Shown: positions 1 to 64,000 of the stretch, piece after piece
Position numbering within the stretch: position 1 is the first letter of the stretch
How the letters are laid out: the number at the start of each line of letters is the position of its first letter
DNA from: an uncultured Clostridia bacterium
GTDB taxonomy: Bacteria; Bacillota; Clostridia; Christensenellales; UBA1242
Reading direction: 5' to 3'
DNA: 64,000 nt
Assembly: GCA_944384375.1 (NCBI GenBank)
Contig: CALWTE010000017.1
Span: 1,344-65,343, forward strand
The notes under the pieces: model-generated
Database searches by the model: none
What the model was told of the DNA's origin: nothing
What the model saw: the letters and a program-made list of their open reading frames with translations, nothing else
Translations under genes and position numbers: made by a program

Positions 1-168
1 AAGAATTACCCGCAAGAATTAAAAATTAATCAACGAAAAACAAAGTTCATTTTATTTATAAAAACATAAAAAATACAGGTATATTGCTAAAAATTGCAGG
101 AAAATGCTTAATTTTTACAGTATTATGCATATATTATGCATTTGTGTAATACTTAAAAGGAAATAGAA

Positions 169-645
169 ATGAAACACTTAAAGCACAATATTTCGCCAAT
201 ATTTAATAAAAACAGCAAAATTCTAATACTCGGTTCTTTTCCTTCACCAAAATCACGTGAAAATGAAATTTTTTACGGAAATCCACAGAACCGCTTTTGG
301 CTAGTTTTAGCAAAATTATTTAACGAACCCACCCCAGAGACCAAAACAGACAAAATAGACTTTTTATTAAAACACAAAATAGCACTATGGGACGTGGTGG
401 CAGAATGTATTATCCGGGGCGCAAGCGATTGCACTATAAAAAATGCAAAACCTAACGATTTAAATATTATTTTTAAAAAAGCAAATATTTCGGCCGTATT
501 TACGACAGGCAAAACGGCAACAAAACTATACAAACAATTTTTCAATAAAGAAAGCATATATTTACCTTCACCCAGTCCAGCAAATTTTGCATATAATTTT
601 GAAAAATTAGTTGTAGAATACAGTAAAATCTTAAAATTTTTATAA
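169..645 (+). CDS. Uracil-DNA glycosylase superfamily protein, deoxyinosine/hypoxanthine-DNA glycosylase-like
   Basis: 158-aa ORF. N-terminal 'ILILGSFPSPKS..YGNPQNRFW' resembles UDG family-6-type motifs. RBS aaaggaaatagaaATG. Hairpin terminator follows. Confidence 0.6.
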   Translation: MKHLKHNISPIFNKNSKILILGSFPSPKSRENEIFYGNPQNRFWLVLAKLFNEPTPETKTDKIDFLLKHKIALWDVVAECIIRGASDCTIKNAKPNDLNIIFKKANISAVFTTGKTATKLYKQFFNKESIYLPSPSPANFAYNFEKLVVEYSKILKFL

Positions 646-664
646 AAAACACAATTTTTTAAAG

Positions 665-702
665 AAAAAACAGCATTTTTCACCGAAATGCTGTTTTTTG
701 TT
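665..702. terminator. Rho-independent terminator hairpin (aacagcat/atgctgtt) flanked by A- and T-runs, between convergent genes
   Basis: 8-bp stem at 669-676/688-695 followed by TTTTTT; an A-run upstream makes it potentially bidirectional. Confidence 0.6.
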
Positions 703-773
703 ATAGCAATAAAAATACTACCTTACATTAAAAACTTAATTTAATAAATATAAAGAGCATTATTTGAATAATT

Positions 774-1343
774 CTAGAGTTTTTCTTGAGAAATAGAAGT
801 TTTTTCCTGTGTTGCCTTTTTTTCGTGCTTTTCCTTCTCTAGTCTTTCCACATACGCACAATGTTTAATCAAATCTGCCATTTTGTCTGTTTGCTCTTTA
901 TTTAGTTCGCTACCTATATCACAACAAACATTTTTAAAGCGTCTATGATTTTCCCTATATGAATTAATACGCGAAACCAACGAGATAGCCATACACGCGC
1001 CCAAAATTCCACTCCCACTTGCCACAATATTTGCAACATAACTTGTATCTAAATAATCGTTTAGTGCATAAGCAACGTACAAAGGAGCAACTGTCGCTAC
1101 CAATCTCGTAAAAAAGGCCATATCTTCTTGTCTTCTATCTTTGGTTACTTCAGCAATTTTTTCAAACTGTATCTTTTTATTAATATTATAATTTTTATCT
1201 ATTATTTCTTGAAAACGTCGCAAATCTGTAGGTGTTTTTATTGATTTTATAATTTTTTTTCCATTGCGATAACTCTGTTCACGTTCTATAGTTTTTTTAA
1301 TAAAAAAATAAATTTCTTTTTTCTGGTTATCTAAATACTTCAT
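774..1343 (-). CDS. Hypothetical membrane protein
   Basis: 189-aa ORF with RBS ggggaaaagataATG; two hydrophobic segments in the middle; no family recognised. Confidence 0.5.
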   Translation of the reverse strand: MKYLDNQKKEIYFFIKKTIEREQSYRNGKKIIKSIKTPTDLRRFQEIIDKNYNINKKIQFEKIAEVTKDRRQEDMAFFTRLVATVAPLYVAYALNDYLDTSYVANIVASGSGILGACMAISLVSRINSYRENHRRFKNVCCDIGSELNKEQTDKMADLIKHCAYVERLEKEKHEKKATQEKTSISQEKL

Positions 1344-1688
1344 TATCTTTTCCCCAAAAAATTTGATTTTTACTTATCTAAAATTTTATTTATTATACCA
1401 TAAAAATGATTAAAAGTCAAATTGTACCATTTTTCACACCTTTTAATAATTTCATAACCATTATACTATACGAAAATACAAAAATAGTATAAATAAAATT
1501 TACAAAAACAAAAAAGAGATATATTTCAATCTCTCTATGTAGAATTTTCCCCATTAAACACCACGATAATTAATGTAGTAATTATACCAAAAATACTTAA
1601 AAAATCAACTTTAAAATGCTATTTATTTTAAATAATAATATCAAGAAATATCAAAGTCAGCAAAATTACTTTTAAAAAACCACAAAGC

Positions 1689-1808
1689 AAAAAATCTGCA
1701 AGATTACTTTAAAAAACTAAAAAATATTATTAAAAATAGCAAAAATTAATCAAAATTAAATCAAAATACACTAAAAATACGAAAAAATCATTAAAAAATC
1801 GTTAAAAA
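1689..1808 (+). repeat. Helically phased A-tract array (A4-A6 tracts, about 10-11 bp period)
   Basis: A-tract starts at 1732, 1741, 1752, 1763, 1773, 1782, 1793 and 1804, giving spacings of 9-11 bp. Confidence 0.8.
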
Positions 1809-1838
1809 TTGATAAATTTTAGCAAATTTTAATAAAAA

Positions 1839-3209
1839 TTACTTCTTAATAGGCATTTTATAAAATGTTTTATAACAGCGGTATGCTTCGTAAATATCTA
1901 CTTTGCTAGTAATTTCCCAAGGTGCGTGCATATTAAGGACAGGCACGCCCGCGTCAATAATATTCATACCATACATAGCCATAATGTACGCAATTGTTCC
2001 GCCACCACCTTCATCTACTTTGCCCATCTCGTTTGCTTGATAAGTTACGCCTTCATCGTCCATAGCACGTCTCAGTTGCGCAATAAATTCAGGATTAGCG
2101 TCATTTGCGCCATATTTTCCACCCGAACCTGTATATTTGTTGAAACTAATACCCTTTGCCAAATGTGCGTCTGTTGCTAGGTTAAATGGCGCAAGATAAT
2201 TAGGGTCAATGCCAGCGGTAACATCACTAGACAACATATTTGCCCTGTTTAGCGCCCGGCGAATGCCTAATTCACTGTATTGCCCGCAAAGATTCATAAT
2301 TTCTACCAAACAATTTTCAAAATACTTACTGCGAATACCAGTCGCACCCGTACTGCCCACTTCTTCCTTGTCTACCAAAATACACATAGCCGAAAATTCA
2401 GGGGCTTCACATTCCAAAATCGCTTTCAGCGCCGTATAAGCACAAACCCTGTCGTCTTGTCCGTACCCCATAATCATACTGCTATCAAGCCCAAAATCAC
2501 GCGCCTTGCCAGCAGGTACTATTTCAATTTCGGCAGAGAAAAAGTCGTCTTCTGTGATATTTTTCTTCTTCAAAACTTCCAAAACGAAGTCCTTAAACTT
2601 GTCTTTTTTCGCCTTTGGATTAGCAATATTGCCTGCAATTATATTCAAATCTTCGCCTTTTATGTCTTTTTTGTCGTCCTTTTGCAAGTGCGGTAGCAAA
2701 TCGCTAAAACCAACCACTGCATCGTCATTTTCGCCCATCACGATATCGGTAGTACTACCATCTTTACGCACAACCACCCCGTGCAAAGCCATAGGCTGGG
2801 TCGTCCATTGATATTTTTTGATTCCACCATAATAATGCGTATCTAGCATACAAAAGCCAGCACTTTCGTAAAAAGGTTTGGCTTTTAAATCTATTCTAGG
2901 CGAATCAATATGCGCACCGATAATATTTACCCCGTATTCAATCGGTTGTTTACCCACAATAAACAACACAATTGCTTTGTTCATATTCACACCATAAACC
3001 TTGTCGCCAGGTTTTAATTTTTTAGTTGAATGTGAATTCATTAATTTTTCAAGCGAGACAAAACCTTTTTCTTCCGCGTGTTTTATAGCAAATTTAATGC
3101 ATTCACGCTCCGTTTTGCAAGTGCTTAAAAAATCTTTATAGCCCGCACAAAAATCTTCCACAGGCTTTCTTTTATCTCCCGAATATTTTTCCCAAAGATT
3201 TGTTTCCAT
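1839..3209 (-). CDS. M18-family aminopeptidase (aminopeptidase 1 / aspartyl aminopeptidase-like)
   Basis: 456-aa ORF; 'GAHIDSPRIDLKAKP', 'DTHYYGGIKKYQW' and a C-terminal 'NMHAPWE' are typical of M18 peptidases. Strong RBS aaaaggagaaattttATG. Confidence 0.75.
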   Translation of the reverse strand: METNLWEKYSGDKRKPVEDFCAGYKDFLSTCKTERECIKFAIKHAEEKGFVSLEKLMNSHSTKKLKPGDKVYGVNMNKAIVLFIVGKQPIEYGVNIIGAHIDSPRIDLKAKPFYESAGFCMLDTHYYGGIKKYQWTTQPMALHGVVVRKDGSTTDIVMGENDDAVVGFSDLLPHLQKDDKKDIKGEDLNIIAGNIANPKAKKDKFKDFVLEVLKKKNITEDDFFSAEIEIVPAGKARDFGLDSSMIMGYGQDDRVCAYTALKAILECEAPEFSAMCILVDKEEVGSTGATGIRSKYFENCLVEIMNLCGQYSELGIRRALNRANMLSSDVTAGIDPNYLAPFNLATDAHLAKGISFNKYTGSGGKYGANDANPEFIAQLRRAMDDEGVTYQANEMGKVDEGGGGTIAYIMAMYGMNIIDAGVPVLNMHAPWEITSKVDIYEAYRCYKTFYKMPIKK

Positions 3210-3305
3210 AAAATTTCTCCTTTTAATAGAGTTATTATATACAAAAATTCAATTTTAGTAAAGAAAAAGCGTAAAAGGTACATAAAAATTGATAAAAACA
3301 CTAAA

Positions 3306-3581
3306 ATGAACTGAACCCCATTTGGGGTACTTGAGAAAAAAAGACTTTTATGTTATAATACACTCCAAAATATTTGGAGTGTATTTTTTTTATGGCAAGC
3401 AAAGGACAAAAGTTTAATTCTTGTTCACTAGAACTTACACAAACTATTATTAATAAATATTTAAATAAATATAGCACAACAAGAATAAAGAACAAGCACT
3501 AGCATATTATGCTAGTGCTTATATAGAACCGAACATTAATAGTCTTTTTTATTTGTGTCTACTATTTGGGGTTCAGTTCAT
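3306..3581. mobile_element. 276-bp element bounded by perfect 15-bp terminal inverted repeats (ATGAACTGAACCCCA); MITE-like or small-RNA locus
   Basis: 3306-3320 is the exact reverse complement of 3567-3581. The interior holds a consensus promoter and two perfect hairpins (3358-3384, 3494-3520). Confidence 0.35.
3331..3359 (+). promoter_or_regulatory. Near-consensus sigma-A promoter TTGAGA-N17-TATAAT with TGn extension
   Basis: -35 at 3331-3336 and -10 at 3354-3359, preceded by TGT. The hairpin acactccaaa/tttggagtgt plus a T8 run starts within about 5 nt of the -10. Confidence 0.55.
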
Positions 3582-3612
3582 AACACATTTTTTAATTTTT
3601 AAAATTAATATG

Positions 3613-4012
3613 CCATTCCTTCATTTTCAATTTTCAATTTTCAATTACCGCCGAAACATAAGAATAAAAGCCAAATAAAAACGATTGAGTAGGAGTTTCA
3701 GTCGGTCTACGGCGGTCTACGACAGTGAAGTTTTCAAGTAAAGAACAAAAAAAGGCATAAGAATATTAATATGATTTAAATATCCCTTGCCTTCATTTTC
3801 AATTACTGCTACACAAAACGTGTATTGCTTGTCTTTTATTACCTAAACATAAAGAGTAACAAAAGGAATTAAAATATTTTATATTAATTAAATATATTTC
3901 AGCTTTAACTTTCAATTTTCAATTTGCAATTTTCAATTCCGCCGTGATTTAATAATGAATAAAAATAATAAAATAAAGTTAGTAGGCGGTGAAGTTTTCA
4001 ATTTTCAATTAC
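3613..4012 (+). repeat. Three copies of a TTTTCAAT-repeat structured element (about 3613-3745, 3784-3830, 3899-4012)
   Basis: Each copy starts with (c)cttcaTTTTCAATTTTCAATTTTCAATT, followed by a CCGCC..GGCGG or CTACAC..GTGTA stem, then gaagTTTTCAATT. Homologous to 9191-9299 (reverse orientation) and 57476-57545. Confidence 0.8.
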
Positions 4013-4031
4013 CAAAAACTGCGTTTTTTGG

Positions 4032-6554
4032 TTAAATTTCGTACCACGATTTGCCGATGTCTATTTCCACTGGCAAAGGTACGTGGAGTTTTACCACGTT
4101 TTCCATTTTATCACGCACAAGTTCACGCACGGTTGCCACTTCTTCTTCGGGAACGTCTAGGATAAGTTCGTCATGAATTTGCAGTACAATTTTTGCCTTT
4201 AAATTCCGTTCTTTTATGGCTTTGTCCACGCTCAGCATGGCGATTTTAATAATATCGCTAGCCGTACCTTGCAGTGGCATATTCATTGCCGCCCGTTCGC
4301 TGAATTTCGGGTCTCGTGATTTTGGAACGACGTTCTCAAAGTTCCTAATGCGTCCAAAAAGCGTGGTAACTCTGTTTGTTTCTTTATATTCCTGCACGCT
4401 ACTATCCAAAAACTGCCTAATTGTTGGGTAAGTTTCAAAATACCTATCAATGTAATTTTTGGCTTGCGCGGTGGAAATACCTAGATTTTGCGCCAGTCCA
4501 AAAGGCGAAATACCATAAATTATACCGAAGTTTACCGCCTTTGCGCTCCTACGCATTTGCGGGGTAACTTCCGCTAAATCAACACCAAAAATCTGCGCCG
4601 CCGTGATTGCGTGAATATCCTTGCCCGTCTTATACGCCTCCACAAGCACGGGGTCGTTAGAATAATGCGCGAGCAACCTAAGTTCAATCTGACTATAGTC
4701 TGCACTAAGCAACTGGCACCCGCTGGAAGCCACAAACATCTTGCGAATTTCCCTACCTTCTTCTGTCCTAATAGGAATATTTTGCAAGTTCGGTTCGTTA
4801 CTACTCAACCTGCCCGTAACCGTGGTTGTTTGGTTAAACTGCGTGTGAATCTTGCCGTCTGGCTTGATATACTGGCGCATACCTTCAATGTATGTGGAAT
4901 TTAATTTAGAAATGGTGCGGTAACGCAAGATTTCTTCAATTATCGGGTGGCGTCCACGCAAACTCTCTAACACGTCTACGTTTGTAGAATGTTTGCGGTT
5001 GTTTCCGTCTGGCAAGTGAAGTTTATCAAACAAGATTGCCGCCAACTGTTTTGGACTGTTTAGATTAAAATCTTGCCCCGCTAGTTTATATACTTTTTGG
5101 CGAATTGTTTCCATTTCGGCCTTGTATTTCGGCTCTAATTCGTCTAAAATTTTGGTGTTAATCGTGATGCCCGTCTTTTCCATTTCGTACAGCACGCGCA
5201 CGAGCGGAAGTTCAATTTCGTCATATAATTTGGTTAAATTGCGGCTTTTCATTCCCGCTTTTGCAAAGTTCCAACCGTTAATTAGTCCCGTACCCAAATG
5301 GTTAATCGGCAAGTCCAAAAATTCCAGCATAGGCTCTGGCCTATCTTCCTTTATGTTGCTGTTAATCAAATAAACGGCTAGTGGCACGTCCAAAAACTTC
5401 GCTTTTAGGCTGATATTTAGCGCATCGCTGATTTTATAAATCAACTTTAAATTATACACCAGCACGGTACTTTGCGGGTTTTCAAAGATTTCTCTAAACT
5501 TGCTAACCACCAAATCACGGCTAAAACCGAGCAAGTCCACAGTGTAGTTTGTTTTGTTATCAAAAGCGAATTGCACGGTGTCTTTGTCCACGCTAAAACC
5601 TATCAAGTTTGCCTTATTTTCCGCCAAAACCTGCTCCAAATTGCCTACTTCCACACCAACATTTGCGCTTTCCACTTGAATCTCAGCCGTATCGGTATTT
5701 TTAAACAATTCGGCACGTCTAATCAAACTGCGGAACTCATACTTTTTAAAGATTTCCAGCACTTCATTGCTCCACGGAAAGCGAACGCGCACTTGCTCTT
5801 TTGTCGCGGTTATGTCTGCGTTTGTGCGAATAGTCGCCAAATCGTAACTAAGGTAGCACAAGTCCTTGCCTTCGGTGAGTTTTGTCTGCAATTTGCCCGC
5901 GATTTTGTCTACATTCGCGTAAATATTGTCCACCGTGCCGTACTCTTGTAAAAGAGCAAGTGCTGTTTTTTCGCCCACTCCTGGCACACCTGGAATATTA
6001 TCACTGCTATCCCCCATAAGCGCCTTTAAATCAATAATTTGGCTAGGTCGCAGATGCCATTCTTGCGGAAAAGTCTCCGTATTCATAACGACAATTTCGC
6101 TAAGCCCGTGTTTAGTGAGCCAAACTTCAGTATTTTTGTTAATCAACTGCAGACAGTCCCTATCCCCAGTAACTATAATATTCTGCACATCGGGGAACTT
6201 CTGCGCCATTGTGCCTATAATGTCGTCCGCTTCTATGCCGAGTTTCTCCAAAATGCAGATATTCATTTTCTGCAAAATTTCTTTAAGCAGGGGCAACTGA
6301 AAAGCCAAATCTTCGGGCATACCCTTTCGGGTTGCCTTGTATTCAGCGTACAACTCATTTCTAAAAGTCTTGCGCCCCGCATCAAAAGCCACACACAAGT
6401 ATTCGGGGGTGTTTTCACTCAGTAATTTTGATAAGATATTTACAAAACCATACACCGCGTTATAGTTTTTGCCATCACTAGCACGCAATGGCGGTAAGGC
6501 ATAAAAAGCCCTGTTAATTAGGCTATTGCCGTCAATAATTACAAATTTTTCCAT
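4032..6554 (-). CDS. polA: DNA polymerase I
   Basis: The 5'-nuclease N-terminus ('FVIIDGNSLINRAFYA', 'GDSSDNIPGVPGVGEKTA') and polymerase motifs ('LSADYSQIELRLLAH', 'RRSAKAVNFGIIYG', 'QIHDELI') are present. I place the start at ATG 6554 rather than TTG 6590. Confidence 0.95.
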   Translation of the reverse strand: MEKFVIIDGNSLINRAFYALPPLRASDGKNYNAVYGFVNILSKLLSENTPEYLCVAFDAGRKTFRNELYAEYKATRKGMPEDLAFQLPLLKEILQKMNICILEKLGIEADDIIGTMAQKFPDVQNIIVTGDRDCLQLINKNTEVWLTKHGLSEIVVMNTETFPQEWHLRPSQIIDLKALMGDSSDNIPGVPGVGEKTALALLQEYGTVDNIYANVDKIAGKLQTKLTEGKDLCYLSYDLATIRTNADITATKEQVRVRFPWSNEVLEIFKKYEFRSLIRRAELFKNTDTAEIQVESANVGVEVGNLEQVLAENKANLIGFSVDKDTVQFAFDNKTNYTVDLLGFSRDLVVSKFREIFENPQSTVLVYNLKLIYKISDALNISLKAKFLDVPLAVYLINSNIKEDRPEPMLEFLDLPINHLGTGLINGWNFAKAGMKSRNLTKLYDEIELPLVRVLYEMEKTGITINTKILDELEPKYKAEMETIRQKVYKLAGQDFNLNSPKQLAAILFDKLHLPDGNNRKHSTNVDVLESLRGRHPIIEEILRYRTISKLNSTYIEGMRQYIKPDGKIHTQFNQTTTVTGRLSSNEPNLQNIPIRTEEGREIRKMFVASSGCQLLSADYSQIELRLLAHYSNDPVLVEAYKTGKDIHAITAAQIFGVDLAEVTPQMRRSAKAVNFGIIYGISPFGLAQNLGISTAQAKNYIDRYFETYPTIRQFLDSSVQEYKETNRVTTLFGRIRNFENVVPKSRDPKFSERAAMNMPLQGTASDIIKIAMLSVDKAIKERNLKAKIVLQIHDELILDVPEEEVATVRELVRDKMENVVKLHVPLPVEIDIGKSWYEI

Positions 6555-6684
6555 AGAAATAATTATACCCAAAAACAGCCCATTTAACAAGCGAATAGGA
6601 CAACAATTTATTAAATATTTTAAACTTTATTTACACATTATGTGTAATAATTATTCCTTATTTCTATTTATAAAATTATATAAA

Positions 6685-6712
6685 GTACGTGTCAACAATT
6701 GTTGACACGTAC
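6685..6712. repeat. Perfect 28-bp palindrome GTACGTGTCAACAATTGTTGACACGTAC (copy 1 of 2)
   Basis: Self-complementary over all 28 bp. Carries outward-facing TTGACA hexamers. The second copy is at 39673-39700. Confidence 0.9.
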
Positions 6713-6776
6713 TAAGATGTTTAATCTTTTATATCTAATATTATATAATCTAATTAAAATTAATTTAACATTTATT

Positions 6777-7613
6777 TTAGCCTTGATTTGTGTATATTTT
6801 TCCAATAACAAGAATTTTGTCTAGGCCTTCTATTTTGGTAAAGTCACTGTATACGTCGCCACCTACCACGCACAAATCACCTAAACTGTTTATTCGTGCA
6901 TCTTCCATTTTTAAATCGCCACCTATTAACTTAATATGCCCTAAAGTAGGTATTTCTTTGTGAGTAGTCCAATAAGAATTCCAGCCAATCACAGCATCAC
7001 CGCAAATAATTTCCAACTGCCCCATAGACTTATCATAGCAATCTACAAGGTCACTACCGTCAACACACGCAAAAAACTCCGCATTTCCACCGATACACCT
7101 AAGGTTGCCCAGCCCCGCTAACCCCGCAAGGCATACGTCACCCAAAACAACAGTATACGGGCAAACTTCACCTTCACGCTCATAACTCAAAGTCAAACTA
7201 TACGCACTCTCTACCTGCTGGCCTTTTGTTAAATCTTTCGCGTTTGGGAACGTTTCGTTAAACTTATCCATGACAGGCTCAGGGTCACAACTTTCCATAC
7301 CTGTGATTGCCCTGTTGTAGTTTCCTAAGCAAATTTCACTTTCCTTGCATTTAAAAAACTCTGCAATTTGTGGCAAAATAAGCGGAAGCCTGCGCTTAAT
7401 TTCTTCGCGATAATCTTTTGTTATGTCTTTCGTATCAAACATATTTTCTGGATTACTTGCTACAAAAATAGGGTTTGCGATATCTAGCATTAGATTTAGC
7501 ACGTCTGCTGTTTTAAAAGTTTTGTTATCTATATCGCGAATGTACTTTTGCAACCTGCTAATTTTATCTTTTTTATTTGAAAGCAGTTGAATTGCTTCAT
7601 TAATACTTGCCAT
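6777..7613 (-). CDS. Hypothetical protein with C-terminal GD-containing short repeats
   Basis: 278-aa ORF with RBS gaaggtaacattATG. The C-terminal half shows recurring 'xIGGD/VLGD/ICGD' units. No family recognised. Confidence 0.5.
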   Translation of the reverse strand: MASINEAIQLLSNKKDKISRLQKYIRDIDNKTFKTADVLNLMLDIANPIFVASNPENMFDTKDITKDYREEIKRRLPLILPQIAEFFKCKESEICLGNYNRAITGMESCDPEPVMDKFNETFPNAKDLTKGQQVESAYSLTLSYEREGEVCPYTVVLGDVCLAGLAGLGNLRCIGGNAEFFACVDGSDLVDCYDKSMGQLEIICGDAVIGWNSYWTTHKEIPTLGHIKLIGGDLKMEDARINSLGDLCVVGGDVYSDFTKIEGLDKILVIGKIYTNQG

Positions 7614-7994
7614 AATGTTACCTTCTCTAAAATTTTTCTTGTATAATATTACACGAATAAATTAAAATTTTCAAGTGGTTTTTTTTAATATTTTGTTGCA
7701 CTTTTTTCTATGCTTTTTACAATCGGCTAGAAAGAATTTACTTACACCACTTCTATTTTTAATATATAATAATTTTAACTTATAAACTTTTATTTTTACT
7801 TTATCGAGTTATACACTTTTTGCAAGAAAGTTTAACAAATTGAACATTTGTCTAATTTTTTGGCATTTTGGTTTGTTTATTTGCGTTTTTTATCTAAAAA
7901 TTTTAAAAATTGTAGCGAAATTTGTTATTATATTTTGCTTTAATTGTGCTATACTAATGTTGAGAAAAAGAAAAATTTTTTAGGGGGTATTTTT

Positions 7995-9035
7995 ATGGCT
8001 GAAAATAACGGCAAAATCATAGTTACTGGGGCTGCTGGGCATATTGGCAACGTGTTGATTCGTGAGTTAAATAAAGCGGGCAAAAAAGTTACTGCACTTG
8101 CTTTGCCTGGCGAAGATGTGTCGCCTTTAAATGGGCTAGACGTAAACATTGTTTATGGAGACGTTACACAACGCGAATTTGTGTTTAATTTTATAAATCA
8201 GGGTGACATTGTTTTTCATTTGGCGGGAATTATTGATATCGGGGTAATCCCCGAAGAAAAAGTGCGCCATGTGAACGTAGACGGCACGAAAAATATTGTG
8301 GACGCGTGCGTAGAAAACAAGGCGCAAAAGTTAATTTACACTAGTACAGTGCATATTATAGACCCGCAAAAGCAAGGCGATGTTTTGTTAGAACCTACCA
8401 CCTTTGATTCAAGCAAAGTAGTGGGAATTTACGCAAAAACCAAAATTGAAGCAACCGAATATATTTTCAATGCCTGCAAGGAAAGAGGCTTGAATGCCGT
8501 TGTGGTTTACCCGTCTGGAGTGCTGGGGCCGTATGATTATAAAATCTCCGAATTAGGCCAGGTAGTGCTAGATTATATGAATCACAAATTGTTAGCATAT
8601 ATAAAAGGCGGATATAACTTTGTGGACGTGCGTGACGTGGCTGCTGCCATGGTTTCGGCTATGGACAATGGCAGGGCTGGTGAAGGTTATATTTTGAGCG
8701 GAAGTGTCGTCTCACTAAAAGAATTACTTACTATAATTAACCGAAAAATCGGCAGAAAGGACTTGCCTCCCAAACTTGCACTAGGATTTGTACGAGCATT
8801 TGCTGGAATAAGCAATTTTTATTACAAAGTGCGTGGCAAAAAACCCGTTTTTAGTAAATATTCGCTCTATACATTGAATTCAAATTGTAATTTTAGTAAC
8901 GAAAAAGCACGCAAAGAACTGGGCTTTAACCCACGCAGTGCCGAAGAAAGCATAAACGATTCAGTGGACTGGTTTATAGAAAATAAGCCCGATTTAATAA
9001 ACTTTAAGAAATTCGCCGCAAAAACAACAAAATAA
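7995..9035 (+). CDS. NAD-dependent epimerase/dehydratase (extended SDR family)
   Basis: 'KIIVTGAAGHIGNVLIREL' Rossmann motif and 'YAKTK' catalytic YxxxK. Start moved to ATG 7995, behind RBS taggggg. Confidence 0.8.
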   Translation: MAENNGKIIVTGAAGHIGNVLIRELNKAGKKVTALALPGEDVSPLNGLDVNIVYGDVTQREFVFNFINQGDIVFHLAGIIDIGVIPEEKVRHVNVDGTKNIVDACVENKAQKLIYTSTVHIIDPQKQGDVLLEPTTFDSSKVVGIYAKTKIEATEYIFNACKERGLNAVVVYPSGVLGPYDYKISELGQVVLDYMNHKLLAYIKGGYNFVDVRDVAAAMVSAMDNGRAGEGYILSGSVVSLKELLTIINRKIGRKDLPPKLALGFVRAFAGISNFYYKVRGKKPVFSKYSLYTLNSNCNFSNEKARKELGFNPRSAEESINDSVDWFIENKPDLINFKKFAAKTTK

Positions 9036-9065
9036 AATTGTTTTAATCCTTCAACTCAAAATGTT

Positions 9066-9299
9066 TTTGCGGAATTGAAAATTGAAAAAGGGGGAGTGTT
9101 TTGCTGGCACTTCCGTTTTTTTTTGTTTATGTCCGCTTATAACCACCCAATAAACTAATTTTGTTTTGCTTTTGTCCGTTTGATAATGGTGGTAATTGAA
9201 AATCGTAACCGCCTGCTAACTTTATTTAATTATACTATTCCGTTTTAATTCACGGCGGTAATTGAAAATTGAAAATTGAAAATTGAAAGTTAAGGCTGC
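9066..9299 (-). repeat. TTTTCAAT-repeat structured element, reverse orientation (main copy 9191-9299)
   Basis: The reverse complement of 9191-9299 aligns with 3899-4012: cagcYttaactttcaattttcaatt..caattMccgccgtga..aataaagttagYaggcggt..ttttcaattacc. Confidence 0.8.
9092..9125 (+). terminator. Rho-independent terminator downstream of the epimerase gene
   Basis: Stem gggagtg/cacttcc (one G-U pair) followed by a T9 run. Confidence 0.6.
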
Positions 9300-9395
9300 A
9301 TATTTAATTTAGAAACTATATATATTCAATTATAAAAGGTGGCAATACACAAAATGTGTAGTGGTTGTTTGTGGTGGTTTTTGTTTATTTTCTGT

Positions 9396-11510
9396 TTATT
9401 GCTTTTGCATTTCTTCGTTATTTTTGTTGTTTGCGTTTGTGCTTTGATTGTTTGCGTTGGTTTGTTGTGTCTGTCTTGCTCGTTCTTGTATATCCTTTGC
9501 AAAAATAGGTTTGCGCTTAGGAATGTTATATTGCGAAACTTCTACGTCATTTTGTAGAACAGTCTCAATGTCTTGTTGTATTGTTGTGTTATATTCTTGC
9601 GATTGAGAGACTTTTGTTTGAGATTGTATATATGCATCAGTAACTGAAGTTTTTGCAACCTGTCCAGCGTTTTGCACACCACTAACACTTTGTCCACCCA
9701 TTTGTATACCAGCCTGTGAACCACTAACGCTCTGTGGTTGCCCTTGTGTTTGTGCAAACGGTGAATGATTTTGTGCATATTGTGGCGGAAATGAATTTTG
9801 TATTTCACCTTGCATTTCTCTACCAGAATTTTGCTTTTGGAATTGTATAATAGTCGCTTGATTCTCTAAATGCTTAGGAGTAAACAACGAATTCAATTCT
9901 TTCTCGTTGCTCTGCGAAATTATATCAAAAAATTCACGGTTGCCACTTTTTGCCTGATATTCTTGCAAAATTTGCTGAAAACGGTTTTCTACCACAATAG
10001 TACGCTCAGCAATTTTGGAGAGAGTTTCAGCCTTTTGCTCATCATTAAATTTGATAAATTTTAACAAACCATTATAGACATATTCATCTGCCGTGGCAAA
10101 ACTCATATATTCAATAAATTGTGCTTTATTTACTTTGGCTTTATCGTCTATACACCCCATTTCAAAACCGTCTAAACAAATATTTAGGCAAGCAATATAG
10201 GAATCTAAAATTTTATCAATATCTTTTTCAGTGAAGTCTTGAGCATCTTCATTATATCTATTATCACTTAAAACATCAATATAGGCATAAAATTTATTTT
10301 TAAAAATATTTGCCCTTTCGCGATTAATTTCTTTATAATCATCATTTACGTGAGACACCCCAAAATGCTCCAAAGTTAATTGATTTTTGGAAACGGAATT
10401 AAACAACCCCACCAAAGTAAGCATAGGTTTGTAACCTGAATTTTGATATAACCTATATTTTATATCTTCAGGGGCATAACTTTTTAGATTTTTATCTTGC
10501 GTAACTTTTAACTCTTGCATTAAACAATCTATCGCCAAACTATCCACAATGCCTTCTTCCAAATACTTCGCACCAGCAAAAATTTTGGAATAGTAATTAT
10601 CGTCATTGTCTTTTATTACCATTTCAGTAATTTTATTTCCATAAATATAGCAAATAACTTCGGGCTCCAGCCTGTATTCGGCGGGTGCTAATTTTGTTTC
10701 AGTCGCTCTCTTTACCTGCACACTACACATAGCGTGAAACATTTCGTGATAGAAAGTTTTATGCAAAACACATTTATTAAATACAGTATTCCACTTTACA
10801 CTTTTTAAGTGCTTTTCGCGTTCTTCGGGCGAATTAAAGGGGGCTTCAAGCAAAATTCTATCCTTATTCAACGCCTTAAAAAACACATCTCTAGCAGGTT
10901 TTAAGGCACTTATTTCTTCTTCTTTTTTTGTACTTATTTTATTAGAGTTATCTTGCTTCTGTTCAGCGGTAGCAATTGTTTTATTTTCTTCGCCCAAAAT
11001 ACCAGTAATACCTGCATTAACATTGTTGCTTAAAACATCTTGATTTATATTATTATTGAAATTTTCCTGAGCAGAATAAAGTGAATCAATATCCGCAAAC
11101 TTTCTTTCGCTATCTATATATGGGCTTAAATTTATTCTACTTGCAGAAAGAGCATGACTAGTTAAATGCTGGTTATTTCCTCTAACATCTTTTAACATAG
11201 GTTTTTGCGTAATGTACGTGTTGTTCATACGGTTAAGAATGGAGGGCACATTGCCAGTAAATTGTTTTGTAAAATTATAAAAAATCTTAGACTGTTCGGC
11301 ATATACGCCATAGTGTTTTTTTAGATTTTTTTCATTTTTAAAAAACTTATTCTCTACCTTTAAAATATTATCCTTATTCGCGATATTCTTTGCCTTGCCT
11401 GTTGATTTAGATTTTTTGATAGGTTCTAATGTAATAGTAGGAATATTTACATTATTAACACCATTTTGCGTTTGTTCATACTCATTGTCCGTGTTTTCTT
11501 TTTCTGCCAT
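9396..11510 (-). CDS. Hypothetical protein with an HExxH metallopeptidase-type motif and a Q/N-rich C-terminus
   Basis: 704-aa ORF beginning 9 nt after the recF stop. Contains 'FYHEMFHAM' (HExxH). The N- and C-termini are low-complexity. Confidence 0.5.
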   Translation of the reverse strand: MAEKENTDNEYEQTQNGVNNVNIPTITLEPIKKSKSTGKAKNIANKDNILKVENKFFKNEKNLKKHYGVYAEQSKIFYNFTKQFTGNVPSILNRMNNTYITQKPMLKDVRGNNQHLTSHALSASRINLSPYIDSERKFADIDSLYSAQENFNNNINQDVLSNNVNAGITGILGEENKTIATAEQKQDNSNKISTKKEEEISALKPARDVFFKALNKDRILLEAPFNSPEEREKHLKSVKWNTVFNKCVLHKTFYHEMFHAMCSVQVKRATETKLAPAEYRLEPEVICYIYGNKITEMVIKDNDDNYYSKIFAGAKYLEEGIVDSLAIDCLMQELKVTQDKNLKSYAPEDIKYRLYQNSGYKPMLTLVGLFNSVSKNQLTLEHFGVSHVNDDYKEINRERANIFKNKFYAYIDVLSDNRYNEDAQDFTEKDIDKILDSYIACLNICLDGFEMGCIDDKAKVNKAQFIEYMSFATADEYVYNGLLKFIKFNDEQKAETLSKIAERTIVVENRFQQILQEYQAKSGNREFFDIISQSNEKELNSLFTPKHLENQATIIQFQKQNSGREMQGEIQNSFPPQYAQNHSPFAQTQGQPQSVSGSQAGIQMGGQSVSGVQNAGQVAKTSVTDAYIQSQTKVSQSQEYNTTIQQDIETVLQNDVEVSQYNIPKRKPIFAKDIQERARQTQQTNANNQSTNANNKNNEEMQKQ

Positions 11511-11519
11511 AATTTATCC

Positions 11520-12965
11520 TTATTTTTTAGATTTTTTGGTTGTATCGTCTGTCCAAATATCATACTCGGCTTCGTCTTGATTTTCTTTTTCCAACTCGTC
11601 CATAATTTCGTCTTTTTTCTCTTGCGAAATAGAGTCTATCGTCTCGTCTTGTATAAGTTGAGATGTTTCTTTTGTTACATAACTATCCAGAGGCTGTGGC
11701 CACCCTGAATTATCCCAAAAAGCGCTATTAGGTTGATATTCAAAGGCTTGCCCTAATGCTTTTACCTTTGACGGGTTTTCTTGTTCAATAGAAGAAGAAT
11801 TTTGCACATCTAATTTAGTTACAACACCATTATCTACTCGGTACAACGTATCTGGTGTTGGATTCTCATTTGTCCACTCTGTACACGTTACCATTGTATC
11901 AAAATTTTTGCAATAACTCATAAGTTTATGCCTGCGTACAAAATCTAATTCGGATAAAACATCATCTAAAAAGAGCATGGGTTTTTCTCCATAAAACTTA
12001 TGATACAGAAAGACTTCGGCAATTTTAAGTGCAAGAGTCGCCGTCCTTTGCTGGCCTAGACTTCCTTCATTTCGCAAGTTTATATACTCATAACTTTCTC
12101 CGCCCCTACCTTCATAAGGCTCAGCATTATTTATATAACAAAGTTTTATATCAAAATCATCTAAATGCGGGCCAATACTACTAGTATGTGTTAGACAATC
12201 ACGCACATAATTTTGGCGCACTTTCGCCTTATATACCTCTTCTAAATCGTTAATATGCACTTGTTCTAATCTATCACAAAAAGTACGATAAGTTAGGCGC
12301 AAAGTTTCTCTATTATCGGTTAGAATTCGCATAATTGTACCCACTAACTTTTGCAAACCCTTTAAAAAATTATATCTACGTAACATAATTTTTAACGAAT
12401 ACGACATAATCTGTTCGTCCCACGGTAGCAAATTTTTATCATAAACACCAGCCACTTTTATTGTTTTTAAAAGGGCATTACGCTGTTTAAGTGCGTGCTG
12501 AAAATTTTTCAAATTTATCATATAATTTGGGCTAATTTGGCAATTAATAATATCTAAAAAACGTCTGCGGTACTGAGGCCCGCCACGTACAATTTCAATC
12601 TCATCTGGGCTAAAATAAACGCAAGAAAAATTGCCCACAATATCACTAACTTTTACACTAGGTACACCATCTAAAACGATAGTTTTTCCCTTAGTGTTAC
12701 TTAAATTCACCCCTACACTGCGTTCCGTTTCCGCCCTAATAAAATCAAGTTCAATATTTGCTGTCGTTTTGCCTTTTTGAATTAGTAAATTGTCTTGTCT
12801 TGTCCTAGGACTGCGCCCGATACTGCACATATAGAGCGCCTCTAAAATGTTCGTCTTGCCCGAGCCGTTCATCCCCGTTATAACTGTTAAACCTGGATTA
12901 AAGTTTAACTCTAAATTATCAAAATTTCTAAAATTTTTTAATATTAACTTCTTCGCACGCATCAT
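11520..12965 (-). CDS. recF: DNA replication/repair protein RecF with a roughly 95-aa acidic C-terminal extension
   Basis: 'LKNFRNFDNLELNFNPGLTVITGMNGSGKTNILEALY' Walker A region, 'GSLGQQRTATLALK' signature and 'MLFLDDVLSELD' Walker B. The ORF is 481 aa, whereas typical RecF is about 370 aa. Confidence 0.9.
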   Translation of the reverse strand: MMRAKKLILKNFRNFDNLELNFNPGLTVITGMNGSGKTNILEALYMCSIGRSPRTRQDNLLIQKGKTTANIELDFIRAETERSVGVNLSNTKGKTIVLDGVPSVKVSDIVGNFSCVYFSPDEIEIVRGGPQYRRRFLDIINCQISPNYMINLKNFQHALKQRNALLKTIKVAGVYDKNLLPWDEQIMSYSLKIMLRRYNFLKGLQKLVGTIMRILTDNRETLRLTYRTFCDRLEQVHINDLEEVYKAKVRQNYVRDCLTHTSSIGPHLDDFDIKLCYINNAEPYEGRGGESYEYINLRNEGSLGQQRTATLALKIAEVFLYHKFYGEKPMLFLDDVLSELDFVRRHKLMSYCKNFDTMVTCTEWTNENPTPDTLYRVDNGVVTKLDVQNSSSIEQENPSKVKALGQAFEYQPNSAFWDNSGWPQPLDSYVTKETSQLIQDETIDSISQEKKDEIMDELEKENQDEAEYDIWTDDTTKKSKK

Positions 12966-13618
12966 ACACTCCTAAAAATCTGCCAACAAAGCAACTATAA
13001 AATGTCCCGCAAACAAAATAAAATACTTTTTAACTCAGTAAAAACATTTTTTGCAAATACAATAAGATACTTTTTACGTGGATAAAATACTTTCTTTCTT
13101 TGCAAATAAAAATTTTAAACTTTTATTACACGCAAATAAAATGATTTGATTCTTTTCTACGCAAAAAATTTTTTTTGATTCTTTTAATCATTCTATTATA
13201 GCAAAAAAGCGAAAAAAGAGCAAGGCATTTATATTTATTTGTGCTTTCGTTTTTGCTTTTGCTTTTTCTTTTGTTTGTTTCGTTTTTTGCTTTTAAAAAT
13301 TTGCATTTACACTATTTTTTACTATTTTTAATATTTTATTTTTCTTACGTTTTTTTATTTTCTTTTTTAACACTTTGTACTTTCGTTTTTTCCTTTATTT
13401 TTGGTGTTTCTCTTTATTGTTATTTGTTCTTTTGCTATTTTTTTAGTTGCTCTTTCAATGTTTTTTATAATTATTTTAAAATTTGCAAAACTGAATTTCC
13501 TGCCATAATAAATTAAATAAAAAATTATTAAAAGTTTTTTAGGAGAAGTTATAAAATTCAATACAAATTAGACACATCTATGATATAATTTCCTTATAAA
13601 AATTTTTAGGAGTAAATT

Positions 13619-14035
13619 ATGTCAAAAATTTACGAAGCCATATTAGAAGTTTTAGAAGAACAAAATTTGTCTATTAGAGATATAGAAAATTTAAAAGTTT
13701 TGGGAGATAAAACAATTTATAACTTTTCACAAGAAAACCCATCTTTGAAATCTTTAATGAAACTTGCAAATTTTTTAAAAGTGTCCTTAGATTATATGCT
13801 AGGCTATTCAGACAAAAATTTATTCACTGAATATGACATTGAAAATATCCATTTCAATAAAAACCTTAGAAAAATTATTCAAAATCAAAAAATTTCTATG
13901 AAGCATATGGCTCGAGATTTAAAGATGGGAGAAACCAATTTTGTAAGGTGGAATCGCGGAGTTTATCCTAGATTAGACAAACTCCTTGATATAGCAAACT
14001 ACCTAAAATGTACAATTGACGATTTGCTTTTGTAA
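13619..14035 (+). CDS. Tandem-HTH (XRE-like) transcriptional regulator
   Basis: 138 aa containing two HTH-like modules ('LMKLANFLKVSLDYMLG' and 'LLDIANYLKCTIDDLL'). Paralogous to 50034-50459. RBS taggagtaaattATG. Confidence 0.6.
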   Translation: MSKIYEAILEVLEEQNLSIRDIENLKVLGDKTIYNFSQENPSLKSLMKLANFLKVSLDYMLGYSDKNLFTEYDIENIHFNKNLRKIIQNQKISMKHMARDLKMGETNFVRWNRGVYPRLDKLLDIANYLKCTIDDLLL

Positions 14036-14068
14036 ATAAGTAACATTTAAAAACTTAATAAAGTTAAT

Positions 14069-14792
14069 ATTTTTCCTTTTATCACTTATTACAAAGTATG
14101 TAGGTTACAATTTGTAAATGAAGGGAGTGAACTGGTATCAAATTGTTACCAGTTAAAATTGGTTGCACAAGATGGGAAGCTAAGAGATACTGACGTTCTT
14201 AACACCAAAGGCATTTTAAGGCTTATTCAATCAATTCCTAGCAAAAAAGCAGAGCCTTTTAAGATGTGGCTTGCCCAAGTCGGTAGCGAAAGGATGGACG
14301 AAATTGCCGACCCACAAAAAGCAATAGATAGAGCCATTGCAACCTATCGCGAAAAAGGTTATCCTGAAGAATGGATTACACAAAGAATGCTCACTATTAA
14401 GACTCGCAAAGAGTTAACAGCTGAATGGCAAGACAGGGGGATTACTCAAGAAAAAGACTACGCCATTCTTACTAATGAAATGACAAAAGCATGGAGTGTA
14501 CACCGTGCAAGAATATAAAAAGTTTAAAGGACTTAAAAAAGAAAATTTACGCGACAATATGACAAATATTGAATTAGTCCTTAATATGCTTGCCGAAGTT
14601 ACGACTACCGCCCTTTCTAAACAAGAAAAACCACAAACTTTTAATGAAAGCAAAAATGTTGCTCACCGTGGCGGAAAAGTTGCCAACACAGCAAAACAAG
14701 CCTATGAAGAACAACTCGGGCAAAAAGTGGTTTCGTCCATTAATGTACAAAACAAACAAATGCTAGAAATCAAAAGCAAAGAAGATAAATAA
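14069..14792 (+). pseudogene. Bro-N/DinD-like (phage antirepressor / DNA-damage-inducible protein D family) remnant, 5'-truncated and frameshifted
   Basis: 'KLVAQDGKLRDTDVLNTKGILRLIQSIPSKKAEPFKMWLAQVG' continues in a second frame from about 14500 ('YKKFKGLKKENLRDNMTNIELVLNMLAE'). There is no N-terminal Bro-N part and no proper start codon. Confidence 0.6.
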
Positions 14793-15018
14793 TCTAAAAT
14801 TTTATATTAAGTAATAAGTATTTGTTTAAGCATTAAAAAATCAAAATGTGTTATGTTCTACTAAAATTTTATTTCTTGTTTGCTTTTTATAAAATAAAAG
14901 TACTTGTTTATAGTGAAAATAAAACTAAAACGACATTTTAAAACTATGCTTGAGTACGTATTTTAATATATTATGTTATAATGACTCTTAAATAAAATTA
15001 CAAAAGGGGATAATTATT

Positions 15019-15360
15019 ATGAATAAAGTTATTGCTGGTGATTATGCCGGTAAAAGTATAAGCCAAACTTTAGGCACCGCCTACTTATCTATAAGTATGT
15101 TAAAATCCATTCAATTAGATAAATCAACATTAGAATCTTATGAGATTGTAAATGAGGAAAAGAGAAAAAATGCAAGTTCTGTTGTTGGCAGAGGTCTTGT
15201 AGGTGGTTTTTTATTAGGTGGAGTTGGATTGTTGGCGGGTAGCCTTTCCGCAAAAAATAAAGGAACTTATCAAGTTATACTCCTATTTAAAGATGGGAAA
15301 AAATCATTAATTGAATGTGACGATAAAGTATATAAGGCTATTACAAAAAGTATGTTTTAA
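15019..15360 (+). CDS. Small hypothetical protein with a Gly-rich hydrophobic segment
   Basis: 113-aa ORF with RBS aaaggggataattattATG and a 'GRGLVGGFLLGGVGLLAGSL' segment. Confidence 0.5.
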   Translation: MNKVIAGDYAGKSISQTLGTAYLSISMLKSIQLDKSTLESYEIVNEEKRKNASSVVGRGLVGGFLLGGVGLLAGSLSAKNKGTYQVILLFKDGKKSLIECDDKVYKAITKSMF

Positions 15361-15508
15361 TATCGTAAACTATAAAAAAATATAATAATTTTGTTTTTTG
15401 TGGTTTAAATTAATTAGTCACTTTTTGCATATATTATTAAAAAGAAGTTTAAACAAGATTTTTTTAGTCTATAATTTTTTCAACAAAATGTGAATTTGGT
15501 GGATAACT

Positions 15509-16054
15509 ATGGATTTATTTTCGGGATACTGTTACTCAGAGACGACAAAGAGCCGTTTAGCAAACTTTCTATATAATTATATAAACAAAAAGCCTGTTCT
15601 ATTATGTATCGGCTCAGATAAAATGCTCGCAGACTGCCTTGCACCCCTTACAGCCGAACTCCTTCGCAAAAAGGACTTTCCGTACTTTGTTTACGGTGGT
15701 CTTTCTGCGCCTATTACAACAAAAAACGCCGAATTTGCTTGCGACTTTATCCACACTATCCACAAAAACTCCCAAATTATAATAATTGATAGTATGGCGA
15801 CCACCAGACAATCTAGGCTCGGCACGATTATAATAAGCGATACTTACAAAGGTGCCATCAACAATTTAAATCTTGACGCTAATCTTTACATTTACGGCAT
15901 CACATCTTTACTTGATAGCACCAACAACCTTTTGACCAATGCTCGTCTTAATAATATTGAAAAAATTGCCACCACTATAACCAATGCCCTGTGCGATATC
16001 GCAAACTTCTACACCGAAATAAGCAAGTTAAAAGAAAAACAACTCCCTAATTAA
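15509..16054 (+). CDS. yyaC: YyaC-like putative sporulation protein (DUF1256)
   Basis: 'LLCIGSDKMLADCLAPL...VYGGLSAPI...IIIIDS' follows the YyaC pattern (CIGTD..GD.LGPL..VYGTL..P). B. subtilis yyaC is also origin-proximal. Confidence 0.55.
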   Translation: MDLFSGYCYSETTKSRLANFLYNYINKKPVLLCIGSDKMLADCLAPLTAELLRKKDFPYFVYGGLSAPITTKNAEFACDFIHTIHKNSQIIIIDSMATTRQSRLGTIIISDTYKGAINNLNLDANLYIYGITSLLDSTNNLLTNARLNNIEKIATTITNALCDIANFYTEISKLKEKQLPN

Positions 16055-17979
16055 AAAGTCGTTTTTAAACTCTCTTAACATAAAAATAAAACAAAGTATT
16101 TTTTTATTTAACAAATAAATAAAGTTAATAAAACGTTTTACTTATTATAGTTTATAAAAAGCTAACTAATACACTATATTTTATAAATGATTAAGCAATT
16201 TTAATAATAAACATTATTTATTAAATACGCAAAGCAACCAAAAACTGCTGATATCCCACAAAATTAAACAATAAAAATTTTTTAAATCTAAAAAAACTGT
16301 GGATAACTTTCTATTTTTTACAAAGTATTATAAAGGTAAAATATAAAAATAATATAAAACCAAATAAAAACAAACTAAATCAAACCAAACCGAGCAAAAC
16401 AAGACGAGACAAGATAAAACTGAATATTAATATTAAATCATAATTACAAAATAACTAACTATTTTTACACAGACCAAAGCAATAAAAACACTAGAAACTG
16501 TAACTGATTCTAAAAAATAACAAACAACATAAACTAACCGCTTTGCAAAGCAAATAATAAAGCAATTTGCGTTTTTTAATAAAAACTTGATATATGCTTG
16601 TTAAGCAGTATTCTAAATATTTACCATACAAACAACTATTTACTTACATTATCTGTTTCACAATAATAACTTTTTTACACGTTTATTATTTTACATCTTT
16701 AACACTTTTAATATAACCAAAAAACAAACAAGAATTTAAAAAGAAAAAAGTTATCCACGTGCATAACTTTTTTTGTCCAAAAAATCTTGTATAAAACTAA
16801 TAGCGTTTTATAAAACAATAAATAGATAATTTAAAATTCCATAAATTTTAATTATAAATTAAATTATAAATAATTACTAAAAATTATTCCTAAAACACTA
16901 TTTAAAGTATCAATTATAAATTTATAATAAAAATTTTTATACGCAAAAAACGCAATAAAGTAGCAAAATTTTGCAGGAATATTGCAAAAAAACAACAACT
17001 TACCTACAAAGAAACAACTATTGCCAAATCAAACTTAAATATCTAGCACAATAACTAAGTGCAAAAAATATATAGAAAAAAATAAGTTAAAAACACTAAA
17101 AACTAGAAATTATATTCACACCTAAAATCAAGTTCTATTTCACATTAAGCATCTACTACGTTAAAAAATTTTTTACTAAAATACAGTAAAAAACTAACAA
17201 AAATTATTAAATTTTTTATAAAACTTTTCCACGTATTTTTAAATTATCAACAACTAAAAAATTACGTAAGCAAAAAAACTTTTTACTTAAAAACAAATCA
17301 AAAAATTATTAAACTTTTTTAGTTTAAAACTAAAACATAATCAAAACAAAACTTTAGTCTTTTTTAACTAGGCAAGTTTATCTTTTTAATATCTGGAATA
17401 ATCTCCACAAACACTAAAAAAATACAAAACATACATTTTGCTACTTTGGATTCAGTTAAAACACTTTAGATAAAGCCTTTTAAAACAATTTTTACCTTAT
17501 CCAAATTACTCAAACTAACCTAAAAACTAAAGTAATAAATGCATTTTACAATTTTTTAAAACAGAAAAACTCCTCGTTCTCCCTTTCTCTAAATTTTTCC
17601 GCTACCAAACATACCAGCTAGATTTCTTACCTTAAAAACCATTGCTATTGTCACGTAAAAACTACTCAAAAACATAACAACAGTTATAACATAAATCTAG
17701 AACGGAAAAACTTTTTACAAAACAAACTTTTTTCTAAACAACCTCCGTTTTTCTTAGACACCTTAGCCTAAAACTTAAAGCAAATTATGGCTATTTAATA
17801 CGGTGGATAACTCTACACTTCCCAGCGAGAAAAACTTATCCACAGGTTTTGTTCACTCAAAACAAAAATTTTTTGAGTACACACATTATCACATAGAGCC
17901 AAGTTAATTGTCAATACTTTGAGACACCTTTTTTTAATTTTAGTTATTTTGCACAAAATCAACTTTTTTAATTTCCCTC

Positions 17980-18588
17980 AAAAAGCCTTTTGTTAAGCCA
18001 AAAACTCGTCGTAAGTAACACGATAAAATTTTTTAATTCCTTTCATCCAATCTATTAACTTATTATTTTTTACCCTGCTAATCATTTCCTTTGCTTTGCT
18101 AATGTGGCTTTCCTTTTTTTATTCGCATCACTTTTCTTTCCTTAAAATTTTCTGCTTCCAGATTCTTTTCTTTTTCTGCTGCTTTCCTGTAACCTACACT
18201 TTTCCTATTCCTTCCTTCTCCTTTTTCCCTTCTCGTACGTTTCTTGCTCCTTAACCTAACCATACTTAACCAGCCATCCATTTGAAATCAAATTTTAGAG
18301 AAAGAATATAAAATATATTTTTTTAATTTTATTTTTAAATAATAGATAAATAGTTATTGTTGTGGAAAAGTGGATATCTTGATAATCTTAGCATAAATAA
18401 TCCCTATTTAAAAAGCTTTATACATAAAAACAGAAAATTTTTTCGTGTGGATTTTTCGTGAATTTCGTATTATTTTTGTGTGTATATTTTGTGAAATTTA
18501 TCAAAATTCACGGGGATAACTAGATTATTTCAGCAATACTTGTAATTTTTTGTATAAGTCAATTTTTTGGCTTAACAAAAGGCTTTTT
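17980..18588. repeat. Perfect 25-bp inverted repeat pair (AAAAAGCCTTTTGTTAAGCCAAAAA) bracketing 559 bp
   Basis: 17980-18004 is the exact reverse complement of 18564-18588. Confidence 0.85.
18060..18290 (+). repeat. Polypyrimidine (T/C) tract of about 230 bp on the + strand
   Basis: Long runs such as cttttctttcc, ttcttttctttttctgctgctttcctg and ttcctattccttccttctcctttttcccttctcg, with very few purines. Confidence 0.8.
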
Positions 18589-19559
18589 TTAAAATTTTAT
18601 TTTTTAGCATCTCCTTTTAAACTTTTTAATTTCACTAAGTAAAGGTGGATTCTTTGAAATTTTACTTAGTTTATATTTTTATTATAAACTAAGTAAAAAA
18701 TTTTTTTAAGCAAATTTTGACATATTTTTTTTTTTAGACTATTAACCAAAATTGTTTAAATTAATCCACATTAAAAAACTTTATCTACAAGGGGTTTTGG
18801 ACACTTATCCACATTTTGCACATTGCGTGGAAAACTAACATTTTGTTGAAAACTACTCATTCCGTACTATTCCCCCAAAAAACCATATTAAAAATTTGCT
18901 TTCTAATAAGCATAACCTACCTCTTATAATAAATTATACAATCTTCTGTATCATAATAAAAACCCGTTATCTAAAGCAAAATATTCTTCAATATTAAATA
19001 TAATATCTAAAAACAGAACACTCAATAAGACTGCTTAATAGTAGTTATAAAAAGGCCATTTATTATCTTCCTATTCTGGCACCACTATAATATGCAATTA
19101 TCCTTCTTTGCCTTCTGAGATTTTTTAATAATTTTAAATGTTTATTAATAGAAATTTGCTTAGGATTTAAGAAAAAAATTTTGTATTTATAATAAAATTA
19201 CATAGAACTTTTATGTGACTTTAATTACTAATAAAAAATGAAATTATATAATTTACTTATAAATAATTAATTTAGATAGAAATTTTACAAAACCAGCATA
19301 TTACTAAATTAAAGTTAGCATGCTAGAAAAATAATCTTGCTCAAATAAACAACAAACTCTCACCCATAGAGCAAGTATGGTAAGTTATAAAAACAAAGTA
19401 GGTTAAACAAGTGAATAAAACAATTAAACCTAAAACATTCAATAAATATATAAGCAATAAAAACTAATATAGAAAAATTAAACCATCTATATTTTTATCA
19501 CTTTTTATATTAAAGAAACTATTGTTAAACAATCGCAAAAGCAAAATATTTATCAACTC

Positions 19560-19588
19560 TTGACAGAATAGGCAAAATTTGATATACT
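19560..19588 (+). promoter_or_regulatory. rpmH promoter TTGACA-N17-TATACT
   Basis: -35 at 19560-19565 and -10 at 19583-19588, 34 nt upstream of the rpmH ATG. Confidence 0.7.
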
Positions 19589-19621
19589 AATATACAATGT
19601 TATTTATACTAGGAGGAGAAA

Positions 19622-19759
19622 ATGAAAAGAACGTTTCAACCCAAAAAGCGTCAACGTAGTAAAGTACACGGTTTCCGTGAACGTATGAAGACAACCAGCG
19701 GACGTAAAGTATTAAAACGTCGTCGTAATCGTGGCCGCAAAGAATTAGTGCGTGCATAA
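19622..19759 (+). CDS. rpmH: 50S ribosomal protein L34
   Basis: Below the ORF-track length cut-off. Hand translation gives [45 protein letters not shown] (45 aa). RBS aggaggag. Confidence 0.95.
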
Positions 19760-19827
19760 ATTTAGGTACTATGCAAGACATAATACCTTATTTTTTTATA
19801 AAAAAACGTTAATTTTAGGTGATTTTT

Positions 19828-20166
19828 ATGTTAAAAAAAGAAAACCGACTAAAAAAAAGAAAAGAGTTTAAGTATATTTACAAAAAAGGTTCCAAAGTTT
19901 ATAGTAAAAATATAACATTAATTAAGATTGACAGTAAGTTTGCACAACCTAAAATTGGATTTTCAGTTAGCAACAAAATCGGTAAAGCGGTTGTTAGAAA
20001 TAAAATAAAGAGACAACTTAGAAATATTGTGTCAGAAGTGGTAAAAAATATAAAGTTTGTAAACTTAATTTTTGTAGCGCTTCCTGGTATTGTAGATTTA
20101 GATTTTAAAACATTAAAGAAAGAAGTCTACTCTTTGTTAATTAAAGGAAAAATAATTAATGAATAA
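19828..20166 (+). CDS. rnpA: Ribonuclease P protein component
   Basis: 'LKKENRLKKRKEFKYIYKKG' and 'KAVVRNKIKRQLR' motifs, and the position directly after rpmH. ATG 19828 behind aggtg is preferred over GTG 19819. Confidence 0.9.
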   Translation: MLKKENRLKKRKEFKYIYKKGSKVYSKNITLIKIDSKFAQPKIGFSVSNKIGKAVVRNKIKRQLRNIVSEVVKNIKFVNLIFVALPGIVDLDFKTLKKEVYSLLIKGKIINE

Positions 20167-20434
20167 ATTTTTTAAGATATTAACTGCTCCTTTAAAATAT
20201 TTTGCCCTTTTTTTTATATACTTATACAAGTATACTATTAGTGTTATTACTCCGTCTTGTTGTATTTATTACCCTAGTTGTTCAACATATATGGTGACAG
20301 CAATACGGCGTTTTGGTATTTTCAAAGGTTTTTATCTGGGTGCAAAACGAATTTGGAGATGTAGACCTAGTTTTTGCGGGGGATTTGACCCTGTACCTGA
20401 TTCTTTAACTGAAAATTTAAGATTTATAGTATAA
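20159..20434 (+). CDS. yidD: Membrane protein insertion efficiency factor YidD
   Basis: 'CCIYYPSCSTYMVTAIRRFGIFKGFYLGAKRIWRCRP..GGFDPVP'. Overlaps the rnpA stop by 8 nt. Confidence 0.9.
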   Translation: MNKFFKILTAPLKYFALFFIYLYKYTISVITPSCCIYYPSCSTYMVTAIRRFGIFKGFYLGAKRIWRCRPSFCGGFDPVPDSLTENLRFIV

Positions 20435-20670
20435 TTTTTATAAAAAAATTTAATTGAATAGTATATGTAAATATAAGTAATATTATATAATTGTAAAAAA
20501 ATTACTTAAAAATAATGCATTTTTTAAAATTTTTAGCGCATTTTTACAGTTTTTAGACTGTTTTTTAACAAAATCAATTAAAATAACCTAAAAAATTTTT
20601 AAAAATTTATATTGTATTTCTTAAATCAATTAAAAAATAAAATTATATTAAATAAATTTTTATAAATTAC

Positions 20671-20745
20671 AAAAAAAACACACAAAAAGTATAAAAAATA
20701 TACTAAAAATCTAAAAAAATTTCAAAAAATATTGAAAAATAAAAA
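20671..20745 (+). repeat. Helically phased A-tract array (8 tracts)
   Basis: Tract centres lie about 9-11.5 bp apart (cacaaaaa gtataaaaaa tatactaaaaa tctaaaaaaa tttcaaaaaa tattgaaaaa). Located between convergent yidD and yidC. Confidence 0.8.
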
Positions 20746-20783
20746 TAATTAAGAATATTTATATAGGATTTGTATAAAATCAA

Positions 20784-20818
20784 GTAAAAAGAAAACGGCT
20801 TTTGACCGTTTTCTTTTT
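20784..20818. terminator. Bidirectional rho-independent terminator at the yidC 3' end
   Basis: Stem gaaaacgg/ccgttttc (20791-20798 / 20806-20813) flanked by A5 and T5. Confidence 0.7.
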
Positions 20819-22025
20819 ATCTACTATAAGAAACTTTTTTAGTTTCCTTTTCTTTTTCATCTTTCCTTTTATCCAATTTATCAAATACTTTCATACATGT
20901 AAAGTTTATAATTACACCCATTAATGAGTTCGTAACAATGTATAGAGCAAATGCTGCAGAATAATAGAATGTAAAGATAATCATAATAACAGGCATTACA
21001 AATTTCATAATCTTCATTGCTGTGTTTGTATTTGCTTCTGGTTGTTGATTGTTTTGTTTTACACTATTATTTACAGGTTTAACTACAATTTGATTGTTTT
21101 TTGCTGTTGTGGATTTTTGATTCAACCATAATGAAAAAAATGTAATAGCACCCGATAGAACCACTAAAATAAAGTAACCATTCCAACTTGAATAAGTTTT
21201 TTGTATATCAGCCGTGATTGTATTATATTCCATAGCTATTTGATTTAGTCTTGCTTCATTTTGACCTACAGCATCATTTAAATTTGCAATATTATAAAAA
21301 TCATTATAATTTGGAACTCCCGAAACATATGTATCAGGGCGCCATACACTATCTATCCAAAGCCAATTATCTTTAATTTCTTCATATTTTTCAGCAACGT
21401 TTGCTTGCGCTATATCAATTTCTGTGGCTAAATCATTTTGCGCTACTAATTCAAAAGCTTTTTGACGAATTTGCGTTTCGCTTGGTTCTTGCACCCCTTC
21501 AGTTACTAGCGCCTCCTCAGCCTCGGTTAACCTATTATCTATTAGTCCTTGTATATATTGAGTAACTTCATCATAATTAGTCATTTGTAATTCTGTAATC
21601 AAAGTTTGTTGATATACTGTTTCTAATTGTGTATACTGATTATAAATTTTTTCTTGCGAAATCCCTACGAGTCCAGTAAACAATGTAATAAAGATAAAAG
21701 CAGTTAAGATTAAATTTATTAACATACTCAAACAAGACCCAACAACATTATATCCTTCTTTTTTATAAAGCTGCATTGTTTTTTGATTTAAAGCTTGCGG
21801 GTTGTTTTGATATTGTTTTTTTAGTTTTTGCAACTCTGGTTGCATTTTTTGTTGTTTTCGCATGCTGTCACGACTGACTTTTCTTTGCCAAATATCTAAA
21901 GGACTTAAAATTAATTTAAGCACGATAGTGAATACGATAATCATAAAACCGTAGTTTGGGATAAAGTCAAACAAGTTGATTATCGGTGACCACATGTCCA
22001 TAGTCCAGTTAGCTAAAAATGACAT
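20817..22025 (-). CDS. yidC: Membrane protein insertase YidC (long variant with an inserted loop)
   Basis: 'LKLILSPLDIWQRKVSRDSMRKQQKMQPELQKLKKQY', 'LYKKEGYN' and C-terminal TM segments with a basic tail. RBS aaaggagtttttATG. Confidence 0.85.
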   Translation of the reverse strand: MSFLANWTMDMWSPIINLFDFIPNYGFMIIVFTIVLKLILSPLDIWQRKVSRDSMRKQQKMQPELQKLKKQYQNNPQALNQKTMQLYKKEGYNVVGSCLSMLINLILTAFIFITLFTGLVGISQEKIYNQYTQLETVYQQTLITELQMTNYDEVTQYIQGLIDNRLTEAEEALVTEGVQEPSETQIRQKAFELVAQNDLATEIDIAQANVAEKYEEIKDNWLWIDSVWRPDTYVSGVPNYNDFYNIANLNDAVGQNEARLNQIAMEYNTITADIQKTYSSWNGYFILVVLSGAITFFSLWLNQKSTTAKNNQIVVKPVNNSVKQNNQQPEANTNTAMKIMKFVMPVIMIIFTFYYSAAFALYIVTNSLMGVIINFTCMKVFDKLDKRKDEKEKETKKVSYSR

Positions 22026-22368
22026 AAAAACTCCTTTAAATTAGTATTTTTTATTAAAAAATATTGAAAAACAGTAAAAATTTGATATTTTTTCAAATGA
22101 ATAACTATTCATTTAAAACAAAAATCTCGGCTCTCATCGCGTTTTAAATGAGGATATTTTTTTGATTTTTTATCAAAAAAAGTTAAAAATTCATTGTTTT
22201 TTAGTGATATTTTTAATTTTTTTTTTATAGAATTTCCTAATTTTTAAATTTCTTATAATCCTTAAATATTAATTAAATAGATAACAATTTTAAACCTTTT
22301 TAGTATTCAAGCTAATAACTAGATAAATTAATTTAGAATTATTATAAATAATATAAAATTTCAAAAGA

Positions 22369-23454
22369 TTATTTTAATTTGGAAACTAAATTATAAATTC
22401 TGTCTAAATCATCAGTATTGTAGTAATCAAAATAAATTCTACCTTTTTTATCGTTACCTAAAATTGTAATCTTTGTTCCAAAAACTTGTTGCATATCATC
22501 TCGCAATGATATTAATTCCATACTAAGTGGATTTGATTTTTTTGCTTGAGCAATTTCTGGTCTGATTAATTCTTGAACAGTTTTTTCTACTTCACGAGCG
22601 GTCATTTTACCATCACTTGCTTTTTTTGCAATTAAAATCTGTTGTTCTCGCGGCAATGTAATAATTGCTCTTGCTATACCAGGTTGCAACTTTCCTTTTT
22701 CTACTAAAGTAAGTACTTCTGGTTCTAGTGATAATAATCTCAAACTATTAGCAACAACAGGTCTACTTTTCCCTATTTTTTGTGCAACTTCGTCTTGAGT
22801 GAAGCCATAATTATCAATTAATTGTTTAATGGCTACAGCAGTTTCTATTGGGTTCAAGTCCTCGCGCTGCAGGTTTTCTATTAGCGCTATTTCTCTGCGT
22901 TGTTGTTCATTATAATCTCTAATTATAACAGGCACTGTCTTTAATCCTGCAAGTCTAGCGGCTCTATAGCGCCGTTCACCTGCAATAATAATATAAATAT
23001 CATCTTTAGGTACTGCAATAATTGGTTGAATAATGCCATGTTCTTTTATAGATTGCGCTAATTCTTTTAACGACTCTTGATTGAAATTCTTACGAGGTTG
23101 GTCAGGGTTTGGCTGCAATCTTGTAATAGATATCTGTCTTGCCGTTGCTCCTTGATACATTTCCTCGCCTGCTGTTTTTAATTTTTCTTCAAGTTTTGTT
23201 TTTTCTTTCACAAACTCTATATTTTCTGTAGGCTCTTTTGGTTGTACTTTCTTTTGATATTTTTCCAAAAGATTATCAGCATTATTTAAAATTTCTAAAT
23301 TTGTAGTATTTTTTGCTGTTTTTTCAGTGTTTTGTTTTGTTTTTTCTATTTTTACGATATCATCAGCTTCTTTTTTATTTTCTAGAATATCCTTGTTGTC
23401 GTCTTCATATAAAGCAAACAAAGAACTTAGACCACGCCCTAAACCTTTACTCAT
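22369..23454 (-). CDS. parB: Chromosome partitioning protein ParB/Spo0J
   Basis: 'QPRKNF', 'GIIQPIIAV', 'IIAGERRYRAARLAGL' and an HTH 'FTQDEVAQKIGKSRPVVANSLRLL'. Overlaps the parA stop. Confidence 0.95.
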   Translation of the reverse strand: MSKGLGRGLSSLFALYEDDNKDILENKKEADDIVKIEKTKQNTEKTAKNTTNLEILNNADNLLEKYQKKVQPKEPTENIEFVKEKTKLEEKLKTAGEEMYQGATARQISITRLQPNPDQPRKNFNQESLKELAQSIKEHGIIQPIIAVPKDDIYIIIAGERRYRAARLAGLKTVPVIIRDYNEQQRREIALIENLQREDLNPIETAVAIKQLIDNYGFTQDEVAQKIGKSRPVVANSLRLLSLEPEVLTLVEKGKLQPGIARAIITLPREQQILIAKKASDGKMTAREVEKTVQELIRPEIAQAKKSNPLSMELISLRDDMQQVFGTKITILGNDKKGRIYFDYYNTDDLDRIYNLVSKLK

Positions 23455-24268
23455 TATTCAAATCCCCCTTAAATAACATTCTTTTTTCCATAAGCACCCC
23501 ACTATCTTTGTTGCGTCGTAAAAACTCACGCGCTAACTCATGATACGCAATTCCACCCGTACTTCTATTATCATACAAATAAATAGGCAGTCCGTGGCTT
23601 GGGGCTTCAGCTAGCCTAATATTTCTAGGAATAACTGTTTGATATACTTTTTTCCCAAAACCCTCTTTAATCTCATCTATTACTTGATTTGATAAATTAC
23701 TTCTACTATCCTTCATTGTTAAAATTATGCCTTCAATCTCTATTTTAGGATTATAATACTGTTTTACAAGTCTTACTGTATTAAGTAGTTGCATTAACCC
23801 CTCTAAAGCATAAAATTCACATTGAATCGGTATAATTACACTATCAGAAGCTGTTAAGGCATTTACTGTAATCAAACCTAAAGAAGGCGGACAATCTATA
23901 AATATGTAATCGTACTTATTTTTTACTTGTCCTAATTGTTCTAGTAATACTTTTTCTCTGCCTTCTTTTTGAACCAGACTTACCTCTGCTCCTGCCAAAT
24001 CAACATTACTAGGTACTAAATCTAGGTTTTTTATATTTGTTTCTTTTATTAGGTCAGTAAGCTTATATTCGCCTGTTATAACATCATAAAAAGTCAACAT
24101 ATCCTTTGTTTTTTCAAAGCCTATACCAGTTGTAGCATTTCCTTGAGGGTCCATATCAATCAGCAAAACTTTTTTCCCGTAAGCTGCTAAATAAGTAGAC
24201 AAATTGACACAAGTAGTAGTTTTACCAACTCCCCCCTTTTGATTTGTAAAAGCAATAATTTTGGTCAT
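23447..24268 (-). CDS. parA: Chromosome partitioning ATPase ParA/Soj
   Basis: 'IIAFTNQKGGVGKTTT' deviant Walker A and 'IIDCPPSLG'. Start placed at ATG 24268 behind gaggtggg. Confidence 0.95.
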   Translation of the reverse strand: MTKIIAFTNQKGGVGKTTTCVNLSTYLAAYGKKVLLIDMDPQGNATTGIGFEKTKDMLTFYDVITGEYKLTDLIKETNIKNLDLVPSNVDLAGAEVSLVQKEGREKVLLEQLGQVKNKYDYIFIDCPPSLGLITVNALTASDSVIIPIQCEFYALEGLMQLLNTVRLVKQYYNPKIEIEGIILTMKDSRSNLSNQVIDEIKEGFGKKVYQTVIPRNIRLAEAPSHGLPIYLYDNRSTGGIAYHELAREFLRRNKDSGVLMEKRMLFKGDLNNE

Positions 24269-24341
24269 ATTTCCCACCTCTAATCTTGATATTAAAATTA
24301 TATCACAACTCGTATTTTAATGCAACAAAATAAAAGTAAAA

Positions 24342-24357
24342 AGTTTCACGTGAAACG
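24342..24357. promoter_or_regulatory. parS-like site (14/16 match; the inner 14 bp are palindromic)
   Basis: aGTTTCACGTGAAACg compared with consensus TGTTNCACGTGAAACA. Confidence 0.6.
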
Positions 24358-24520
24358 TTTATTTTATTAGATTTTGTATAAAGTAATCAAAAAAAATCAA
24401 AAACTTTCTAATATATTGCAAAATTGATAATTTTTCACACAAAAAAATTAATTTTTATAGTATTATGCATTGTTTTTTAGTGAAATTAGTTTTCTGTCGT
24501 CTTAATAATTGAAAATTTAT

Positions 24521-24536
24521 TGTTTCACGTGAAACA
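24521..24536. promoter_or_regulatory. parS site, perfect palindrome
   Basis: TGTTTCACGTGAAACA; the palindrome extends to 20 bp (24519-24538). Confidence 0.85.
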
Positions 24537-25028
24537 ATGTTTTCTGTATAACCACCAAATACTCTTAATTACTGTTTTTATTAAAAAATGTTAATATTGA
24601 ATGGTTGATAATTTTGTATTAAAATTTGCTATCACAAAATCGTATTGCTTTTTAAATTTTTATTTATTTATATCACAACTATTATTTTATAAAAAAAATA
24701 AAATCATTATATATATATTACTCTTTGTTTCTATGTGGTTTTAACTTTTATGAAATTTGCATGGTAATGTGTTTTGTAAATAAATTAAATTTTTCCAATA
24801 CTATCTAATTAAAAATATACAAATCAATTTATAATATTTATATTTATATTTAATATTATTTAGTGTTTAGTATGATTAAATGGTATTTGATAACTCTTAC
24901 AGCTTTATTTGTTTTTTAATGTCCAATGTTTACATACTTTTTATTATAATGTAGTAAAAATGCTAAATATTGATGCTTTTTTAATTATTTCTATTAAAAA
25001 ATTATAAAATAATGCCAGATATTTCAAA

Positions 25029-25044
25029 TGTTTCACGTGGAACA
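25029..25044. promoter_or_regulatory. parS site
   Basis: TGTTTCACGTGGAACA is the reverse complement of the B. subtilis-type TGTTCCACGTGAAACA. Confidence 0.85.
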
Positions 25045-25334
25045 CTTAAAAAGGTTTGGTTTTATTTGTTTAATAATAATACAGAGTGTTATATATTAAT
25101 AATAAAATAAATTAATAAATTAAGTTTTTTATGGAAATTGTTACAATAATGCAATCATTAACAAATCAATGTCTTTTTGTGCTTTGTGGTTTACTTGTAA
25201 AATGTAAATTGTTTTAAAGATATAAAAATCTAAACATTAAACACACACTTAACAAAGCAGTTGTTTGTATTCTAATATACTTATTATAGCAAATGTGGTT
25301 TAAAAATTAAAAATTTAAATATAATTAAAAGTAT

Positions 25335-25350
25335 TGTTTCACGTGAAACA
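25335..25350. promoter_or_regulatory. parS site, perfect palindrome
   Basis: TGTTTCACGTGAAACA. Confidence 0.85.
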
Positions 25351-25436
25351 AAAAATATTGTATTATTATTTGTTTTTTATTATTGATGCTTTTTAAATAT
25401 ATAAACAAATATAAATATAATTATCTACGAATATAA

Positions 25437-25452
25437 TGTTTCACGTGAAACA
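25437..25452. promoter_or_regulatory. parS site, perfect palindrome
   Basis: TGTTTCACGTGAAACA. Confidence 0.85.
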
Positions 25453-25837
25453 ATATTAATTTGCTTTTTAAGTGTTTGTTGGGTTTTTGTTATAAGTGTG
25501 AAGTCTATTTTTTAACAAAATACGTTTTATTAATAGAAAATTGATATTTACATTAATGCTTTTCTGTTTATGCGATATAAGATAGATAAAAAATATTATA
25601 AATGTTTGTTGGCAATAATTTTAAAATATAAATGTGTATTACATTAGCGTTTTATTAATATCTGCTATACTGTTACAATACCAGTTTGGTTTGCTTGTTT
25701 TTTGTTTGTTCGTATTTATGTTTATGATTTAGAGTGTTATTTTAATGCATAGTACCAGTTTTTTTAAAAATAATCATTTTTTCTTTAGTTTTTCATATAA
25801 AATTAAAGTTTTACATTAAAACCATTTTTATAAGAAT

Positions 25838-25870
25838 AAAAAAAGAACGCGTTTTGTACGTTCTTTTAGT
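25838..25870 (-). terminator. Rho-independent terminator of rsmG
   Basis: Stem aagaacg/cgttctt with an A7 run on the + strand, which is a T-run on the transcribed minus strand. Confidence 0.65.
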
Positions 25871-25880
25871 AAAAATAAGT

Positions 25881-26603
25881 TTATAATGGTGATGTTAAGA
25901 TTTTGTTTTTTAATCTAGGGTAATTTGTGGGTGTTTCCTTTGTTTTGCCTATGATTATAATTTTTCGTTCTAATAATTCATTGTTTTGTGTGTTTTTTAG
26001 TGAAAAAGTTTGGATTTCTTTGAATTTTCCACCTAGTTTACTAATTGCCTGGTTTGCTGCTAATATTTCTTCTTCTGGGCTTATGGCCTTAAATGCAATC
26101 ATTTCACCTTTTAGTTTTACAAAAGGTAAACAATATTCTGTTAGAATATTTAGTTTTGCGACAGCTCTTGCGATAACATAATCAAAAGTTTCTCTACTTA
26201 TTCCGTTTTGTGGTAGTTCTTGGGCTCGTGTATGTATTGTCTTTGTATTGTTTAATTCTAGTTCTTTAATGACTATATTTAAAAAATTTATTCGTTTTAA
26301 TAAGCTATCAACTAAGATTATTTGCAAATCAGGTCTAAATATTGCAATTGGGATACCAGGAAAACCTGCTCCTGTACCGATATCACATAAGGTGGAGTTT
26401 TCTTTGTAGTAACTAATGTTAACTAAAGAATCGGCAAAATGTTTTAGAGAAACATCATAAGGGTCTGTGATTGCTGTTAGGTTTATGTTTTTATTAAATT
26501 CTATCAATAAATTATAATATTTTAGTAATTGATCTATTTGACTTTCTGTGGCTGATATGTTGTTTGTTTGTAGTGTGTTTTTAATTATAGATTTAACATC
26601 CAT
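25881..26603 (-). CDS. rsmG: 16S rRNA (guanine527-N7)-methyltransferase RsmG/GidB
   Basis: 'LCDIGTGAGFPGIPIAI' SAM-binding motif, and the position immediately downstream of mnmG. Confidence 0.9.
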   Translation of the reverse strand: MDVKSIIKNTLQTNNISATESQIDQLLKYYNLLIEFNKNINLTAITDPYDVSLKHFADSLVNISYYKENSTLCDIGTGAGFPGIPIAIFRPDLQIILVDSLLKRINFLNIVIKELELNNTKTIHTRAQELPQNGISRETFDYVIARAVAKLNILTEYCLPFVKLKGEMIAFKAISPEEEILAANQAISKLGGKFKEIQTFSLKNTQNNELLERKIIIIGKTKETPTNYPRLKNKILTSPL

Positions 26604-26608
26604 TTATT

Positions 26609-28477
26609 CTATTGCTCCTTGTTTTTCTTTAAATAAATAGTCAAAATATTAATATCTGCTGGTGACACGCCGCTTATTCTACTTGCTTGGGCTATTGTTA
26701 AAGGTTTGGTGCTAGATAGTTTTTGACGTGCTTCTATTCTTAAACCTTTTAAAGCGCTGTAATCAAAGTCTTGCGGTATGGTTAAGTTTTCGTTCTTTTG
26801 AAATTCGGCTATTTGCTCTTTTTGTATATTTATATATCCCTCATATTTTGCAATAATATTTAATTGTTCCAGAACTTCTGTGGAAAAGTCGTCAAAGTGA
26901 TGAAATTCTTTATTAAACTTATAGATGTCAATATTATTGCGTTTGAGTAGTGATTTTATGGAAATTCCGCTTTTCACTTCATTTTCGTTATTTTCTTTTA
27001 AAAATTCTTGTAATTTATTGTTTGGAGATAAAAATTTGTTTAAAATTTCGTTTCCACGTGCAATTTCTTTTTCTTTTTTCAAAACTTTTAGATAATTACT
27101 CTTGCTAACTAGTCCTACCTTATATCCTATTTTTGTGAGTCTTAAATCGGCATTGTCTTGCCTAAGAAGAAGCCTATACTCTGCTCGTGATGTCATCATT
27201 CTATATGGCTCGTTAGTTCCTTTTGTAACTAAGTCGTCTACTAGCACGCCGATATAAGCCTCGTTTCGCTTTAAAACGATTTGTTCTTTATTTTGCACAA
27301 ACAATCCAGCGTTTATTCCTGCGAGTATCCCCTGTCCTGCTGCTTCTTCATATCCGCTGGTGCCATTAACTTGCCCTGCAAAGAATAATCCTTTGATTTT
27401 TTTATATTCCAAAGTTGGTAATAAATCACGCGAATCTATACAATCATATTCTATTGCGTAAGCATAGCGCATTAAATGTGCTTGTTCTAACCCTACAATG
27501 CTGTGGATAAAATCAATTTGTGCGTGATATGGCAAGCTACTTGAAAGCCCTTGAACGTAAATTTCGTTAGTGCTAAGCGCTTCAGGTTCTAGGAAAAATT
27601 GATGTCTAGATTTATCTGCAAAACGGACAATTTTATCTTCAATAGATGGACAGTATCGTGGCCCTATACCCTTTATGACTCCCTGATAAAGTGGGCTGAA
27701 TTTTAGGTTATCACGTATAATTTGATGTGTTCGTTCATTTGTATAACCTATATAGCAATTCACTTTATTTTGTGGGGCGCTACGTGTGTTTTTGCTAAAA
27801 GGTGGTAAATTCTCTTGACCTATTTGAGGCTCTAGCGCATCAAAATTTACTGTGCGCCTATCAATTCTCATAGGTGTACCCGTTTTAAATCTTAAAATTT
27901 TCAATCCTAACCCTGCTAAACTGCGTGTCAATTTTGTCGCATTGGTAAAGCCGTTTGGCCCGCTATTTCTTATGTAATTGCCAGTCAAAGTCCTACTATT
28001 GAGATATACACCCGTACAAATTACTACTGCTTTTGCGGAGAATTTTTCCCCCATTGCTGTTTTGATACCGAGGAGTTTTCCCTTGCGAGTCAATATTTGA
28101 GCAACTTCTGCTTGCAATATGGTTAAATTCTCTTGATTTTCCAAAGTTGATTTCATAACTTCGTGATAACGAACTTTATCAACTTGCACACGTAAGGAGT
28201 GAACGGCTGGGCCTTTTGCTTCGTTAAGCATATGGCGATGAAGGGTCGTCTTATCTGCAACTTCCCCCATAACCCCGCCCAAAGCGTCAATCTCAAATAC
28301 CAAATGCCCTTTTGCCGTTCCCCCGATACTAGGATTACAAGGTAAAAAGCCGATACTATCTAAATTTAATGTCGTAATGAGTGTTTTTAATCCCATTTTC
28401 GCACAAGCCATTGCCGCTTCGCATCCTGCATGGCCTGCTCCTACGACGATTACGTCAAAATTATTTTCGTTGTTCAT
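26609..28477 (-). CDS. mnmG: tRNA uridine 5-carboxymethylaminomethyl modification enzyme MnmG/GidA
   Basis: 'FDVIVVGAGHAGCEAA', 'GPRYCPSIEDK' and 'GQVNGTSGYEEAAGQG'. Start moved to ATG 28477 (MNNENNFDV) behind aagggga. Confidence 0.95.
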   Translation of the reverse strand: MNNENNFDVIVVGAGHAGCEAAMACAKMGLKTLITTLNLDSIGFLPCNPSIGGTAKGHLVFEIDALGGVMGEVADKTTLHRHMLNEAKGPAVHSLRVQVDKVRYHEVMKSTLENQENLTILQAEVAQILTRKGKLLGIKTAMGEKFSAKAVVICTGVYLNSRTLTGNYIRNSGPNGFTNATKLTRSLAGLGLKILRFKTGTPMRIDRRTVNFDALEPQIGQENLPPFSKNTRSAPQNKVNCYIGYTNERTHQIIRDNLKFSPLYQGVIKGIGPRYCPSIEDKIVRFADKSRHQFFLEPEALSTNEIYVQGLSSSLPYHAQIDFIHSIVGLEQAHLMRYAYAIEYDCIDSRDLLPTLEYKKIKGLFFAGQVNGTSGYEEAAGQGILAGINAGLFVQNKEQIVLKRNEAYIGVLVDDLVTKGTNEPYRMMTSRAEYRLLLRQDNADLRLTKIGYKVGLVSKSNYLKVLKKEKEIARGNEILNKFLSPNNKLQEFLKENNENEVKSGISIKSLLKRNNIDIYKFNKEFHHFDDFSTEVLEQLNIIAKYEGYINIQKEQIAEFQKNENLTIPQDFDYSALKGLRIEARQKLSSTKPLTIAQASRISGVSPADINILTIYLKKNKEQ

Positions 28478-28924
28478 TTGTGTTCCCCTTATGTAAATAC
28501 TTATTATTATATCAAAAAATTTATCTTTTGTATAGATGTAATAAGTAAAATTTGGAATTTTTAAACAAAACTGATGTTTTGTGATTTTTATTTTTATAAA
28601 AAATTTCAATTTCTGTAATCAATGATAATTTTCATAAGATATTTATAGAAAAACTAATGTTTTAAATTAACTATATAAAAAAGATAAAAACTGTTAGTTT
28701 TGCCATTTTGTTTTACAATAAAAATAAATGCTTTTTAAAAAGTAATTCTTTCTTCTGCTAATTTTAAGTATCTTAAAAATACAACGGTAATATTGAAAAA
28801 GTTTTAACATATTATTATAGATTTGTTAAATATGAATTAATATCAAAATTTCACAAACAAAAATATTGTTCTAAACAAATGTACGATAAAAAAATTTTTA
28901 CTTTAACAAAAGGACTTTTATAAG

Positions 28925-29040
28925 TTATCCACATTTTTAGAACATATATTTTGCACTATTTTTTGTACTTTTTAAGATTTCTGTGGATAAAATGTGTACA
29001 AAAAGGTAAGTTATCCACATTAGTTTTCCACTTATCCACA
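28925..29040. promoter_or_regulatory. Dense DnaA-box cluster: four perfect TTATCCACA boxes in 116 bp
   Basis: Perfect boxes at 28925-28933(+), 28982-28990(-), 29011-29019(+) and 29032-29040(+), plus TTTTCCACT at 29024. Lies between divergent mnmG and the surface-protein gene. Confidence 0.75.
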
Positions 29041-29185
29041 TTCAAGAGATGCAAAATCTTTTAGAAAATTTATAAAATAATAGTCGTTTTTATTTGTTTT
29101 TATAGGGGGAAATATGCTAAAATTATTTTATATAAAATAAAATATTTTTCTTCATTTGTTACATAATAAAAATAGGAGTTAAAAA

Positions 29186-32100
29186 ATGGCTTTATCAAGG
29201 CAAAATTTAAGGAAGATAGGAATTGCAATACTTATTGCTATTTTTGCTTGTACTGTTTTATGTGCTGGTTTAGTAATAGGTAGTTCAAATAAAACACAAA
29301 GTAAATTCGTAAGTGCTGCCGAAGGGGTGTGGACTGATTATGCCACAGCGCCTAGTAATGCTGCGGCGGGTGATAGTAGGGATAATCCTATTAGAATCGG
29401 TACGGCTGAAGAATTAGCGTGGCTTGCTCAAGAGGTAAACGCTGGGAACGATTTTTCGGGGCGGTATATTGAGTTAAATGGTACTTTAGATTTAAGTGCT
29501 CATAACTGGGTGCCTATAGGAACAGCGGATAATCCTTTTAGGGGAAATATTACCTTGCGTGGTAGTAATGTACCTGTAATTAGGAATCTAACAATTGATA
29601 CAAATGTTTTGTTAGAAAGTATACCTAATCTAAACTATATAGGTTTGTTTGGTTATGTAGATAAGGGTAGCGCGCAGTATGGTAGTGGTTATTTAGAATT
29701 AGTAACTTTGGAAAATATAAATATCAACATTGCTGGTGCTTTGCCTAATTCAAATATTTATGTTGGCGGTCTTGTTGGATATTTTAATGGTTCGCCTCGT
29801 ATATCGGGAGGAACGACTGGCAATACGGGTGCTGATTTACAAGCGATAAGCGGTACAATTTACCTTGATTTAGCCGAATATGGCACAAACTCTTGTTTTG
29901 TAGGTGGTCTAGTGGGAGAATTGGCTAGCGGTGGTGGATTAGGCTGGACTGCAAATAATTCTTATGTTGCGGTAAACTTTGATACTGTAAATTGCGTTGG
30001 TAAAAATCTTTATGTCGGTGGAATTGTAGGGCAGAATAATGGGACAATTACGGGTACAAATAACCTTAGTATCAACAATACCGAAGGGAATTTGTCCTTT
30101 AACGTAAACGCAGGCTATTTCGGTGGCGTGGTAGGTAACAACACTAGCACAGGGGTTATTCGTAATATTAGGACGACGGCTAGTATTGTAAGTGACACTT
30201 TGGAAAATGGAGTTTTGGCAATAGGTGGAATTGCTGGACAAAATACAAATGGAAATATTATAAACTGTACGAATGTGGGGCAAATAACTGCTAGTTCGGG
30301 CTCTGTCGGTGGTATAGCAGGGATAAATATAAATGCTAGTGCCGTAATTGAAAATTCCACTAATTCAGGGCAAATTGTAATTTATTACGGTTTGGGAATA
30401 AATGCTGGTGGAATTGCAGGGCAGAATGATTCTGGACAGGTTAGGAGTTCGTCTAATACTGGTAATATTTTAGGTGTAGGTGCTACAGTATCTGATAGTG
30501 TAAAAATGAGTAGGCGAGTAGGTGGTATAGTCGGTATAAATACTAGCAATGCAGGTACAGGAATTTATGATTGTTATAATACGGCAAACATAGGTGCAAG
30601 CCTAACAGTAGGTTATGTCGGTGGTATCGCTGGCTGGAATCAAGGCAGAATTTCAAATGCAACAAGAGGGGGTACTACATACGGCTTTAATTATAATACA
30701 GGAGATGTTTGTGGTGCCTCTTATGTGGGCGGAATTGCTGGAGGAAATGATAGCATTATAGCATATTCATATAACACAGGTGATGTCTGGGGTACAGATG
30801 CTAACAATTCATATGTTGGAGGTATAGCAGGTTCTTTAAGTATAATAAGTGGTTCTGGGGAGCTGGAAAAAAGTGTAGAATTTTGCTTTAATATGGGGAA
30901 TATTGGCAATAGGAATACAAGAACTGCTGGTGGAATTACAGGTGAAGTTGCTAGTGTTAATACATTAGAAAATGTGATTAATTATGGTAATGTAAGCGCA
31001 GTAATTTCTGCTGGAGGATTAATAGGTAGCTCAACAGCAGGACGTTCAAGTATCACTTTGCGATATGTTATGTCAGTAGGTAAAGTGGTCGATGCAGGCG
31101 CTGATACGAGTATTGCTAGTCTAGGTGGATTAATAGGTGATATGCACGCAAATGCCATTGCTGGTGCAGAGAATATAACTAACGCAATTTACAGCAAGAG
31201 TGTGGCAAACTATGATGAAAATCTGTCTAGTCGCGATAATGGAATGGGCGTAACCGCAAACAATGTAGGCGGTTGGAATAGTAACTTAAGACGTGCGACA
31301 AGTTATAATCTAACACTGCCTGGTGCAGAATCTACAACTAATGCAACGATAATTGACTTTGTAAATAGTGGAAATTGGTATTTTGCTCCATCTATTGATA
31401 ACGAGCATAAGCATTTTTATCCTATTTTGAGTTGTTTTCAAGACGGTGTAGTCTTTGCTACAGAAACTACTGGTAGCGGGCAAGTAGTTTATCCAGATGT
31501 CATCATTTATGCGGTGAATTTTATAAACCACCGTCCTGTTCAATGGAATGAGGGGAATAGTCAAATTGATTATACTGATGAATCAATTAATGCGTTTACT
31601 GATGCTGCTCCCGAGTACACAATTGACGGTACACAATATATAAATGCAGGGCAGAGATTAAGCGAGCCTGCCGAAAACACCTATACACATGCTGATGGGT
31701 ATACTGAGGTTTGGCGCATTGGGGAAGAAAACACTGCTAGCGAATTTAGTTTTGATACAGCAATTTATCAAGATACTACGGTTTATTTGACGTGGGAAGG
31801 CGAGCAGTATAATGTTATATTCTATCTATATAATCAAGAAACTGGCAGTTTTGATTTAGTAACAGATTTTGTAACTTATCCAGAATATTGGGATGGTTTG
31901 ACTATACAATACACTTTGGACCCAACGGCTACTATGCGAATTGATGGTGTATCGGGTACGGGTACCACTTTTGTAGGTTGGTGGACAGATAGAGAAAGTG
32001 CGTTAAACGGCATTTTGACTGAAGATTATAGTCAAGCAACGTTAGATTTTAGCCGAAACGTGCAATATACAGACGGACTAGTGATTTATGGTAGTATTCA

Positions 32101-33706
32101 ATTTGTTACAGTTACAGTAACCATAGATGCAGGCTCTATCGGTAGTACACCTATGACCTTTGCTGATGGTAGTAGGACAAAGCAAGTACAAATAACTTAC
32201 AATTCAACATATACCCTTGATGTTAATTTTAGTAACCATGACGGTTGGTCTTTTATGGGGTACTTTTCTACGCCTAATGAAGGTGCAGTACAATATACTG
32301 ATTTAAGTGGTAATTCACTTAGTCCTTCTGGATTTGCAGAAGATGGCATAATCTTGTATGCGCAATGGATTGCTACATCGCAAAACGTAATTTTTGCAAG
32401 TAAAGGTTTAGACGGTACTGTTGTAACACTTGTTACAATTACTGTTGATTATAATACTGCTATTCCTGTTGACCAAATTCCTGACGATACGGAAATTAAT
32501 TATGCCATGATAGATAGTACCAAAGATGCTAATGGTTATAGAATACAAGATTTTTATACTACATTAGATTGTGTCGCTGGTACTGAATTTGATTTTGATA
32601 CTATTATTTTAGGCGAAACACATATTTATGTAGGCTGGGAAGTAGTTTCTTTTGAATTGACATTGAATGCTAATGGCGGATTATTTAGTAATGGTGTAGG
32701 TACGTACAGATTTAATGTACCATACGGGCAAGACGTTATTCAAGCAATTATAGGTGAATCTAGCAATTTTGGCACTCCTACTTATGCTGGGTTCTCTCCT
32801 TTGAGCGAAAATGGTGTATTATTATGGAGTGTGAATTCTTATAGTGCGGGCGCAAATTTTGATGTAAGGGATATTGTTTCTATTGATAATAATAATTACT
32901 TAATGCCTGCTAGCAGTTTGCAACTTTATATTGTTTGGGAAACGGAGAATTTCACCATTTATTTACGTAGTAACGGTGGAGCATTTACTGACGGCAGTTC
33001 GTTAAAAGCCATTAGTCTCGCTTTTGGTCAAAATGTTTTATCCGCTCTAAATCAATATACTGATATAATTCCTACTATGGCGGGGTATGGGTTTAGATTT
33101 TGGAGTCAAGATAATGACGAAGGCGCTATGGAAATTGACGAAAATATGACAATGCCTAGCGAAGATTTAACATTGTACGCGATTTGGGGCGAACAGGTTA
33201 CTATTACGTTTTACGTGCTAGGTATTAGCGAAGAAGATAATATGCTATATACATTCCCTGTGTTTAGGGGCGAAATTGTACAAGACGTGGAAGGTTTAAC
33301 CGAAATTGAAGACGCTGTAAACCGAATGGTAAACGGTAGTGGATTCTTATTTGACCACTGGGAGCAAATAATTAATCCTGATACCAGTGGAAACTTTGAT
33401 ACGACTGGTGTAGCATTTAATTTTGATACTGCGATTATTAATGAAGATATTATGTTAATGGCTACCCTTTCTTTAGACCCAAACTTCAATCCAGCACCAG
33501 CAGATACTACAAATTATTTAATTATAGCAATTGTAGTAATTTTAGTGGCTGTTGTGCTAATGTTCTTGCTAATTTGGACAAATATGCGTAAACACACTAT
33601 GACGCTAGAAGACAGCAAGATTAAGAATAAGGATATAAAGAAACAATTAGACGAAATCAAAGAGTTGGAGCGTAGACGTAAAGAATTAGACAATCCATAC
33701 GAGTAA
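29186..33706 (+). CDS. Giant cell-surface protein: signal/anchor, GLUG-type repeats, Listeria-Bacteroides (Flg_new)-type repeats, C-terminal TM anchor
   Basis: 1506 aa. N-terminal hydrophobic 'IGIAILIAIFACTVLCAGL'. Many 'GG(I/L)(A/V)G' units. Recurring units such as 'ELTLNANGGLF', 'FTIYLRSNGGAF' and 'TLYA.W'. C-terminal TM 'YLIIAIVVILVAVVLMFLLIW' plus a charged tail. Confidence 0.75.
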   Translation: MALSRQNLRKIGIAILIAIFACTVLCAGLVIGSSNKTQSKFVSAAEGVWTDYATAPSNAAAGDSRDNPIRIGTAEELAWLAQEVNAGNDFSGRYIELNGTLDLSAHNWVPIGTADNPFRGNITLRGSNVPVIRNLTIDTNVLLESIPNLNYIGLFGYVDKGSAQYGSGYLELVTLENININIAGALPNSNIYVGGLVGYFNGSPRISGGTTGNTGADLQAISGTIYLDLAEYGTNSCFVGGLVGELASGGGLGWTANNSYVAVNFDTVNCVGKNLYVGGIVGQNNGTITGTNNLSINNTEGNLSFNVNAGYFGGVVGNNTSTGVIRNIRTTASIVSDTLENGVLAIGGIAGQNTNGNIINCTNVGQITASSGSVGGIAGININASAVIENSTNSGQIVIYYGLGINAGGIAGQNDSGQVRSSSNTGNILGVGATVSDSVKMSRRVGGIVGINTSNAGTGIYDCYNTANIGASLTVGYVGGIAGWNQGRISNATRGGTTYGFNYNTGDVCGASYVGGIAGGNDSIIAYSYNTGDVWGTDANNSYVGGIAGSLSIISGSGELEKSVEFCFNMGNIGNRNTRTAGGITGEVASVNTLENVINYGNVSAVISAGGLIGSSTAGRSSITLRYVMSVGKVVDAGADTSIASLGGLIGDMHANAIAGAENITNAIYSKSVANYDENLSSRDNGMGVTANNVGGWNSNLRRATSYNLTLPGAESTTNATIIDFVNSGNWYFAPSIDNEHKHFYPILSCFQDGVVFATETTGSGQVVYPDVIIYAVNFINHRPVQWNEGNSQIDYTDESINAFTDAAPEYTIDGTQYINAGQRLSEPAENTYTHADGYTEVWRIGEENTASEFSFDTAIYQDTTVYLTWEGEQYNVIFYLYNQETGSFDLVTDFVTYPEYWDGLTIQYTLDPTATMRIDGVSGTGTTFVGWWTDRESALNGILTEDYSQATLDFSRNVQYTDGLVIYGSIQFVTVTVTIDAGSIGSTPMTFADGSRTKQVQITYNSTYTLDVNFSNHDGWSFMGYFSTPNEGAVQYTDLSGNSLSPSGFAEDGIILYAQWIATSQNVIFASKGLDGTVVTLVTITVDYNTAIPVDQIPDDTEINYAMIDSTKDANGYRIQDFYTTLDCVAGTEFDFDTIILGETHIYVGWEVVSFELTLNANGGLFSNGVGTYRFNVPYGQDVIQAIIGESSNFGTPTYAGFSPLSENGVLLWSVNSYSAGANFDVRDIVSIDNNNYLMPASSLQLYIVWETENFTIYLRSNGGAFTDGSSLKAISLAFGQNVLSALNQYTDIIPTMAGYGFRFWSQDNDEGAMEIDENMTMPSEDLTLYAIWGEQVTITFYVLGISEEDNMLYTFPVFRGEIVQDVEGLTEIEDAVNRMVNGSGFLFDHWEQIINPDTSGNFDTTGVAFNFDTAIINEDIMLMATLSLDPNFNPAPADTTNYLIIAIVVILVAVVLMFLLIWTNMRKHTMTLEDSKIKNKDIKKQLDEIKELERRRKELDNPYE

Positions 33707-33891
33707 TATTTATTATTAAATTGATAAGTATTTTGCCCTAAGTTTGATTAATGTTTAATATTATAATTAATAAAAGCCAAAAAAGAGCAAGACTAATAAA
33801 CTTTGAAACTAGCCAAATAATTAATAAGTTTGATTTTGATTATTTGCATTGAACTGGCACTAAATCTAAGCTATAAGTTAGCATTTTGTTA

Positions 33892-33920
33892 TTGACAGAA
33901 AGTGTGGTGTGTGTTATAGT
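33892..33920 (+). promoter_or_regulatory. Promoter TTGACA-N17-TATAGT with TGn extension
   Basis: -35 at 33892-33897 and -10 at 33915-33920, 35 nt upstream of ATG 33955. Confidence 0.65.
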
Positions 33921-33954
33921 TTGAACAAACAAAAAATATTTTAAGCAGGTTATT

Positions 33955-34419
33955 ATGAAAATGAAAGTTTATGAGCCTTATAAAGGCGCAGTACCATTAA
34001 CCGCAACACCCAAAGGTCGTAGGGCAAGAGCCGAGTTAATTGTTGATTATTACCACGGTGGGAGTACTCTAAATGAAAGAGTAAGGCTAGTTCAAAAAAT
34101 AGAGAGTCTGAGTGCGTATATAGCCTTAAATGGCGAGCGTATGAGCGAGCAACGAAAGGCAGAATTAAGCGCAGAAATGCTGGCACTTGAGAAAGAATTG
34201 AAGACAATCAAAGAGAATCCTTTAAGTCAAGAAGAAAAGGAAATTTTGATTGATGAACAGCTTGCTATAATGGAAGCTGAAGAAGAATATGAGCAGACGC
34301 TTGAAATAGCAAAACAGCGGAAACAAGAGAGAGTTGAAGCTGCAGAACTTGCCCGAAAGGAAGCTCTTGAGGCATTAAAAAGTAAGCAACAAGAAAGTGA
34401 AGAACGAGAAAGAGTGTAA
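33955..34419 (+). CDS. Hypothetical charged coiled-coil protein
   Basis: 154-aa ORF with its own strong promoter and terminator. The C-terminal two thirds are E/K/A-rich and heptad-like. Confidence 0.5.
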   Translation: MKMKVYEPYKGAVPLTATPKGRRARAELIVDYYHGGSTLNERVRLVQKIESLSAYIALNGERMSEQRKAELSAEMLALEKELKTIKENPLSQEEKEILIDEQLAIMEAEEEYEQTLEIAKQRKQERVEAAELARKEALEALKSKQQESEERERV

Positions 34420-34432
34420 ACGCTCTTTTTTG
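34411..34432 (+). terminator. Rho-independent terminator overlapping the stop codon
   Basis: Stem agagtg/cgctct (one G-U pair) with a 4-nt loop, followed by T6. Confidence 0.55.
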
Positions 34433-34509
34433 TTTGTTATTTGTTGCTTTTTGAACGTCTTATGTTAATCTATTAGATTATTTAAAATATAAGTCTTGTG
34501 AGTTTGTAC

Positions 34510-34538
34510 TTGAAAAATTTTCTTTATTAATATATAAT
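34510..34538 (+). promoter_or_regulatory. mnmE promoter TTGAAA-N17-TATAAT
   Basis: -35 at 34510-34515 and -10 at 34533-34538. Confidence 0.6.
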
Positions 34539-34589
34539 ATATAGGAATACATTTGATTTTTAAAAATTAAATTTGATTTAGGAGAAGTT

Positions 34590-35909
34590 ATGGAAGATAC
34601 TATTTGCGCAGTGGCTACGCCCGTAGGAAATGGCGGAGTCGCTATCATTCGTGTTAGTGGCGAACGAGCCTTAGAGATTGCGGGCAAAGTTTTTGCTAAA
34701 TTGCAGGATAAAGTGGAGCCTAGGCGTGCCATTTTTGGTAAGTTAAACTTTGATAATGTGGTAGATGACGCTTTGGCAATTTACTTTAAAGCCCCTAAAA
34801 GTTTCACAGGTGAAGATGTGGTGGAATTGCAAATTCACGGCGGGTATTATTTGGCGCAAAGTCTAGTAAACAAGTTAATTAGTCTAGGGGCAAGGCTTGC
34901 CGAACGTGGCGAATTTAGCAAACGTGCCGTACTAAACGGACAAATGGATATGAGCCAGGCGGAAGGTATTATTGATATAATTAATGCAAATTCGCAGGCA
35001 CAATTGCGTGCAGGTTCGGGGCTACTTGCGGGCGCTATGAAAAACTTTGTGGGTGAGTTGCAAGACGAAATTACTCAAATAATGTGTGAAGTAAACGTCG
35101 CACTAGATTACCCAGAACATGATATTGAATACATCACAGCACAAAAAATTGCCGAAGTGGTTAAACAACTTTTGGAAAAAATTGACGGCAAGTTATCCAC
35201 CGTGCAGACAGGTTTGCAGGTAAAAAACGGTGTAAATGTCGTGCTTGCAGGCAATCCAAACGTGGGCAAAAGTAGCCTAATGAATAGCCTTTTAGGGTAC
35301 GACAGAGCGATTGTTACTGATATTGCTGGCACTACACGTGATACAATCAGTGGCAGTTATGAGTTTAACGGAATGTTGTTTAATCTTATTGATACGGCGG
35401 GCTTACGTGACACTCAAGATGTGGTGGAAAATGCTGGAATAGAGCGCGCCAAAGCTGAAATCCAGCACGCAGACATAATTTTGAGTATTGTAGATGCCGA
35501 AAAAAATGAAGAAAGCGAAGATTTAAAAAAATTAGAGAAAAATACAGCAAAAATCTTAAAAATTGTCAATAAAATTGATAAAAAAGAGCCAAAAACCCCT
35601 TGCGATTTGGCAGTTAGCGCAAAAACGGGCGAAAATATAGACAAATTAAAGCAACTAATTTTTAATAAAACGGTAAACGATAAAATTTATGCAGACGGCG
35701 ATTTTTTAACGAACACCCGCCATATACAAGACTTGAAATCAGCAAGGGACGCTTTGCAAGAAACTTTTGATAATTGCCAGACCGCCACACTAGATTGTCT
35801 TGCTGTTACCTTGATGCAAGCATGGAATAAACTAGGCGAAATCACGGGCGAATGTGCCAACGAAAAAATTATAAACGAAATTTTTGCAAAATTCTGCTTG
35901 GGCAAGTGA
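34590..35909 (+). CDS. mnmE: tRNA modification GTPase MnmE/TrmE
   Basis: 'DTICAVATPVGNGGVAIIRVSG', G1 motif 'GNPNVGKSSL', 'DTAGLR' and a C-terminal 'FCLGK' followed by a TGA stop. Confidence 0.95.
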   Translation: MEDTICAVATPVGNGGVAIIRVSGERALEIAGKVFAKLQDKVEPRRAIFGKLNFDNVVDDALAIYFKAPKSFTGEDVVELQIHGGYYLAQSLVNKLISLGARLAERGEFSKRAVLNGQMDMSQAEGIIDIINANSQAQLRAGSGLLAGAMKNFVGELQDEITQIMCEVNVALDYPEHDIEYITAQKIAEVVKQLLEKIDGKLSTVQTGLQVKNGVNVVLAGNPNVGKSSLMNSLLGYDRAIVTDIAGTTRDTISGSYEFNGMLFNLIDTAGLRDTQDVVENAGIERAKAEIQHADIILSIVDAEKNEESEDLKKLEKNTAKILKIVNKIDKKEPKTPCDLAVSAKTGENIDKLKQLIFNKTVNDKIYADGDFLTNTRHIQDLKSARDALQETFDNCQTATLDCLAVTLMQAWNKLGEITGECANEKIINEIFAKFCLGK

Positions 35910-36198
35910 TTTTTAAGTGATTTTTATATAAAATTCTTTTATATATCATTTATATAAGATAATAACATTATTAAAATTATAGTAATTAAAAAATAAATAA
36001 AAATAATTTTTAATTAATAAAGATTAAAACACCAAAAATTTCACTATAAATTATTTTTGTTATTATATATTGATAAATAATTAATAAATTAAATAAAAAT
36101 CTAATAATTTTATTAAAAAATGCAATACAATATATTTAAGGAAATTAAAGCAAAATTAATATTTAAATAATATTAAAACAAAAGATTTTATATAAACT

Positions 36199-36226
36199 AA
36201 AAAGCGGTGGATAACTCCGCTTTTTT
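36199..36226. terminator. Hairpin aaaGCGG-tggataact-CCGCttt flanked by A- and T-runs; the loop carries a DnaA-box-like GGTGGATAA
   Basis: Short GC stem with A/T extensions. Sits at the A-rich to T-rich switch point of the intergenic region. Confidence 0.4.
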
Positions 36227-36274
36227 AATTTTTAAAATTTGCTAAAATTATTTAAAAATAATAAAAATTATATA

Positions 36275-36322
36275 TTTTTCGCCATTTTTTGTCGTTTTTT
36301 ACATATTTTTTATTATTTTTTT
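36275..36322 (+). repeat. Phased T-tract array (copy X), homologous to 37113-37168 and reverse-complementary to 39524-39580
   Basis: T-tract starts at 36275, 36285, 36295, 36306 and 36316. The 18-mer GTTTTTTACATATTTTTT (36294-36311) recurs identically at 37134-37151. Confidence 0.8.
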
Positions 36323-36479
36323 AGGTACTATGCATTATTTGTGATATATTTTTTGGTTATTTTTAGTTTATTTTTCAAATATTAATAAAATTTTAATATT
36401 TGTATTTTTTTGCTTATAATCATTTATAAGTTTGTATAAAATATTTGTATTAAATAAAAGTAATTAATATTTTTAATCT

Positions 36480-37076
36480 CTACAAATCAGTAGGTAATTC
36501 GGTTTGAATTTGCTTTTCCGCTGGTGGCAAACGTCTTTGCTTTGGTTTTGTGACACATTCGTAATAAGTGGCTTTTAAATATTTTTTATTTAGAATGTAT
36601 TTTTCGCCTTTTTCGGCTAAATCGGTAAAGACCTTTAAATAAAAGTTATACATTCGTTCATTATAGTATTGCGGTTCTACTGTGCGTTGCCAGTAATTTA
36701 GCACGTTTTTAGGCATATAATCTAGTTTGTGATAAGTCTTGCCTGCTGCAATTCTATCGCAAATGTTTTCCACCGCATATTTATAGGGCATATCGGCTTG
36801 CTCTTTGTTTTGGCTGTCATACCAGTATTCTATATGGTGTTTGTTTCTGCCTTTGTGGTGAAGCCACGCCCTTGAATAGCCTTTATCTATTCGGGCGTTA
36901 GTAATAGGTGAATGTTTGCCCGCATAGTACTTCGCACTTTCAAAAAATTCTGTGGGCGACAATTTAGACATATCATGCACCAGCCCCCGCCAAAAAAGCC
37001 CGCATTTACAACAGTTTATAAAGACTTTATGCTTGTGTTTTAATACCAAAACCAAATGTTTAAAAACGTGTGCCAT
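36480..37076 (-). CDS. Conserved hypothetical protein (DUF5662-like, 'HDMSK' motif)
   Basis: 198-aa ORF with RBS aaaggaaaatactATG. 'LVHDMSKLSPTEF...AWLHHKGRNKHHIEYW' resembles my recollection of DUF5662. Confidence 0.4.
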   Translation of the reverse strand: MAHVFKHLVLVLKHKHKVFINCCKCGLFWRGLVHDMSKLSPTEFFESAKYYAGKHSPITNARIDKGYSRAWLHHKGRNKHHIEYWYDSQNKEQADMPYKYAVENICDRIAAGKTYHKLDYMPKNVLNYWQRTVEPQYYNERMYNFYLKVFTDLAEKGEKYILNKKYLKATYYECVTKPKQRRLPPAEKQIQTELPTDL

Positions 37077-37112
37077 AGTATTTTCCTTTTAAAAAATTGC
37101 AAAAAATTAGCA

Positions 37113-37168
37113 TTTTTTTCGTATTTTTTTTGTGTTTTTTACATATTTTTTGCGAATTTTTATATTTT
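37113..37168 (+). repeat. Phased T-tract array (copy Y)
   Basis: T-tract starts at 37113, 37124, 37135, 37146 and 37157 (11-bp period). About 80% similar to 36275-36322. Confidence 0.8.
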
Positions 37169-37350
37169 AATACGATTTTATTATAGTTTTAAAAATATAA
37201 AAAGTCAAATAAATGTTTTTGATAAAAATTTTATTTTGATTGCATTGTTTTATTTTTTATTGTGTTTGCGTTTTAAATTTACAAAACCAGCCAAAATTGA
37301 CAAAATGCCTAATCTATGGTATAATTAAACTAGAAAAGGGGTAAGGGGTT

Positions 37351-39297
37351 ATGGACAAAGATTTTATTCGTGATTTTCCAGATGCAAAATATTTTAATAG
37401 CAAGCGAAAGAAAGTAGAAAAGAGCAATTTTGGGCTGGGGCAGAGAGTGCCGAAAAGCGCGGGAAATAACGACACGGGCTGGTTGCCACTGAAATTAGAA
37501 CAGGTTGACACGACTAAACCTATAATAATTTGTTTTGGTGGCAATGGTACGCTCACTAGCCGCAGTGCGAATTATTATGCAAAATTAGTGCAAGGCTGGT
37601 TGGGCATTCGCGAAGCGCAAGAATATTGCCCTATAATTTCCTTTTACTATGGCAATGTGCCTGACAGCGATACGGGTGTTTTAAATGATGATGAATTGTT
37701 GGAAATTTCACGTGCATTTTTCCTGCCATTGATTCAAGAACACGGCAAACGCCTTGATTTGGAGTCCGCGCAGAAAAATATGCGAAATTTGAATTTTTTC
37801 ACGCATTGTTACGGAGCAAACGTGGTTAAAGAGTTGGCTTTCAACTGTATGGATTTAATGGACGAACTCGGCTATTCCCCAAATGAGCAGAAAGCGATTT
37901 TGTCTCAAATAGTGCAGGTCGGTTATGCGCCTGATGTTATTAACGATTATACAACGAACTTTTTTGTTAAATCTTTTGCTGATTCGCGTTTTGGTTACCG
38001 CTACCGTAAAGAATTAACAAATATAGACGAATTTCCGCCTTATTTAGGACAGGGAAAGTTGATAAGAAATAATAATAATTTAACATTATACGTGGGTAGT
38101 CTAATCGGGGAAGATGATTCAGGACTGGACGAACACGGCACTCGTTATATTTATCGTACTAGGGAATGGAAGACTTTTTATAAACGTAGTCAAGGTGCAA
38201 CCTATTGTATTGCGAACGTACTGGCAAGTGCTGTATTAAATTCTAAAAAGAACGCAATTAACAAGACTTTTATACCTATGACAAGCATTGATGATTTGCA
38301 AAAAATTAATCAAATGACGTTAGATTCTTATAATAACGATATTAATGAAAAGAAACAAAAAGCCATTTATGATAAACAGAAAGCAGATTATGATGAACTA
38401 CATAAAGTCCACCATATTTGCGAGTTGTTGCAGAAAAATAATTTATCCGAAGCCGATATTATAAACGGCAAGGGAAATTTTAGAGAAGTAGTAAAAAGTA
38501 AACAAGTAGATTTTAGCAATTCGCAACTAGGTTTTGTTGCTTCCATTCCTGAACCGCGTTTAATTGAATTAGGCGAAAAATTCTTAAACTTAAATGAAAC
38601 TAAAAATAGAATTATTCGTACGTCCCCACAAGGCATTATTTTAAATAATGGTGAAACTGTGGCTCGTTATGAACAAGATATTGAAGTTATAAAATATGAT
38701 TTGCGAATGCAGTGCGATGGTGTTGATTTGAGTGATAGTTTACGCTATGAGGAATTCGCGATTGAAGACACTAGGGAAATACACATAAATTACAATTATG
38801 GCAGTAAAGAAACCGAACCTGCCCAAAATCTTCAAGAATTACAAGCAAACTGGCAAAAATATGATAAAAATTCCCCAAACTTGCCCGATTTAAATATGTC
38901 TTACGCACAAACTGTGGCGCTAATAAACATTTTAACCCGTTACGAATTGCCTTTTGATAGTTTGAAATTACAGGCAGGCATACATTTAAACAAGCAAGCC
39001 CTTGCCGACGCGATAATTAAAACTGGCTTTACTACGCAACCAAACAAAACCCCAACAGCACTAGAAATACATAATAATTTAACAAACGGAAAAGGAACGC
39101 AAGTAAATTATAATTCCACTCAAATAAATTCAGCGAAAGAAGATTTATCTCCCGAAAATAATCATTGTACTTTTGCAAAAGGAAGTTCTAGCCAAACAAA
39201 TAAAAATACAAATAAAACGAATATTACACATCAAACAAGCGAAAACATCTGCCCCGAAAGTACAACTTCCACAAAAGAACCCGAAATGGGCGAGTAA
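37351..39297 (+). CDS. Hypothetical protein, N-terminal alpha/beta-hydrolase-like region with 'THCYG' in place of a GxSxG nucleophile elbow
   Basis: 648-aa ORF with RBS aaaaggggtaaggggttATG. Contains 'PIIICFGGNGT' and 'LNFFTHCYGANVV'. The C-terminal half is unrecognised. Confidence 0.45.
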   Translation: MDKDFIRDFPDAKYFNSKRKKVEKSNFGLGQRVPKSAGNNDTGWLPLKLEQVDTTKPIIICFGGNGTLTSRSANYYAKLVQGWLGIREAQEYCPIISFYYGNVPDSDTGVLNDDELLEISRAFFLPLIQEHGKRLDLESAQKNMRNLNFFTHCYGANVVKELAFNCMDLMDELGYSPNEQKAILSQIVQVGYAPDVINDYTTNFFVKSFADSRFGYRYRKELTNIDEFPPYLGQGKLIRNNNNLTLYVGSLIGEDDSGLDEHGTRYIYRTREWKTFYKRSQGATYCIANVLASAVLNSKKNAINKTFIPMTSIDDLQKINQMTLDSYNNDINEKKQKAIYDKQKADYDELHKVHHICELLQKNNLSEADIINGKGNFREVVKSKQVDFSNSQLGFVASIPEPRLIELGEKFLNLNETKNRIIRTSPQGIILNNGETVARYEQDIEVIKYDLRMQCDGVDLSDSLRYEEFAIEDTREIHINYNYGSKETEPAQNLQELQANWQKYDKNSPNLPDLNMSYAQTVALINILTRYELPFDSLKLQAGIHLNKQALADAIIKTGFTTQPNKTPTALEIHNNLTNGKGTQVNYNSTQINSAKEDLSPENNHCTFAKGSSSQTNKNTNKTNITHQTSENICPESTTSTKEPEMGE

Positions 39298-39393
39298 ACC
39301 AAAAACCCTAACAAAATAAAAATTTCGCCTATTTTCAAGCACAATCATCAAGCGAGCGATATATATAAATGAATAAAAAATTTAAAATAAAAA

Positions 39394-39455
39394 AGGAATT
39401 AGTTCCGAGTTGCGTTTCCGCAAGATAAGTGGCCTTTGGGGCTGAACTAATTCCT
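39394..39455 (+). other. GC-rich structured hairpin: 12-bp perfect stem, 38-nt loop with an inner hairpin; terminator or small RNA
   Basis: aGGAATTAGTTC (39394-39405) pairs with GAACTAATTCCt (39444-39455). The loop contains ttgcg-tttc-cgcaa. Confidence 0.4.
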
Positions 39456-39480
39456 ATATATTATTATATTAAAATAAAGT

Positions 39481-39586
39481 AAAAAATCAACATAAAAACA
39501 TAAAAAATTAATAAAAAACATTAAAAAACTATAAAAAACGTAAAAAAACAGCAAAAATATGGCGAAAATGCTAAAAACAACAAAAA
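39481..39586 (+). repeat. Helically phased A-tract array (11 tracts)
   Basis: A-tract starts at 39481, 39494, 39502, 39513, 39523, 39533, 39542, 39553, 39566, 39574 and 39582, with a mean spacing of about 10 bp. Confidence 0.85.
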
Positions 39587-39672
39587 TGCTTTAAAGCTTA
39601 ATATATTTTTAATTTTAACTAGCAATTAACTAAATAATAAAAAATATATATATAATATATATAAGATATGTT

Positions 39673-39700
39673 GTACGTGTCAACAATTGTTGACACGTGC
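39673..39700. repeat. Second copy of the 28-bp palindrome (27/28 identical; the inner 24 bp are perfect)
   Basis: GTACGTGTCAACAATTGTTGACACGTGC. Confidence 0.9.
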
Positions 39701-40071
39701 ATCTTTTATCACTTTATCTTTATTATAAATAATATTGATTATGGAATGTAATAGCTTGATTCTTTAGTTATGCCGCTTTTTGTTTTGTTATGTTGCTGTT
39801 GATTTTAAAAACTTGTTGCTTCCTTTGTTTTTTGTATTTTTCCTTTAAAGAAGTTTTTTAATATTTTATTGATTGATTTTTTTTTAATTTTTTATATGTG
39901 AATAGGTTTTAAGTGTATTTTTTTAGCGATTTTTCATAAAATAACATTAATTAGAATTTATGTAAGGCTCTAAAATCAAAGTTTTTTGAATAGGTTTTTT
40001 GCGGGGGAATTTTAATAATCAAAAAACACCTAAAAAATTACGAAAAAATATGGAAAAAATTATTCGTTTGC

Positions 40072-40101
40072 TTGCTTTTTTCAAAATCAATATTGTATAA
40101 T
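40072..40101 (+). promoter_or_regulatory. Promoter TTGCTT-N18-TATAAT with TGn extension, directly downstream of an A-tract array (40021-40062)
   Basis: -35 at 40072-40077 and -10 at 40096-40101, 28 nt upstream of ATG 40129. Confidence 0.55.
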
Positions 40102-40128
40102 AATTAAAATATATTCTAAGGGGTAACT

Positions 40129-42318
40129 ATGAGCAAAAAAAAGAAACAGGAAGAAGTTACGCAAGCCCCAGCCACGATTAAGGTCGTTGAAAAGAAGCGC
40201 GGTGGTTGTGGTACGTTCTTTTTGGGCTTTATTTTCTGCTTTATTTTCTTATTTGTGGCAATCGGCGGAACGGTCTTGTATCTTTACTACAATCTCACTT
40301 TGCGCCAGATTGAAAACACAATCGGCGTGGACTTGTCCTTTATTGACACCAGTCTACACGACTATTCGCTAAAAGAATTGCTTAACCTAGGTCTAAATGA
40401 AAAGGACAAAATCACCGAAGCCACTTTGGAGAGTTTAAACGCTGATTTTGACTTGCAGTTGCCTGAAACCATTCCAGGCACGCAGTTAAACATTGCGCCA
40501 GTGTATAACGAAGTGATTGCTTTTCAGGGGCAACAAGTGCAGGTGAAGAAAATTCGCATTCAAGATATAATGAACAACCTTGACGAATTTGTTTCCGCCG
40601 TACTACCTAAGGTTTACGACCATGCGACCGTGCAACAAGTGGTGGACACCTTGCAAACGACCATTCTTGACGATTTAAACTACCCAGCGCTAAACGGCGA
40701 GTATTATAATATAGGTACTACCGAACAGCCAAACTACAAAAAACTTGCCGATTTGACCATTACGCAGGCGTTAGAGCAGTTACCTGCGCATTTCGGGAGC
40801 GAAAATTTGACCGTTCAAGAACTAGCAAATGCGGCTGGGCTGTCACTTTTCCCTGATATTGAGCCAGGGCAAGACGATATTTATGCCGAATTAAAGGCTT
40901 TGAATGTAACCCAAATGACGACCGAAGATTTGACGACCAGCATAACGGGTGAAATTCTTGTAAATTTGGTTGACTTATCTGCATACGATTTTACGCAGAC
41001 GGAAGAATTTTACAACACCAACTTAAACGATTTGGGCAATTACTTCTTGACCCTTTCGCTCGGGCAATTTATCACTGCCGAAGGTGTGGCAACTGATACC
41101 GAAACTATGTTTGCAAAACCTGAATTTATCAACATTCCGCGCGACACAAAATTAATTAACTTCAAGGCAACTGCCGATGCGCTCACATTAAGCCAAATTT
41201 TTAGTGCGGAAGATTTAGAGAAATTATCGCCAGAGCAACAGGCCTTAACAGTGGCTGAGTATCTAGCAAATTACGGTGGCGAAAATACATTCGCAGTGGC
41301 TAGCGGAATTGATTGTTCTAGTTACTCGGGCTATGTTGCTTTATTTGGTAATACGACCGCTACAACGTATGCCGAAACGATGGCGAGTGCCAGCACATAC
41401 GAATATTTGGGTAACGACAATGTTACAGCAATCGCTGGAATTGCGGACTTGACTTTGCAAGAGATTACCGAAAGTGATGACGCGATTAGCCTAATGCTAG
41501 AGAATTTTGGCACTTTGGGGGACTTACTAGGTGGCGAGCAAACGGGCTTGTTTGGAATTATTAGCGAAGTGCAAATTGCCGATTTATTAAATGACGCAAG
41601 CACGGCTATTCAAAATGCCTTGACGGGCGAAAAAGCGCAAACCACGACTTTGGATAGTTTGCTGGGCGCTGATTCAAGTAGCGACCCGCTAATCGGCAGA
41701 GTAATGACGGTAACTGTGAGTGAATTGTTCGGGGGCGACCCTGGTACTGCGATTAAAAATAAGTTAATCGGTACGGAAGGGAATTACACAACGTTAGGCG
41801 AATTGCTGAACATTCAGGCTGGCACAGGGCAAAATGCAACCTTTATTGAAATTATTGCAAACCTAACCATGAAAGATTTAATCGGCGAAGGTGCAAATGC
41901 TGGTGCGGTAATTGAAGGTGCCGTTAGCGACATTATTGACACGGTAACACTTGCCGATGTGTTTAGCGCCAAAGAAGCCGCCGCAAACAGGGTGCTAAAC
42001 GAGTTGTACAACCTTGCTAACTACCCTGACGGTGCATTACCGATTAAAGATATTCCAGCGCAGTTAAACAACGTTCATTTAAGTGCGGTAGTGGGCGAGA
42101 ACAAACCTAAAATATTTAATTTGCTAGTCAATTACGATGCTTTGACGCTTAGCACGTTAGACAAAATGCAATTAAAAACAAACATTACAATAGACGACTT
42201 GATTGATGCGGGTGTAATTGAAGATAGCCTTAATTACGACAAGACTATTGCTGGTACGCCGATTAGACATATGAGTCTAGAAGCCGTTCTAGAAATCGTT
42301 GGGCAATCTGCACAATAG
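40129..42318 (+). CDS. Hypothetical N-terminally membrane-anchored protein with a large extracytoplasmic domain
   Basis: 729-aa ORF with RBS taaggggtaactATG. One TM segment, 'GTFFLGFIFCFIFLFVAIGGTVLYLYY', follows a K-rich N-terminus. Confidence 0.55.
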   Translation: MSKKKKQEEVTQAPATIKVVEKKRGGCGTFFLGFIFCFIFLFVAIGGTVLYLYYNLTLRQIENTIGVDLSFIDTSLHDYSLKELLNLGLNEKDKITEATLESLNADFDLQLPETIPGTQLNIAPVYNEVIAFQGQQVQVKKIRIQDIMNNLDEFVSAVLPKVYDHATVQQVVDTLQTTILDDLNYPALNGEYYNIGTTEQPNYKKLADLTITQALEQLPAHFGSENLTVQELANAAGLSLFPDIEPGQDDIYAELKALNVTQMTTEDLTTSITGEILVNLVDLSAYDFTQTEEFYNTNLNDLGNYFLTLSLGQFITAEGVATDTETMFAKPEFINIPRDTKLINFKATADALTLSQIFSAEDLEKLSPEQQALTVAEYLANYGGENTFAVASGIDCSSYSGYVALFGNTTATTYAETMASASTYEYLGNDNVTAIAGIADLTLQEITESDDAISLMLENFGTLGDLLGGEQTGLFGIISEVQIADLLNDASTAIQNALTGEKAQTTTLDSLLGADSSSDPLIGRVMTVTVSELFGGDPGTAIKNKLIGTEGNYTTLGELLNIQAGTGQNATFIEIIANLTMKDLIGEGANAGAVIEGAVSDIIDTVTLADVFSAKEAAANRVLNELYNLANYPDGALPIKDIPAQLNNVHLSAVVGENKPKIFNLLVNYDALTLSTLDKMQLKTNITIDDLIDAGVIEDSLNYDKTIAGTPIRHMSLEAVLEIVGQSAQ

Positions 42319-42359
42319 ATAGAAACAAGAAATAGAGAAAAATAGTTTGAGGTGAAAAA

Positions 42360-44168
42360 ATGACTGAAGAAATCACACAAAAGAAGGGACGTGGCAGACC
42401 ACGTAAGTACCCTGTGGAAACGGAGCCAAAAGAAAAGAGACCACGTGGCAGACCAAAAAAACCTGTTGACCCTGAGACGGCGAATTTGCCTAAAAGACCG
42501 CGTGGCAGACCGCGTAAAGAAGGCGTGGAAAGTGCGCCAAAAGAAAAAAGGCCACGCGGTAGGCCTAAGAAACAACCTATTTTTGCCGACGTGCAGGAGT
42601 TGGAAAGCGTAAAGGAATATGCTACCCCTAGGGCTACCGAAATCGTGGAAAATGCTCCCGAAATTAGCGAAAACGAAAATTTAATCGCCACACAGCCTAC
42701 CGAAACTGTGGTAAGTTATCAAGATGTTGAATCTAAATGGGGTTCTGCGCCTAACAAAGAAGAAAACGAAAGTATTTTCCCTAAGACACAAACCGAGCAA
42801 GAGCCTACGGCAAATAGTACTGCCGAGCCTTTTGCATATAAAAATGACGCATCTGAGGGCGAAAATGATTTTGCTGAGATTGAAACTTTAAATACGCAAT
42901 CCATTTTAAAGAATGATTTGGATACGGCAGAGCAAGACGAAACCACACAAGACGAAAATACCGCCGAATATTCAAATTACGAAGAATCCGACGCACAAAA
43001 TGATAGAGTTGTGCAACCTGTGGAAGTAATAGATTTTACGCAGGAAGATGAAACAGAAATGCGTGCGGGGAACACACCAGCCCGAGATGCTTTAGAACAA
43101 AAAACAACAATTTTTAAAAATAAGGTTTCAAATATTTATCCTGCTAAACACTTGCAAGAAGGTGATGTGCAAGGCGGAATGAAAGTGGCTTACAACGAGC
43201 CAAAAATGGAGAATACTCTCACTACGCAAAAATTAAATATTAGCACTCCACATCGGCCAGTACAACCAGTCCAAAAAGTGATAAACGAGCCTATTTATAA
43301 GACGGCTTTTAGCGGTACGGACAAGGTTGTAGTGGTTACGGGGGCTACTAGTGGTCTTGGTTTTGCTATGGCGCGAGAACTAGCAAAACTCGGGCAAACC
43401 GTTATTGCAGTGGGTAGGCGACCTAGTTTTTGCCGTGATGCGCGCAACGAAATTTTGAGCGAATTTCCTAATGCCAAGATATACTACCTTGTGGCTGATA
43501 TGAGTCTAATGAGCCAAGTGCGAATTCTTGCTGACGAAATCAAGAAAAAACTTGCTGAAATCGGCAGAGACGCTATTGACGTGCTGATTCACAATGCGGG
43601 TGTGCAGACGAATATGCACAAAATCACTTACGAAAATCACGAGTACATGTGGGCTACAAACTACTTGTCTGTGTTCTTGCTGACTCGCGAATTGCAACCG
43701 CTCCTTGATAAATCAAAAGATGCGCGCGTGATTACGACGACAAATTCCCAAAATTACAAGACAAAACTCAACTGGGCTGATATTCGTGGCGTTGCAGAAA
43801 AAGCGAATGATGATGTATATAACCAAACAAAGTTAGCCGATTTGATGTTTGCGCTGGAATACGACCACCGCTATTCTAATAGAGACGACTTGCACGCTTA
43901 TTGTGTAGACCCTGGGCTAGTCAACACCGAATTACGTACCAAAAACACTAGCGGGATAAAGAAGTTATTCCAAAAACACTTGCAAAATAAGGGTAAATCA
44001 GTGGAGCAAGGCATTGAAACTACGATTTATCTAGCAATGGCAGAAAAATTGCCTAGCAACGTGGTTTTATATGCTAACAAAAAGCCAACCGAGCCTAGCA
44101 AGTACGCGCTAGACCCTAGAAATAGGGCAGCACTTTGGCGCTACTCCGAATTAGAATTATTCGGCTAA
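42360..44168 (+). CDS. Fusion protein: four N-terminal AT-hook motifs, an acidic linker and a C-terminal short-chain dehydrogenase/reductase domain
   Basis: 'GRGRPRK', 'RPRGRPKK', 'RPRGRPRK' and 'RPRGRPKK' within aa 10-71 (nt 42387-42572). The SDR part has 'VVVVTGATSGLGFAMAREL', 'NAG' and 'YNQTK'. Confidence 0.8.
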   Translation: MTEEITQKKGRGRPRKYPVETEPKEKRPRGRPKKPVDPETANLPKRPRGRPRKEGVESAPKEKRPRGRPKKQPIFADVQELESVKEYATPRATEIVENAPEISENENLIATQPTETVVSYQDVESKWGSAPNKEENESIFPKTQTEQEPTANSTAEPFAYKNDASEGENDFAEIETLNTQSILKNDLDTAEQDETTQDENTAEYSNYEESDAQNDRVVQPVEVIDFTQEDETEMRAGNTPARDALEQKTTIFKNKVSNIYPAKHLQEGDVQGGMKVAYNEPKMENTLTTQKLNISTPHRPVQPVQKVINEPIYKTAFSGTDKVVVVTGATSGLGFAMARELAKLGQTVIAVGRRPSFCRDARNEILSEFPNAKIYYLVADMSLMSQVRILADEIKKKLAEIGRDAIDVLIHNAGVQTNMHKITYENHEYMWATNYLSVFLLTRELQPLLDKSKDARVITTTNSQNYKTKLNWADIRGVAEKANDDVYNQTKLADLMFALEYDHRYSNRDDLHAYCVDPGLVNTELRTKNTSGIKKLFQKHLQNKGKSVEQGIETTIYLAMAEKLPSNVVLYANKKPTEPSKYALDPRNRAALWRYSELELFG

Positions 44169-44386
44169 ATTAATTAGAATATTTAAACACCTTAAACTAT
44201 TTCTTATTCTATTTTATTAAATGCAAAAAACACAAAAAATACGCAAAAACTATAAAAAATATGAAATAAAATATTTTTGTTGTTAGTTATATTAGGTGGA
44301 GAAAAATTATTTTTATGGTGCAATTTTTCAATAAAAGGTAAAATTTTCTTTAACCAAAAGTACAATTACGCAATGGAGAAAAAGTT

Positions 44387-44944
44387 ATGGAATCTAATTT
44401 TGTACCAGCCTATAAACTAAGGGACAAAGACGAGTTAAAAAAGATACCAAATGACAAACCTGGCTACTATAAATGGTGGGCAAGTTATGATACTCTGCAA
44501 ATAATTTTAGATAAATTGAATATGCAATTTGACGGTATAAAAAATTATTTAGAAGTTAAAAAAGGTTACTATTGTATTTATGTAGGTGTAGCCATAAAAG
44601 AATCATTACGAGCACGTCTAAACTGGCATATTAACCAAATTAACAAACCCACAAATGTAAAAAGTGGCACATTATCCACTTTACGAAAAACCATTTCAAG
44701 TTTAGTGGGTAAAAATATGTTAGATACAGATGCCACGAATGATTTTATAAATAAATTGATGGTGGAGTATTATTTGTTTGACGATTCTATTAAATCACAA
44801 ACAGCAAAAGATAAAATTCACAAAATTGAAAATGATTTGCTTAATTGTGATACGCTGTATATTTTAAATATTCAAGACAACCACCACAAACTATCACCTA
44901 AAAAAGAATTAAAAAAATTAAGAAAAATTGCTAGACAAATTTAA
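44387..44944 (+). CDS. GIY-YIG nuclease superfamily protein (stand-alone)
   Basis: 'KPGYYKWW' (GIY-like), 'YCIYVGVA' (YIG-like) and 'LRARLNWH'. RBS aatggagaaaaagttATG. Confidence 0.5.
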   Translation: MESNFVPAYKLRDKDELKKIPNDKPGYYKWWASYDTLQIILDKLNMQFDGIKNYLEVKKGYYCIYVGVAIKESLRARLNWHINQINKPTNVKSGTLSTLRKTISSLVGKNMLDTDATNDFINKLMVEYYLFDDSIKSQTAKDKIHKIENDLLNCDTLYILNIQDNHHKLSPKKELKKLRKIARQI

Positions 44945-44945
44945 T

Positions 44946-44980
44946 AAAAAATGCTTCATATTTAATTTGAAGCATTTTTT
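44946..44980 (+). terminator. Rho-independent terminator
   Basis: Stem aatgcttca/tgaagcatt followed by a T-run. Confidence 0.7.
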
Positions 44981-45087
44981 AGTTTTAAAATCAATATTTT
45001 ATTTTTTTCCTTTTATACTTGCTTTAATATAAGGGAAACAAATACAATATTACTAAATATTGAAAGTTTTTCAATTTATTTTACTAA

Positions 45088-45122
45088 CAAAAAAAAGAAT
45101 GCTTTTGCAAGCATTCTTTTCT
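45088..45122. terminator. Bidirectional terminator at the cvpA 3' end
   Basis: Stem gaatgctt/aagcattc (45097-45116) flanked by A8 and a T-rich run. Confidence 0.7.
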
Positions 45123-45123
45123 T

Positions 45124-45813
45124 TTATATTCCCAGCCACGGGATAAGAATTCCGTCTATAAAGTCTCCCATAATTTCGTACAGTTCACGGGTGAGTGGAT
45201 TAGTTTCTAAGAAGCCGATTAACTGGTCACTAAGGGCTGGAATGGCGGGTGCAATCAAGTAAATAATACCTAAGATTATAAAAATCACGCAAGCCCCTTG
45301 CACTAGTCCTAGTACCAAACCAAAGAACCTATCAATGCCACCGATTGCACGGTTGCGAGTCAAGAACTTGAATAACTTGCCTAGTAAGGCTATCACAATT
45401 CTAATGATAATATATAGGGCAATTACTGCTATAATTACACATAGAATAGAACCTACCGACCCCGAAAAAGCCGAGATAAAGGCATCGCTAGAAACTCCGC
45501 CTTCATAGTTTTGCCAGTAGTTTGAACCCATTAAGAGTGTGGCAAATTTATCCATAAAAAAGTTATCAATCGCGCCATTTGAAGACGACACGCAGTAAGG
45601 GGCGAGGGAGCCCGATATCCAGTCGCCTAATTTGTCTGACAAGCCAAACCAGTTATTCAGTAACCCGCTCACTGGCTTTGCAAGAAGTATTGACAGGGCA
45701 AGTGTGGCTAGTGTGCCAAAAAAGTTTAATAAACTTTTCAAGAAACCACGACTCAAGCCAATAATAGCGTATAATAAAACTATTACAATTATGGCAATGT
45801 CAACCCAAGCCAT
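45124..45813 (-). CDS. cvpA: CvpA family membrane protein
   Basis: 'WVDIAIIVIVLLYAIIGLSRGFLKSLLNFFGTLATLALSILLAKP' is a typical CvpA N-terminus. Four TM segments. Confidence 0.8.
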   Translation of the reverse strand: MAWVDIAIIVIVLLYAIIGLSRGFLKSLLNFFGTLATLALSILLAKPVSGLLNNWFGLSDKLGDWISGSLAPYCVSSSNGAIDNFFMDKFATLLMGSNYWQNYEGGVSSDAFISAFSGSVGSILCVIIAVIALYIIIRIVIALLGKLFKFLTRNRAIGGIDRFFGLVLGLVQGACVIFIILGIIYLIAPAIPALSDQLIGFLETNPLTRELYEIMGDFIDGILIPWLGI

Positions 45814-46066
45814 CGCTTCCCCCCTTGTTTGATTTTTTTCGTTTTAGCATAATACTTTGCTTTTGTCAATAAAAAAATGAAAAATTTTGTCTATTTTTGA
45901 ATTTTTTGAAGAACTTACTTTCTTTATTAAATTTGATTATTAACCGCGTTTAATTATTTTATTAAATTTAGGCCTAATTTGACACAACTTTTAAGCAACA
46001 TTGTTAAATTAAATCAATCAAATTTTATTAAAACAATTTTTTAATTTAAATTCGCTATATAAAATT

Positions 46067-46094
46067 AAAACAATCTATTTTTCAAGATTGTTTT
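46067..46094 (-). terminator. Putative terminator downstream of dnaA
   Basis: AT-rich 9-bp stem aaaacaatc/gattgtttt. Confidence 0.4.
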
Positions 46095-46140
46095 AAAATT
46101 TAATTCTAAGTCATAAAAAACAGCAAAAGATTATTAAAAA

Positions 46141-47514
46141 TTACTCTTTTTTAAGTTCGGCTGTAATTTCGTTAATGATTTTTTTGATTTGCTTGTTAGT
46201 TTTTAGCAATTCCATTATTTTGTCACGTGCGTGAATTATTGTGGTGTGGTCTCTGCCGAAAATTTGCCCTATTGTGGCTAGTGGAATGGCTAGTTGCGAC
46301 CACATAAGATATATACAAATTTGTCGCGGTTCCACAATTTCTTTGTTACGTTTACGCCCTGTTAAGTCCTTTTGGTCAATAGTGAAGTAATCACAAACCG
46401 CATTAATGATGCGTTCTTGCGTAATTTTTGCACCACTTACTACGCATTGTTCACACTCTTTTTCTAGTACTTCTTCCATATCCTCACGAGTGGCAACCGT
46501 TTTGCCGTGCAAGTTCGCCAAAAAGTAAATCTTACGCAAAATTGCCTCAATTTCACGAATGTTGAAGTTTGCTAAACGTTCAGCAAGTTCGTAATCAATG
46601 CCTTTTTCAAATTCAAAGCGCTCTAATTCAATTTTCTTTTGAATGATTAAGAGCCTTGTCTCAAAGTCTGGCGGCTGAATATCTTGCATAAACCCACTAG
46701 CGAAACGGGAACGCAACCTGTCTTCTAGTGTAGCAATGTCTTTAGGTGGGCGGTCGCTAGAAATTATAATTTGCTTGCCCGCTTGATATAAATCGTTAAA
46801 GGTGTTAAAAAATTCCTCTTGTACACCTTTTTTATTGCTAATGAATTGAATATCATCAATAAGTAGTACGTCTGCTTGCCTGTATTTTTTGTGAAAAGCG
46901 TCCATTCCTTTTTCGTGGCGTACACGCACTGCCTCAACGAATGCATTTGTAAACTGCTCGCAAGTAACATATACAATATTTAGGTTAGTGGTCTTATGCT
47001 CCCAAATGTAGTTGCCGATTGCGTGGAGTAGGTGAGTTTTACCCAGTCCCGAACCACCATATATGAATAGTGGGTTAAAGCGAACGGCAGGTGCTTCTGC
47101 AACAGCACGAGCGGCAGCGTAAATTACTTGATTAGTCGTGCCTACCACAAAATTATCAAATGTATAACGTGGGTTAAAAGGGTTTTGCAAAGTTGCAGGT
47201 TTGGTGTCTAATACTTGTTCACTTGTAGGGTGCGTGAGATTGAATTTTTCTATATACTCGTCTTTTTCTTCGGGAATCAGCACGTGCACGTCTTCTAGAT
47301 TAAAATGCTCTTTTAGTGCATCTCTCATACGCTTTAAGTAAACGCCGTAAATCTGTGTACGACACATTTCACTAGGGGCAACAAGCACCAGTTTGTCGTC
47401 TTCAATGTTAATCGGCTGTAACGGGTTTATCCACAAATCCATACCAACAGAACTGATATTTTTCGCAAAATCTGCCAGGCACAGCGCCCATTGTCTATCC
47501 AAAAAACTCTGCAT
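46141..47514 (-). CDS. dnaA: Chromosomal replication initiator protein DnaA
   Basis: 'LFIYGGSGLGKTHLLHAIGN', 'LLIDDIQF', 'IISSDRPP' and a domain IV 'IVEPRQICIYLMWSQLAIPLATIGQIFGRDHTTIIHA'. Start chosen at ATG 47514, 8 nt after AGGAG. Confidence 0.95.
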   Translation of the reverse strand: MQSFLDRQWALCLADFAKNISSVGMDLWINPLQPINIEDDKLVLVAPSEMCRTQIYGVYLKRMRDALKEHFNLEDVHVLIPEEKDEYIEKFNLTHPTSEQVLDTKPATLQNPFNPRYTFDNFVVGTTNQVIYAAARAVAEAPAVRFNPLFIYGGSGLGKTHLLHAIGNYIWEHKTTNLNIVYVTCEQFTNAFVEAVRVRHEKGMDAFHKKYRQADVLLIDDIQFISNKKGVQEEFFNTFNDLYQAGKQIIISSDRPPKDIATLEDRLRSRFASGFMQDIQPPDFETRLLIIQKKIELERFEFEKGIDYELAERLANFNIREIEAILRKIYFLANLHGKTVATREDMEEVLEKECEQCVVSGAKITQERIINAVCDYFTIDQKDLTGRKRNKEIVEPRQICIYLMWSQLAIPLATIGQIFGRDHTTIIHARDKIMELLKTNKQIKKIINEITAELKKE

Positions 47515-47872
47515 ACTCATATCTCCTTTGTCCACTAAAAATTAATGTGGCGAGTGCAAAAACTTCTGCCACAATCAAACGTAAATTAATGTTATCACAA
47601 GAATTTTAAAAAGTAAAGTTTTAAGGACAGGTTTTTTTGAAGTTTTTGAATATGACAATCTGTAATTTATTTATAATAAATTAAATTTGCCAAATTTTTT
47701 AAAATTTTTGTTAAAATCTAGTTGAGTTTTATTTAGGTTGATAAGATTTAAGGATAAAAATATATTTATCAAATTTTTATTTTACTTCTTTAAAATAGAA
47801 GCGTTAGTATTATTTGCTTTACTATTAACTTAAAAAATATTATAATTTTTTTATAAAATTTAAAAAAGAGTA

Positions 47873-47903
47873 TTGACTCTCCCCTTAGGTGTAATGATAT
47901 TCT
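47873..47903 (+). promoter_or_regulatory. MerR-type promoter candidate: TTGACT, 19-bp spacer containing CTCCCCTTAGG, then TATTCT
   Basis: -35 at 47873-47878 and a candidate -10 at 47898-47903. A 19-bp spacer is characteristic of MerR-family regulated promoters. An alternative reading is a 17-bp spacer with GATATT. Confidence 0.4.
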
Positions 47904-47936
47904 CTTTACGTAAATAAGAAAAGGAGTTACAAAATT

Positions 47937-48980
47937 ATGTTAAAAATAGGTGATTTAGCAAAATTATTTGATGTTTCAGTCAAAACAATTCGCTTTTATG
48001 AAAAAAAGAAATTGCTTGAACCTGCGGAAGTAGATATTTACACCGGTTATAGATACTACGACGAAAAAAGTATTAAACGTTTGAGCGAAATTTTATATTT
48101 AAAAAAACTAGGTTTTTCTTTAAAGGAAATTGCTAATTTTGATGAAAAACAAATAATTTCAAAGACCAAGCAACTACAAAAACAAATTGAAGAAATTTAT
48201 AAAAATCTTAACGAACTCAATCTTATTTACAAAAATAACGAAGGAGAATTTATTATGCAAAATTTTATTAATGATTCACAAGTTTTAGGTAAATGGGAAC
48301 GTGTTTGTGTAGTTAATAGTAAGGAAGAATTTTTATCAGGAAAATACACCGACCAAAAAGAAATTTTCGCAAATTTTAAAAATATTTATTTCCTAGAAAA
48401 TGGTCAAGGCTACTGGTGTTTTGATTATTGGAGTAAGGGTATTTTAAAATTTTTCAGTATTGAAAAGCCTTTTGAATATGAATTAGAAAAAGACTTAATG
48501 TTTTTAATGCTTTTTGATAAATATTCAAATGAAAAAGTTGGTGTCGCCGTATATCGCAAGGCAGACAACAAAATTTACACCTTACAAGATATTGCTCATA
48601 TTGATAATATAGATTTGCCTTTTGAAAACGATACAAACGTTTTAGGTTTGTGGAAAAGTGTAGATTTTATAGGTATTAAAGACGAATATATTCCAGGGAC
48701 AAAACAATGGACATATGATGATGGCAAATTGCCTTTGACTTCCTTATCATTTTTGCCCGATGGGAAACTAATAACATCGTGGTTAGATAATTCAACAGGT
48801 AATCAAAAATGGACAAAAAATTTTGCACTTTTTAGAAGGGGTGGCAAGGAAGATGTTGCGTGCCATTATGAAATAAAAAATATTAAAGGCAAAACTTATA
48901 TGTATCTAGAATGGAAGTCTGGCGATTATACTTTTGGTGGATTTGTAAACAACAAATATGTGTTAGAAAAAATTTCCTAA
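47937..48980 (+). CDS. MerR family transcriptional regulator with a roughly 230-aa uncharacterised C-terminal domain
   Basis: 'IGDLAKLFDVSVKTIRFYEKKKLLEPAEVDIYTGYRYYDEKSIKRLSEILYLKKLGFSLKEI'. Confidence 0.8.
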   Translation: MLKIGDLAKLFDVSVKTIRFYEKKKLLEPAEVDIYTGYRYYDEKSIKRLSEILYLKKLGFSLKEIANFDEKQIISKTKQLQKQIEEIYKNLNELNLIYKNNEGEFIMQNFINDSQVLGKWERVCVVNSKEEFLSGKYTDQKEIFANFKNIYFLENGQGYWCFDYWSKGILKFFSIEKPFEYELEKDLMFLMLFDKYSNEKVGVAVYRKADNKIYTLQDIAHIDNIDLPFENDTNVLGLWKSVDFIGIKDEYIPGTKQWTYDDGKLPLTSLSFLPDGKLITSWLDNSTGNQKWTKNFALFRRGGKEDVACHYEIKNIKGKTYMYLEWKSGDYTFGGFVNNKYVLEKIS

Positions 48981-49008
48981 TTTAAATTAAGTTATTAACC
49001 ACAAATAC

Positions 49009-49040
49009 AAGAAAGCACTTTACTTTTAAAGTGCTTTCTT
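49009..49040. terminator. Bidirectional terminator between convergent genes
   Basis: Near-perfect stem aagaaagcacttta/aaagtgctttctt. Confidence 0.7.
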
Positions 49041-49069
49041 AATATCTCGCAATAAAACCACATAAAAGT

Positions 49070-49591
49070 TTAATATTCAAAATCCTTAGGATTGATAATT
49101 ATTAAATCATTGCCATTAACTTTTGCTAAACGTACGGTATTACCCGTTCCGCTCGGCTTGCCATTCCAACACGCTACGCAAAGGCTGGAATTTTCCACCA
49201 AAAACTTATTCCGCTCAATCATACAAGTTTTGGTATAATGCTTAGATAAAATAACTTTATCATCACACTGTTGCAAAATTCGTCTGTATCTCTCTTGTTG
49301 GGCTGGCTTCCAGAACTTTTCTTGTTCCAAACAAGGCACAATCGCGATTATTTGTAGATTGTGTTTTTTCTTTAAGTCTAACAAAATTTCTGTCCCTATC
49401 ATATCAAACCCTTCCGCCATACCAGTTAAAAAAGTAGTAAATCCATCACTAATTAACTTTTCAAAAATGATTTTTATTCTTTCTTTAAATTTTTTGCAAA
49501 TTAGATTATTTTCATTATATCCCCATGGTAAAGATTTAGGCCGATGCCCCGTCAAACAAACTGTAATATTTTTATTTATTTTTAATATCAT
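49070..49591 (-). CDS. SLOG-fold DUF1273/YpsA family protein
   Basis: 'VCLTGHRPKSL', 'FLTGMAEGFDM' and 'GKPSGTGNTV' fit the YpsA/DUF1273 pattern. Confidence 0.65.
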   Translation of the reverse strand: MILKINKNITVCLTGHRPKSLPWGYNENNLICKKFKERIKIIFEKLISDGFTTFLTGMAEGFDMIGTEILLDLKKKHNLQIIAIVPCLEQEKFWKPAQQERYRRILQQCDDKVILSKHYTKTCMIERNKFLVENSSLCVACWNGKPSGTGNTVRLAKVNGNDLIIINPKDFEY

Positions 49592-49747
49592 AAAATCTCC
49601 ATAAAATCTCCATTTCGGGTTTTCCCTAAATATTATATAGTAAAAATTTTTAAAAATAAAGCAAATGCCCGCTTTTCCTTAAATAAAAGCGTACTATATT
49701 TCGGCTAAAATGGCTATATATTGATAACACTAAATATGGGGGGCATT

Positions 49748-49996
49748 ATGAAACTAAACAAAGCATTTGCGTTAAGAGTGAGAGAGTTACTCAAAATAAA
49801 ACATATGACACAATACAAATTAGCGCAGGAAACGGGCTTATATCATAGCACTATGACCGATATTTTAAATTGCAAATATAAATCGGCAAATTTTCAAAAT
49901 ATGGCACTTATTATTAGAGCATTAGGCGTGTCTATGCCAGAATTTTTTGATAGTCCACTATTTGATTTTAATGATTTAGAAATTGAAGAAAAGTAA
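49748..49996 (+). CDS. XRE-family HTH transcriptional regulator
   Basis: 'RVRELLKIKHMTQYKLAQETGLYHSTMTDILN'. ATG 49748 sits behind a gggggg RBS. Confidence 0.7.
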   Translation: MKLNKAFALRVRELLKIKHMTQYKLAQETGLYHSTMTDILNCKYKSANFQNMALIIRALGVSMPEFFDSPLFDFNDLEIEEK

Positions 49997-50033
49997 GGCA
50001 ATAATTTAAAGAAAGTTAAGTTTTGGGGGCTAA

Positions 50034-50459
50034 ATGTCTGATTTTATAAGTTGTGTAAAAAACGTTTTAGAAGAACAAAATAAAACTACGGAAGATTTAT
50101 TTAAAGTCGGCGTTATTCCCAAAAACACTTTTTATAAATATAGACACCGCTATCCTAGTTTAAGTTCATTACTCAAAATTGCAAATTATCTTTGTGTAAA
50201 TGTGGACTATTTGCTAGATTTAAGAGATACAAATAATTTTAAACCTTACAAATTAGAACAAGAAAATTTAAATCAAACTATTGTTGCCCTAATTAACAAT
50301 TTAGGCAAATCGCAAAGGGAATTTAGCAAAGAATTAGATATTTCAAGGGCAAATTTACAGCGTTGGAAAAAGGGGACAAGCCCTAATGTACAGACACTTA
50401 TAGAAATATCAAAATATTTCAATGTGCCGATTGACGACTTGCTAGAAAAAAGCAATTAA
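50034..50459 (+). CDS. Tandem-HTH (XRE-like) regulator, paralog of 13619-14035
   Basis: 'LLKIANYLCVNVDYLLD' and 'KSQREFSKELDISRANLQRWKKG..IEISKYFNVPIDDLL'. Same two-module layout as 13619-14035. Confidence 0.65.
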   Translation: MSDFISCVKNVLEEQNKTTEDLFKVGVIPKNTFYKYRHRYPSLSSLLKIANYLCVNVDYLLDLRDTNNFKPYKLEQENLNQTIVALINNLGKSQREFSKELDISRANLQRWKKGTSPNVQTLIEISKYFNVPIDDLLEKSN

Positions 50460-50521
50460 AATAAATGATTTATTAACAAACACTAAAATAAATTAAATAA
50501 AAAATATAAAAAGAAGGGAAT

Positions 50522-50824
50522 ATGACAAGTAAAGAAGTTTTGTTTAGGTTGGGTTATGTTAGGAATTCGGCTAATCTTTCGGCACGGGAATTAAGTTTAC
50601 GTTTGGGAATGAGCCCGCAGTATGTAGCGCAAGTGGAACGCGGAAGAATAGTTTTAACTGTTGAAAAATTATTGCAAATTTTGGAAATTTGTAACTTTCC
50701 TATTGAAAGATTTTTTTGCCCGAATATTGAAGATTATTATGTAGATAGCGAACTTGAAAGTTTAATTCAATCTATGCCCGCAAACAAAAAGAAGAATTTA
50801 ATTGAATTTATCAAAAATAATTAA
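50522..50824 (+). CDS. XRE-family HTH transcriptional regulator
   Basis: 'LSARELSLRLGMSPQYVAQVERGRIVLTVEKLLQILEI'. Confidence 0.7.
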   Translation: MTSKEVLFRLGYVRNSANLSARELSLRLGMSPQYVAQVERGRIVLTVEKLLQILEICNFPIERFFCPNIEDYYVDSELESLIQSMPANKKKNLIEFIKNN

Positions 50825-50920
50825 AATTTATGTTTTTTAATAATTTCATTTACCCCTATGTCTATTGACGAAAATGCTGTTTTGGTGTATAATTCTGCCT
50901 AGTAAAAGGCAGGTGGAAAT

Positions 50921-53131
50921 ATGGCAGACAAAAAAGAAGTCAGTAGCATTAGATACAGTATAGACGGCAAAAAGGGTAAATACACGGGGACTGTAAATAC
51001 GGGGTTGTTGAATAACCAGCCAGACGGTTACGGGAAAATTGTTTTTATGAATGGTGATGTAATAGAAGGGCGTTTTAAAAATGGCGCTTTTATTAAGGGC
51101 AAAGCAATTTCTAGCAAGGGTACAGTTTTAGAAGGTGAGTTTGATAACTTGCATTTTTTAAGCGGAAAAATTACATTCCCAAATGGCGACTACATAACGG
51201 GAGCGACTGACTCCAAAACAAAGCAGTTTAAGACTACAGATTTTAGAAAAACTTATAAATTTGGCGAAGTGATTCAAGGGCAATATGCTTATAATGATAA
51301 AACAGCGCCAAAAATACAGGCAGTTATTACTTATCCAGACGGCAACACCATTGCGGGCGAATTTGCCGAAGTTGAAGCCCCAAAGGAATACTATCCTTTA
51401 AACTTTTATTTAGGCACGTATGCTTGCACAAAGGCACAGGCTACATTTAATCTTTCGCAAAATTCTAAGATAAAAGCAAAACTTACGGGCGATATTACTA
51501 AATACGATTATGATTCATTTGCGATTAAAGGCGTGTATGAATATGATTCGGGAGAAACCTACAAAATTTTTGAAGGCGATTTCGTGATAAGGACAATGCC
51601 TTATAGTGACAACCCGTACAACGATAGTTCTTACCATAATTTTAGCGAAAATTTTGAGAGCCATTCCGATGATGCACAAGACGAATGCAAGAAGAATTAC
51701 GAAAAAGCCTTCAAAGTGAAAAATCTTGACTATATTTATTCCATTCTTTTTGAACGTGGTTCCGTTTTGATAAAAGACAATAATGGAAGTTTTAATGGGG
51801 TAAAGTTGGGGATAGAGCAGGCAAATTCAAATAATTATATCACCGAATCTTGTATATATAAAGGTACTTTGACGAATAAAGACAACACAACTAAGATTAC
51901 AGGTGAATTTGATTTAATGCTAAATCCTTTATCTGGTACTGTGGAAATTTTGCCGCACGAAAGATTTGCTGCGACTTTTAAAGGTAAGTTTAGCAAAACT
52001 CACAAGCATAACCATGATTCGTTTAATACCACGTTTGAGGGGATATTTGATTCGGCTAAGACGCATAGAGAAGGTATCTTTGACGGAGATATTGTTTTAA
52101 AACGTGGCGCAAACAAAATGCTAAGTGCAATGGACGTTAAACTAGATTTTATAAAAGGTAGTTTTACACAAGTTATGCTAAACGGCAACACCTTTGACGG
52201 AAAAATTTACGAACCACACAGTTTGGAGCAAGAGTTGTACAATATTACGCAATCTAGTTTTGCAAAGGATATTTATGCAATAGGTACTCTGCGCAGAGAA
52301 GATAGCAAGGGTAATTTGATTTTTAATAAACACGGGCTTTTTGATAAAAACTACAATCATTTAGAAGGCGATGTGGACGAAAAACGCACCCTTGATGATA
52401 GAACAGTTCATTTTGTAGGAAACAAAACTTTTAATATTGAACAGAATATGTTTGGTTATTCGGGGCTGCTTAAATATGCCGATAATGGCGATTATTATGA
52501 CGGCGAATTCGCAGAAGATTTTGCTTTTCAAAAAGGTAAACTACGTGAGCATTACGAAAACGGTACAATTTTTACGGGCGCTACACAAGATTTGCAAACT
52601 TATGAAGGCAAACTAGAACGCAAAGACGACTTTTGGCAAAGTGGTAACTTTACTTTGGAAAATGGCGAAATTACATTTACAAAAGGTAATACATTAGTTT
52701 ATTTTGATAGGCCAGACAAGTTATATTGTTTTGCTCAGTATGACGAAAATGGCTTTGAAAATTTTGATAACTACAAGTACATTTGCAATATCAAGTCTAA
52801 TAAAAATCAAAAAACTAATTTGATTGCAGCTAATAGTATTAGTGAAGCGGTGGTTGAATACGATTATCGCGAAAAACTAGAAAACCCAACCATAAATAAC
52901 GATGCCGAAGTCTATACAAAAGAACAAATGCAAAAAATGATTGATAATGTCGTAGCAAAATATGAAGCACAAATTGAAAAAATGAATAATGATAAGAAAG
53001 CAAAAGAACGTGCGGTTTCACAAGGTTTGGGCGGAATCGCGGTCGCACTGCACGGAATAGGGGACGAACTAGAAAAAGAAGTGCAAAAACGTAAAGATAT
53101 ACAGCAACAGCAACTAGCAAAACAACAGTAG
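50921..53131 (+). CDS. MORN-like repeat protein with a C-terminal coiled-coil
   Basis: 736 aa with recurring 'G.Y.G....G..DGYGK..F.NGD..EG.F.NG' type units. RBS aggtggaaatATG. Confidence 0.5.
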   Translation: MADKKEVSSIRYSIDGKKGKYTGTVNTGLLNNQPDGYGKIVFMNGDVIEGRFKNGAFIKGKAISSKGTVLEGEFDNLHFLSGKITFPNGDYITGATDSKTKQFKTTDFRKTYKFGEVIQGQYAYNDKTAPKIQAVITYPDGNTIAGEFAEVEAPKEYYPLNFYLGTYACTKAQATFNLSQNSKIKAKLTGDITKYDYDSFAIKGVYEYDSGETYKIFEGDFVIRTMPYSDNPYNDSSYHNFSENFESHSDDAQDECKKNYEKAFKVKNLDYIYSILFERGSVLIKDNNGSFNGVKLGIEQANSNNYITESCIYKGTLTNKDNTTKITGEFDLMLNPLSGTVEILPHERFAATFKGKFSKTHKHNHDSFNTTFEGIFDSAKTHREGIFDGDIVLKRGANKMLSAMDVKLDFIKGSFTQVMLNGNTFDGKIYEPHSLEQELYNITQSSFAKDIYAIGTLRREDSKGNLIFNKHGLFDKNYNHLEGDVDEKRTLDDRTVHFVGNKTFNIEQNMFGYSGLLKYADNGDYYDGEFAEDFAFQKGKLREHYENGTIFTGATQDLQTYEGKLERKDDFWQSGNFTLENGEITFTKGNTLVYFDRPDKLYCFAQYDENGFENFDNYKYICNIKSNKNQKTNLIAANSISEAVVEYDYREKLENPTINNDAEVYTKEQMQKMIDNVVAKYEAQIEKMNNDKKAKERAVSQGLGGIAVALHGIGDELEKEVQKRKDIQQQQLAKQQ

Positions 53132-53185
53132 AAAGCAAAATATAATCACAATCAAAATTACGTAAAAATTATAAAAAATACTTTG

Positions 53186-53464
53186 TTTTTGCATTGATAA
53201 TTGCGTAAAAAATAAATATTAGTAAAAATCTGCTTAAATTATGCTTTTGATTATTGTTTTTTGCATCGATAGTTGCCTAAAATTAAACTAACACTAAAAT
53301 ATATGATTGTAAAAATTACCAAACTGCTTTTTTAATAATTCAACAAACTAAAAACAAAGGAAATAAAACATTAATTATTAATAAATACATTAAAAGCAAG
53401 TAAATTGAGTGAAAATACTGAAATAATACCTTTGATTTTTGCGTAAGTAATTGCATAAAAAAAA
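53186..53464. repeat. Three copies of a T5-GCNT..TA.TTGCN-TAAAA motif in a convergent intergenic region
   Basis: tttttgcattgataattgcgtaaaaaa (53186-53212), ttttttgcatcgatagttgcctaaaa (53257-53282) and tttttgcgtaagtaattgcataaaaaaaa (53436-53464). Confidence 0.6.
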
Positions 53465-53819
53465 TAGTGCAAAAATAAAATAAAAATTGACTAAAAAAGA
53501 AAAACAATAAAAAAGTAAATTTATTAAAAGTAAAAATATAATCACAAATAATAAAAAAATGATGCACTTTTGCATCATTTTTTTGTTTTAAGTAGGTTTT
53601 ATTCTTTTGTTTAATAAATTAAATAGTAGATTATTTTAGTAAATAGTAATTAATTAACCACAAATATAATAATATTAATAATCATTATTAAATAAATTAT
53701 GTTTAATTAAATTGTTATTAATAAATTATAAAACTGAAATAAAAATTTTTATTATTTTATAGTAAATTTTAATTAAATTTTTTACTAATCTTTAAAAGAT
53801 TATGCTAAATTTAATAAAA

Positions 53820-56711
53820 TTATTCTTCTTCGTCTTCGTCATCTAGTGGGGTATTAAGCAAAGCATCAATGTCTAGTTCGGCGGTAGTGTCGGTGGAAAT
53901 TCCAAACAATTCATAGCCGTTTTTTGCTTGTACGTCTAGTACTTCGCTAGTTGGTTCGTTTTCAGTTGTGGCATTTTCTGTATTTAAATTTTCTGCCATT
54001 TCGGCATTATTTAAGTTATTTTTATTATTATTTGAAGTATTTTCGTTGTTTTCTAAGTTATTTCCCTTATTTTCTAAGTTGATTGTACTATCTAAGTTGT
54101 TTTCAGCACTATTTAAGTTTTCTGTATTTTCTTGATTATTTTCGCCGTTTAAATCGCTTTTTTCTTCTGGCTCGTTGGCTTCTGGCGGAACGGTCGCGAT
54201 ACTTGCAATAGTATTGCCCGCACGCAATTTCATCATACGCACACCCATTGAGTGTCTGCTAACTTTCCTAACGTCATTAGAACTAATACGTATTGTCGTA
54301 CCGTTGTTGGTAATTAACATAATGTCGTCATCTAGGTTGATTTGCCTTAGACCTACCAAATCGCCCGTTTTTTCGTTAAATTCGCCAGCACGAACACCCA
54401 TACCGCCACGAGATTGTAGCCTGTAATCATTGATATCACTGCGTTTCCCAAAGGCATTTGAAGTAATAGTCAGCACTTCATTATTGCCTTTAATTACGCA
54501 CATATCCACAAGTGTCGCATCTTCAGGAATACGCATTGCACGTACGCCGCGTGCGCCTCTACCCATAGCACGAATATTCATTTCGCTAAAACGAATACAC
54601 TTGCCGTTGCTAGAAGCCACCAAAATTTCGTCGTTGCCGTCACTGCGTTCTACCTTGATTAGTTCGTCGCCGTCATCAAGGGTGATAGCGCGCTTGCCGA
54701 CTTTCATAATGTTAAAGAATTGGTCAATAGGTGTCTTTTTGATTAGCCCGCGTTTTGTTACCATTACAAGATATCCGTTAGGGCTTACTGCGTCAATAAA
54801 GTCGTCTGTGGTACTTTCTTGTTCGGTTTCTTCTACTGTGTCGTCTTCGTCAGTTTGAGTATAAGTTGGTTTTTTGCCAAACATTTCATAAGGTAGGCAA
54901 ATAACCGCCGTTGCATGCTCGTCTTGATTGAGTTGTAGTAGGTTAATTATTGCACGGCCTTTGCTCGTCTTACTGCCTTCTGGCACTTCGTACGCCTTGA
55001 TTGAATAAACTTTACCTAAGTTAGTAAAGAATAGCAAACTATCGTGCGTGTTAGCCATAAACAACCTGTTTACATAGTCGTTGTCTTTTGATTTGTGTGT
55101 CGTAATTCCAAAACCGCCACGGTTCTGCGTGTGGTATTCGCTTAGCGCCATACGTTTAATATAACCTTGTGAAGTCATAGAAACGACAGTATCTTCTTTC
55201 GCAATCAAGTCTTCAATATCAATGTTGCCGATGTCGTGGCTGATTTCAGATTTACGGTCAGTATTGTATTTTTCTTTAATTTCGGTTAATTCTTTTGCAA
55301 TGATTGCTAACTTTTTGTGCGGGTTGTCTAGAATAGATTGCAATTCCACAATTAAAGCTTGCAAGTCGCGTAATTCTTGTTGCAATTTTTCAACTTCTAG
55401 TGCGGTTAGCCTTGCAAGACGCATATCAAGTATAGCGTTTGCTTGTTTTTCAGTCAGCTCAAAGTTTTGGCAAAGTCTAGCCATTGCATCGCTTCGCTCA
55501 CGGCTGGTCTTTATTATTTGGATAACTTCGTCAATGTTGGCTAGGGCAATCACCAAACCTTCTATAATGTGCGCTCTTTCTTTTGCTCGCTCAAGGTCGT
55601 AAATAGTACGGCGGGTGATTACTTCCTTTTGATGTTCAAGGTAGTAGTAAAGCATTTCTTTTAGGTTAAGCACTTTTGGCGTGCCGTCTACTAGCGCAAG
55701 GAAGATAATTCCGTTACTTACTTGTAATTGAGAATGCTTAAACAATAAATTCAGTACGACTTGCGGGTTTGCTTCGCGTTTTAAATCAATAACAATACGC
55801 ATACCTTGTCTGTCTGATTCTTCTTTAATGTCGGCAATACCCTCAATTCGCTTGTCTTTTACAAGGTTTGCAATCTGCACAATAAGTTGCGCCTTGTTTA
55901 CCTGATAAGGAATTTCAGTAACCACGATTTTTGCGCGGTTGCCGTCGTCTTCAATCTCCGTTTTGGCACGCACGATTACTTTACCGTGCCCCGTCTTGTA
56001 TGCTTGCCTAATGCCCATTCGCCCCATAATTACACCACCAGTAGGGTAGTCAGGTGCCTTGATATAGGTCATAAGTTCGTCAATTTCAATGTCGGGGTTG
56101 TTAATTAGCGCTATCACGCCGTCAATCACTTCGCCTAGGTTGTGTGGCGGAATACTTGTCGCCATACCCACAGCAATACCGTCTGCACCGTTTACCAGCA
56201 AATTAGGGAAACGGCTAGGCAAGACGCTAGGCTGTTGCAAAGTGTCGTCATAGTTTGGCACAAAGTCCACACTGTCTTTGTCAATGTCTCGCATCATTTC
56301 GCCCGCGAGTTTGCTCATACGTGCTTCGGTATAACGGCTGGCAGCGGCTGGGTCGCCGTCCACACTACCAAAGTTACCTTGCCCTTGAATTAGGGGAGCA
56401 CGCATAGTAAAAGGTTGCGCTAGACGTACTAACGCATCATAAACCGCACTGTCGCCGTGTGGGTGATACTTACCCAAAACGTCACCTACAATACGCGCAG
56501 ACTTTCTAAAAGGCTTGTCATTTGTGTAGCCTTGTTCGTGCATACTGTATAGAATTCGGCGGTGTACTGGCTTTAAACCGTCACGCACATCGGGAATGGC
56601 ACGGCTAACATTAACCGCCATAGCGTATGCAATAAAACTTTTTTTCATTTCGTCCACAACAGGGACTTTAACGATTTTTAAATTCTCGTTACTGAATGAT
56701 TTTTCTTCCAT
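53820..56711 (-). CDS. gyrA: DNA gyrase subunit A with an extended N/E-rich low-complexity and acidic C-terminal tail
   Basis: '[28 protein letters not shown]', '[20 protein letters not shown]' and '[22 protein letters not shown]'. The ORF is 963 aa versus roughly 820-840 typical. Confidence 0.95.
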
Positions 56712-56979
56712 AATAAAACCTACTTAAAAATTTTTTGTTAAATAATTATAATTACTAAATTTTAATTAAATATTGTAAAATTATTTGTTAAATTATTGAT
56801 TAATTATAAATATCAAGATTAAATATCATATTAAATAATTTTTTGAATGATATTAAATAATGAGATAATATTTAAATAAATTATATATTAGATATATAGA
56901 TATATTAAATAAATAAGATTAATAAAATTGCCTTAATTTTCCACATTTTCCACAATTAGTGGATATTTTTAATAAATTT

Positions 56980-57372
56980 TTAATAAATTGCTCTATAACC
57001 AGCGGGCAGGGGAATTATAGCCTTTAATGGCGGTATAGGTTGTAGTGCAATAATGGGGGCGACTGGCATTGTAGGAAAAGTTTGGTTGATATATGGAGAA
57101 TTCAAATTGTAAACAATATAACAATCTTCTATTACTTCTCCGAAATAACCAGAATTGTTGTAAAATACTTGTTTATCTTTATCAAATTTTGCTATTGCTC
57201 TGTGTGTATCTTCGTCATATAAATAGCCATTGCTACTATAATAGCCATAGGCCGAACCATTTACACTATAAAGGTAAATATCACTTTTTAAGTTAGAACC
57301 ACAACCTACGAAACAAAAACAAAGAACAAATAAACAACATATTAAACATAAATTTTGTAGATATTTAGTCAT
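56980..57372 (-). CDS. Putative lipoprotein
   Basis: Signal peptide with lipobox 'LCFCFVGCGS'. 130 aa. Confidence 0.6.
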   Translation of the reverse strand: MTKYLQNLCLICCLFVLCFCFVGCGSNLKSDIYLYSVNGSAYGYYSSNGYLYDEDTHRAIAKFDKDKQVFYNNSGYFGEVIEDCYIVYNLNSPYINQTFPTMPVAPIIALQPIPPLKAIIPLPAGYRAIY

Positions 57373-57475
57373 AATAAAACCTTTATTTTTTCTTTAACTT
57401 TTAATATAAATTTAAATGCTAAATTAATAAATATTATATTGAATATTAAACATAATGATAAATAAAAATATATTC

Positions 57476-57545
57476 CAGCCTTCATTTTCAATTTTCAATT
57501 TTCAATTCCACTACACGAAATGTGTAGTGGCTGTTTTCAATTCCA
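57476..57545 (+). repeat. TTTTCAAT-repeat structured element (third locus)
   Basis: cagccttcaTTTTCAATTTTCAATTTTCAATT, then a perfect 9-bp hairpin ccactacac-gaaat-gtgtagtgg (57508-57530), then ctgTTTTCAATTcc. Confidence 0.8.
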
Positions 57546-57698
57546 CAAAATCGCGAATTTTAAGATTAACTTTTTTGCGCAAGAATTTTGCGGAAGACAA
57601 GGAACGAGTGTTTTTTAGGGCGCGCGGTGTATTAGACATACATAAGCGGTCTAAAAAGTATGAGCGACGCAGTATTACACAAAATTCTAAAGCAAAAA

Positions 57699-59663
<1,965 letters not shown>

Positions 59664-59943
59664 CTAATTAGGCTAAATTTAGAGCATCAAAAATCGTATA
59701 ATTTTGCCATTTTCAAACAAGCCCAAAAATCGTTAAAATTTAGCATTTTTATTTAAGCCAAAAAACCGTCTATTTTTGAGATTTTTAAACAAGTCTAAAA
59801 ACCATAAAATTGAGATTGTCAAAAATGCTCGCAAAGCCTTTTGCTAAGGGGAATTTTCATTCCTAAACATTATATCAAAAAATTGCAAAAATGTCAATTT
59901 TTAAAGGCAAAAAAACTAACTTTTTCCACCTGCAAAAATTGTC

Positions 59944-60016
59944 AAATTTTCACTCCAAATTTCACCTAAAATTTTACCCTAAATTCCACTTAAAGTTTTA
60001 CCCTAAATTCCACCCC
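59944..60016 (+). repeat. Tandem repeat, 12-13 bp x 6 (AAATTYYCACYY), with a 24-bp higher-order unit
   Basis: Units: aaattttcactcc / aaatttcaccta / aaattttaccct / aaattccactta / aagttttaccct / aaattccacccc. ttttaccctaaattccac is repeated exactly at 59972 and 59996. Confidence 0.85.
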
Positions 60017-60342
60017 GTTTTTTGTACAAAATGCACAAAATATTTCATATATAAATTTGGGATAGAATGTACAAAAAAAATTACATATAAATTTTAAAAG
60101 AAAAAGCAATATAAATATTTTAATCACTGTAAAAGATATTGCCAAAAATTTAGCAAGTTTAGGGTGAAAAACAGCAAAATTTACTCTTAATTTTTAGTGT
60201 AAATGCAATTAAAATTGTTTTAAAAATTAATATAAAAAGTTATATTTTTATTAAAAAATTAAAAATTTAAGTCAAACTTTATAAAATATAGCAAAAAATT
60301 AAAAAAGCATTTAATCTTTTAATAATTAAATGCTTTTTACTA

Positions 60343-61275
60343 TTATAACGGTTGATATGCTTTATTTTTCAAAAATTCTTTTATATATATTTCGTCTTTG
60401 CCTTCGTAATAATCAATTAATAAATCGCGGAAAGTATCAACATTTTCGTTTGGTATGGCAATTAGCCCTTTTGCATGGCTGATTAGTAAATGATTTGCAA
60501 TAATTACAGCGGTACGCTTGTTTCCGTCTAGAAAAATTTGTTTTTTCATTACATAGAGTAGTAGTTCTATCGCTTTATCTACTATATCTAGTTTAGAATT
60601 AATTAATTTGTCTAAATCGTCTCTAATTTGGCTCTCTATTGGTAATTCGGGTTTCCAGTTTGTCCCGCCTATGCTCACAGGGGTAGAACGCAATTTGCCT
60701 GCGTTATAGTAAAAACCTTGTTCAATAAGACGGTTTATATCACACAAAAGCGCAAAATTTGTGGGGCTAGTGATTACACCTTTATTTAGAATTAACTCCC
60801 ACGCATGCTTTAGATTGACAACTTTTAAGATGTCGGTTGCCGTCATATCGCGCACTTTTCCACCTTCAATTATGGTTTCCGTATCGGCATAAGTCGTGGC
60901 AATACCTTCTAAAACTGCCTGTTTAAAAATAGTATTTACCATATTTTTACGTGCAAAATCAATATTTAAGGCGACTTTTTCGTCTAAATCTTGCTCTACA
61001 ACTCCCGCGGCATGCAACTCTTTCTCTAATGAACGTAAATCTTTTTTTATTGCTTTGGCACGTATATTGTTATTTAAAATTAAGTTATATAAATCGTCTG
61101 TATATTCGCCCACATACTTAGTCAAAGGCAGCCCGTCATCTCTAAAATGCACATATATATACTTTTTTCCTTTTTGCGTGCGAATTTCTACTGAACCATA
61201 GATTAAATTTGCTAATTCATTTACTAGACGATTTTTTTCGTTTATTTTTTCAATAATTTCAATTTTATTTTCCAT
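60343..61275 (-). CDS. Fic/Doc-fold protein with a non-canonical motif QxFxDGNKR (Gln where the catalytic His is expected)
   Basis: 'KKQIFLDGNKRTAVIIANHLL', to be compared with Doc HxFxD(A/G)NKR and Fic HPFxxGNGR. Start at ATG 61275 behind aggagt. Confidence 0.6.
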   Translation of the reverse strand: MENKIEIIEKINEKNRLVNELANLIYGSVEIRTQKGKKYIYVHFRDDGLPLTKYVGEYTDDLYNLILNNNIRAKAIKKDLRSLEKELHAAGVVEQDLDEKVALNIDFARKNMVNTIFKQAVLEGIATTYADTETIIEGGKVRDMTATDILKVVNLKHAWELILNKGVITSPTNFALLCDINRLIEQGFYYNAGKLRSTPVSIGGTNWKPELPIESQIRDDLDKLINSKLDIVDKAIELLLYVMKKQIFLDGNKRTAVIIANHLLISHAKGLIAIPNENVDTFRDLLIDYYEGKDEIYIKEFLKNKAYQPL

Positions 61276-61293
61276 ATTATACTCCTGCAATTT

Positions 61294-61345
61294 TAAAATG
61301 TGAAACAAATTTACTTAAATTTTATCATTTTGTTTCACATATTAT
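61294..61345. repeat. IR element U1: ATGTGAAACA-N23-TGTTTCACAT
   Basis: Arms at 61298-61307 and 61331-61340 (12-bp perfect complementarity). Lies 23 nt upstream of the Doc-like gene start. Confidence 0.85.
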
Positions 61346-61357
61346 ACCACAAAAAAT

Positions 61358-61410
61358 AAAAATGTGAAACATTTTTGGCAAAATTTCTTCAAAATGTTTC
61401 ACATATAGAA
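61358..61410. repeat. IR element U2: ATGTGAAACA-N23-TGTTTCACAT
   Basis: Arms at 61362-61371 and 61395-61404 (14-bp perfect complementarity). Ends ..tgtttcacatatagaaa, as U3 does. Confidence 0.85.
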
Positions 61411-61686
61411 ACAAAGTTACAAATATCAAGAACAAATTTTTCATAAATAATGCTATAAAAATGCTTTATATAAATAAAAGAAAGAAATACAAAATTTTAA
61501 TATAAAATAGTTTTATAAATGGTATTATGCTAACGTAATTTACGTAAATATGTGCAATTTTTAGTCGTTTTTTATATCTTTATCGGTAAAAACATATAAG
61601 AAAACATATAAGAAAACATATAAGATACTTGATTTTTTTGGTGAATTTGGCTATAATAGTTTTATAAATTATATGAGGTAGTAGCT

Positions 61687-62676
61687 TTGGAAGAAAAATA
61701 TATCCCACCTTATGATATAACAGATGAAATGCTGGAAATCGTTTCTCAAATTATGGAAAATTTGGGGAAATTAAGTAATGTTAATGAATTAGAACGCTTA
61801 CCCAAACTTCGTAGAATCAATAGAATAAAATCTATTTATTCGTCTCTGGCAATTGAAAATAATACTCTTACTATGGAACAGGTTACTGATATTATTGACG
61901 GAAAAAGAATTTTAGGCCCGCAAGAAGATATTTTAGCAGTTAAAAATGCAAATTTTGCATATAAAGAATTAGAAAATATTAATCCCTTTAGTATCAATGA
62001 TTTGCTGAAAATTCACAAAACTATGATGAACGGTTTGGTACTAGAAGCGGGGCAAATTAGAACTAAACAAGTTGGCGTCTACAACGAAAAAGGCGATGTT
62101 GTGCATATGGCACCGCCTACTGATATGGTAAACAGTTTGCTTGCACAGCTTTTTAGTTGGGTGGAAAATTCTTCGGCAAATATGTTGATAAAATCTTGCG
62201 TTTTCCATTATGAATTTGAATTTATCCACCCGTTTTGCGATGGTAACGGGAGAATGGGCAGATTTTGGCAAACAGCGCTTTTGTCTAAATGGAAATCAAT
62301 TTTTGCGTGGATACCTATTGAAAGTATAATAAAAGATAATCAAGAAAGTTATTATCGGGCAATTACTTTATCTACAAGTCAGGGGAAATCTAATATTTTC
62401 ATTTTGTTTATGCTTAATTGCCTAAATGAAGCAATTCAAAACATTATAAACGATACAAAAAATCACGTAAATCATATGAATAACCAAATAACCAAATTAT
62501 TAGAAGTAATAGAATTTTACCCGCAATCTGCTGTTGAACTTATGCAAAAATTAAATTTAAAGTCACGTATAAGTTTTGTGCAAAATTACATTAAACCCGC
62601 TCTAGAAATGGGCTTGATTGAAATGACTGAACCAGATAAACCAACTAGCAAAAACCAAAAATACTATAAAAAATAA
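61687..62676 (+). CDS. Fic family protein (canonical HPFxxGNGR, N-terminal SxxxEN inhibitory-helix-like motif)
   Basis: 'FIHPFCDGNGRMGRFW' and 'SSLAIENN'. Apparent TTG start at 61687 behind gaggtag. Confidence 0.8.
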   Translation: MEEKYIPPYDITDEMLEIVSQIMENLGKLSNVNELERLPKLRRINRIKSIYSSLAIENNTLTMEQVTDIIDGKRILGPQEDILAVKNANFAYKELENINPFSINDLLKIHKTMMNGLVLEAGQIRTKQVGVYNEKGDVVHMAPPTDMVNSLLAQLFSWVENSSANMLIKSCVFHYEFEFIHPFCDGNGRMGRFWQTALLSKWKSIFAWIPIESIIKDNQESYYRAITLSTSQGKSNIFILFMLNCLNEAIQNIINDTKNHVNHMNNQITKLLEVIEFYPQSAVELMQKLNLKSRISFVQNYIKPALEMGLIEMTEPDKPTSKNQKYYKK

Positions 62677-62727
62677 AAATGTGAAACAAATTGAAAAAAT
62701 TTTATCAAAAATGTTTCACATATAGAA
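62675..62727. repeat. IR element U3: ATGTGAAACA-N23-TGTTTCACAT
   Basis: Arms at 62679-62688 and 62712-62721. Begins 3 nt after the Fic stop codon. Confidence 0.85.
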
Positions 62728-62767
62728 AATTAAGATTTACATAAAAATAATAAAATTCTTTAGTTTT

Positions 62768-62971
62768 CTAGTCTTTTAAAAAATCGGTAAATGATATTTC
62801 TGTAAAATTAAGCAGTTTTACAATATCCACTAAATCTATGTCTAAAGAATTATTCATTATTTTTAGCACCGTATCTTGTGGAATGTTACAAAGTTTGCAA
62901 AGAGTTTTTGCAGACATTTTGTGTTTTTCTAAGTAGTCTAGCAGTAGTTCTTTGTTGTAAATTTCTTCCAT
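62768..62971 (-). CDS. Small HTH (XRE-like) protein
   Basis: 67 aa; 'MSAKTLCKLCNIPQDTVLKIMNN'. RBS aaaaggagcgaaaaATG. Confidence 0.6.
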   Translation of the reverse strand: MEEIYNKELLLDYLEKHKMSAKTLCKLCNIPQDTVLKIMNNSLDIDLVDIVKLLNFTEISFTDFLKD

Positions 62972-63139
62972 TTTTCGCTCCTTTTATTTAATATAAAATG
63001 ACTATAACATATTTATTTAAAAATTTAGGGACATATTTGCAACCCTAGATGTTTTACATTTTCCATATTTTAGTGCAAAATTGATTGTTTATTTTTTGGT
63101 TTTCTTGTATAATTGATTTTACTAAGGGGGTAATATATA

Positions 63140-64000
63140 ATGCAAGAAAAAGAAAAGGAGAAAACACTTGCTCAAAGCGTAGAGCAGGACGGAAACGTTA
63201 ATAATCAAGTAGATAATCAAATAAATGGCGGCAATTTAGACAATAATTTAGGGCAAGAAAATAATAACAATTTAGACAATAATTCAATTCAAAAAATTGA
63301 AGAAATTCGCGAAAAAATAGAAAATGAACAAATAAATAATTTAAATTTACAAGACAGCGAAAACATAGAAAACGCACGAAACAATGCAGTTAAGTCTGCG
63401 AAAATTGCGGGTAACCCGCAAAAATCGGCAAGTAAACGACTAAATCAAGAGAGAGCGGCTTTTGAAGAACTAGACGCAAGATTAATGCAAGAAAGCAAGC
63501 AGGAATTTGATGTGCTTATTTTTAAAGGTTTTAATGATGATGAAATTTTTGTCCGTATTTGGGACAAAGTCCAAAATCCAAAAGGTGTGATTTTATTCAC
63601 TCACGGTATGGTAGAGCATGGGCTAAGATATAATGATTTTGGTAAATTCCTAAATTCTAGGGGATATATTTTGGTTCTGCCTGATTTGCGTGGACACGGT
63701 AAAACAGCGGGCGCGCCCGAACGTGTAGGGCAGTATGACGGCGATATGTTTAAGGACATTGTACGTGACAATATTAAGTTAGCCGACGAATTAATAATGC
63801 GCTACAATCTGCCTTTGATTGCGATGGGGCATAGTTATGGTAGTTTTATAACGCAAGATTTTATACAGAATTACCACAACCATTCGGCGGTAGTCTTGAT
63901 AGGTTCGTCTTGTTTTAAGGGAAAGTTAGACCACAAACTAGGCAAACTGGTGGCCGACATTACCGCGCTGTTCTGCGGACGAGAAGCAAAAGCAAAAATG
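63140..64000 (+). CDS. Alpha/beta hydrolase (lysophospholipase / monoacylglycerol-lipase-like) with an N/Q-rich N-terminal extension; 3' end outside the window
   Basis: Absent from the ORF track because there is no stop codon within the window. Hand translation gives 'VILFTHGMVEHGLRYNDFGKFL..LPDLRGHGKT..IAMGHSYGSF' (HG and GHSxG motifs). RBS aaggggg. Confidence 0.7.
   Translation, partial: MQEKEKEKTLAQSVEQDGNVNNQVDNQINGGNLDNNLGQENNNNLDNNSIQKIEEIREKIENEQINNLNLQDSENIENARNNAVKSAKIAGNPQKSASKRLNQERAAFEELDARLMQESKQEFDVLIFKGFNDDEIFVRIWDKVQNPKGVILFTHGMVEHGLRYNDFGKFLNSRGYILVLPDLRGHGKTAGAPERVGQYDGDMFKDIVRDNIKLADELIMRYNLPLIAMGHSYGSFITQDFIQNYHNHSAVVLIGSSCFKGKLDHKLGKLVADITALFCGREAKAKM

Follow-up and report, generated by a model that had tools for sequence, protein, structure and literature searches.

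A candidate DnaA-dependent replication origin, separated from dnaA, in a gene-free interval upstream of rpmH in a Christensenellales-like Clostridia bacterium

A gene-free interval between a yyaC-like gene and rpmH

We analyzed a 64-kb stretch of DNA (hereafter, the window) in which a DUF1256/YyaC-like gene and rpmH are separated by a long interval devoid of genes. The elements of this gene desert and its two limits are as follows.

15509-16054, + strand: DUF1256/YyaC-like gene, left neighbour of the desert
16055-19621, no strand: non-coding interval from the yyaC-like gene to rpmH, no ORF longer than 60 aa
16298, - strand: DnaA box just left of the left filler
16390-17851, no strand: left filler, lineage-specific and G-depleted, with boxes at 16751, 17244, 17497, 17802 and 17836
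18002-18296, no strand: pyrimidine-rich lineage-specific insert, including a 60-aa ORF
18297-18835: conserved candidate origin core; two smaller conserved blocks exist besides
18836-19493, no strand: right filler, likewise lineage-specific, devoid of DnaA boxes and with C>G on the + strand
19560-19588, + strand: rpmH promoter (TTGACA, 17-nt spacer, TG-extended TATACT)
19622-19759, + strand: rpmH, right boundary of the desert, with a Shine-Dalgarno sequence upstream

The initial annotation described this interval as a gene desert, and our analysis bore this out. The longest ORF comprised 60 aa (18099-18281, minus strand), and each of the six reading frames contained 80-107 stop codons per ~1188 codons. 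A hidden gene or stop-codon recoding was rejected because six of the six frames were closed and none was spared. For the product of the 60-aa ORF, neither a homologue in the corresponding deserts of relatives nor a Pfam match was found; this ORF is spurious. A Pfam search with the six-frame translation of the window desert returned nothing at E ≤ 0.1, Rfam gave no match at the gathering threshold over the window and none over the desert at E ≤ 1, and a tRNA search found none. Mobile DNA was also rejected, as phage and plasmid collections showed no similarity to the desert. Downstream of rpmH, RnpA and YidD were assigned by Pfam; the sequence of the rpmH promoter was identical across 11 loci.

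DnaA boxes in the desert were counted and compared with the numbers that 500 first-order Markov simulations of this sequence predicted. Three perfect TTATCCACA boxes were present at 16298 (-), 17836 (+) and 18805 (+), as had been reported, while the one-mismatch boxes numbered seven (16751, 17244, 17497, 17802, 18361, 18762 and 18781) rather than the five listed before. The total of 10 boxes compared with 0.89 expected and was reached in 0/500 simulations. Six boxes were located in the tract 16055-18290 (0.59 expected) and four (≤1 mismatch) in the 560 bp of 18291-18850 (0.14 expected), a number that no simulation reached; the tract 18851-19559 contained none. Both excesses are consistent with the enriched box cluster of a DnaA-dependent oriC. 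The only repeats or iterons found in the desert were a 34-nt inverted pair and short box-containing repeats.

The strand composition of the desert followed the succession of tracts that the initial annotation had described (A>T and C>G, then T/C-rich, then T>A and G>C). On the + strand, GC skew was -0.24 to -0.60 with A>T at 16.16-17.96 kb, the segment at 17.96-18.36 kb was rich in T and C, and 18361-18560 showed a GC skew of +0.22 with T>A. From 18761 to 19560, the GC skew was negative again (-0.41 to -0.09); therefore, the strand flip was a bump of 200-400 bp and not a lasting switch. The local flip is made by box orientation and not by a replichore boundary, and the fillers on both sides of the core had a left-replichore-type composition (C>G and A>T on the + strand).

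The filler DNA amounted to ~2.4 kb and was conserved in neither length nor sequence. In L087, the closest relative (RnpA 73% identical), the left filler was only 308 bp long, the segment corresponding to 18001-18298 only ~41 bp and that corresponding to 18823-19493 only 178 bp. When the three filler segments of the window were pooled, the + strand contained ~7% G and ~17% C. The left filler had a GC skew of -0.24 to -0.60; its sequence was unconserved, and its composition was common to eight lineages, the fillers of which contained 6-13% G versus 14-34% C, i.e., G was depleted on the rpmH-sense strand. Among the k-mers shared across fillers, only A- and T-tracts were enriched.

The conserved core and its counterparts in relatives

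The conserved core consisted, in order, of a purine run, a 40-nt pure A/T run, trio-like triplets, the tandem boxes TGTGGAAAAGTGGATAT and two oppositely oriented box arrays.

18297-18360, + strand: predicted DNA unwinding element (purine run, A/T run, trio-like triplets and 7-nt spacer)
18297-18306: purine run AGAGAAAGAA
18305-18344: 40-nt pure A/T run, second longest in the window
18345-18353: trio-like triplets GAT AAA TAG, followed by the 7-nt spacer
18361-18377, + strand: tandem DnaA boxes TGTGGAAAA / AGTGGATAT, overlapping by 1 base and adjoining the trio-like triplets
18378-18835, no strand: core DnaA-box array, holding the second copy of a motif (see below) and a palindrome
18446 and 18511: boxes of the core array in TGTGGATAA orientation, two mismatches each
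18660-18698: 16-bp perfect palindrome
18762, 18781 and 18805: boxes of the core array in TTATCCACA orientation, that at 18805 perfect

The tract 18291-18360, formerly described as almost pure A+T, was 91% A+T with a pure run confined to 40 nt, and its adjacency to the box at 18361-18369 was confirmed. The A/T run lies 16 nt from box 18361 and is conserved in relatives, as would suit an AT-rich unwinding element flanking the outermost box. The basal unwinding system (BUS) is defined as a box with ≤2 mismatches located 0-16 bp from ≥3 NAN triplets, with an optional second box of ≤4 mismatches (PMC8287927). The series GAT AAA TAG, 7-nt spacer, TGTGGAAAA (one mismatch) and AGTGGATAT (two mismatches) conforms to this definition. 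However, 131 sites in the AT-rich window had a box with ≤2 mismatches and ≥3 NAN triplets within 16 bp; therefore, the published trio pattern has no weight alone, and we rejected it as a discriminator. The trio array of the window is itself degenerate, with NAN triplets in two groups of three that are out of phase with each other, and clearer arrays were found in relatives (7 triplets in L020 and TAGTAGTAATAGTAGTAGGGGC in L030). The tandem-box consensus among relatives was TGTGGAAATGTGGATAA, and the trio-distal box was usually closer to the consensus, in agreement with the published description of basal unwinding systems (PMC8287927).

Relatives were collected via an RnpA alignment; a scan of species genomes with the YyaC-like protein found no relative. 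In the relatives, rpmH was preceded by 1.2-3.3 kb of gene-free DNA rich in boxes, compared with ~3.6 kb in the window. The module was present upstream of rpmH in 10 distinct lineages (L002, L003, L004, L005, L007, L008, L009, L017, L022 and L024), or 12 loci when the window and the duplicate L005/L006 were included. It consisted of a purine run, an AT run, TAG/TAT/TAA triplets, a short and often G+C-rich spacer, and tandem boxes, with flanks that could not be aligned among relatives. The equivalent deserts were thus neither devoid of boxes nor occupied by intact genes, the two outcomes raised earlier as arguments against an origin. In comparison with L087, the blocks 17852-18000, 18299-18822 and 19494 onward were conserved, and 18299-18822 was colinear with L087 7000-7507 at 66% identity. 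Conserved origin sequence accounts for only about 0.7 kb of the 3.5-kb desert.

The same module occurred beside dnaA in outgroups. In L013, L020 and L026, which have the order dnaA-dnaN-rpmH, it was located in the dnaA-dnaN spacer and abutted the Shine-Dalgarno sequence and ATG of dnaN; in L010 and L011, dnaA and dnaN are divergent and the module was again found in the spacer between them. A profile built only from these five outgroup spacers had its best match in the 64 kb at 18317-18407 (E = 4.4e-7), spanning the AT run, trios and boxes, which points to homology between the rpmH-side module and the BUS of the dnaA-dnaN spacer. In C. difficile, DnaA-dependent melting takes place in the dnaA-dnaN spacer, and clostridia share this conserved layout (PMC7561715). 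The alignments give clear signs of purifying selection on the rpmH-side module across deep divergence.

We also considered whether the desert consists mainly of decayed genes, such as a former dnaA, dnaN or NUDIX gene, with the skewed filler as their remains. The equivalent interval holds a NUDIX gene in L002, L004 and L008 and dnaA and dnaN in the outgroups, only 73% of the window is coding, and the L004 filler has a gene-like look with 40-56% G+C. However, tblastn with DnaA, DnaN, NUDIX, the L005 neighbouring protein and Glug returned nothing in eight deserts, six-frame Pfam searches of the window and L004 fillers were empty, and tblastx between deserts detected nothing beyond the blocks conserved at the DNA level, which matched in all frames. 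With no residual protein similarity in these searches, and a G and C content in the fillers of the eight lineages that is not a coding composition, we rejected a pseudogene tract and regard decay as a highly improbable account of the desert.

Two further conserved features accompany the core, namely a predicted promoter and a paired motif.

17821-17931, - strand: conserved leftward promoter region, pointing away from the unwinding element
17821-17829: conserved early-transcribed element, CCCAGCGAG on the + strand
17890-17885, - strand: TG-extended -10 GATAAT
17914-17909, - strand: -35 TTGACA, 18-nt spacer to the -10
17918-17931: conserved upstream element, TTTGAGACACCTTT on the + strand
17981-18001, - strand: motif TTGGCTTA-N3-AAAGGCTTTT, copy 1, forming an inverted pair with copy 2
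18567-18587: the same motif, copy 2, inside the core array

The predicted leftward promoter matched 11/12 consensus positions, the same as the rpmH promoter, and was kept in position and sequence in L087, L002, L004, L007, L008 and L009. It drives no recognizable gene. Its predicted transcript showed no conservation past ~+50, and only a weak 4-bp hairpin was predicted when structured RNA was sought downstream; a structured non-coding RNA gene was rejected on these grounds together with the Rfam result. A search ahead of the rpmH promoter for a conserved promoter in the divergent direction gave none. The motif had two copies in the 64-kb window and no more; these are the arms of the 34-nt inverted repeat and are 88% complementary. 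Across 89 loci, the motif core GGCTTA-N3-AARGGC was found only in origin regions of sub-clade loci, and it appears to be a new motif marking these origins.

Strand skew, dnaA and the second box cluster

Three features to the right of the rpmH operon bear on the position of the origin.

24342-25452, no strand: five parS-like sites, three of them perfect TGTTTCACGTGAAACA, in the 1.6-kb parA-gidB gap
28925-29040, no strand: second conserved cluster of DnaA boxes (four, each perfect, within 116 bp), 10 kb from the candidate core, in the gap separating gidA (-) from a Glug surface-protein gene (+)
46141-47535, - strand: complete dnaA gene encoding DnaA_N, AAA+ and helix-turn-helix domains, separated from rpmH by 26.6 kb

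The desert is surrounded by origin-proximal markers, i.e., the rpmH-rnpA-yidD operon, yidC, parB, parA, five parS sites, gidB and gidA, and the parS-like cluster marks an origin-proximal domain. The initial annotation was correct in that dnaA and dnaN do not adjoin the desert, but it overlooked that dnaA is in the window. No box cluster was found in the gap upstream of dnaA, dnaN was not in the 64-kb window, and none of the sub-clade loci had dnaA within ~9 kb of rpmH. With dnaA distant and dnaN outside the window, the locus does not represent a bipartite origin of the Bacillota type.

To locate the fork switch, we relied on skews at four-fold sites pooled over 11 loci. polA and the recF-like gene had skews of the left-replichore type, and gidB, gidA and Glug had skews of the right-replichore type; therefore, the switch lies within ~16-26 kb. 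Within-window skew placed the switch inside the window; a skew minimum far from it, which had been named as a possible objection, was not seen. The desert core is the sole DnaA-box cluster with an AT-rich tract in the ~16-26 kb interval. Nevertheless, skew places the fork switch only within this interval and not at 18.3 kb specifically, where composition showed no switch.

Forks might instead diverge at ~20.5-25.9 kb, on the right-hand side of the rpmH operon, such as within the parA-gidB gap with its parS-like sites, leaving the module upstream of rpmH as an inactive relic or as a DnaA-titrating or regulatory site. The clearest sign change of synonymous-site skew was located between parA and gidB and was consistent in nine sub-clade loci. 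In a transcription-corrected regression, the best changepoint was 24-25.5 kb, with 18.5 kb slightly worse and 29 kb worst. Both fillers and rnpA (four-fold GC skew -0.36 ± 0.10 in the sub-clade) showed left-replichore-type composition. However, the sharp parA/gidB switch in per-gene GC3 skew was largely gone at four-fold sites, and we did not rely on it; the skews of yidC, parB and parA were near zero there and not right-replichore-like, indicating that amino-acid composition and transcription account for much of the GC3 pattern. In addition, the intergenic gaps from 19.6 to 28.6 kb contained no DnaA box at ≤1 mismatch, the parA-gidB gap of L003 is only ~150 bp, and purifying selection on the rpmH-side module is not expected of a relic. 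We therefore consider fork divergence in this segment very unlikely.

The 28.9-kb cluster offers another candidate, either as the true origin, with the rpmH-side cluster being a relic or regulatory, or as a second origin in a Pseudomonas-like dual arrangement. Its four perfect boxes compare with 0.004 expected, and three tandem boxes are identical at each base in five relatives (L002, L003, L004, L008 and L024), in keeping with a Pseudomonas-type second cluster upstream of gidA. The genes diverge from the gidA/Glug gap, raw GC skew is positive from 29 kb, and in P. aeruginosa origins are present at both the rpmH/dnaA side and the gidA side (10.1101/2025.08.05.668638). On the other hand, neither an AT tract nor a trio array nor a spacer is conserved next to the cluster, and the outgroup profile matched its box part only (E = 0.007). 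The minimal trio pattern within 16 bp was present only at the inner box 29019 (a bare run of three triplets, GAA AAC TAA, inside the adjacent box), whereas the outermost box facing the AT-rich tract had none. A fork from 28.9 kb would replicate gidB and gidA leftward, yet both had right-replichore four-fold skews on the + strand (gidB, GC +0.29 ± 0.09 and TA +0.16; gidA, GC +0.06 ± 0.04 and TA +0.10). In L017, the cluster is located beside Glug and not gidA, on the opposite side of the rpmH module at a distance of 4.3 kb, a position that fits a DnaA-controlled promoter better, as for the P. aeruginosa gidA-side cluster (PMC13438810). An origin at the 28.9-kb cluster is thus unlikely.

A putative origin separated from dnaA

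From these sequence comparisons, we consider it probable (roughly three chances in four) that the desert holds the DnaA-dependent chromosomal replication origin of this Christensenellales-like Clostridia bacterium. The conserved module and its match to the outgroup profile support the earlier proposal of an oriC uncoupled from dnaA, as do the distance of 26.6 kb to dnaA and the location of dnaN outside the window. We propose that DnaA would bind the tandem boxes at 18361-18377 and the two opposed arrays up to ~18835, and that the DnaA filament would then extend across the trio-like triplets at 18345-18353 and melt the 40-nt A/T run at 18305-18344, where the helicase would be loaded. This would be the basal unwinding system known from the dnaA-dnaN spacer of Bacillus and Clostridioides, left upstream of rpmH after rearrangements had taken away dnaA and dnaN. 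The remaining ~2.8 kb would comprise dispersed accessory boxes, the outward promoter, the two motif copies and the ~2.4 kb of fast-turnover filler.

The order and orientation of elements are the same as in B. subtilis incC and C. difficile oriC2, i.e., an AT tract, TAG-type triplets, a short spacer and two abutting boxes (PMC8287927; PMC7561715), with the distal tandem box again closer to the consensus. In contrast to these origins, the window module is not flanked by dnaA and dnaN, its trio array is degenerate, and it precedes rpmH in the same orientation, within 1.2-3.6 kb of non-coding DNA. Unlike the bipartite incAB-dnaA-incC arrangement, it has no second box cluster across a dnaA gene. 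In E. coli, oriC is located between gidA and mioC, 42 kb from dnaA. The candidate origin resembles it in being unlinked from dnaA, in having the unwinding element at one end followed by opposed box arrays, and in that the promoter on the unwinding side, predicted in the window, reads outward like the gidA promoter. However, it belongs to another lineage and has other accessory sites, with no sign of GATC, IHF or Fis logic in the window, and no recognizable gene lies behind its outward promoter. P. aeruginosa has oriC1 on the rpmH/dnaA side and oriC2/oriCII upstream of gidA, and its DnaA regulates gidAB-parAB (PMC13438810; 10.1101/2025.08.05.668638). There as here, two conserved box clusters bracket an rpmH...parAB-gidAB block, although the window belongs to a Clostridia lineage, and its gidA-side cluster lacks an unwinding module and sits beside Glug in L017.

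If the origin is at this site, a search beside dnaA and dnaN would miss it or choose the wrong cluster in this gut lineage. Origins of Bacillota and Clostridia are normally located by looking beside these two genes. This would affect origin prediction, growth-rate estimates based on metagenomic coverage, and analyses of these MAGs that depend on replichores. The locus also provides a natural series, in which one module is set in 1.2-3.6 kb of gene-free DNA with an outward promoter, a new motif and polar filler, and this series could reveal what origins require beyond DnaA boxes.

The filler may not be junk. Because the conserved promoter on the unwinding side points outward and strand composition is polar on both sides, one reading is that the origin is flanked by gene-free, leftward-transcribed runways, with transcription itself tuning firing and shielding the origin from yyaC read-through. 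We regard this reading as rather unlikely. The leftward RNA would be C-poor and thus Rho-resistant and R-loop-prone, and the rightward RNA would be C-rich, G-poor and Rho-terminated; if true, this would explain why composition is kept in eight lineages while sequence and length change. A related possibility is that the ~9 kb of near-zero synonymous skew from yyaC to parA reflects alternating or dispersed initiation.

Further DnaA boxes were observed inside yyaC at 15747-15764. In B. subtilis, box clusters beyond oriC are origin-proximal DnaA-binding regions. Judging from sequence, such clusters may be a model for the 28.9-kb cluster, the left-filler boxes and the yyaC boxes; their existence outside oriC in B. 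subtilis has been described (PMC2533591).

Gene-free region upstream of rpmH

The window was taken from an 85.7-kb metagenome scaffold (ENA ERZ28614114), and its gene layout was assigned by Pfam scans. Only ~73% of it is coding, with many AT-rich spacers (300-800 bp, 11-30% G+C). No tRNA gene, Rfam match or dnaN was found in the 64 kb.

Gene layout of the window (coordinates, strand, feature)
4032-6590, -, polA
11520-12965, -, recF-like SMC_N ATPase
13.6-14.8 kb, +, small HTH and Bro-N genes
15509-16054, +, DUF1256/YyaC-like gene
16055-19621, desert
19622-20434, +, rpmH, rnpA, yidD
20817-22025, -, yidC
22369-23454, -, parB
23447-24277, -, parA
24278-25880, 1.6-kb gap
25881-26603, -, gidB
26609-28609, -, gidA
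28610-29185, 576-bp gap
29186-33706, +, 1506-aa Glug-motif surface protein
34590-35909, +, mnmE
46141-47535, -, dnaA
53820-56711, -, gyrA
57699-59663, -, gyrB

The initial annotation had described a gene desert before rpmH, and this was confirmed: the longest ORF has 60 aa and stops are dense in all six frames. Hidden coding sequence was ruled out by empty six-frame Pfam scans, a known RNA by the lack of any Rfam match even at E<=1, and a relic of DnaA, DnaN, NUDIX or Glug by the lack of a match to any of them; phage or plasmid DNA was also ruled out. The three perfect DnaA boxes reported there were present, together with seven, not five, one-mismatch boxes. These 10 boxes compare with 0.89 expected, and 0 of 500 simulations reached 10. 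The strand composition was as described except for a lasting G>C shift: G>C is limited to 18361-18560 (+0.22), where the G comes from TGTGGATAA-oriented boxes, and the + strand is back to C>G at 18761-19560. The nearly pure A+T stretch at 18291-18360 proved to be 91% A+T, and its 40-nt pure A/T run is the second longest in the window. Neither dnaA nor dnaN adjoins the desert, as claimed, but dnaA does lie within the window (46141-47535, -), which had been missed.

Relatives and a conserved putative unwinding module

Relatives were collected from RnpA homologues, their contigs and a species-genome scan with an RnpA alignment; their loci carry L-numbers. These uncultured Clostridia MAGs form a graded series; most come from ruminant and human guts, and several bear the label Christensenella or Christensenellales. 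Their gene orders fall into three groups. In the window sub-clade (L087, L002, L003, L004, L007, L008, L009, L017, L022, L024), the order is recF-like (-), yyaC (+) and sometimes NUDIX (-), where the contig extends there, and then, after the desert, rpmH, rnpA, yidD (+) and yidC, parB, parA, gidB, gidA (-). Between yyaC/NUDIX and rpmH, the sub-clade keeps 1.2-3.3 kb of box-rich gene-free DNA, with 5-18 boxes per locus (nine loci counted; L087 left out) and no dnaA within ~9 kb. The outgroups L013, L020 and L026 have dnaA, dnaN, rpmH, rnpA, yidD and yidC on the same strand, with the box cluster in the dnaA-dnaN spacer; L005, L010 and L011 are intermediate. Taken together, these orders indicate that it was dnaA and dnaN that moved, leaving the origin-bearing spacer next to rpmH. 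In the outgroups, rpmH-rnpA-yidD-yidC lies directly 3' of dnaA-dnaN and co-oriented, whereas in Bacillus the origin separates dnaA from rpmH, whose transcription points away from the origin.

All the sub-clade loci share a single module, according to alignments and a pattern search. Its elements, on the rpmH strand, are a GAGAGA-type purine run, a pure A/T stretch of ~40 nt, TAG/TAT/TAA triplets, a spacer of 0-7 nt (often G+C-rich) and TGTGGAAATGTGGATAA, in the layout of the basal unwinding system (PMC8287927). The outgroup module has the opposite orientation, its AT tract set against the Shine-Dalgarno sequence and ATG of dnaN. In C. difficile, melting by DnaA occurs at the same place, the dnaA-dnaN spacer (PMC7561715). 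A profile built from five outgroup spacers only had its best window match at 18317-18407 (E = 4.4e-7), covering AT tract, DnaA-trio-like triplets and boxes. The trio array of the window is degenerate (GAT AAA TAG plus a 7-nt spacer), and the published minimal trio pattern matches 131 sites in this AT-rich window; the case for the predicted module rests on comparative evidence, not on that pattern. Right of the tandem boxes, the core extends to ~18835, with boxes in TGTGGATAA and then TTATCCACA orientation.

These results support a predicted DnaA-type origin with a Bacillota-style unwinding module, kept beside rpmH after its dnaA and dnaN neighbours were lost, in agreement with the earlier proposal of an oriC uncoupled from dnaA. 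Such a context is not unusual among bacteria generally, as E. coli oriC is likewise unlinked from dnaA. It is unusual for the phylum, since reviews describe oriC as usually flanked by dnaA (PMC4285127).

The yyaC-like ORF holds two abutting DnaA boxes within its coding sequence (15747-15764; TTATCCACA, CTATCCACA), and in L004 an eight-box cluster (5506-6165) runs from inside this gene to ~300 bp beyond its end; the box-rich zone therefore reaches beyond the non-coding interval. Small + strand genes at 13241-15360 (HTH/Cro-like, Bro-N fragment, unknowns), between the recF-like gene and yyaC, are missing in L002 and L004 and replaced by a HAD hydrolase in L087. This block appears to be a lineage-specific, phage-like insertion adjoining the origin. 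The L008 contig (CAVEBU010000020.1), which carries this Clostridia-type origin locus, was deposited as Alistipes finegoldii, apparently through misbinning or mislabelling in the public database.

Filler, predicted outward promoter and motif

In L087, the closest relative (RnpA 73% identical), the gap measures 1.65 kb. Window blocks 17852-18000, 18299-18822 and 19494 onward are colinear and conserved with L087; three segments are expanded filler without counterpart sequence.

Filler segments and their length in L087
16390-17851, 308 bp
18001-18298, 41 bp
18823-19493, 178 bp

Across eight lineages, filler on the rpmH-sense strand has 6-13% G against 14-34% C, usually with A>T, and its polarity is identical left and right of the core. 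Sequence is not conserved, and no k-mers are shared except A- and T-tracts. GC skew is -0.31 in the desert, whereas it is positive in 10/10 other co-directional (+) spacers of the window; its size is about that of four-fold sites in left-replichore genes (polA -0.33, + strand). Leftward transcription or the passage of forks may have biased mutation towards this polarity, or it may stem from selection for Rho polarity or have another cause.

Block 17852-18000 holds a strong predicted minus-strand promoter (TTGACA-18-TGnGATAAT) matching 11/12 consensus positions, equal to the rpmH promoter. In seven loci the promoter is conserved, as are GTGTCTCAAA upstream of it and CTCGCTGGG, an early-transcribed element. 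The promoter is 210-830 bp distant from the unwinding side and directed away from it, its reading path crossing DnaA boxes at 17836 and 17802; beyond the early element, no conservation or structure was found in the predicted transcript.

GGCTTA-N3-AARGGC, a motif whose two GGCTT half-sites lie 11 bp apart, occurs once or twice per origin region in sub-clade loci having it and, among 89 loci, nowhere outside sub-clade origin regions. Its position and orientation vary between loci. As a candidate binding site, it could serve an origin-associated or origin-binding protein. Long polar filler, conserved outward promoter and origin-specific motif are the new elements here.

Copies of GGCTTA-N3-AARGGC
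Window: 17981-18001 (-), 18567-18587 (+)
Relatives: L002 8980; L003 9319; L004 8339 and 9038; L009 8081; L017 8487; L087 6943

Fork divergence and the second box cluster

A skew regression separating gene-strand and side effects gave 18.5-25.5 kb for the switch, with a worse fit for 29 kb and a very poor one for the dnaA gene. Per-gene GC3 skew in nine loci suggested a sharp parA/gidB switch. Four-fold-site skew, pooled over 11 loci, was three-tiered along the locus.

Four-fold-site skew (+ strand; GC, TA, type)
polA, recF-like: -0.33, -0.21; about -0.18; left-like
yyaC through parA: mean about -0.09; about 0; near zero
gidB, gidA: +0.29, +0.06; +0.16, +0.10; right-like
Glug (sense strand): +0.21; +0.13; right-like

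TA skew thus runs from clearly negative values (polA, recF-like) through near zero (yyaC to parA) to clearly positive ones (gidB, gidA, Glug). On this pattern the switch can be placed only within ~16-26 kb, which is too coarse to confirm 18.3 kb. No DnaA-box cluster in that range other than the desert core has an AT-rich tract, and intergenic gaps at 19.6-28.6 kb hold no DnaA box. We put at roughly three in four the probability that the functional origin core is at 18.30-18.84 kb; our chief doubt comes from the skew pattern on its right side.

A second cluster at 28925-29040, upstream of the Glug gene, has four perfect DnaA boxes, three of them in tandem and conserved base for base. The four-fold-site pattern counts against it as the main origin; it has no conserved unwinding module, and the outgroup profile matched its box part only (E = 0.007). 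In L017 the cluster (4258-4372) adjoins the Glug gene, not gidA, and its orientation relative to Glug is kept, which suggests that DnaA may control this cell-surface protein gene through the boxes. P. aeruginosa offers the nearest precedent: at its gidA-side cluster, DnaA controls gidAB-parAB (PMC13438810).

A ~9-kb zone around the predicted origin (15.5-24.3 kb and orthologues in 10 loci) is without replication-type skew. The steepest synonymous-site skew change spans the parA-gidB gap (24278-25880), the second-largest gene-free gap (1.6 kb), which has no DnaA box. It measures 0.5-1.7 kb in most relatives but ~150 bp in L003, and in the window it carries five parS-like sites (24342, 24521, 25029, 25335, 25437), 3/5 being perfect TGTTTCACGTGAAACA.

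Follow-up and report, generated by a model that had tools for sequence, protein, structure and literature searches.

Introduction

In Bacillus subtilis, six DnaA-box clusters (DBCs) are found outside oriC, and deletion of all six results in early initiation of replication (PMC2533591, PMC3245932). DBC[thdF-jag], positioned upstream of thdF(mnmE)-gidA(mnmG)-gidB-noc, has an A value of 0.48; it is bound by DnaA, and the operon is weakly repressed (PMC2533591, PMC3245932). The A value according to Ishikawa is the sum of the affinities divided by the mean gap over four successive boxes, and a stable complex is expected at A > 0.3, a rule that comes from ChAP-chip in B. subtilis. Even within Bacillus, the thdF cluster is not conserved from species to species.

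In P. aeruginosa and most Pseudomonadaceae, oriCI is located beside rpmH-dnaA and an origin-like region, oriCII, at the 5' end of gidA. The latter supports replication of plasmids, is dispensable for the chromosome and regulates gidAB-parAB (PMC13438810 and references therein).

Bipartite origins (oriC1-dnaA-oriC2), such as those of B. subtilis, C. difficile and H. pylori, contain two cooperating box groups, one of which carries the AT-rich unwinding element (DUE). The oriC of E. coli has IHF and Fis sites as well as clusters of GATC. Its 13-mer DUE lies 3' of the R1 box, a geometry that was checked in the present analysis. The E. coli locus datA serves titration and hydrolysis of DnaA-ATP, for which IHF and a specific arrangement of boxes are needed; shortly after initiation it takes up many molecules of DnaA.

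For the basal unwinding system, a rule has been formulated according to which three or more DnaA-trios occur within 16 nt on the 3' side of a DnaA box with up to two mismatches, with an AT-rich DUE beyond them (PMC8287927). The DnaA-trio is 3'-NAN-5', reading as NTN on the box strand, with CTA as the consensus (PMC8287927). About 15% of predicted origins are without a recognisable box-trio module.

Results

DnaA-Box Cluster beside mnmG

The window, that is, the whole stretch of DNA that was analysed, comprises 64,000 nucleotides from an uncultured Clostridia bacterium and is part of an 85.7-kb metagenome scaffold. All four perfect DnaA boxes reported in the initial annotation, at 28925, 28982 (reverse), 29011 and 29032, were confirmed. 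They are accompanied by two weaker boxes, giving the following arrangement:

28925-28933, plus strand: DnaA box 1, perfect (TTATCCACA), inside the repeated 15-mer TAAGTTATCCACATT
28982-28990, minus strand: DnaA box 2, perfect (TTATCCACA), in the orientation opposite to boxes 1, 3 and 4
28993-29001, minus strand: weak DnaA box TTGTACACA, with one mismatch against TTATNCACA
29011-29019, plus strand: DnaA box 3, perfect (TTATCCACA), holding the second copy of the 15-mer
29024-29032, plus strand: degenerate DnaA box TTTTCCACT, touching box 4 to form a tandem pair
29032-29040, plus strand: DnaA box 4, perfect (TTATCCACA)

With four perfect and two weak boxes in 116 bp, the cluster contains at least three boxes at a mean spacing of less than 100 bp. 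The 15-mer is an exact repeat within the cluster (boxes 1 and 3), and the tandem pair 29024/29032 is of the same kind as the tandem boxes of the module upstream of rpmH described below. Start-to-start distances between the plus-strand perfect boxes are 86, 21 and 107 bp, close to integral helical turns, and the three same-strand perfect boxes are on one face of the helix.

Over the whole window, ten perfect boxes were observed against 0.60 expected from shuffled sequence, and none of 100 shuffles had as many as ten; the occurrence of four within 116 bp is therefore far above chance. The description of the cluster as the densest in the window holds for perfect boxes, but with a relaxed consensus the region 18249-18848 scores about equally. 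A perfect box at 27502 was rejected as a separate site, being mnmG coding sequence in which the relatives are mismatched at the same codons. Likewise, the perfect box at 47427 was dismissed as a site of dnaA autoregulation because it is part of the coding sequence of dnaA itself, at codons Leu-Trp-Ile-Asn.

Gene Neighbourhood and Candidate Promoters

Pfam scans of the window revealed the following gene order:

4032-6590, minus strand: polA
15509-16054, plus strand: DUF1256/yyaC-like gene
16055-19621: 3.5 kb without a credible gene
from 19622, plus strand: rpmH, rnpA, yidD
20817-28477, minus strand: yidC, parB, parA, rsmG, mnmG
29186-33706, plus strand: gene of a 1506-aa Glug/Listeria-Bacteroides-repeat protein (surface-protein gene)
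34590-35909, plus strand: mnmE
45124-45813, minus strand: cvpA
46141-47535, minus strand: dnaA, standing alone
53820-56711, minus strand: gyrA
57699-59663, minus strand: gyrB

The minus-strand block yidC-parB-parA-rsmG-mnmG had thus been named correctly. dnaN was absent from the window in the Pfam scans, and the spacer upstream of dnaA contained no box with up to one mismatch to TTATCCACA. Rfam and tRNA scans gave no matches.

The start codon of mnmG is the ATG at 28477 (minus strand) and not the TTG at 28609. As previously stated, the boxes have a divergent intergenic setting, namely a spacer of 708 bp (28478-29185, 19% GC) between mnmG and the 1506-aa protein gene, in which no GATC was found. 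The part next to mnmG is especially poor in GC:

28478-28924: AT-rich spacer between mnmG and the boxes, 447 bp, 17% GC

This adjoining AT-rich DNA, which had been pointed out before, is real but typical here, as the intergenic regions of the genome have 12-26% GC. Similarly, the divergence of gene orientation is true locally but constitutes weak evidence, with gyrB, gyrA, dnaA and cvpA further rightward all on the minus strand.

Candidate promoters for the two divergent genes are as follows:

28506-28534, minus strand: best candidate mnmG promoter, TATACA-17-TGnTATAAT, a consensus match about 390 bp from the nearest box
29094-29123, plus strand: putative promoter of the 1506-aa protein gene, TTGTTT-18-TGcTAAAAT, whose TGCTAAAAT element aligns in relative L004

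The boxes are about 90-119 bp upstream of the start site implied by the latter.

Conservation of the Boxes in Relatives

A genome scan with MnmG yielded five relatives from the same lineage, L001-L004 and L008, which are metagenome-assembled genomes of uncultured Clostridia and 'Christensenella sp.'. In the six genomes including the window, the MnmG proteins are mutually 75-86% identical and the mnmG DNA 68-76%. Synteny is kept in the order surface-protein gene, spacer, mnmG, rsmG, spacer, parA, parB, yidC and, beyond yidC, with yidD, rnpA and rpmH on the opposite strand, followed by a long noncoding stretch. A metagenome scan with ParB for further relatives gave two short, uninformative contigs. 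In the more distant relatives L005-L007, which have the order jag-mnmE-mnmG, no boxes were found at this place.

The boxes recur in L002 at 8285 (minus), 8314 (plus) and 8371 (minus), with the window's own spacings of 29 and 57 bp and with extra tandem boxes; in L004 the box order is the same, with spacings of 49 and 56 bp. The MnmG proteins of these two genomes are only 76-78% identical to that of the window. Counterparts at the same spacing were assigned to box 1 (L002 8371, L004 9213), and further counterparts to box 2 (L002 8314, L004 9157), box 3 (L002 8285) and box 4 (L004 9108); the tandem GTGGAAAAC/GTGGATAAC arrangement is also kept in both. A weaker version of the cluster is present in L001, with one perfect box and three imperfect ones, and in L008, with three imperfect boxes and a different neighbouring gene. 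L003 was left out of this comparison, its contig stopping short of the site.

The only 11-mer common to all five available box spacers was GTGGATAACTT, which is a DnaA box. Besides the boxes, no alignment of the spacer sequence was obtained among the window, L002 and L004. The AT-rich spacer on the mnmG side ranges from 456 to 1698 bp among the relatives and is conserved neither in sequence nor in length, and the distance from the boxes to the surface-protein gene ranges from 146 to about 1350 bp. The retention of box order and spacing while the rest of the spacer is unalignable implies that the boxes are under selection. Its weakness in L001 and L008 indicates that the cluster is under looser constraint than a core element would be, or that it can be done without.

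Predicted DnaA Binding

The A values of the cluster are 0.63 (28925-29019) and 1.50 (28982-29040), the highest of the window, and predict stable binding of DnaA. Values above 0.3 were obtained at only two places in the window, this cluster and 18762-18822 (A = 0.75). At the mnmG-side locus of the relatives, A is 0.63-2.62 in L002 and 0.48 in L004, and below 0.3 in L001 and L008. The location of the cluster, intergenic and 10.5 kb from the module at 18305-18377, is of the DBC type.

Search for an Unwinding Element

The polarity of box, trios and DUE was checked against E. coli R1 with its 13-mers and against the description of C. difficile oriC2. At the mnmG-side cluster, a maximum of two T-centred triplets was found after the boxes at 28925 (plus), 28982 (minus) and 29032 (plus), fewer than the trio rule demands; the counterpart boxes in L002 and L004 are followed by at most three, at non-homologous positions. 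A strict trio scan of the whole window gave one irrelevant match. The AT-rich flank is on the 5' side of the leftmost box, which is the wrong side for the order box-trio-DUE, and the least stable 40-mers adjoining the cluster rank only about 700-940 of 63,960. A conserved AT-rich unwinding element beyond the trios was also absent at the cluster, the flanks being unalignable among the window, L002 and L004. Since about 15% of predicted origins lack a trio module, its absence is not decisive by itself.

Upstream of rpmH, an unwinding-type module and a further box group were detected:

18305-18377, minus strand: unwinding-type module made up of tandem boxes, triplets and an A/T tract
18361-18377: tandem boxes ATATCCAC and TTTTCCACA, then a 7-nt spacer (minus-strand reading)
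18345-18353: triplets CTA TTT ATC
18305-18345: pure A/T tract of 41 nt, then a purine-rich tract
18762-18834: upstream box group of the rpmH-side origin region (TAATCCACA, TTATCTACA, TTATCCACA, TTTTGCACA, TTTTCCACG)

The layout of this module is kept in all six genomes, each with three to six triplets in accordance with the trio rule. The A/T tract is identical at 28 of 28 positions in L002, L003 and L004 and is thus better conserved than mnmG itself. It is given as the 8th least stable 40-mer of the window, and as rank 46 of 63,960 in the comparison with the 40-mers beside the mnmG-side cluster. The geometry is that of the E. coli R1-DUE and of C. difficile oriC2. Boxes are present at both the mnmG and the rpmH side in the window, L001, L002 and L004.

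The region upstream of rpmH is the canonical position of dnaA-dnaN in Firmicutes. A tblastn search of the noncoding regions for remnants of dnaA found none (best E-value 7.8). By its layout, the region looks like oriC1 and oriC2 fused after dnaA had moved away. Judged from geometry, conservation and predicted stability, it is most likely at the module at 18305-18377, about 10.5 kb from the mnmG-side cluster, that DnaA unwinds the duplex in this lineage.

Strand Composition and the parS Spacer

Calculated over all sites, the minimum of GC skew is at 24723 and that of purine disparity at 28774. As these curves follow the gene strand, they were not trusted alone, and 4-fold and noncoding sites were used instead. 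Gene-level GC3 was discarded as an origin indicator, being affected by Met/Trp and amino-acid content.

At 4-fold sites, the top strand of the window has C>G through parA and G>C from rsmG on. On the coding strand, mnmG and rsmG have C>G and yidC, parB and parA G>=C in all six genomes. The 4-fold skew of mnmG and rsmG was rejected as a clean indicator, however, because of an atypical A>T bias and a slight C>G in the same genes of L005 and L007. With the codon usage of these two genes being odd, it is the noncoding DNA that carries the skew argument. The following noncoding G:C counts were pooled over six genomes and refer to the top strand of the window:

parA-rsmG spacer, rsmG-side third: G:C 319:192, GC skew +0.25
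parA-rsmG spacer, middle third: G:C 266:251, GC skew +0.03
parA-rsmG spacer, parA-side third: G:C 222:361, GC skew -0.24
box spacer, mnmG side: G:C 343:273, GC skew +0.11 (p = 0.005)
box spacer, surface-gene side: G:C 317:190, GC skew +0.25
between the rpmH module and rpmH: G:C 345:423, GC skew -0.10
first 500 bp past the A/T tract of the rpmH module: G:C 206:456, GC skew -0.38
500-1500 bp past the A/T tract of the rpmH module: G:C 436:746, GC skew -0.26

The outer thirds of the parA-rsmG spacer differ with a chi-square p of 1.5e-15, and all genomes agree in the pattern of signs. For neutral sites, the cumulative G-C minimum fell within the parA-rsmG spacer in every genome except L002, where it was at the rpmH module; in none of the six was it at the mnmG cluster. 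The switch of neutral-site skew is inside the parA-rsmG spacer, 3-4.6 kb to the left of the mnmG-side cluster. The initial annotation had proposed skew analysis to discriminate between the loci at 29 kb and 16-19 kb; the switch does not fall at the mnmG cluster, nor does it match the rpmH-upstream module cleanly. The skew argues against replication forks leaving from the mnmG-side cluster.

The parA-rsmG spacer contains one conspicuous group of sites:

24342-25452: five parS sites, with none elsewhere in the window

For parA there is a separate, conserved TGTGATATAAT promoter, set behind a parS spacer of 0.4-2.2 kb. In the parA-rsmG spacer, neither iterons nor DnaA boxes were found, and conservation in it is confined to parS and the parA promoter (-10 element). 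TGTGGTTT, of which there are three copies in the spacer of the window, was dropped as a spacer element for want of conservation in the relatives.

Discussion

On balance, we lean towards reading the mnmG-side cluster as an origin-proximal auxiliary DnaA-box cluster, a predicted landing pad for DnaA and not the site of duplex opening. The closest parallels are DBC[thdF-jag] of B. subtilis and oriCII of Pseudomonas upstream of gidA. In the present cluster and in DBC[thdF-jag], the same threshold of A > 0.3 is exceeded (0.63-1.50 here vs 0.48). Both are intergenic groups of at least four close boxes of predicted high affinity, near the origin of a Firmicute and beside mnmE/mnmG, and both are without an unwinding element. 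From this likeness, the role to be expected here would be titration of DnaA together with weak local repression. Unlike the B. subtilis cluster, which is upstream of an mnmE-mnmG operon, the boxes here are between divergent genes, and mnmE is found past the surface-protein gene.

The arrangement in Pseudomonas is similar in that there are two DnaA-box regions, one by rpmH and one by gidA/mnmG, with gidAB and parAB alongside. There, oriCII has five boxes upstream of gidA, the region on the rpmH side is the working origin, and the gidA side has another role. However, oriCII overlaps the gidA promoter and 5' coding sequence, whereas the boxes here are 448-563 bp from the mnmG ATG; and in place of a gidAB-parAB operon, parAB is separated here by the parS spacer with a promoter of its own. 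Pseudomonas being in a different phylum, the two-region arrangement is almost certainly of independent origin. Homology of the cluster to the B. subtilis DBC or to oriCII is not demonstrable, and the cluster would be another example of these already known kinds.

The likeness to E. coli oriC, between gidA and mioC, that had been drawn at the outset stands as far as position is concerned, with a box cluster directly upstream of gidA/mnmG in a divergent spacer, but it does not extend to a DUE in the R1 geometry, a trio array or GATC. With datA, the cluster shares a compact group of boxes (about five in datA) outside the unwinding site, a resemblance that is functional only. Unlike the two box groups of bipartite origins, which are 1.4 kb apart across dnaA, the cluster is 10.5 kb from the module bearing the DUE, with nine genes and the parS array in between.

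The cluster would probably titrate or position DnaA, with at most a weak effect on the flanking promoters. ATP-DnaA and ADP-DnaA would fill the perfect boxes and oligomerise across the weak ones. Presumably situated within a few kb of the replication start, the cluster would be duplicated seconds after initiation, and the doubling of strong sites would leave less free DnaA and thereby damp re-initiation, as has been described for the oriC-proximal clusters of B. subtilis and for datA of E. coli. The divergent promoters may be modestly tuned at most, the 1506-aa surface-protein gene being a likelier target than mnmG.

That the cluster is instead the chromosomal origin, or the unwinding half of a bipartite origin, with DnaA opening the AT-rich spacer next to the boxes in the way of E. 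coli oriC beside gidA, is unlikely. Such a role would agree with the largest number of perfect boxes in the window beside 447 bp of 17% GC, the conservation of boxes in relatives, the purine-disparity minimum at 28774 within a cumulative GC-skew valley at 24.7-29 kb, and the diverging gene blocks, for which co-orientation is about 70% vs about 59% at 18.3 kb. But both a trio array and a conserved adjoining A/T element are missing, and the AT-rich flank, apart from being on the wrong side, differs in length among genomes (456 to 1698 bp) and is of unremarkable stability (rank about 940). Furthermore, right-arm skew was seen in every genome at the 4-fold sites of both mnmG and rsmG, in the noncoding DNA on the mnmG side and in that third of the parA-rsmG spacer which adjoins rsmG; with forks leaving from here, both replication and transcription should push the skew the opposite way. 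An origin dispersed over the region, in which the mnmG-side and rpmH-side clusters flank a start in the parS spacer and act on it by DnaA-DnaA looping or through ParA/ParB, would agree with the skew, since neutral sites change sign in the manner of an origin only midway through the parA-rsmG spacer, where five of the six genomes have their minimum. That spacer also holds three of the ten least stable 40-mers of the window, and distal DnaA boxes can work through loops in B. subtilis. This arrangement is, however, without precedent among known origins, and the loops were tested only up to 462 bp; the spacer has no enrichment in DnaA boxes, no iterons and no conserved element besides parS and the parA promoter, and skew is an indirect record whose signal may be inflated by the atypical codon usage of mnmG and rsmG (A>T at 4-fold sites). 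We give only a slim chance to replication starting in this extremely AT-rich, parS-studded spacer free of DnaA boxes, in which case the mnmG-side cluster (4 kb on its right) and the rpmH-side cluster (6.5 kb on its left) might serve as flanking platforms.

It is also improbable that the boxes are purely a transcription-factor site through which DnaA regulates the surface-protein gene and/or mnmG without affecting the timing of initiation. The region is a divergent promoter region, the surface-protein gene stays within 146-490 bp downstream of the boxes in L002 and L004 as well as in the window, and through such boxes DnaA controls thdF-gidA-gidB-noc in B. subtilis and gidAB-parAB in P. aeruginosa. 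Yet the boxes overlap neither candidate core promoter (about 90-119 bp from the surface-gene start and about 390 bp from the mnmG -35), their distances to both genes vary widely among relatives, with a different neighbour in L008, and four strong boxes near the origin would titrate DnaA regardless of any other role. The suggestion that the 1506-aa gene is under DnaA control is accordingly possible but poorly supported, given both the distance of about 90-119 bp from its candidate start and the range from 146 to about 1350 bp in relatives. It is hardly credible that the boxes are functionless remains of a former origin or dnaA promoter, decaying since the rearrangements that scattered dnaA, rpmH and mnmE. 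The region is heavily rearranged, with dnaA orphaned from dnaN and from upstream boxes and mnmE apart from mnmG, and the weaker clusters in L001 and L008 would fit decay; but perfect boxes persist at identical spacing amid unalignable noncoding DNA while mnmG DNA is only 68-76% identical, which requires selection.

Of the two roles put forward in the initial annotation, titration or regulation is hence favoured over that of an origin-like module, since the box-trio-DUE order and a skew switch are lacking at the cluster and the rpmH module is conserved. A standard origin predictor would probably choose the mnmG-side spacer for its perfect boxes, its mnmG neighbour and the purine-disparity minimum; the present comparison suggests that an automated oriC call at this spacer would be wrong. 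At least two strong predicted DnaA-binding regions, a dnaA gene standing alone and rearrangement around the origin make this lineage a useful test case for origin annotation in metagenome-assembled genomes. That the skew switch coincides with neither cluster is a testable anomaly in the relation of start sites to DnaA boxes and parS; were the dispersed origin true, the origin would be physically merged with the centromere. If the auxiliary cluster is a DnaA sink, as we favour, the idea of origin-proximal box clusters from B. subtilis would extend to distant, uncultured gut Clostridia.

Neutral-site skew and the parA-rsmG spacer

Analysis of GC skew at neutral sites (4-fold degenerate and noncoding positions) revealed the origin-type sign change to lie within the parA-rsmG spacer in five of the six genomes compared (the window and its relatives L001-L004 and L008). 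The distance from the skew switch is 3-4.6 kb to the mnmG cluster of four perfect DnaA boxes (28925-29040) and about 6-7 kb to the rpmH-side module, which combines tandem DnaA boxes, trio-like triplets and an A/T tract upstream of rpmH. The spacer itself (24278-25880) is free of genes and of DnaA boxes, and holds the following feature:

24342-25452, array of five parS sites, TGTTTCACGTGAAACA, three of them perfect

No parS site was found across the rest of the window. Among the relatives, parS-like palindromes (TGTTTCAYRTGAAACA) are present in the corresponding spacer, the length of which ranges from 0.44 to 2.2 kb.

At the 4-fold sites of the adjacent mnmG and rsmG (25881-28477), the coding strand shows A>T and C>G in all six genomes, opposite to the T>A of nearly all other window genes. 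This bias could result from head-on replication or from gene-specific codon usage.

Gene-poor region and rpmH-side module

The module is conserved and is located in a gene-poor region, which together with its surroundings comprises these features:

13241-15360, plus strand, short run of small genes encoding phage-like domains (Cro/C1 HTH, Bro-N), adjoining the origin region
15747-15764, tandem pair TTATCCACA and CTATCCACA within a DUF1256 (yyaC-like) coding sequence
16055-19621, gene-poor region, 3.5 kb, 23% GC, no credible gene
16298 (minus strand), 17836 and 18805 (plus strand), scattered perfect DnaA boxes
18100-18300, minus strand, purine-rich (GA) tract, about 180 nt long, immediately after the A/T tract
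18305-18377, minus strand, box-trio-A/T module

Top-strand skew in the gene-poor region is strongly C>G, with values of -0.33 to -0.54 as far as 18.3 kb. The relatives also carry a purine-rich tract at the position after the A/T tract. An ORF called at 18099-18281 (60 aa, rich in Lys, Arg and Glu) is without a ribosome-binding site and is probably spurious. In L002, L003 and L004, a second pair, TTTTCCAC followed by T(T/A)TCCACA and then AT-rich DNA, is found 0.85-2.7 kb past the main module. The phage-like run may be a mobile-element remnant.

Orphan dnaA and gyrase genes

Three loci were located further to the right:

35910-36479, intergenic stretch, 12% GC
46141-47535, minus strand, dnaA, standing alone
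53820-59663, minus strand, gyrB and gyrA

The 12% GC stretch includes several of the window's least stable 40- and 100-bp segments. Downstream of dnaA, dnaN is absent and cvpA is the next gene; no DnaA box with at most one mismatch occurs in the 400-bp upstream spacer, so that the usual autoregulatory and origin context is missing. At 47427, a perfect box lies inside dnaA itself and encodes Leu-Trp-Ile-Asn. Every candidate origin lies to the left of gyrB, gyrA, dnaA and cvpA, and all four genes are on the minus strand, so they are head-on to replication; gene-strand bias around the gyrase genes is weak (about 60-70% co-oriented). In a canonical Firmicute, dnaA-dnaN would occupy the position that is held here by the gene-poor region.
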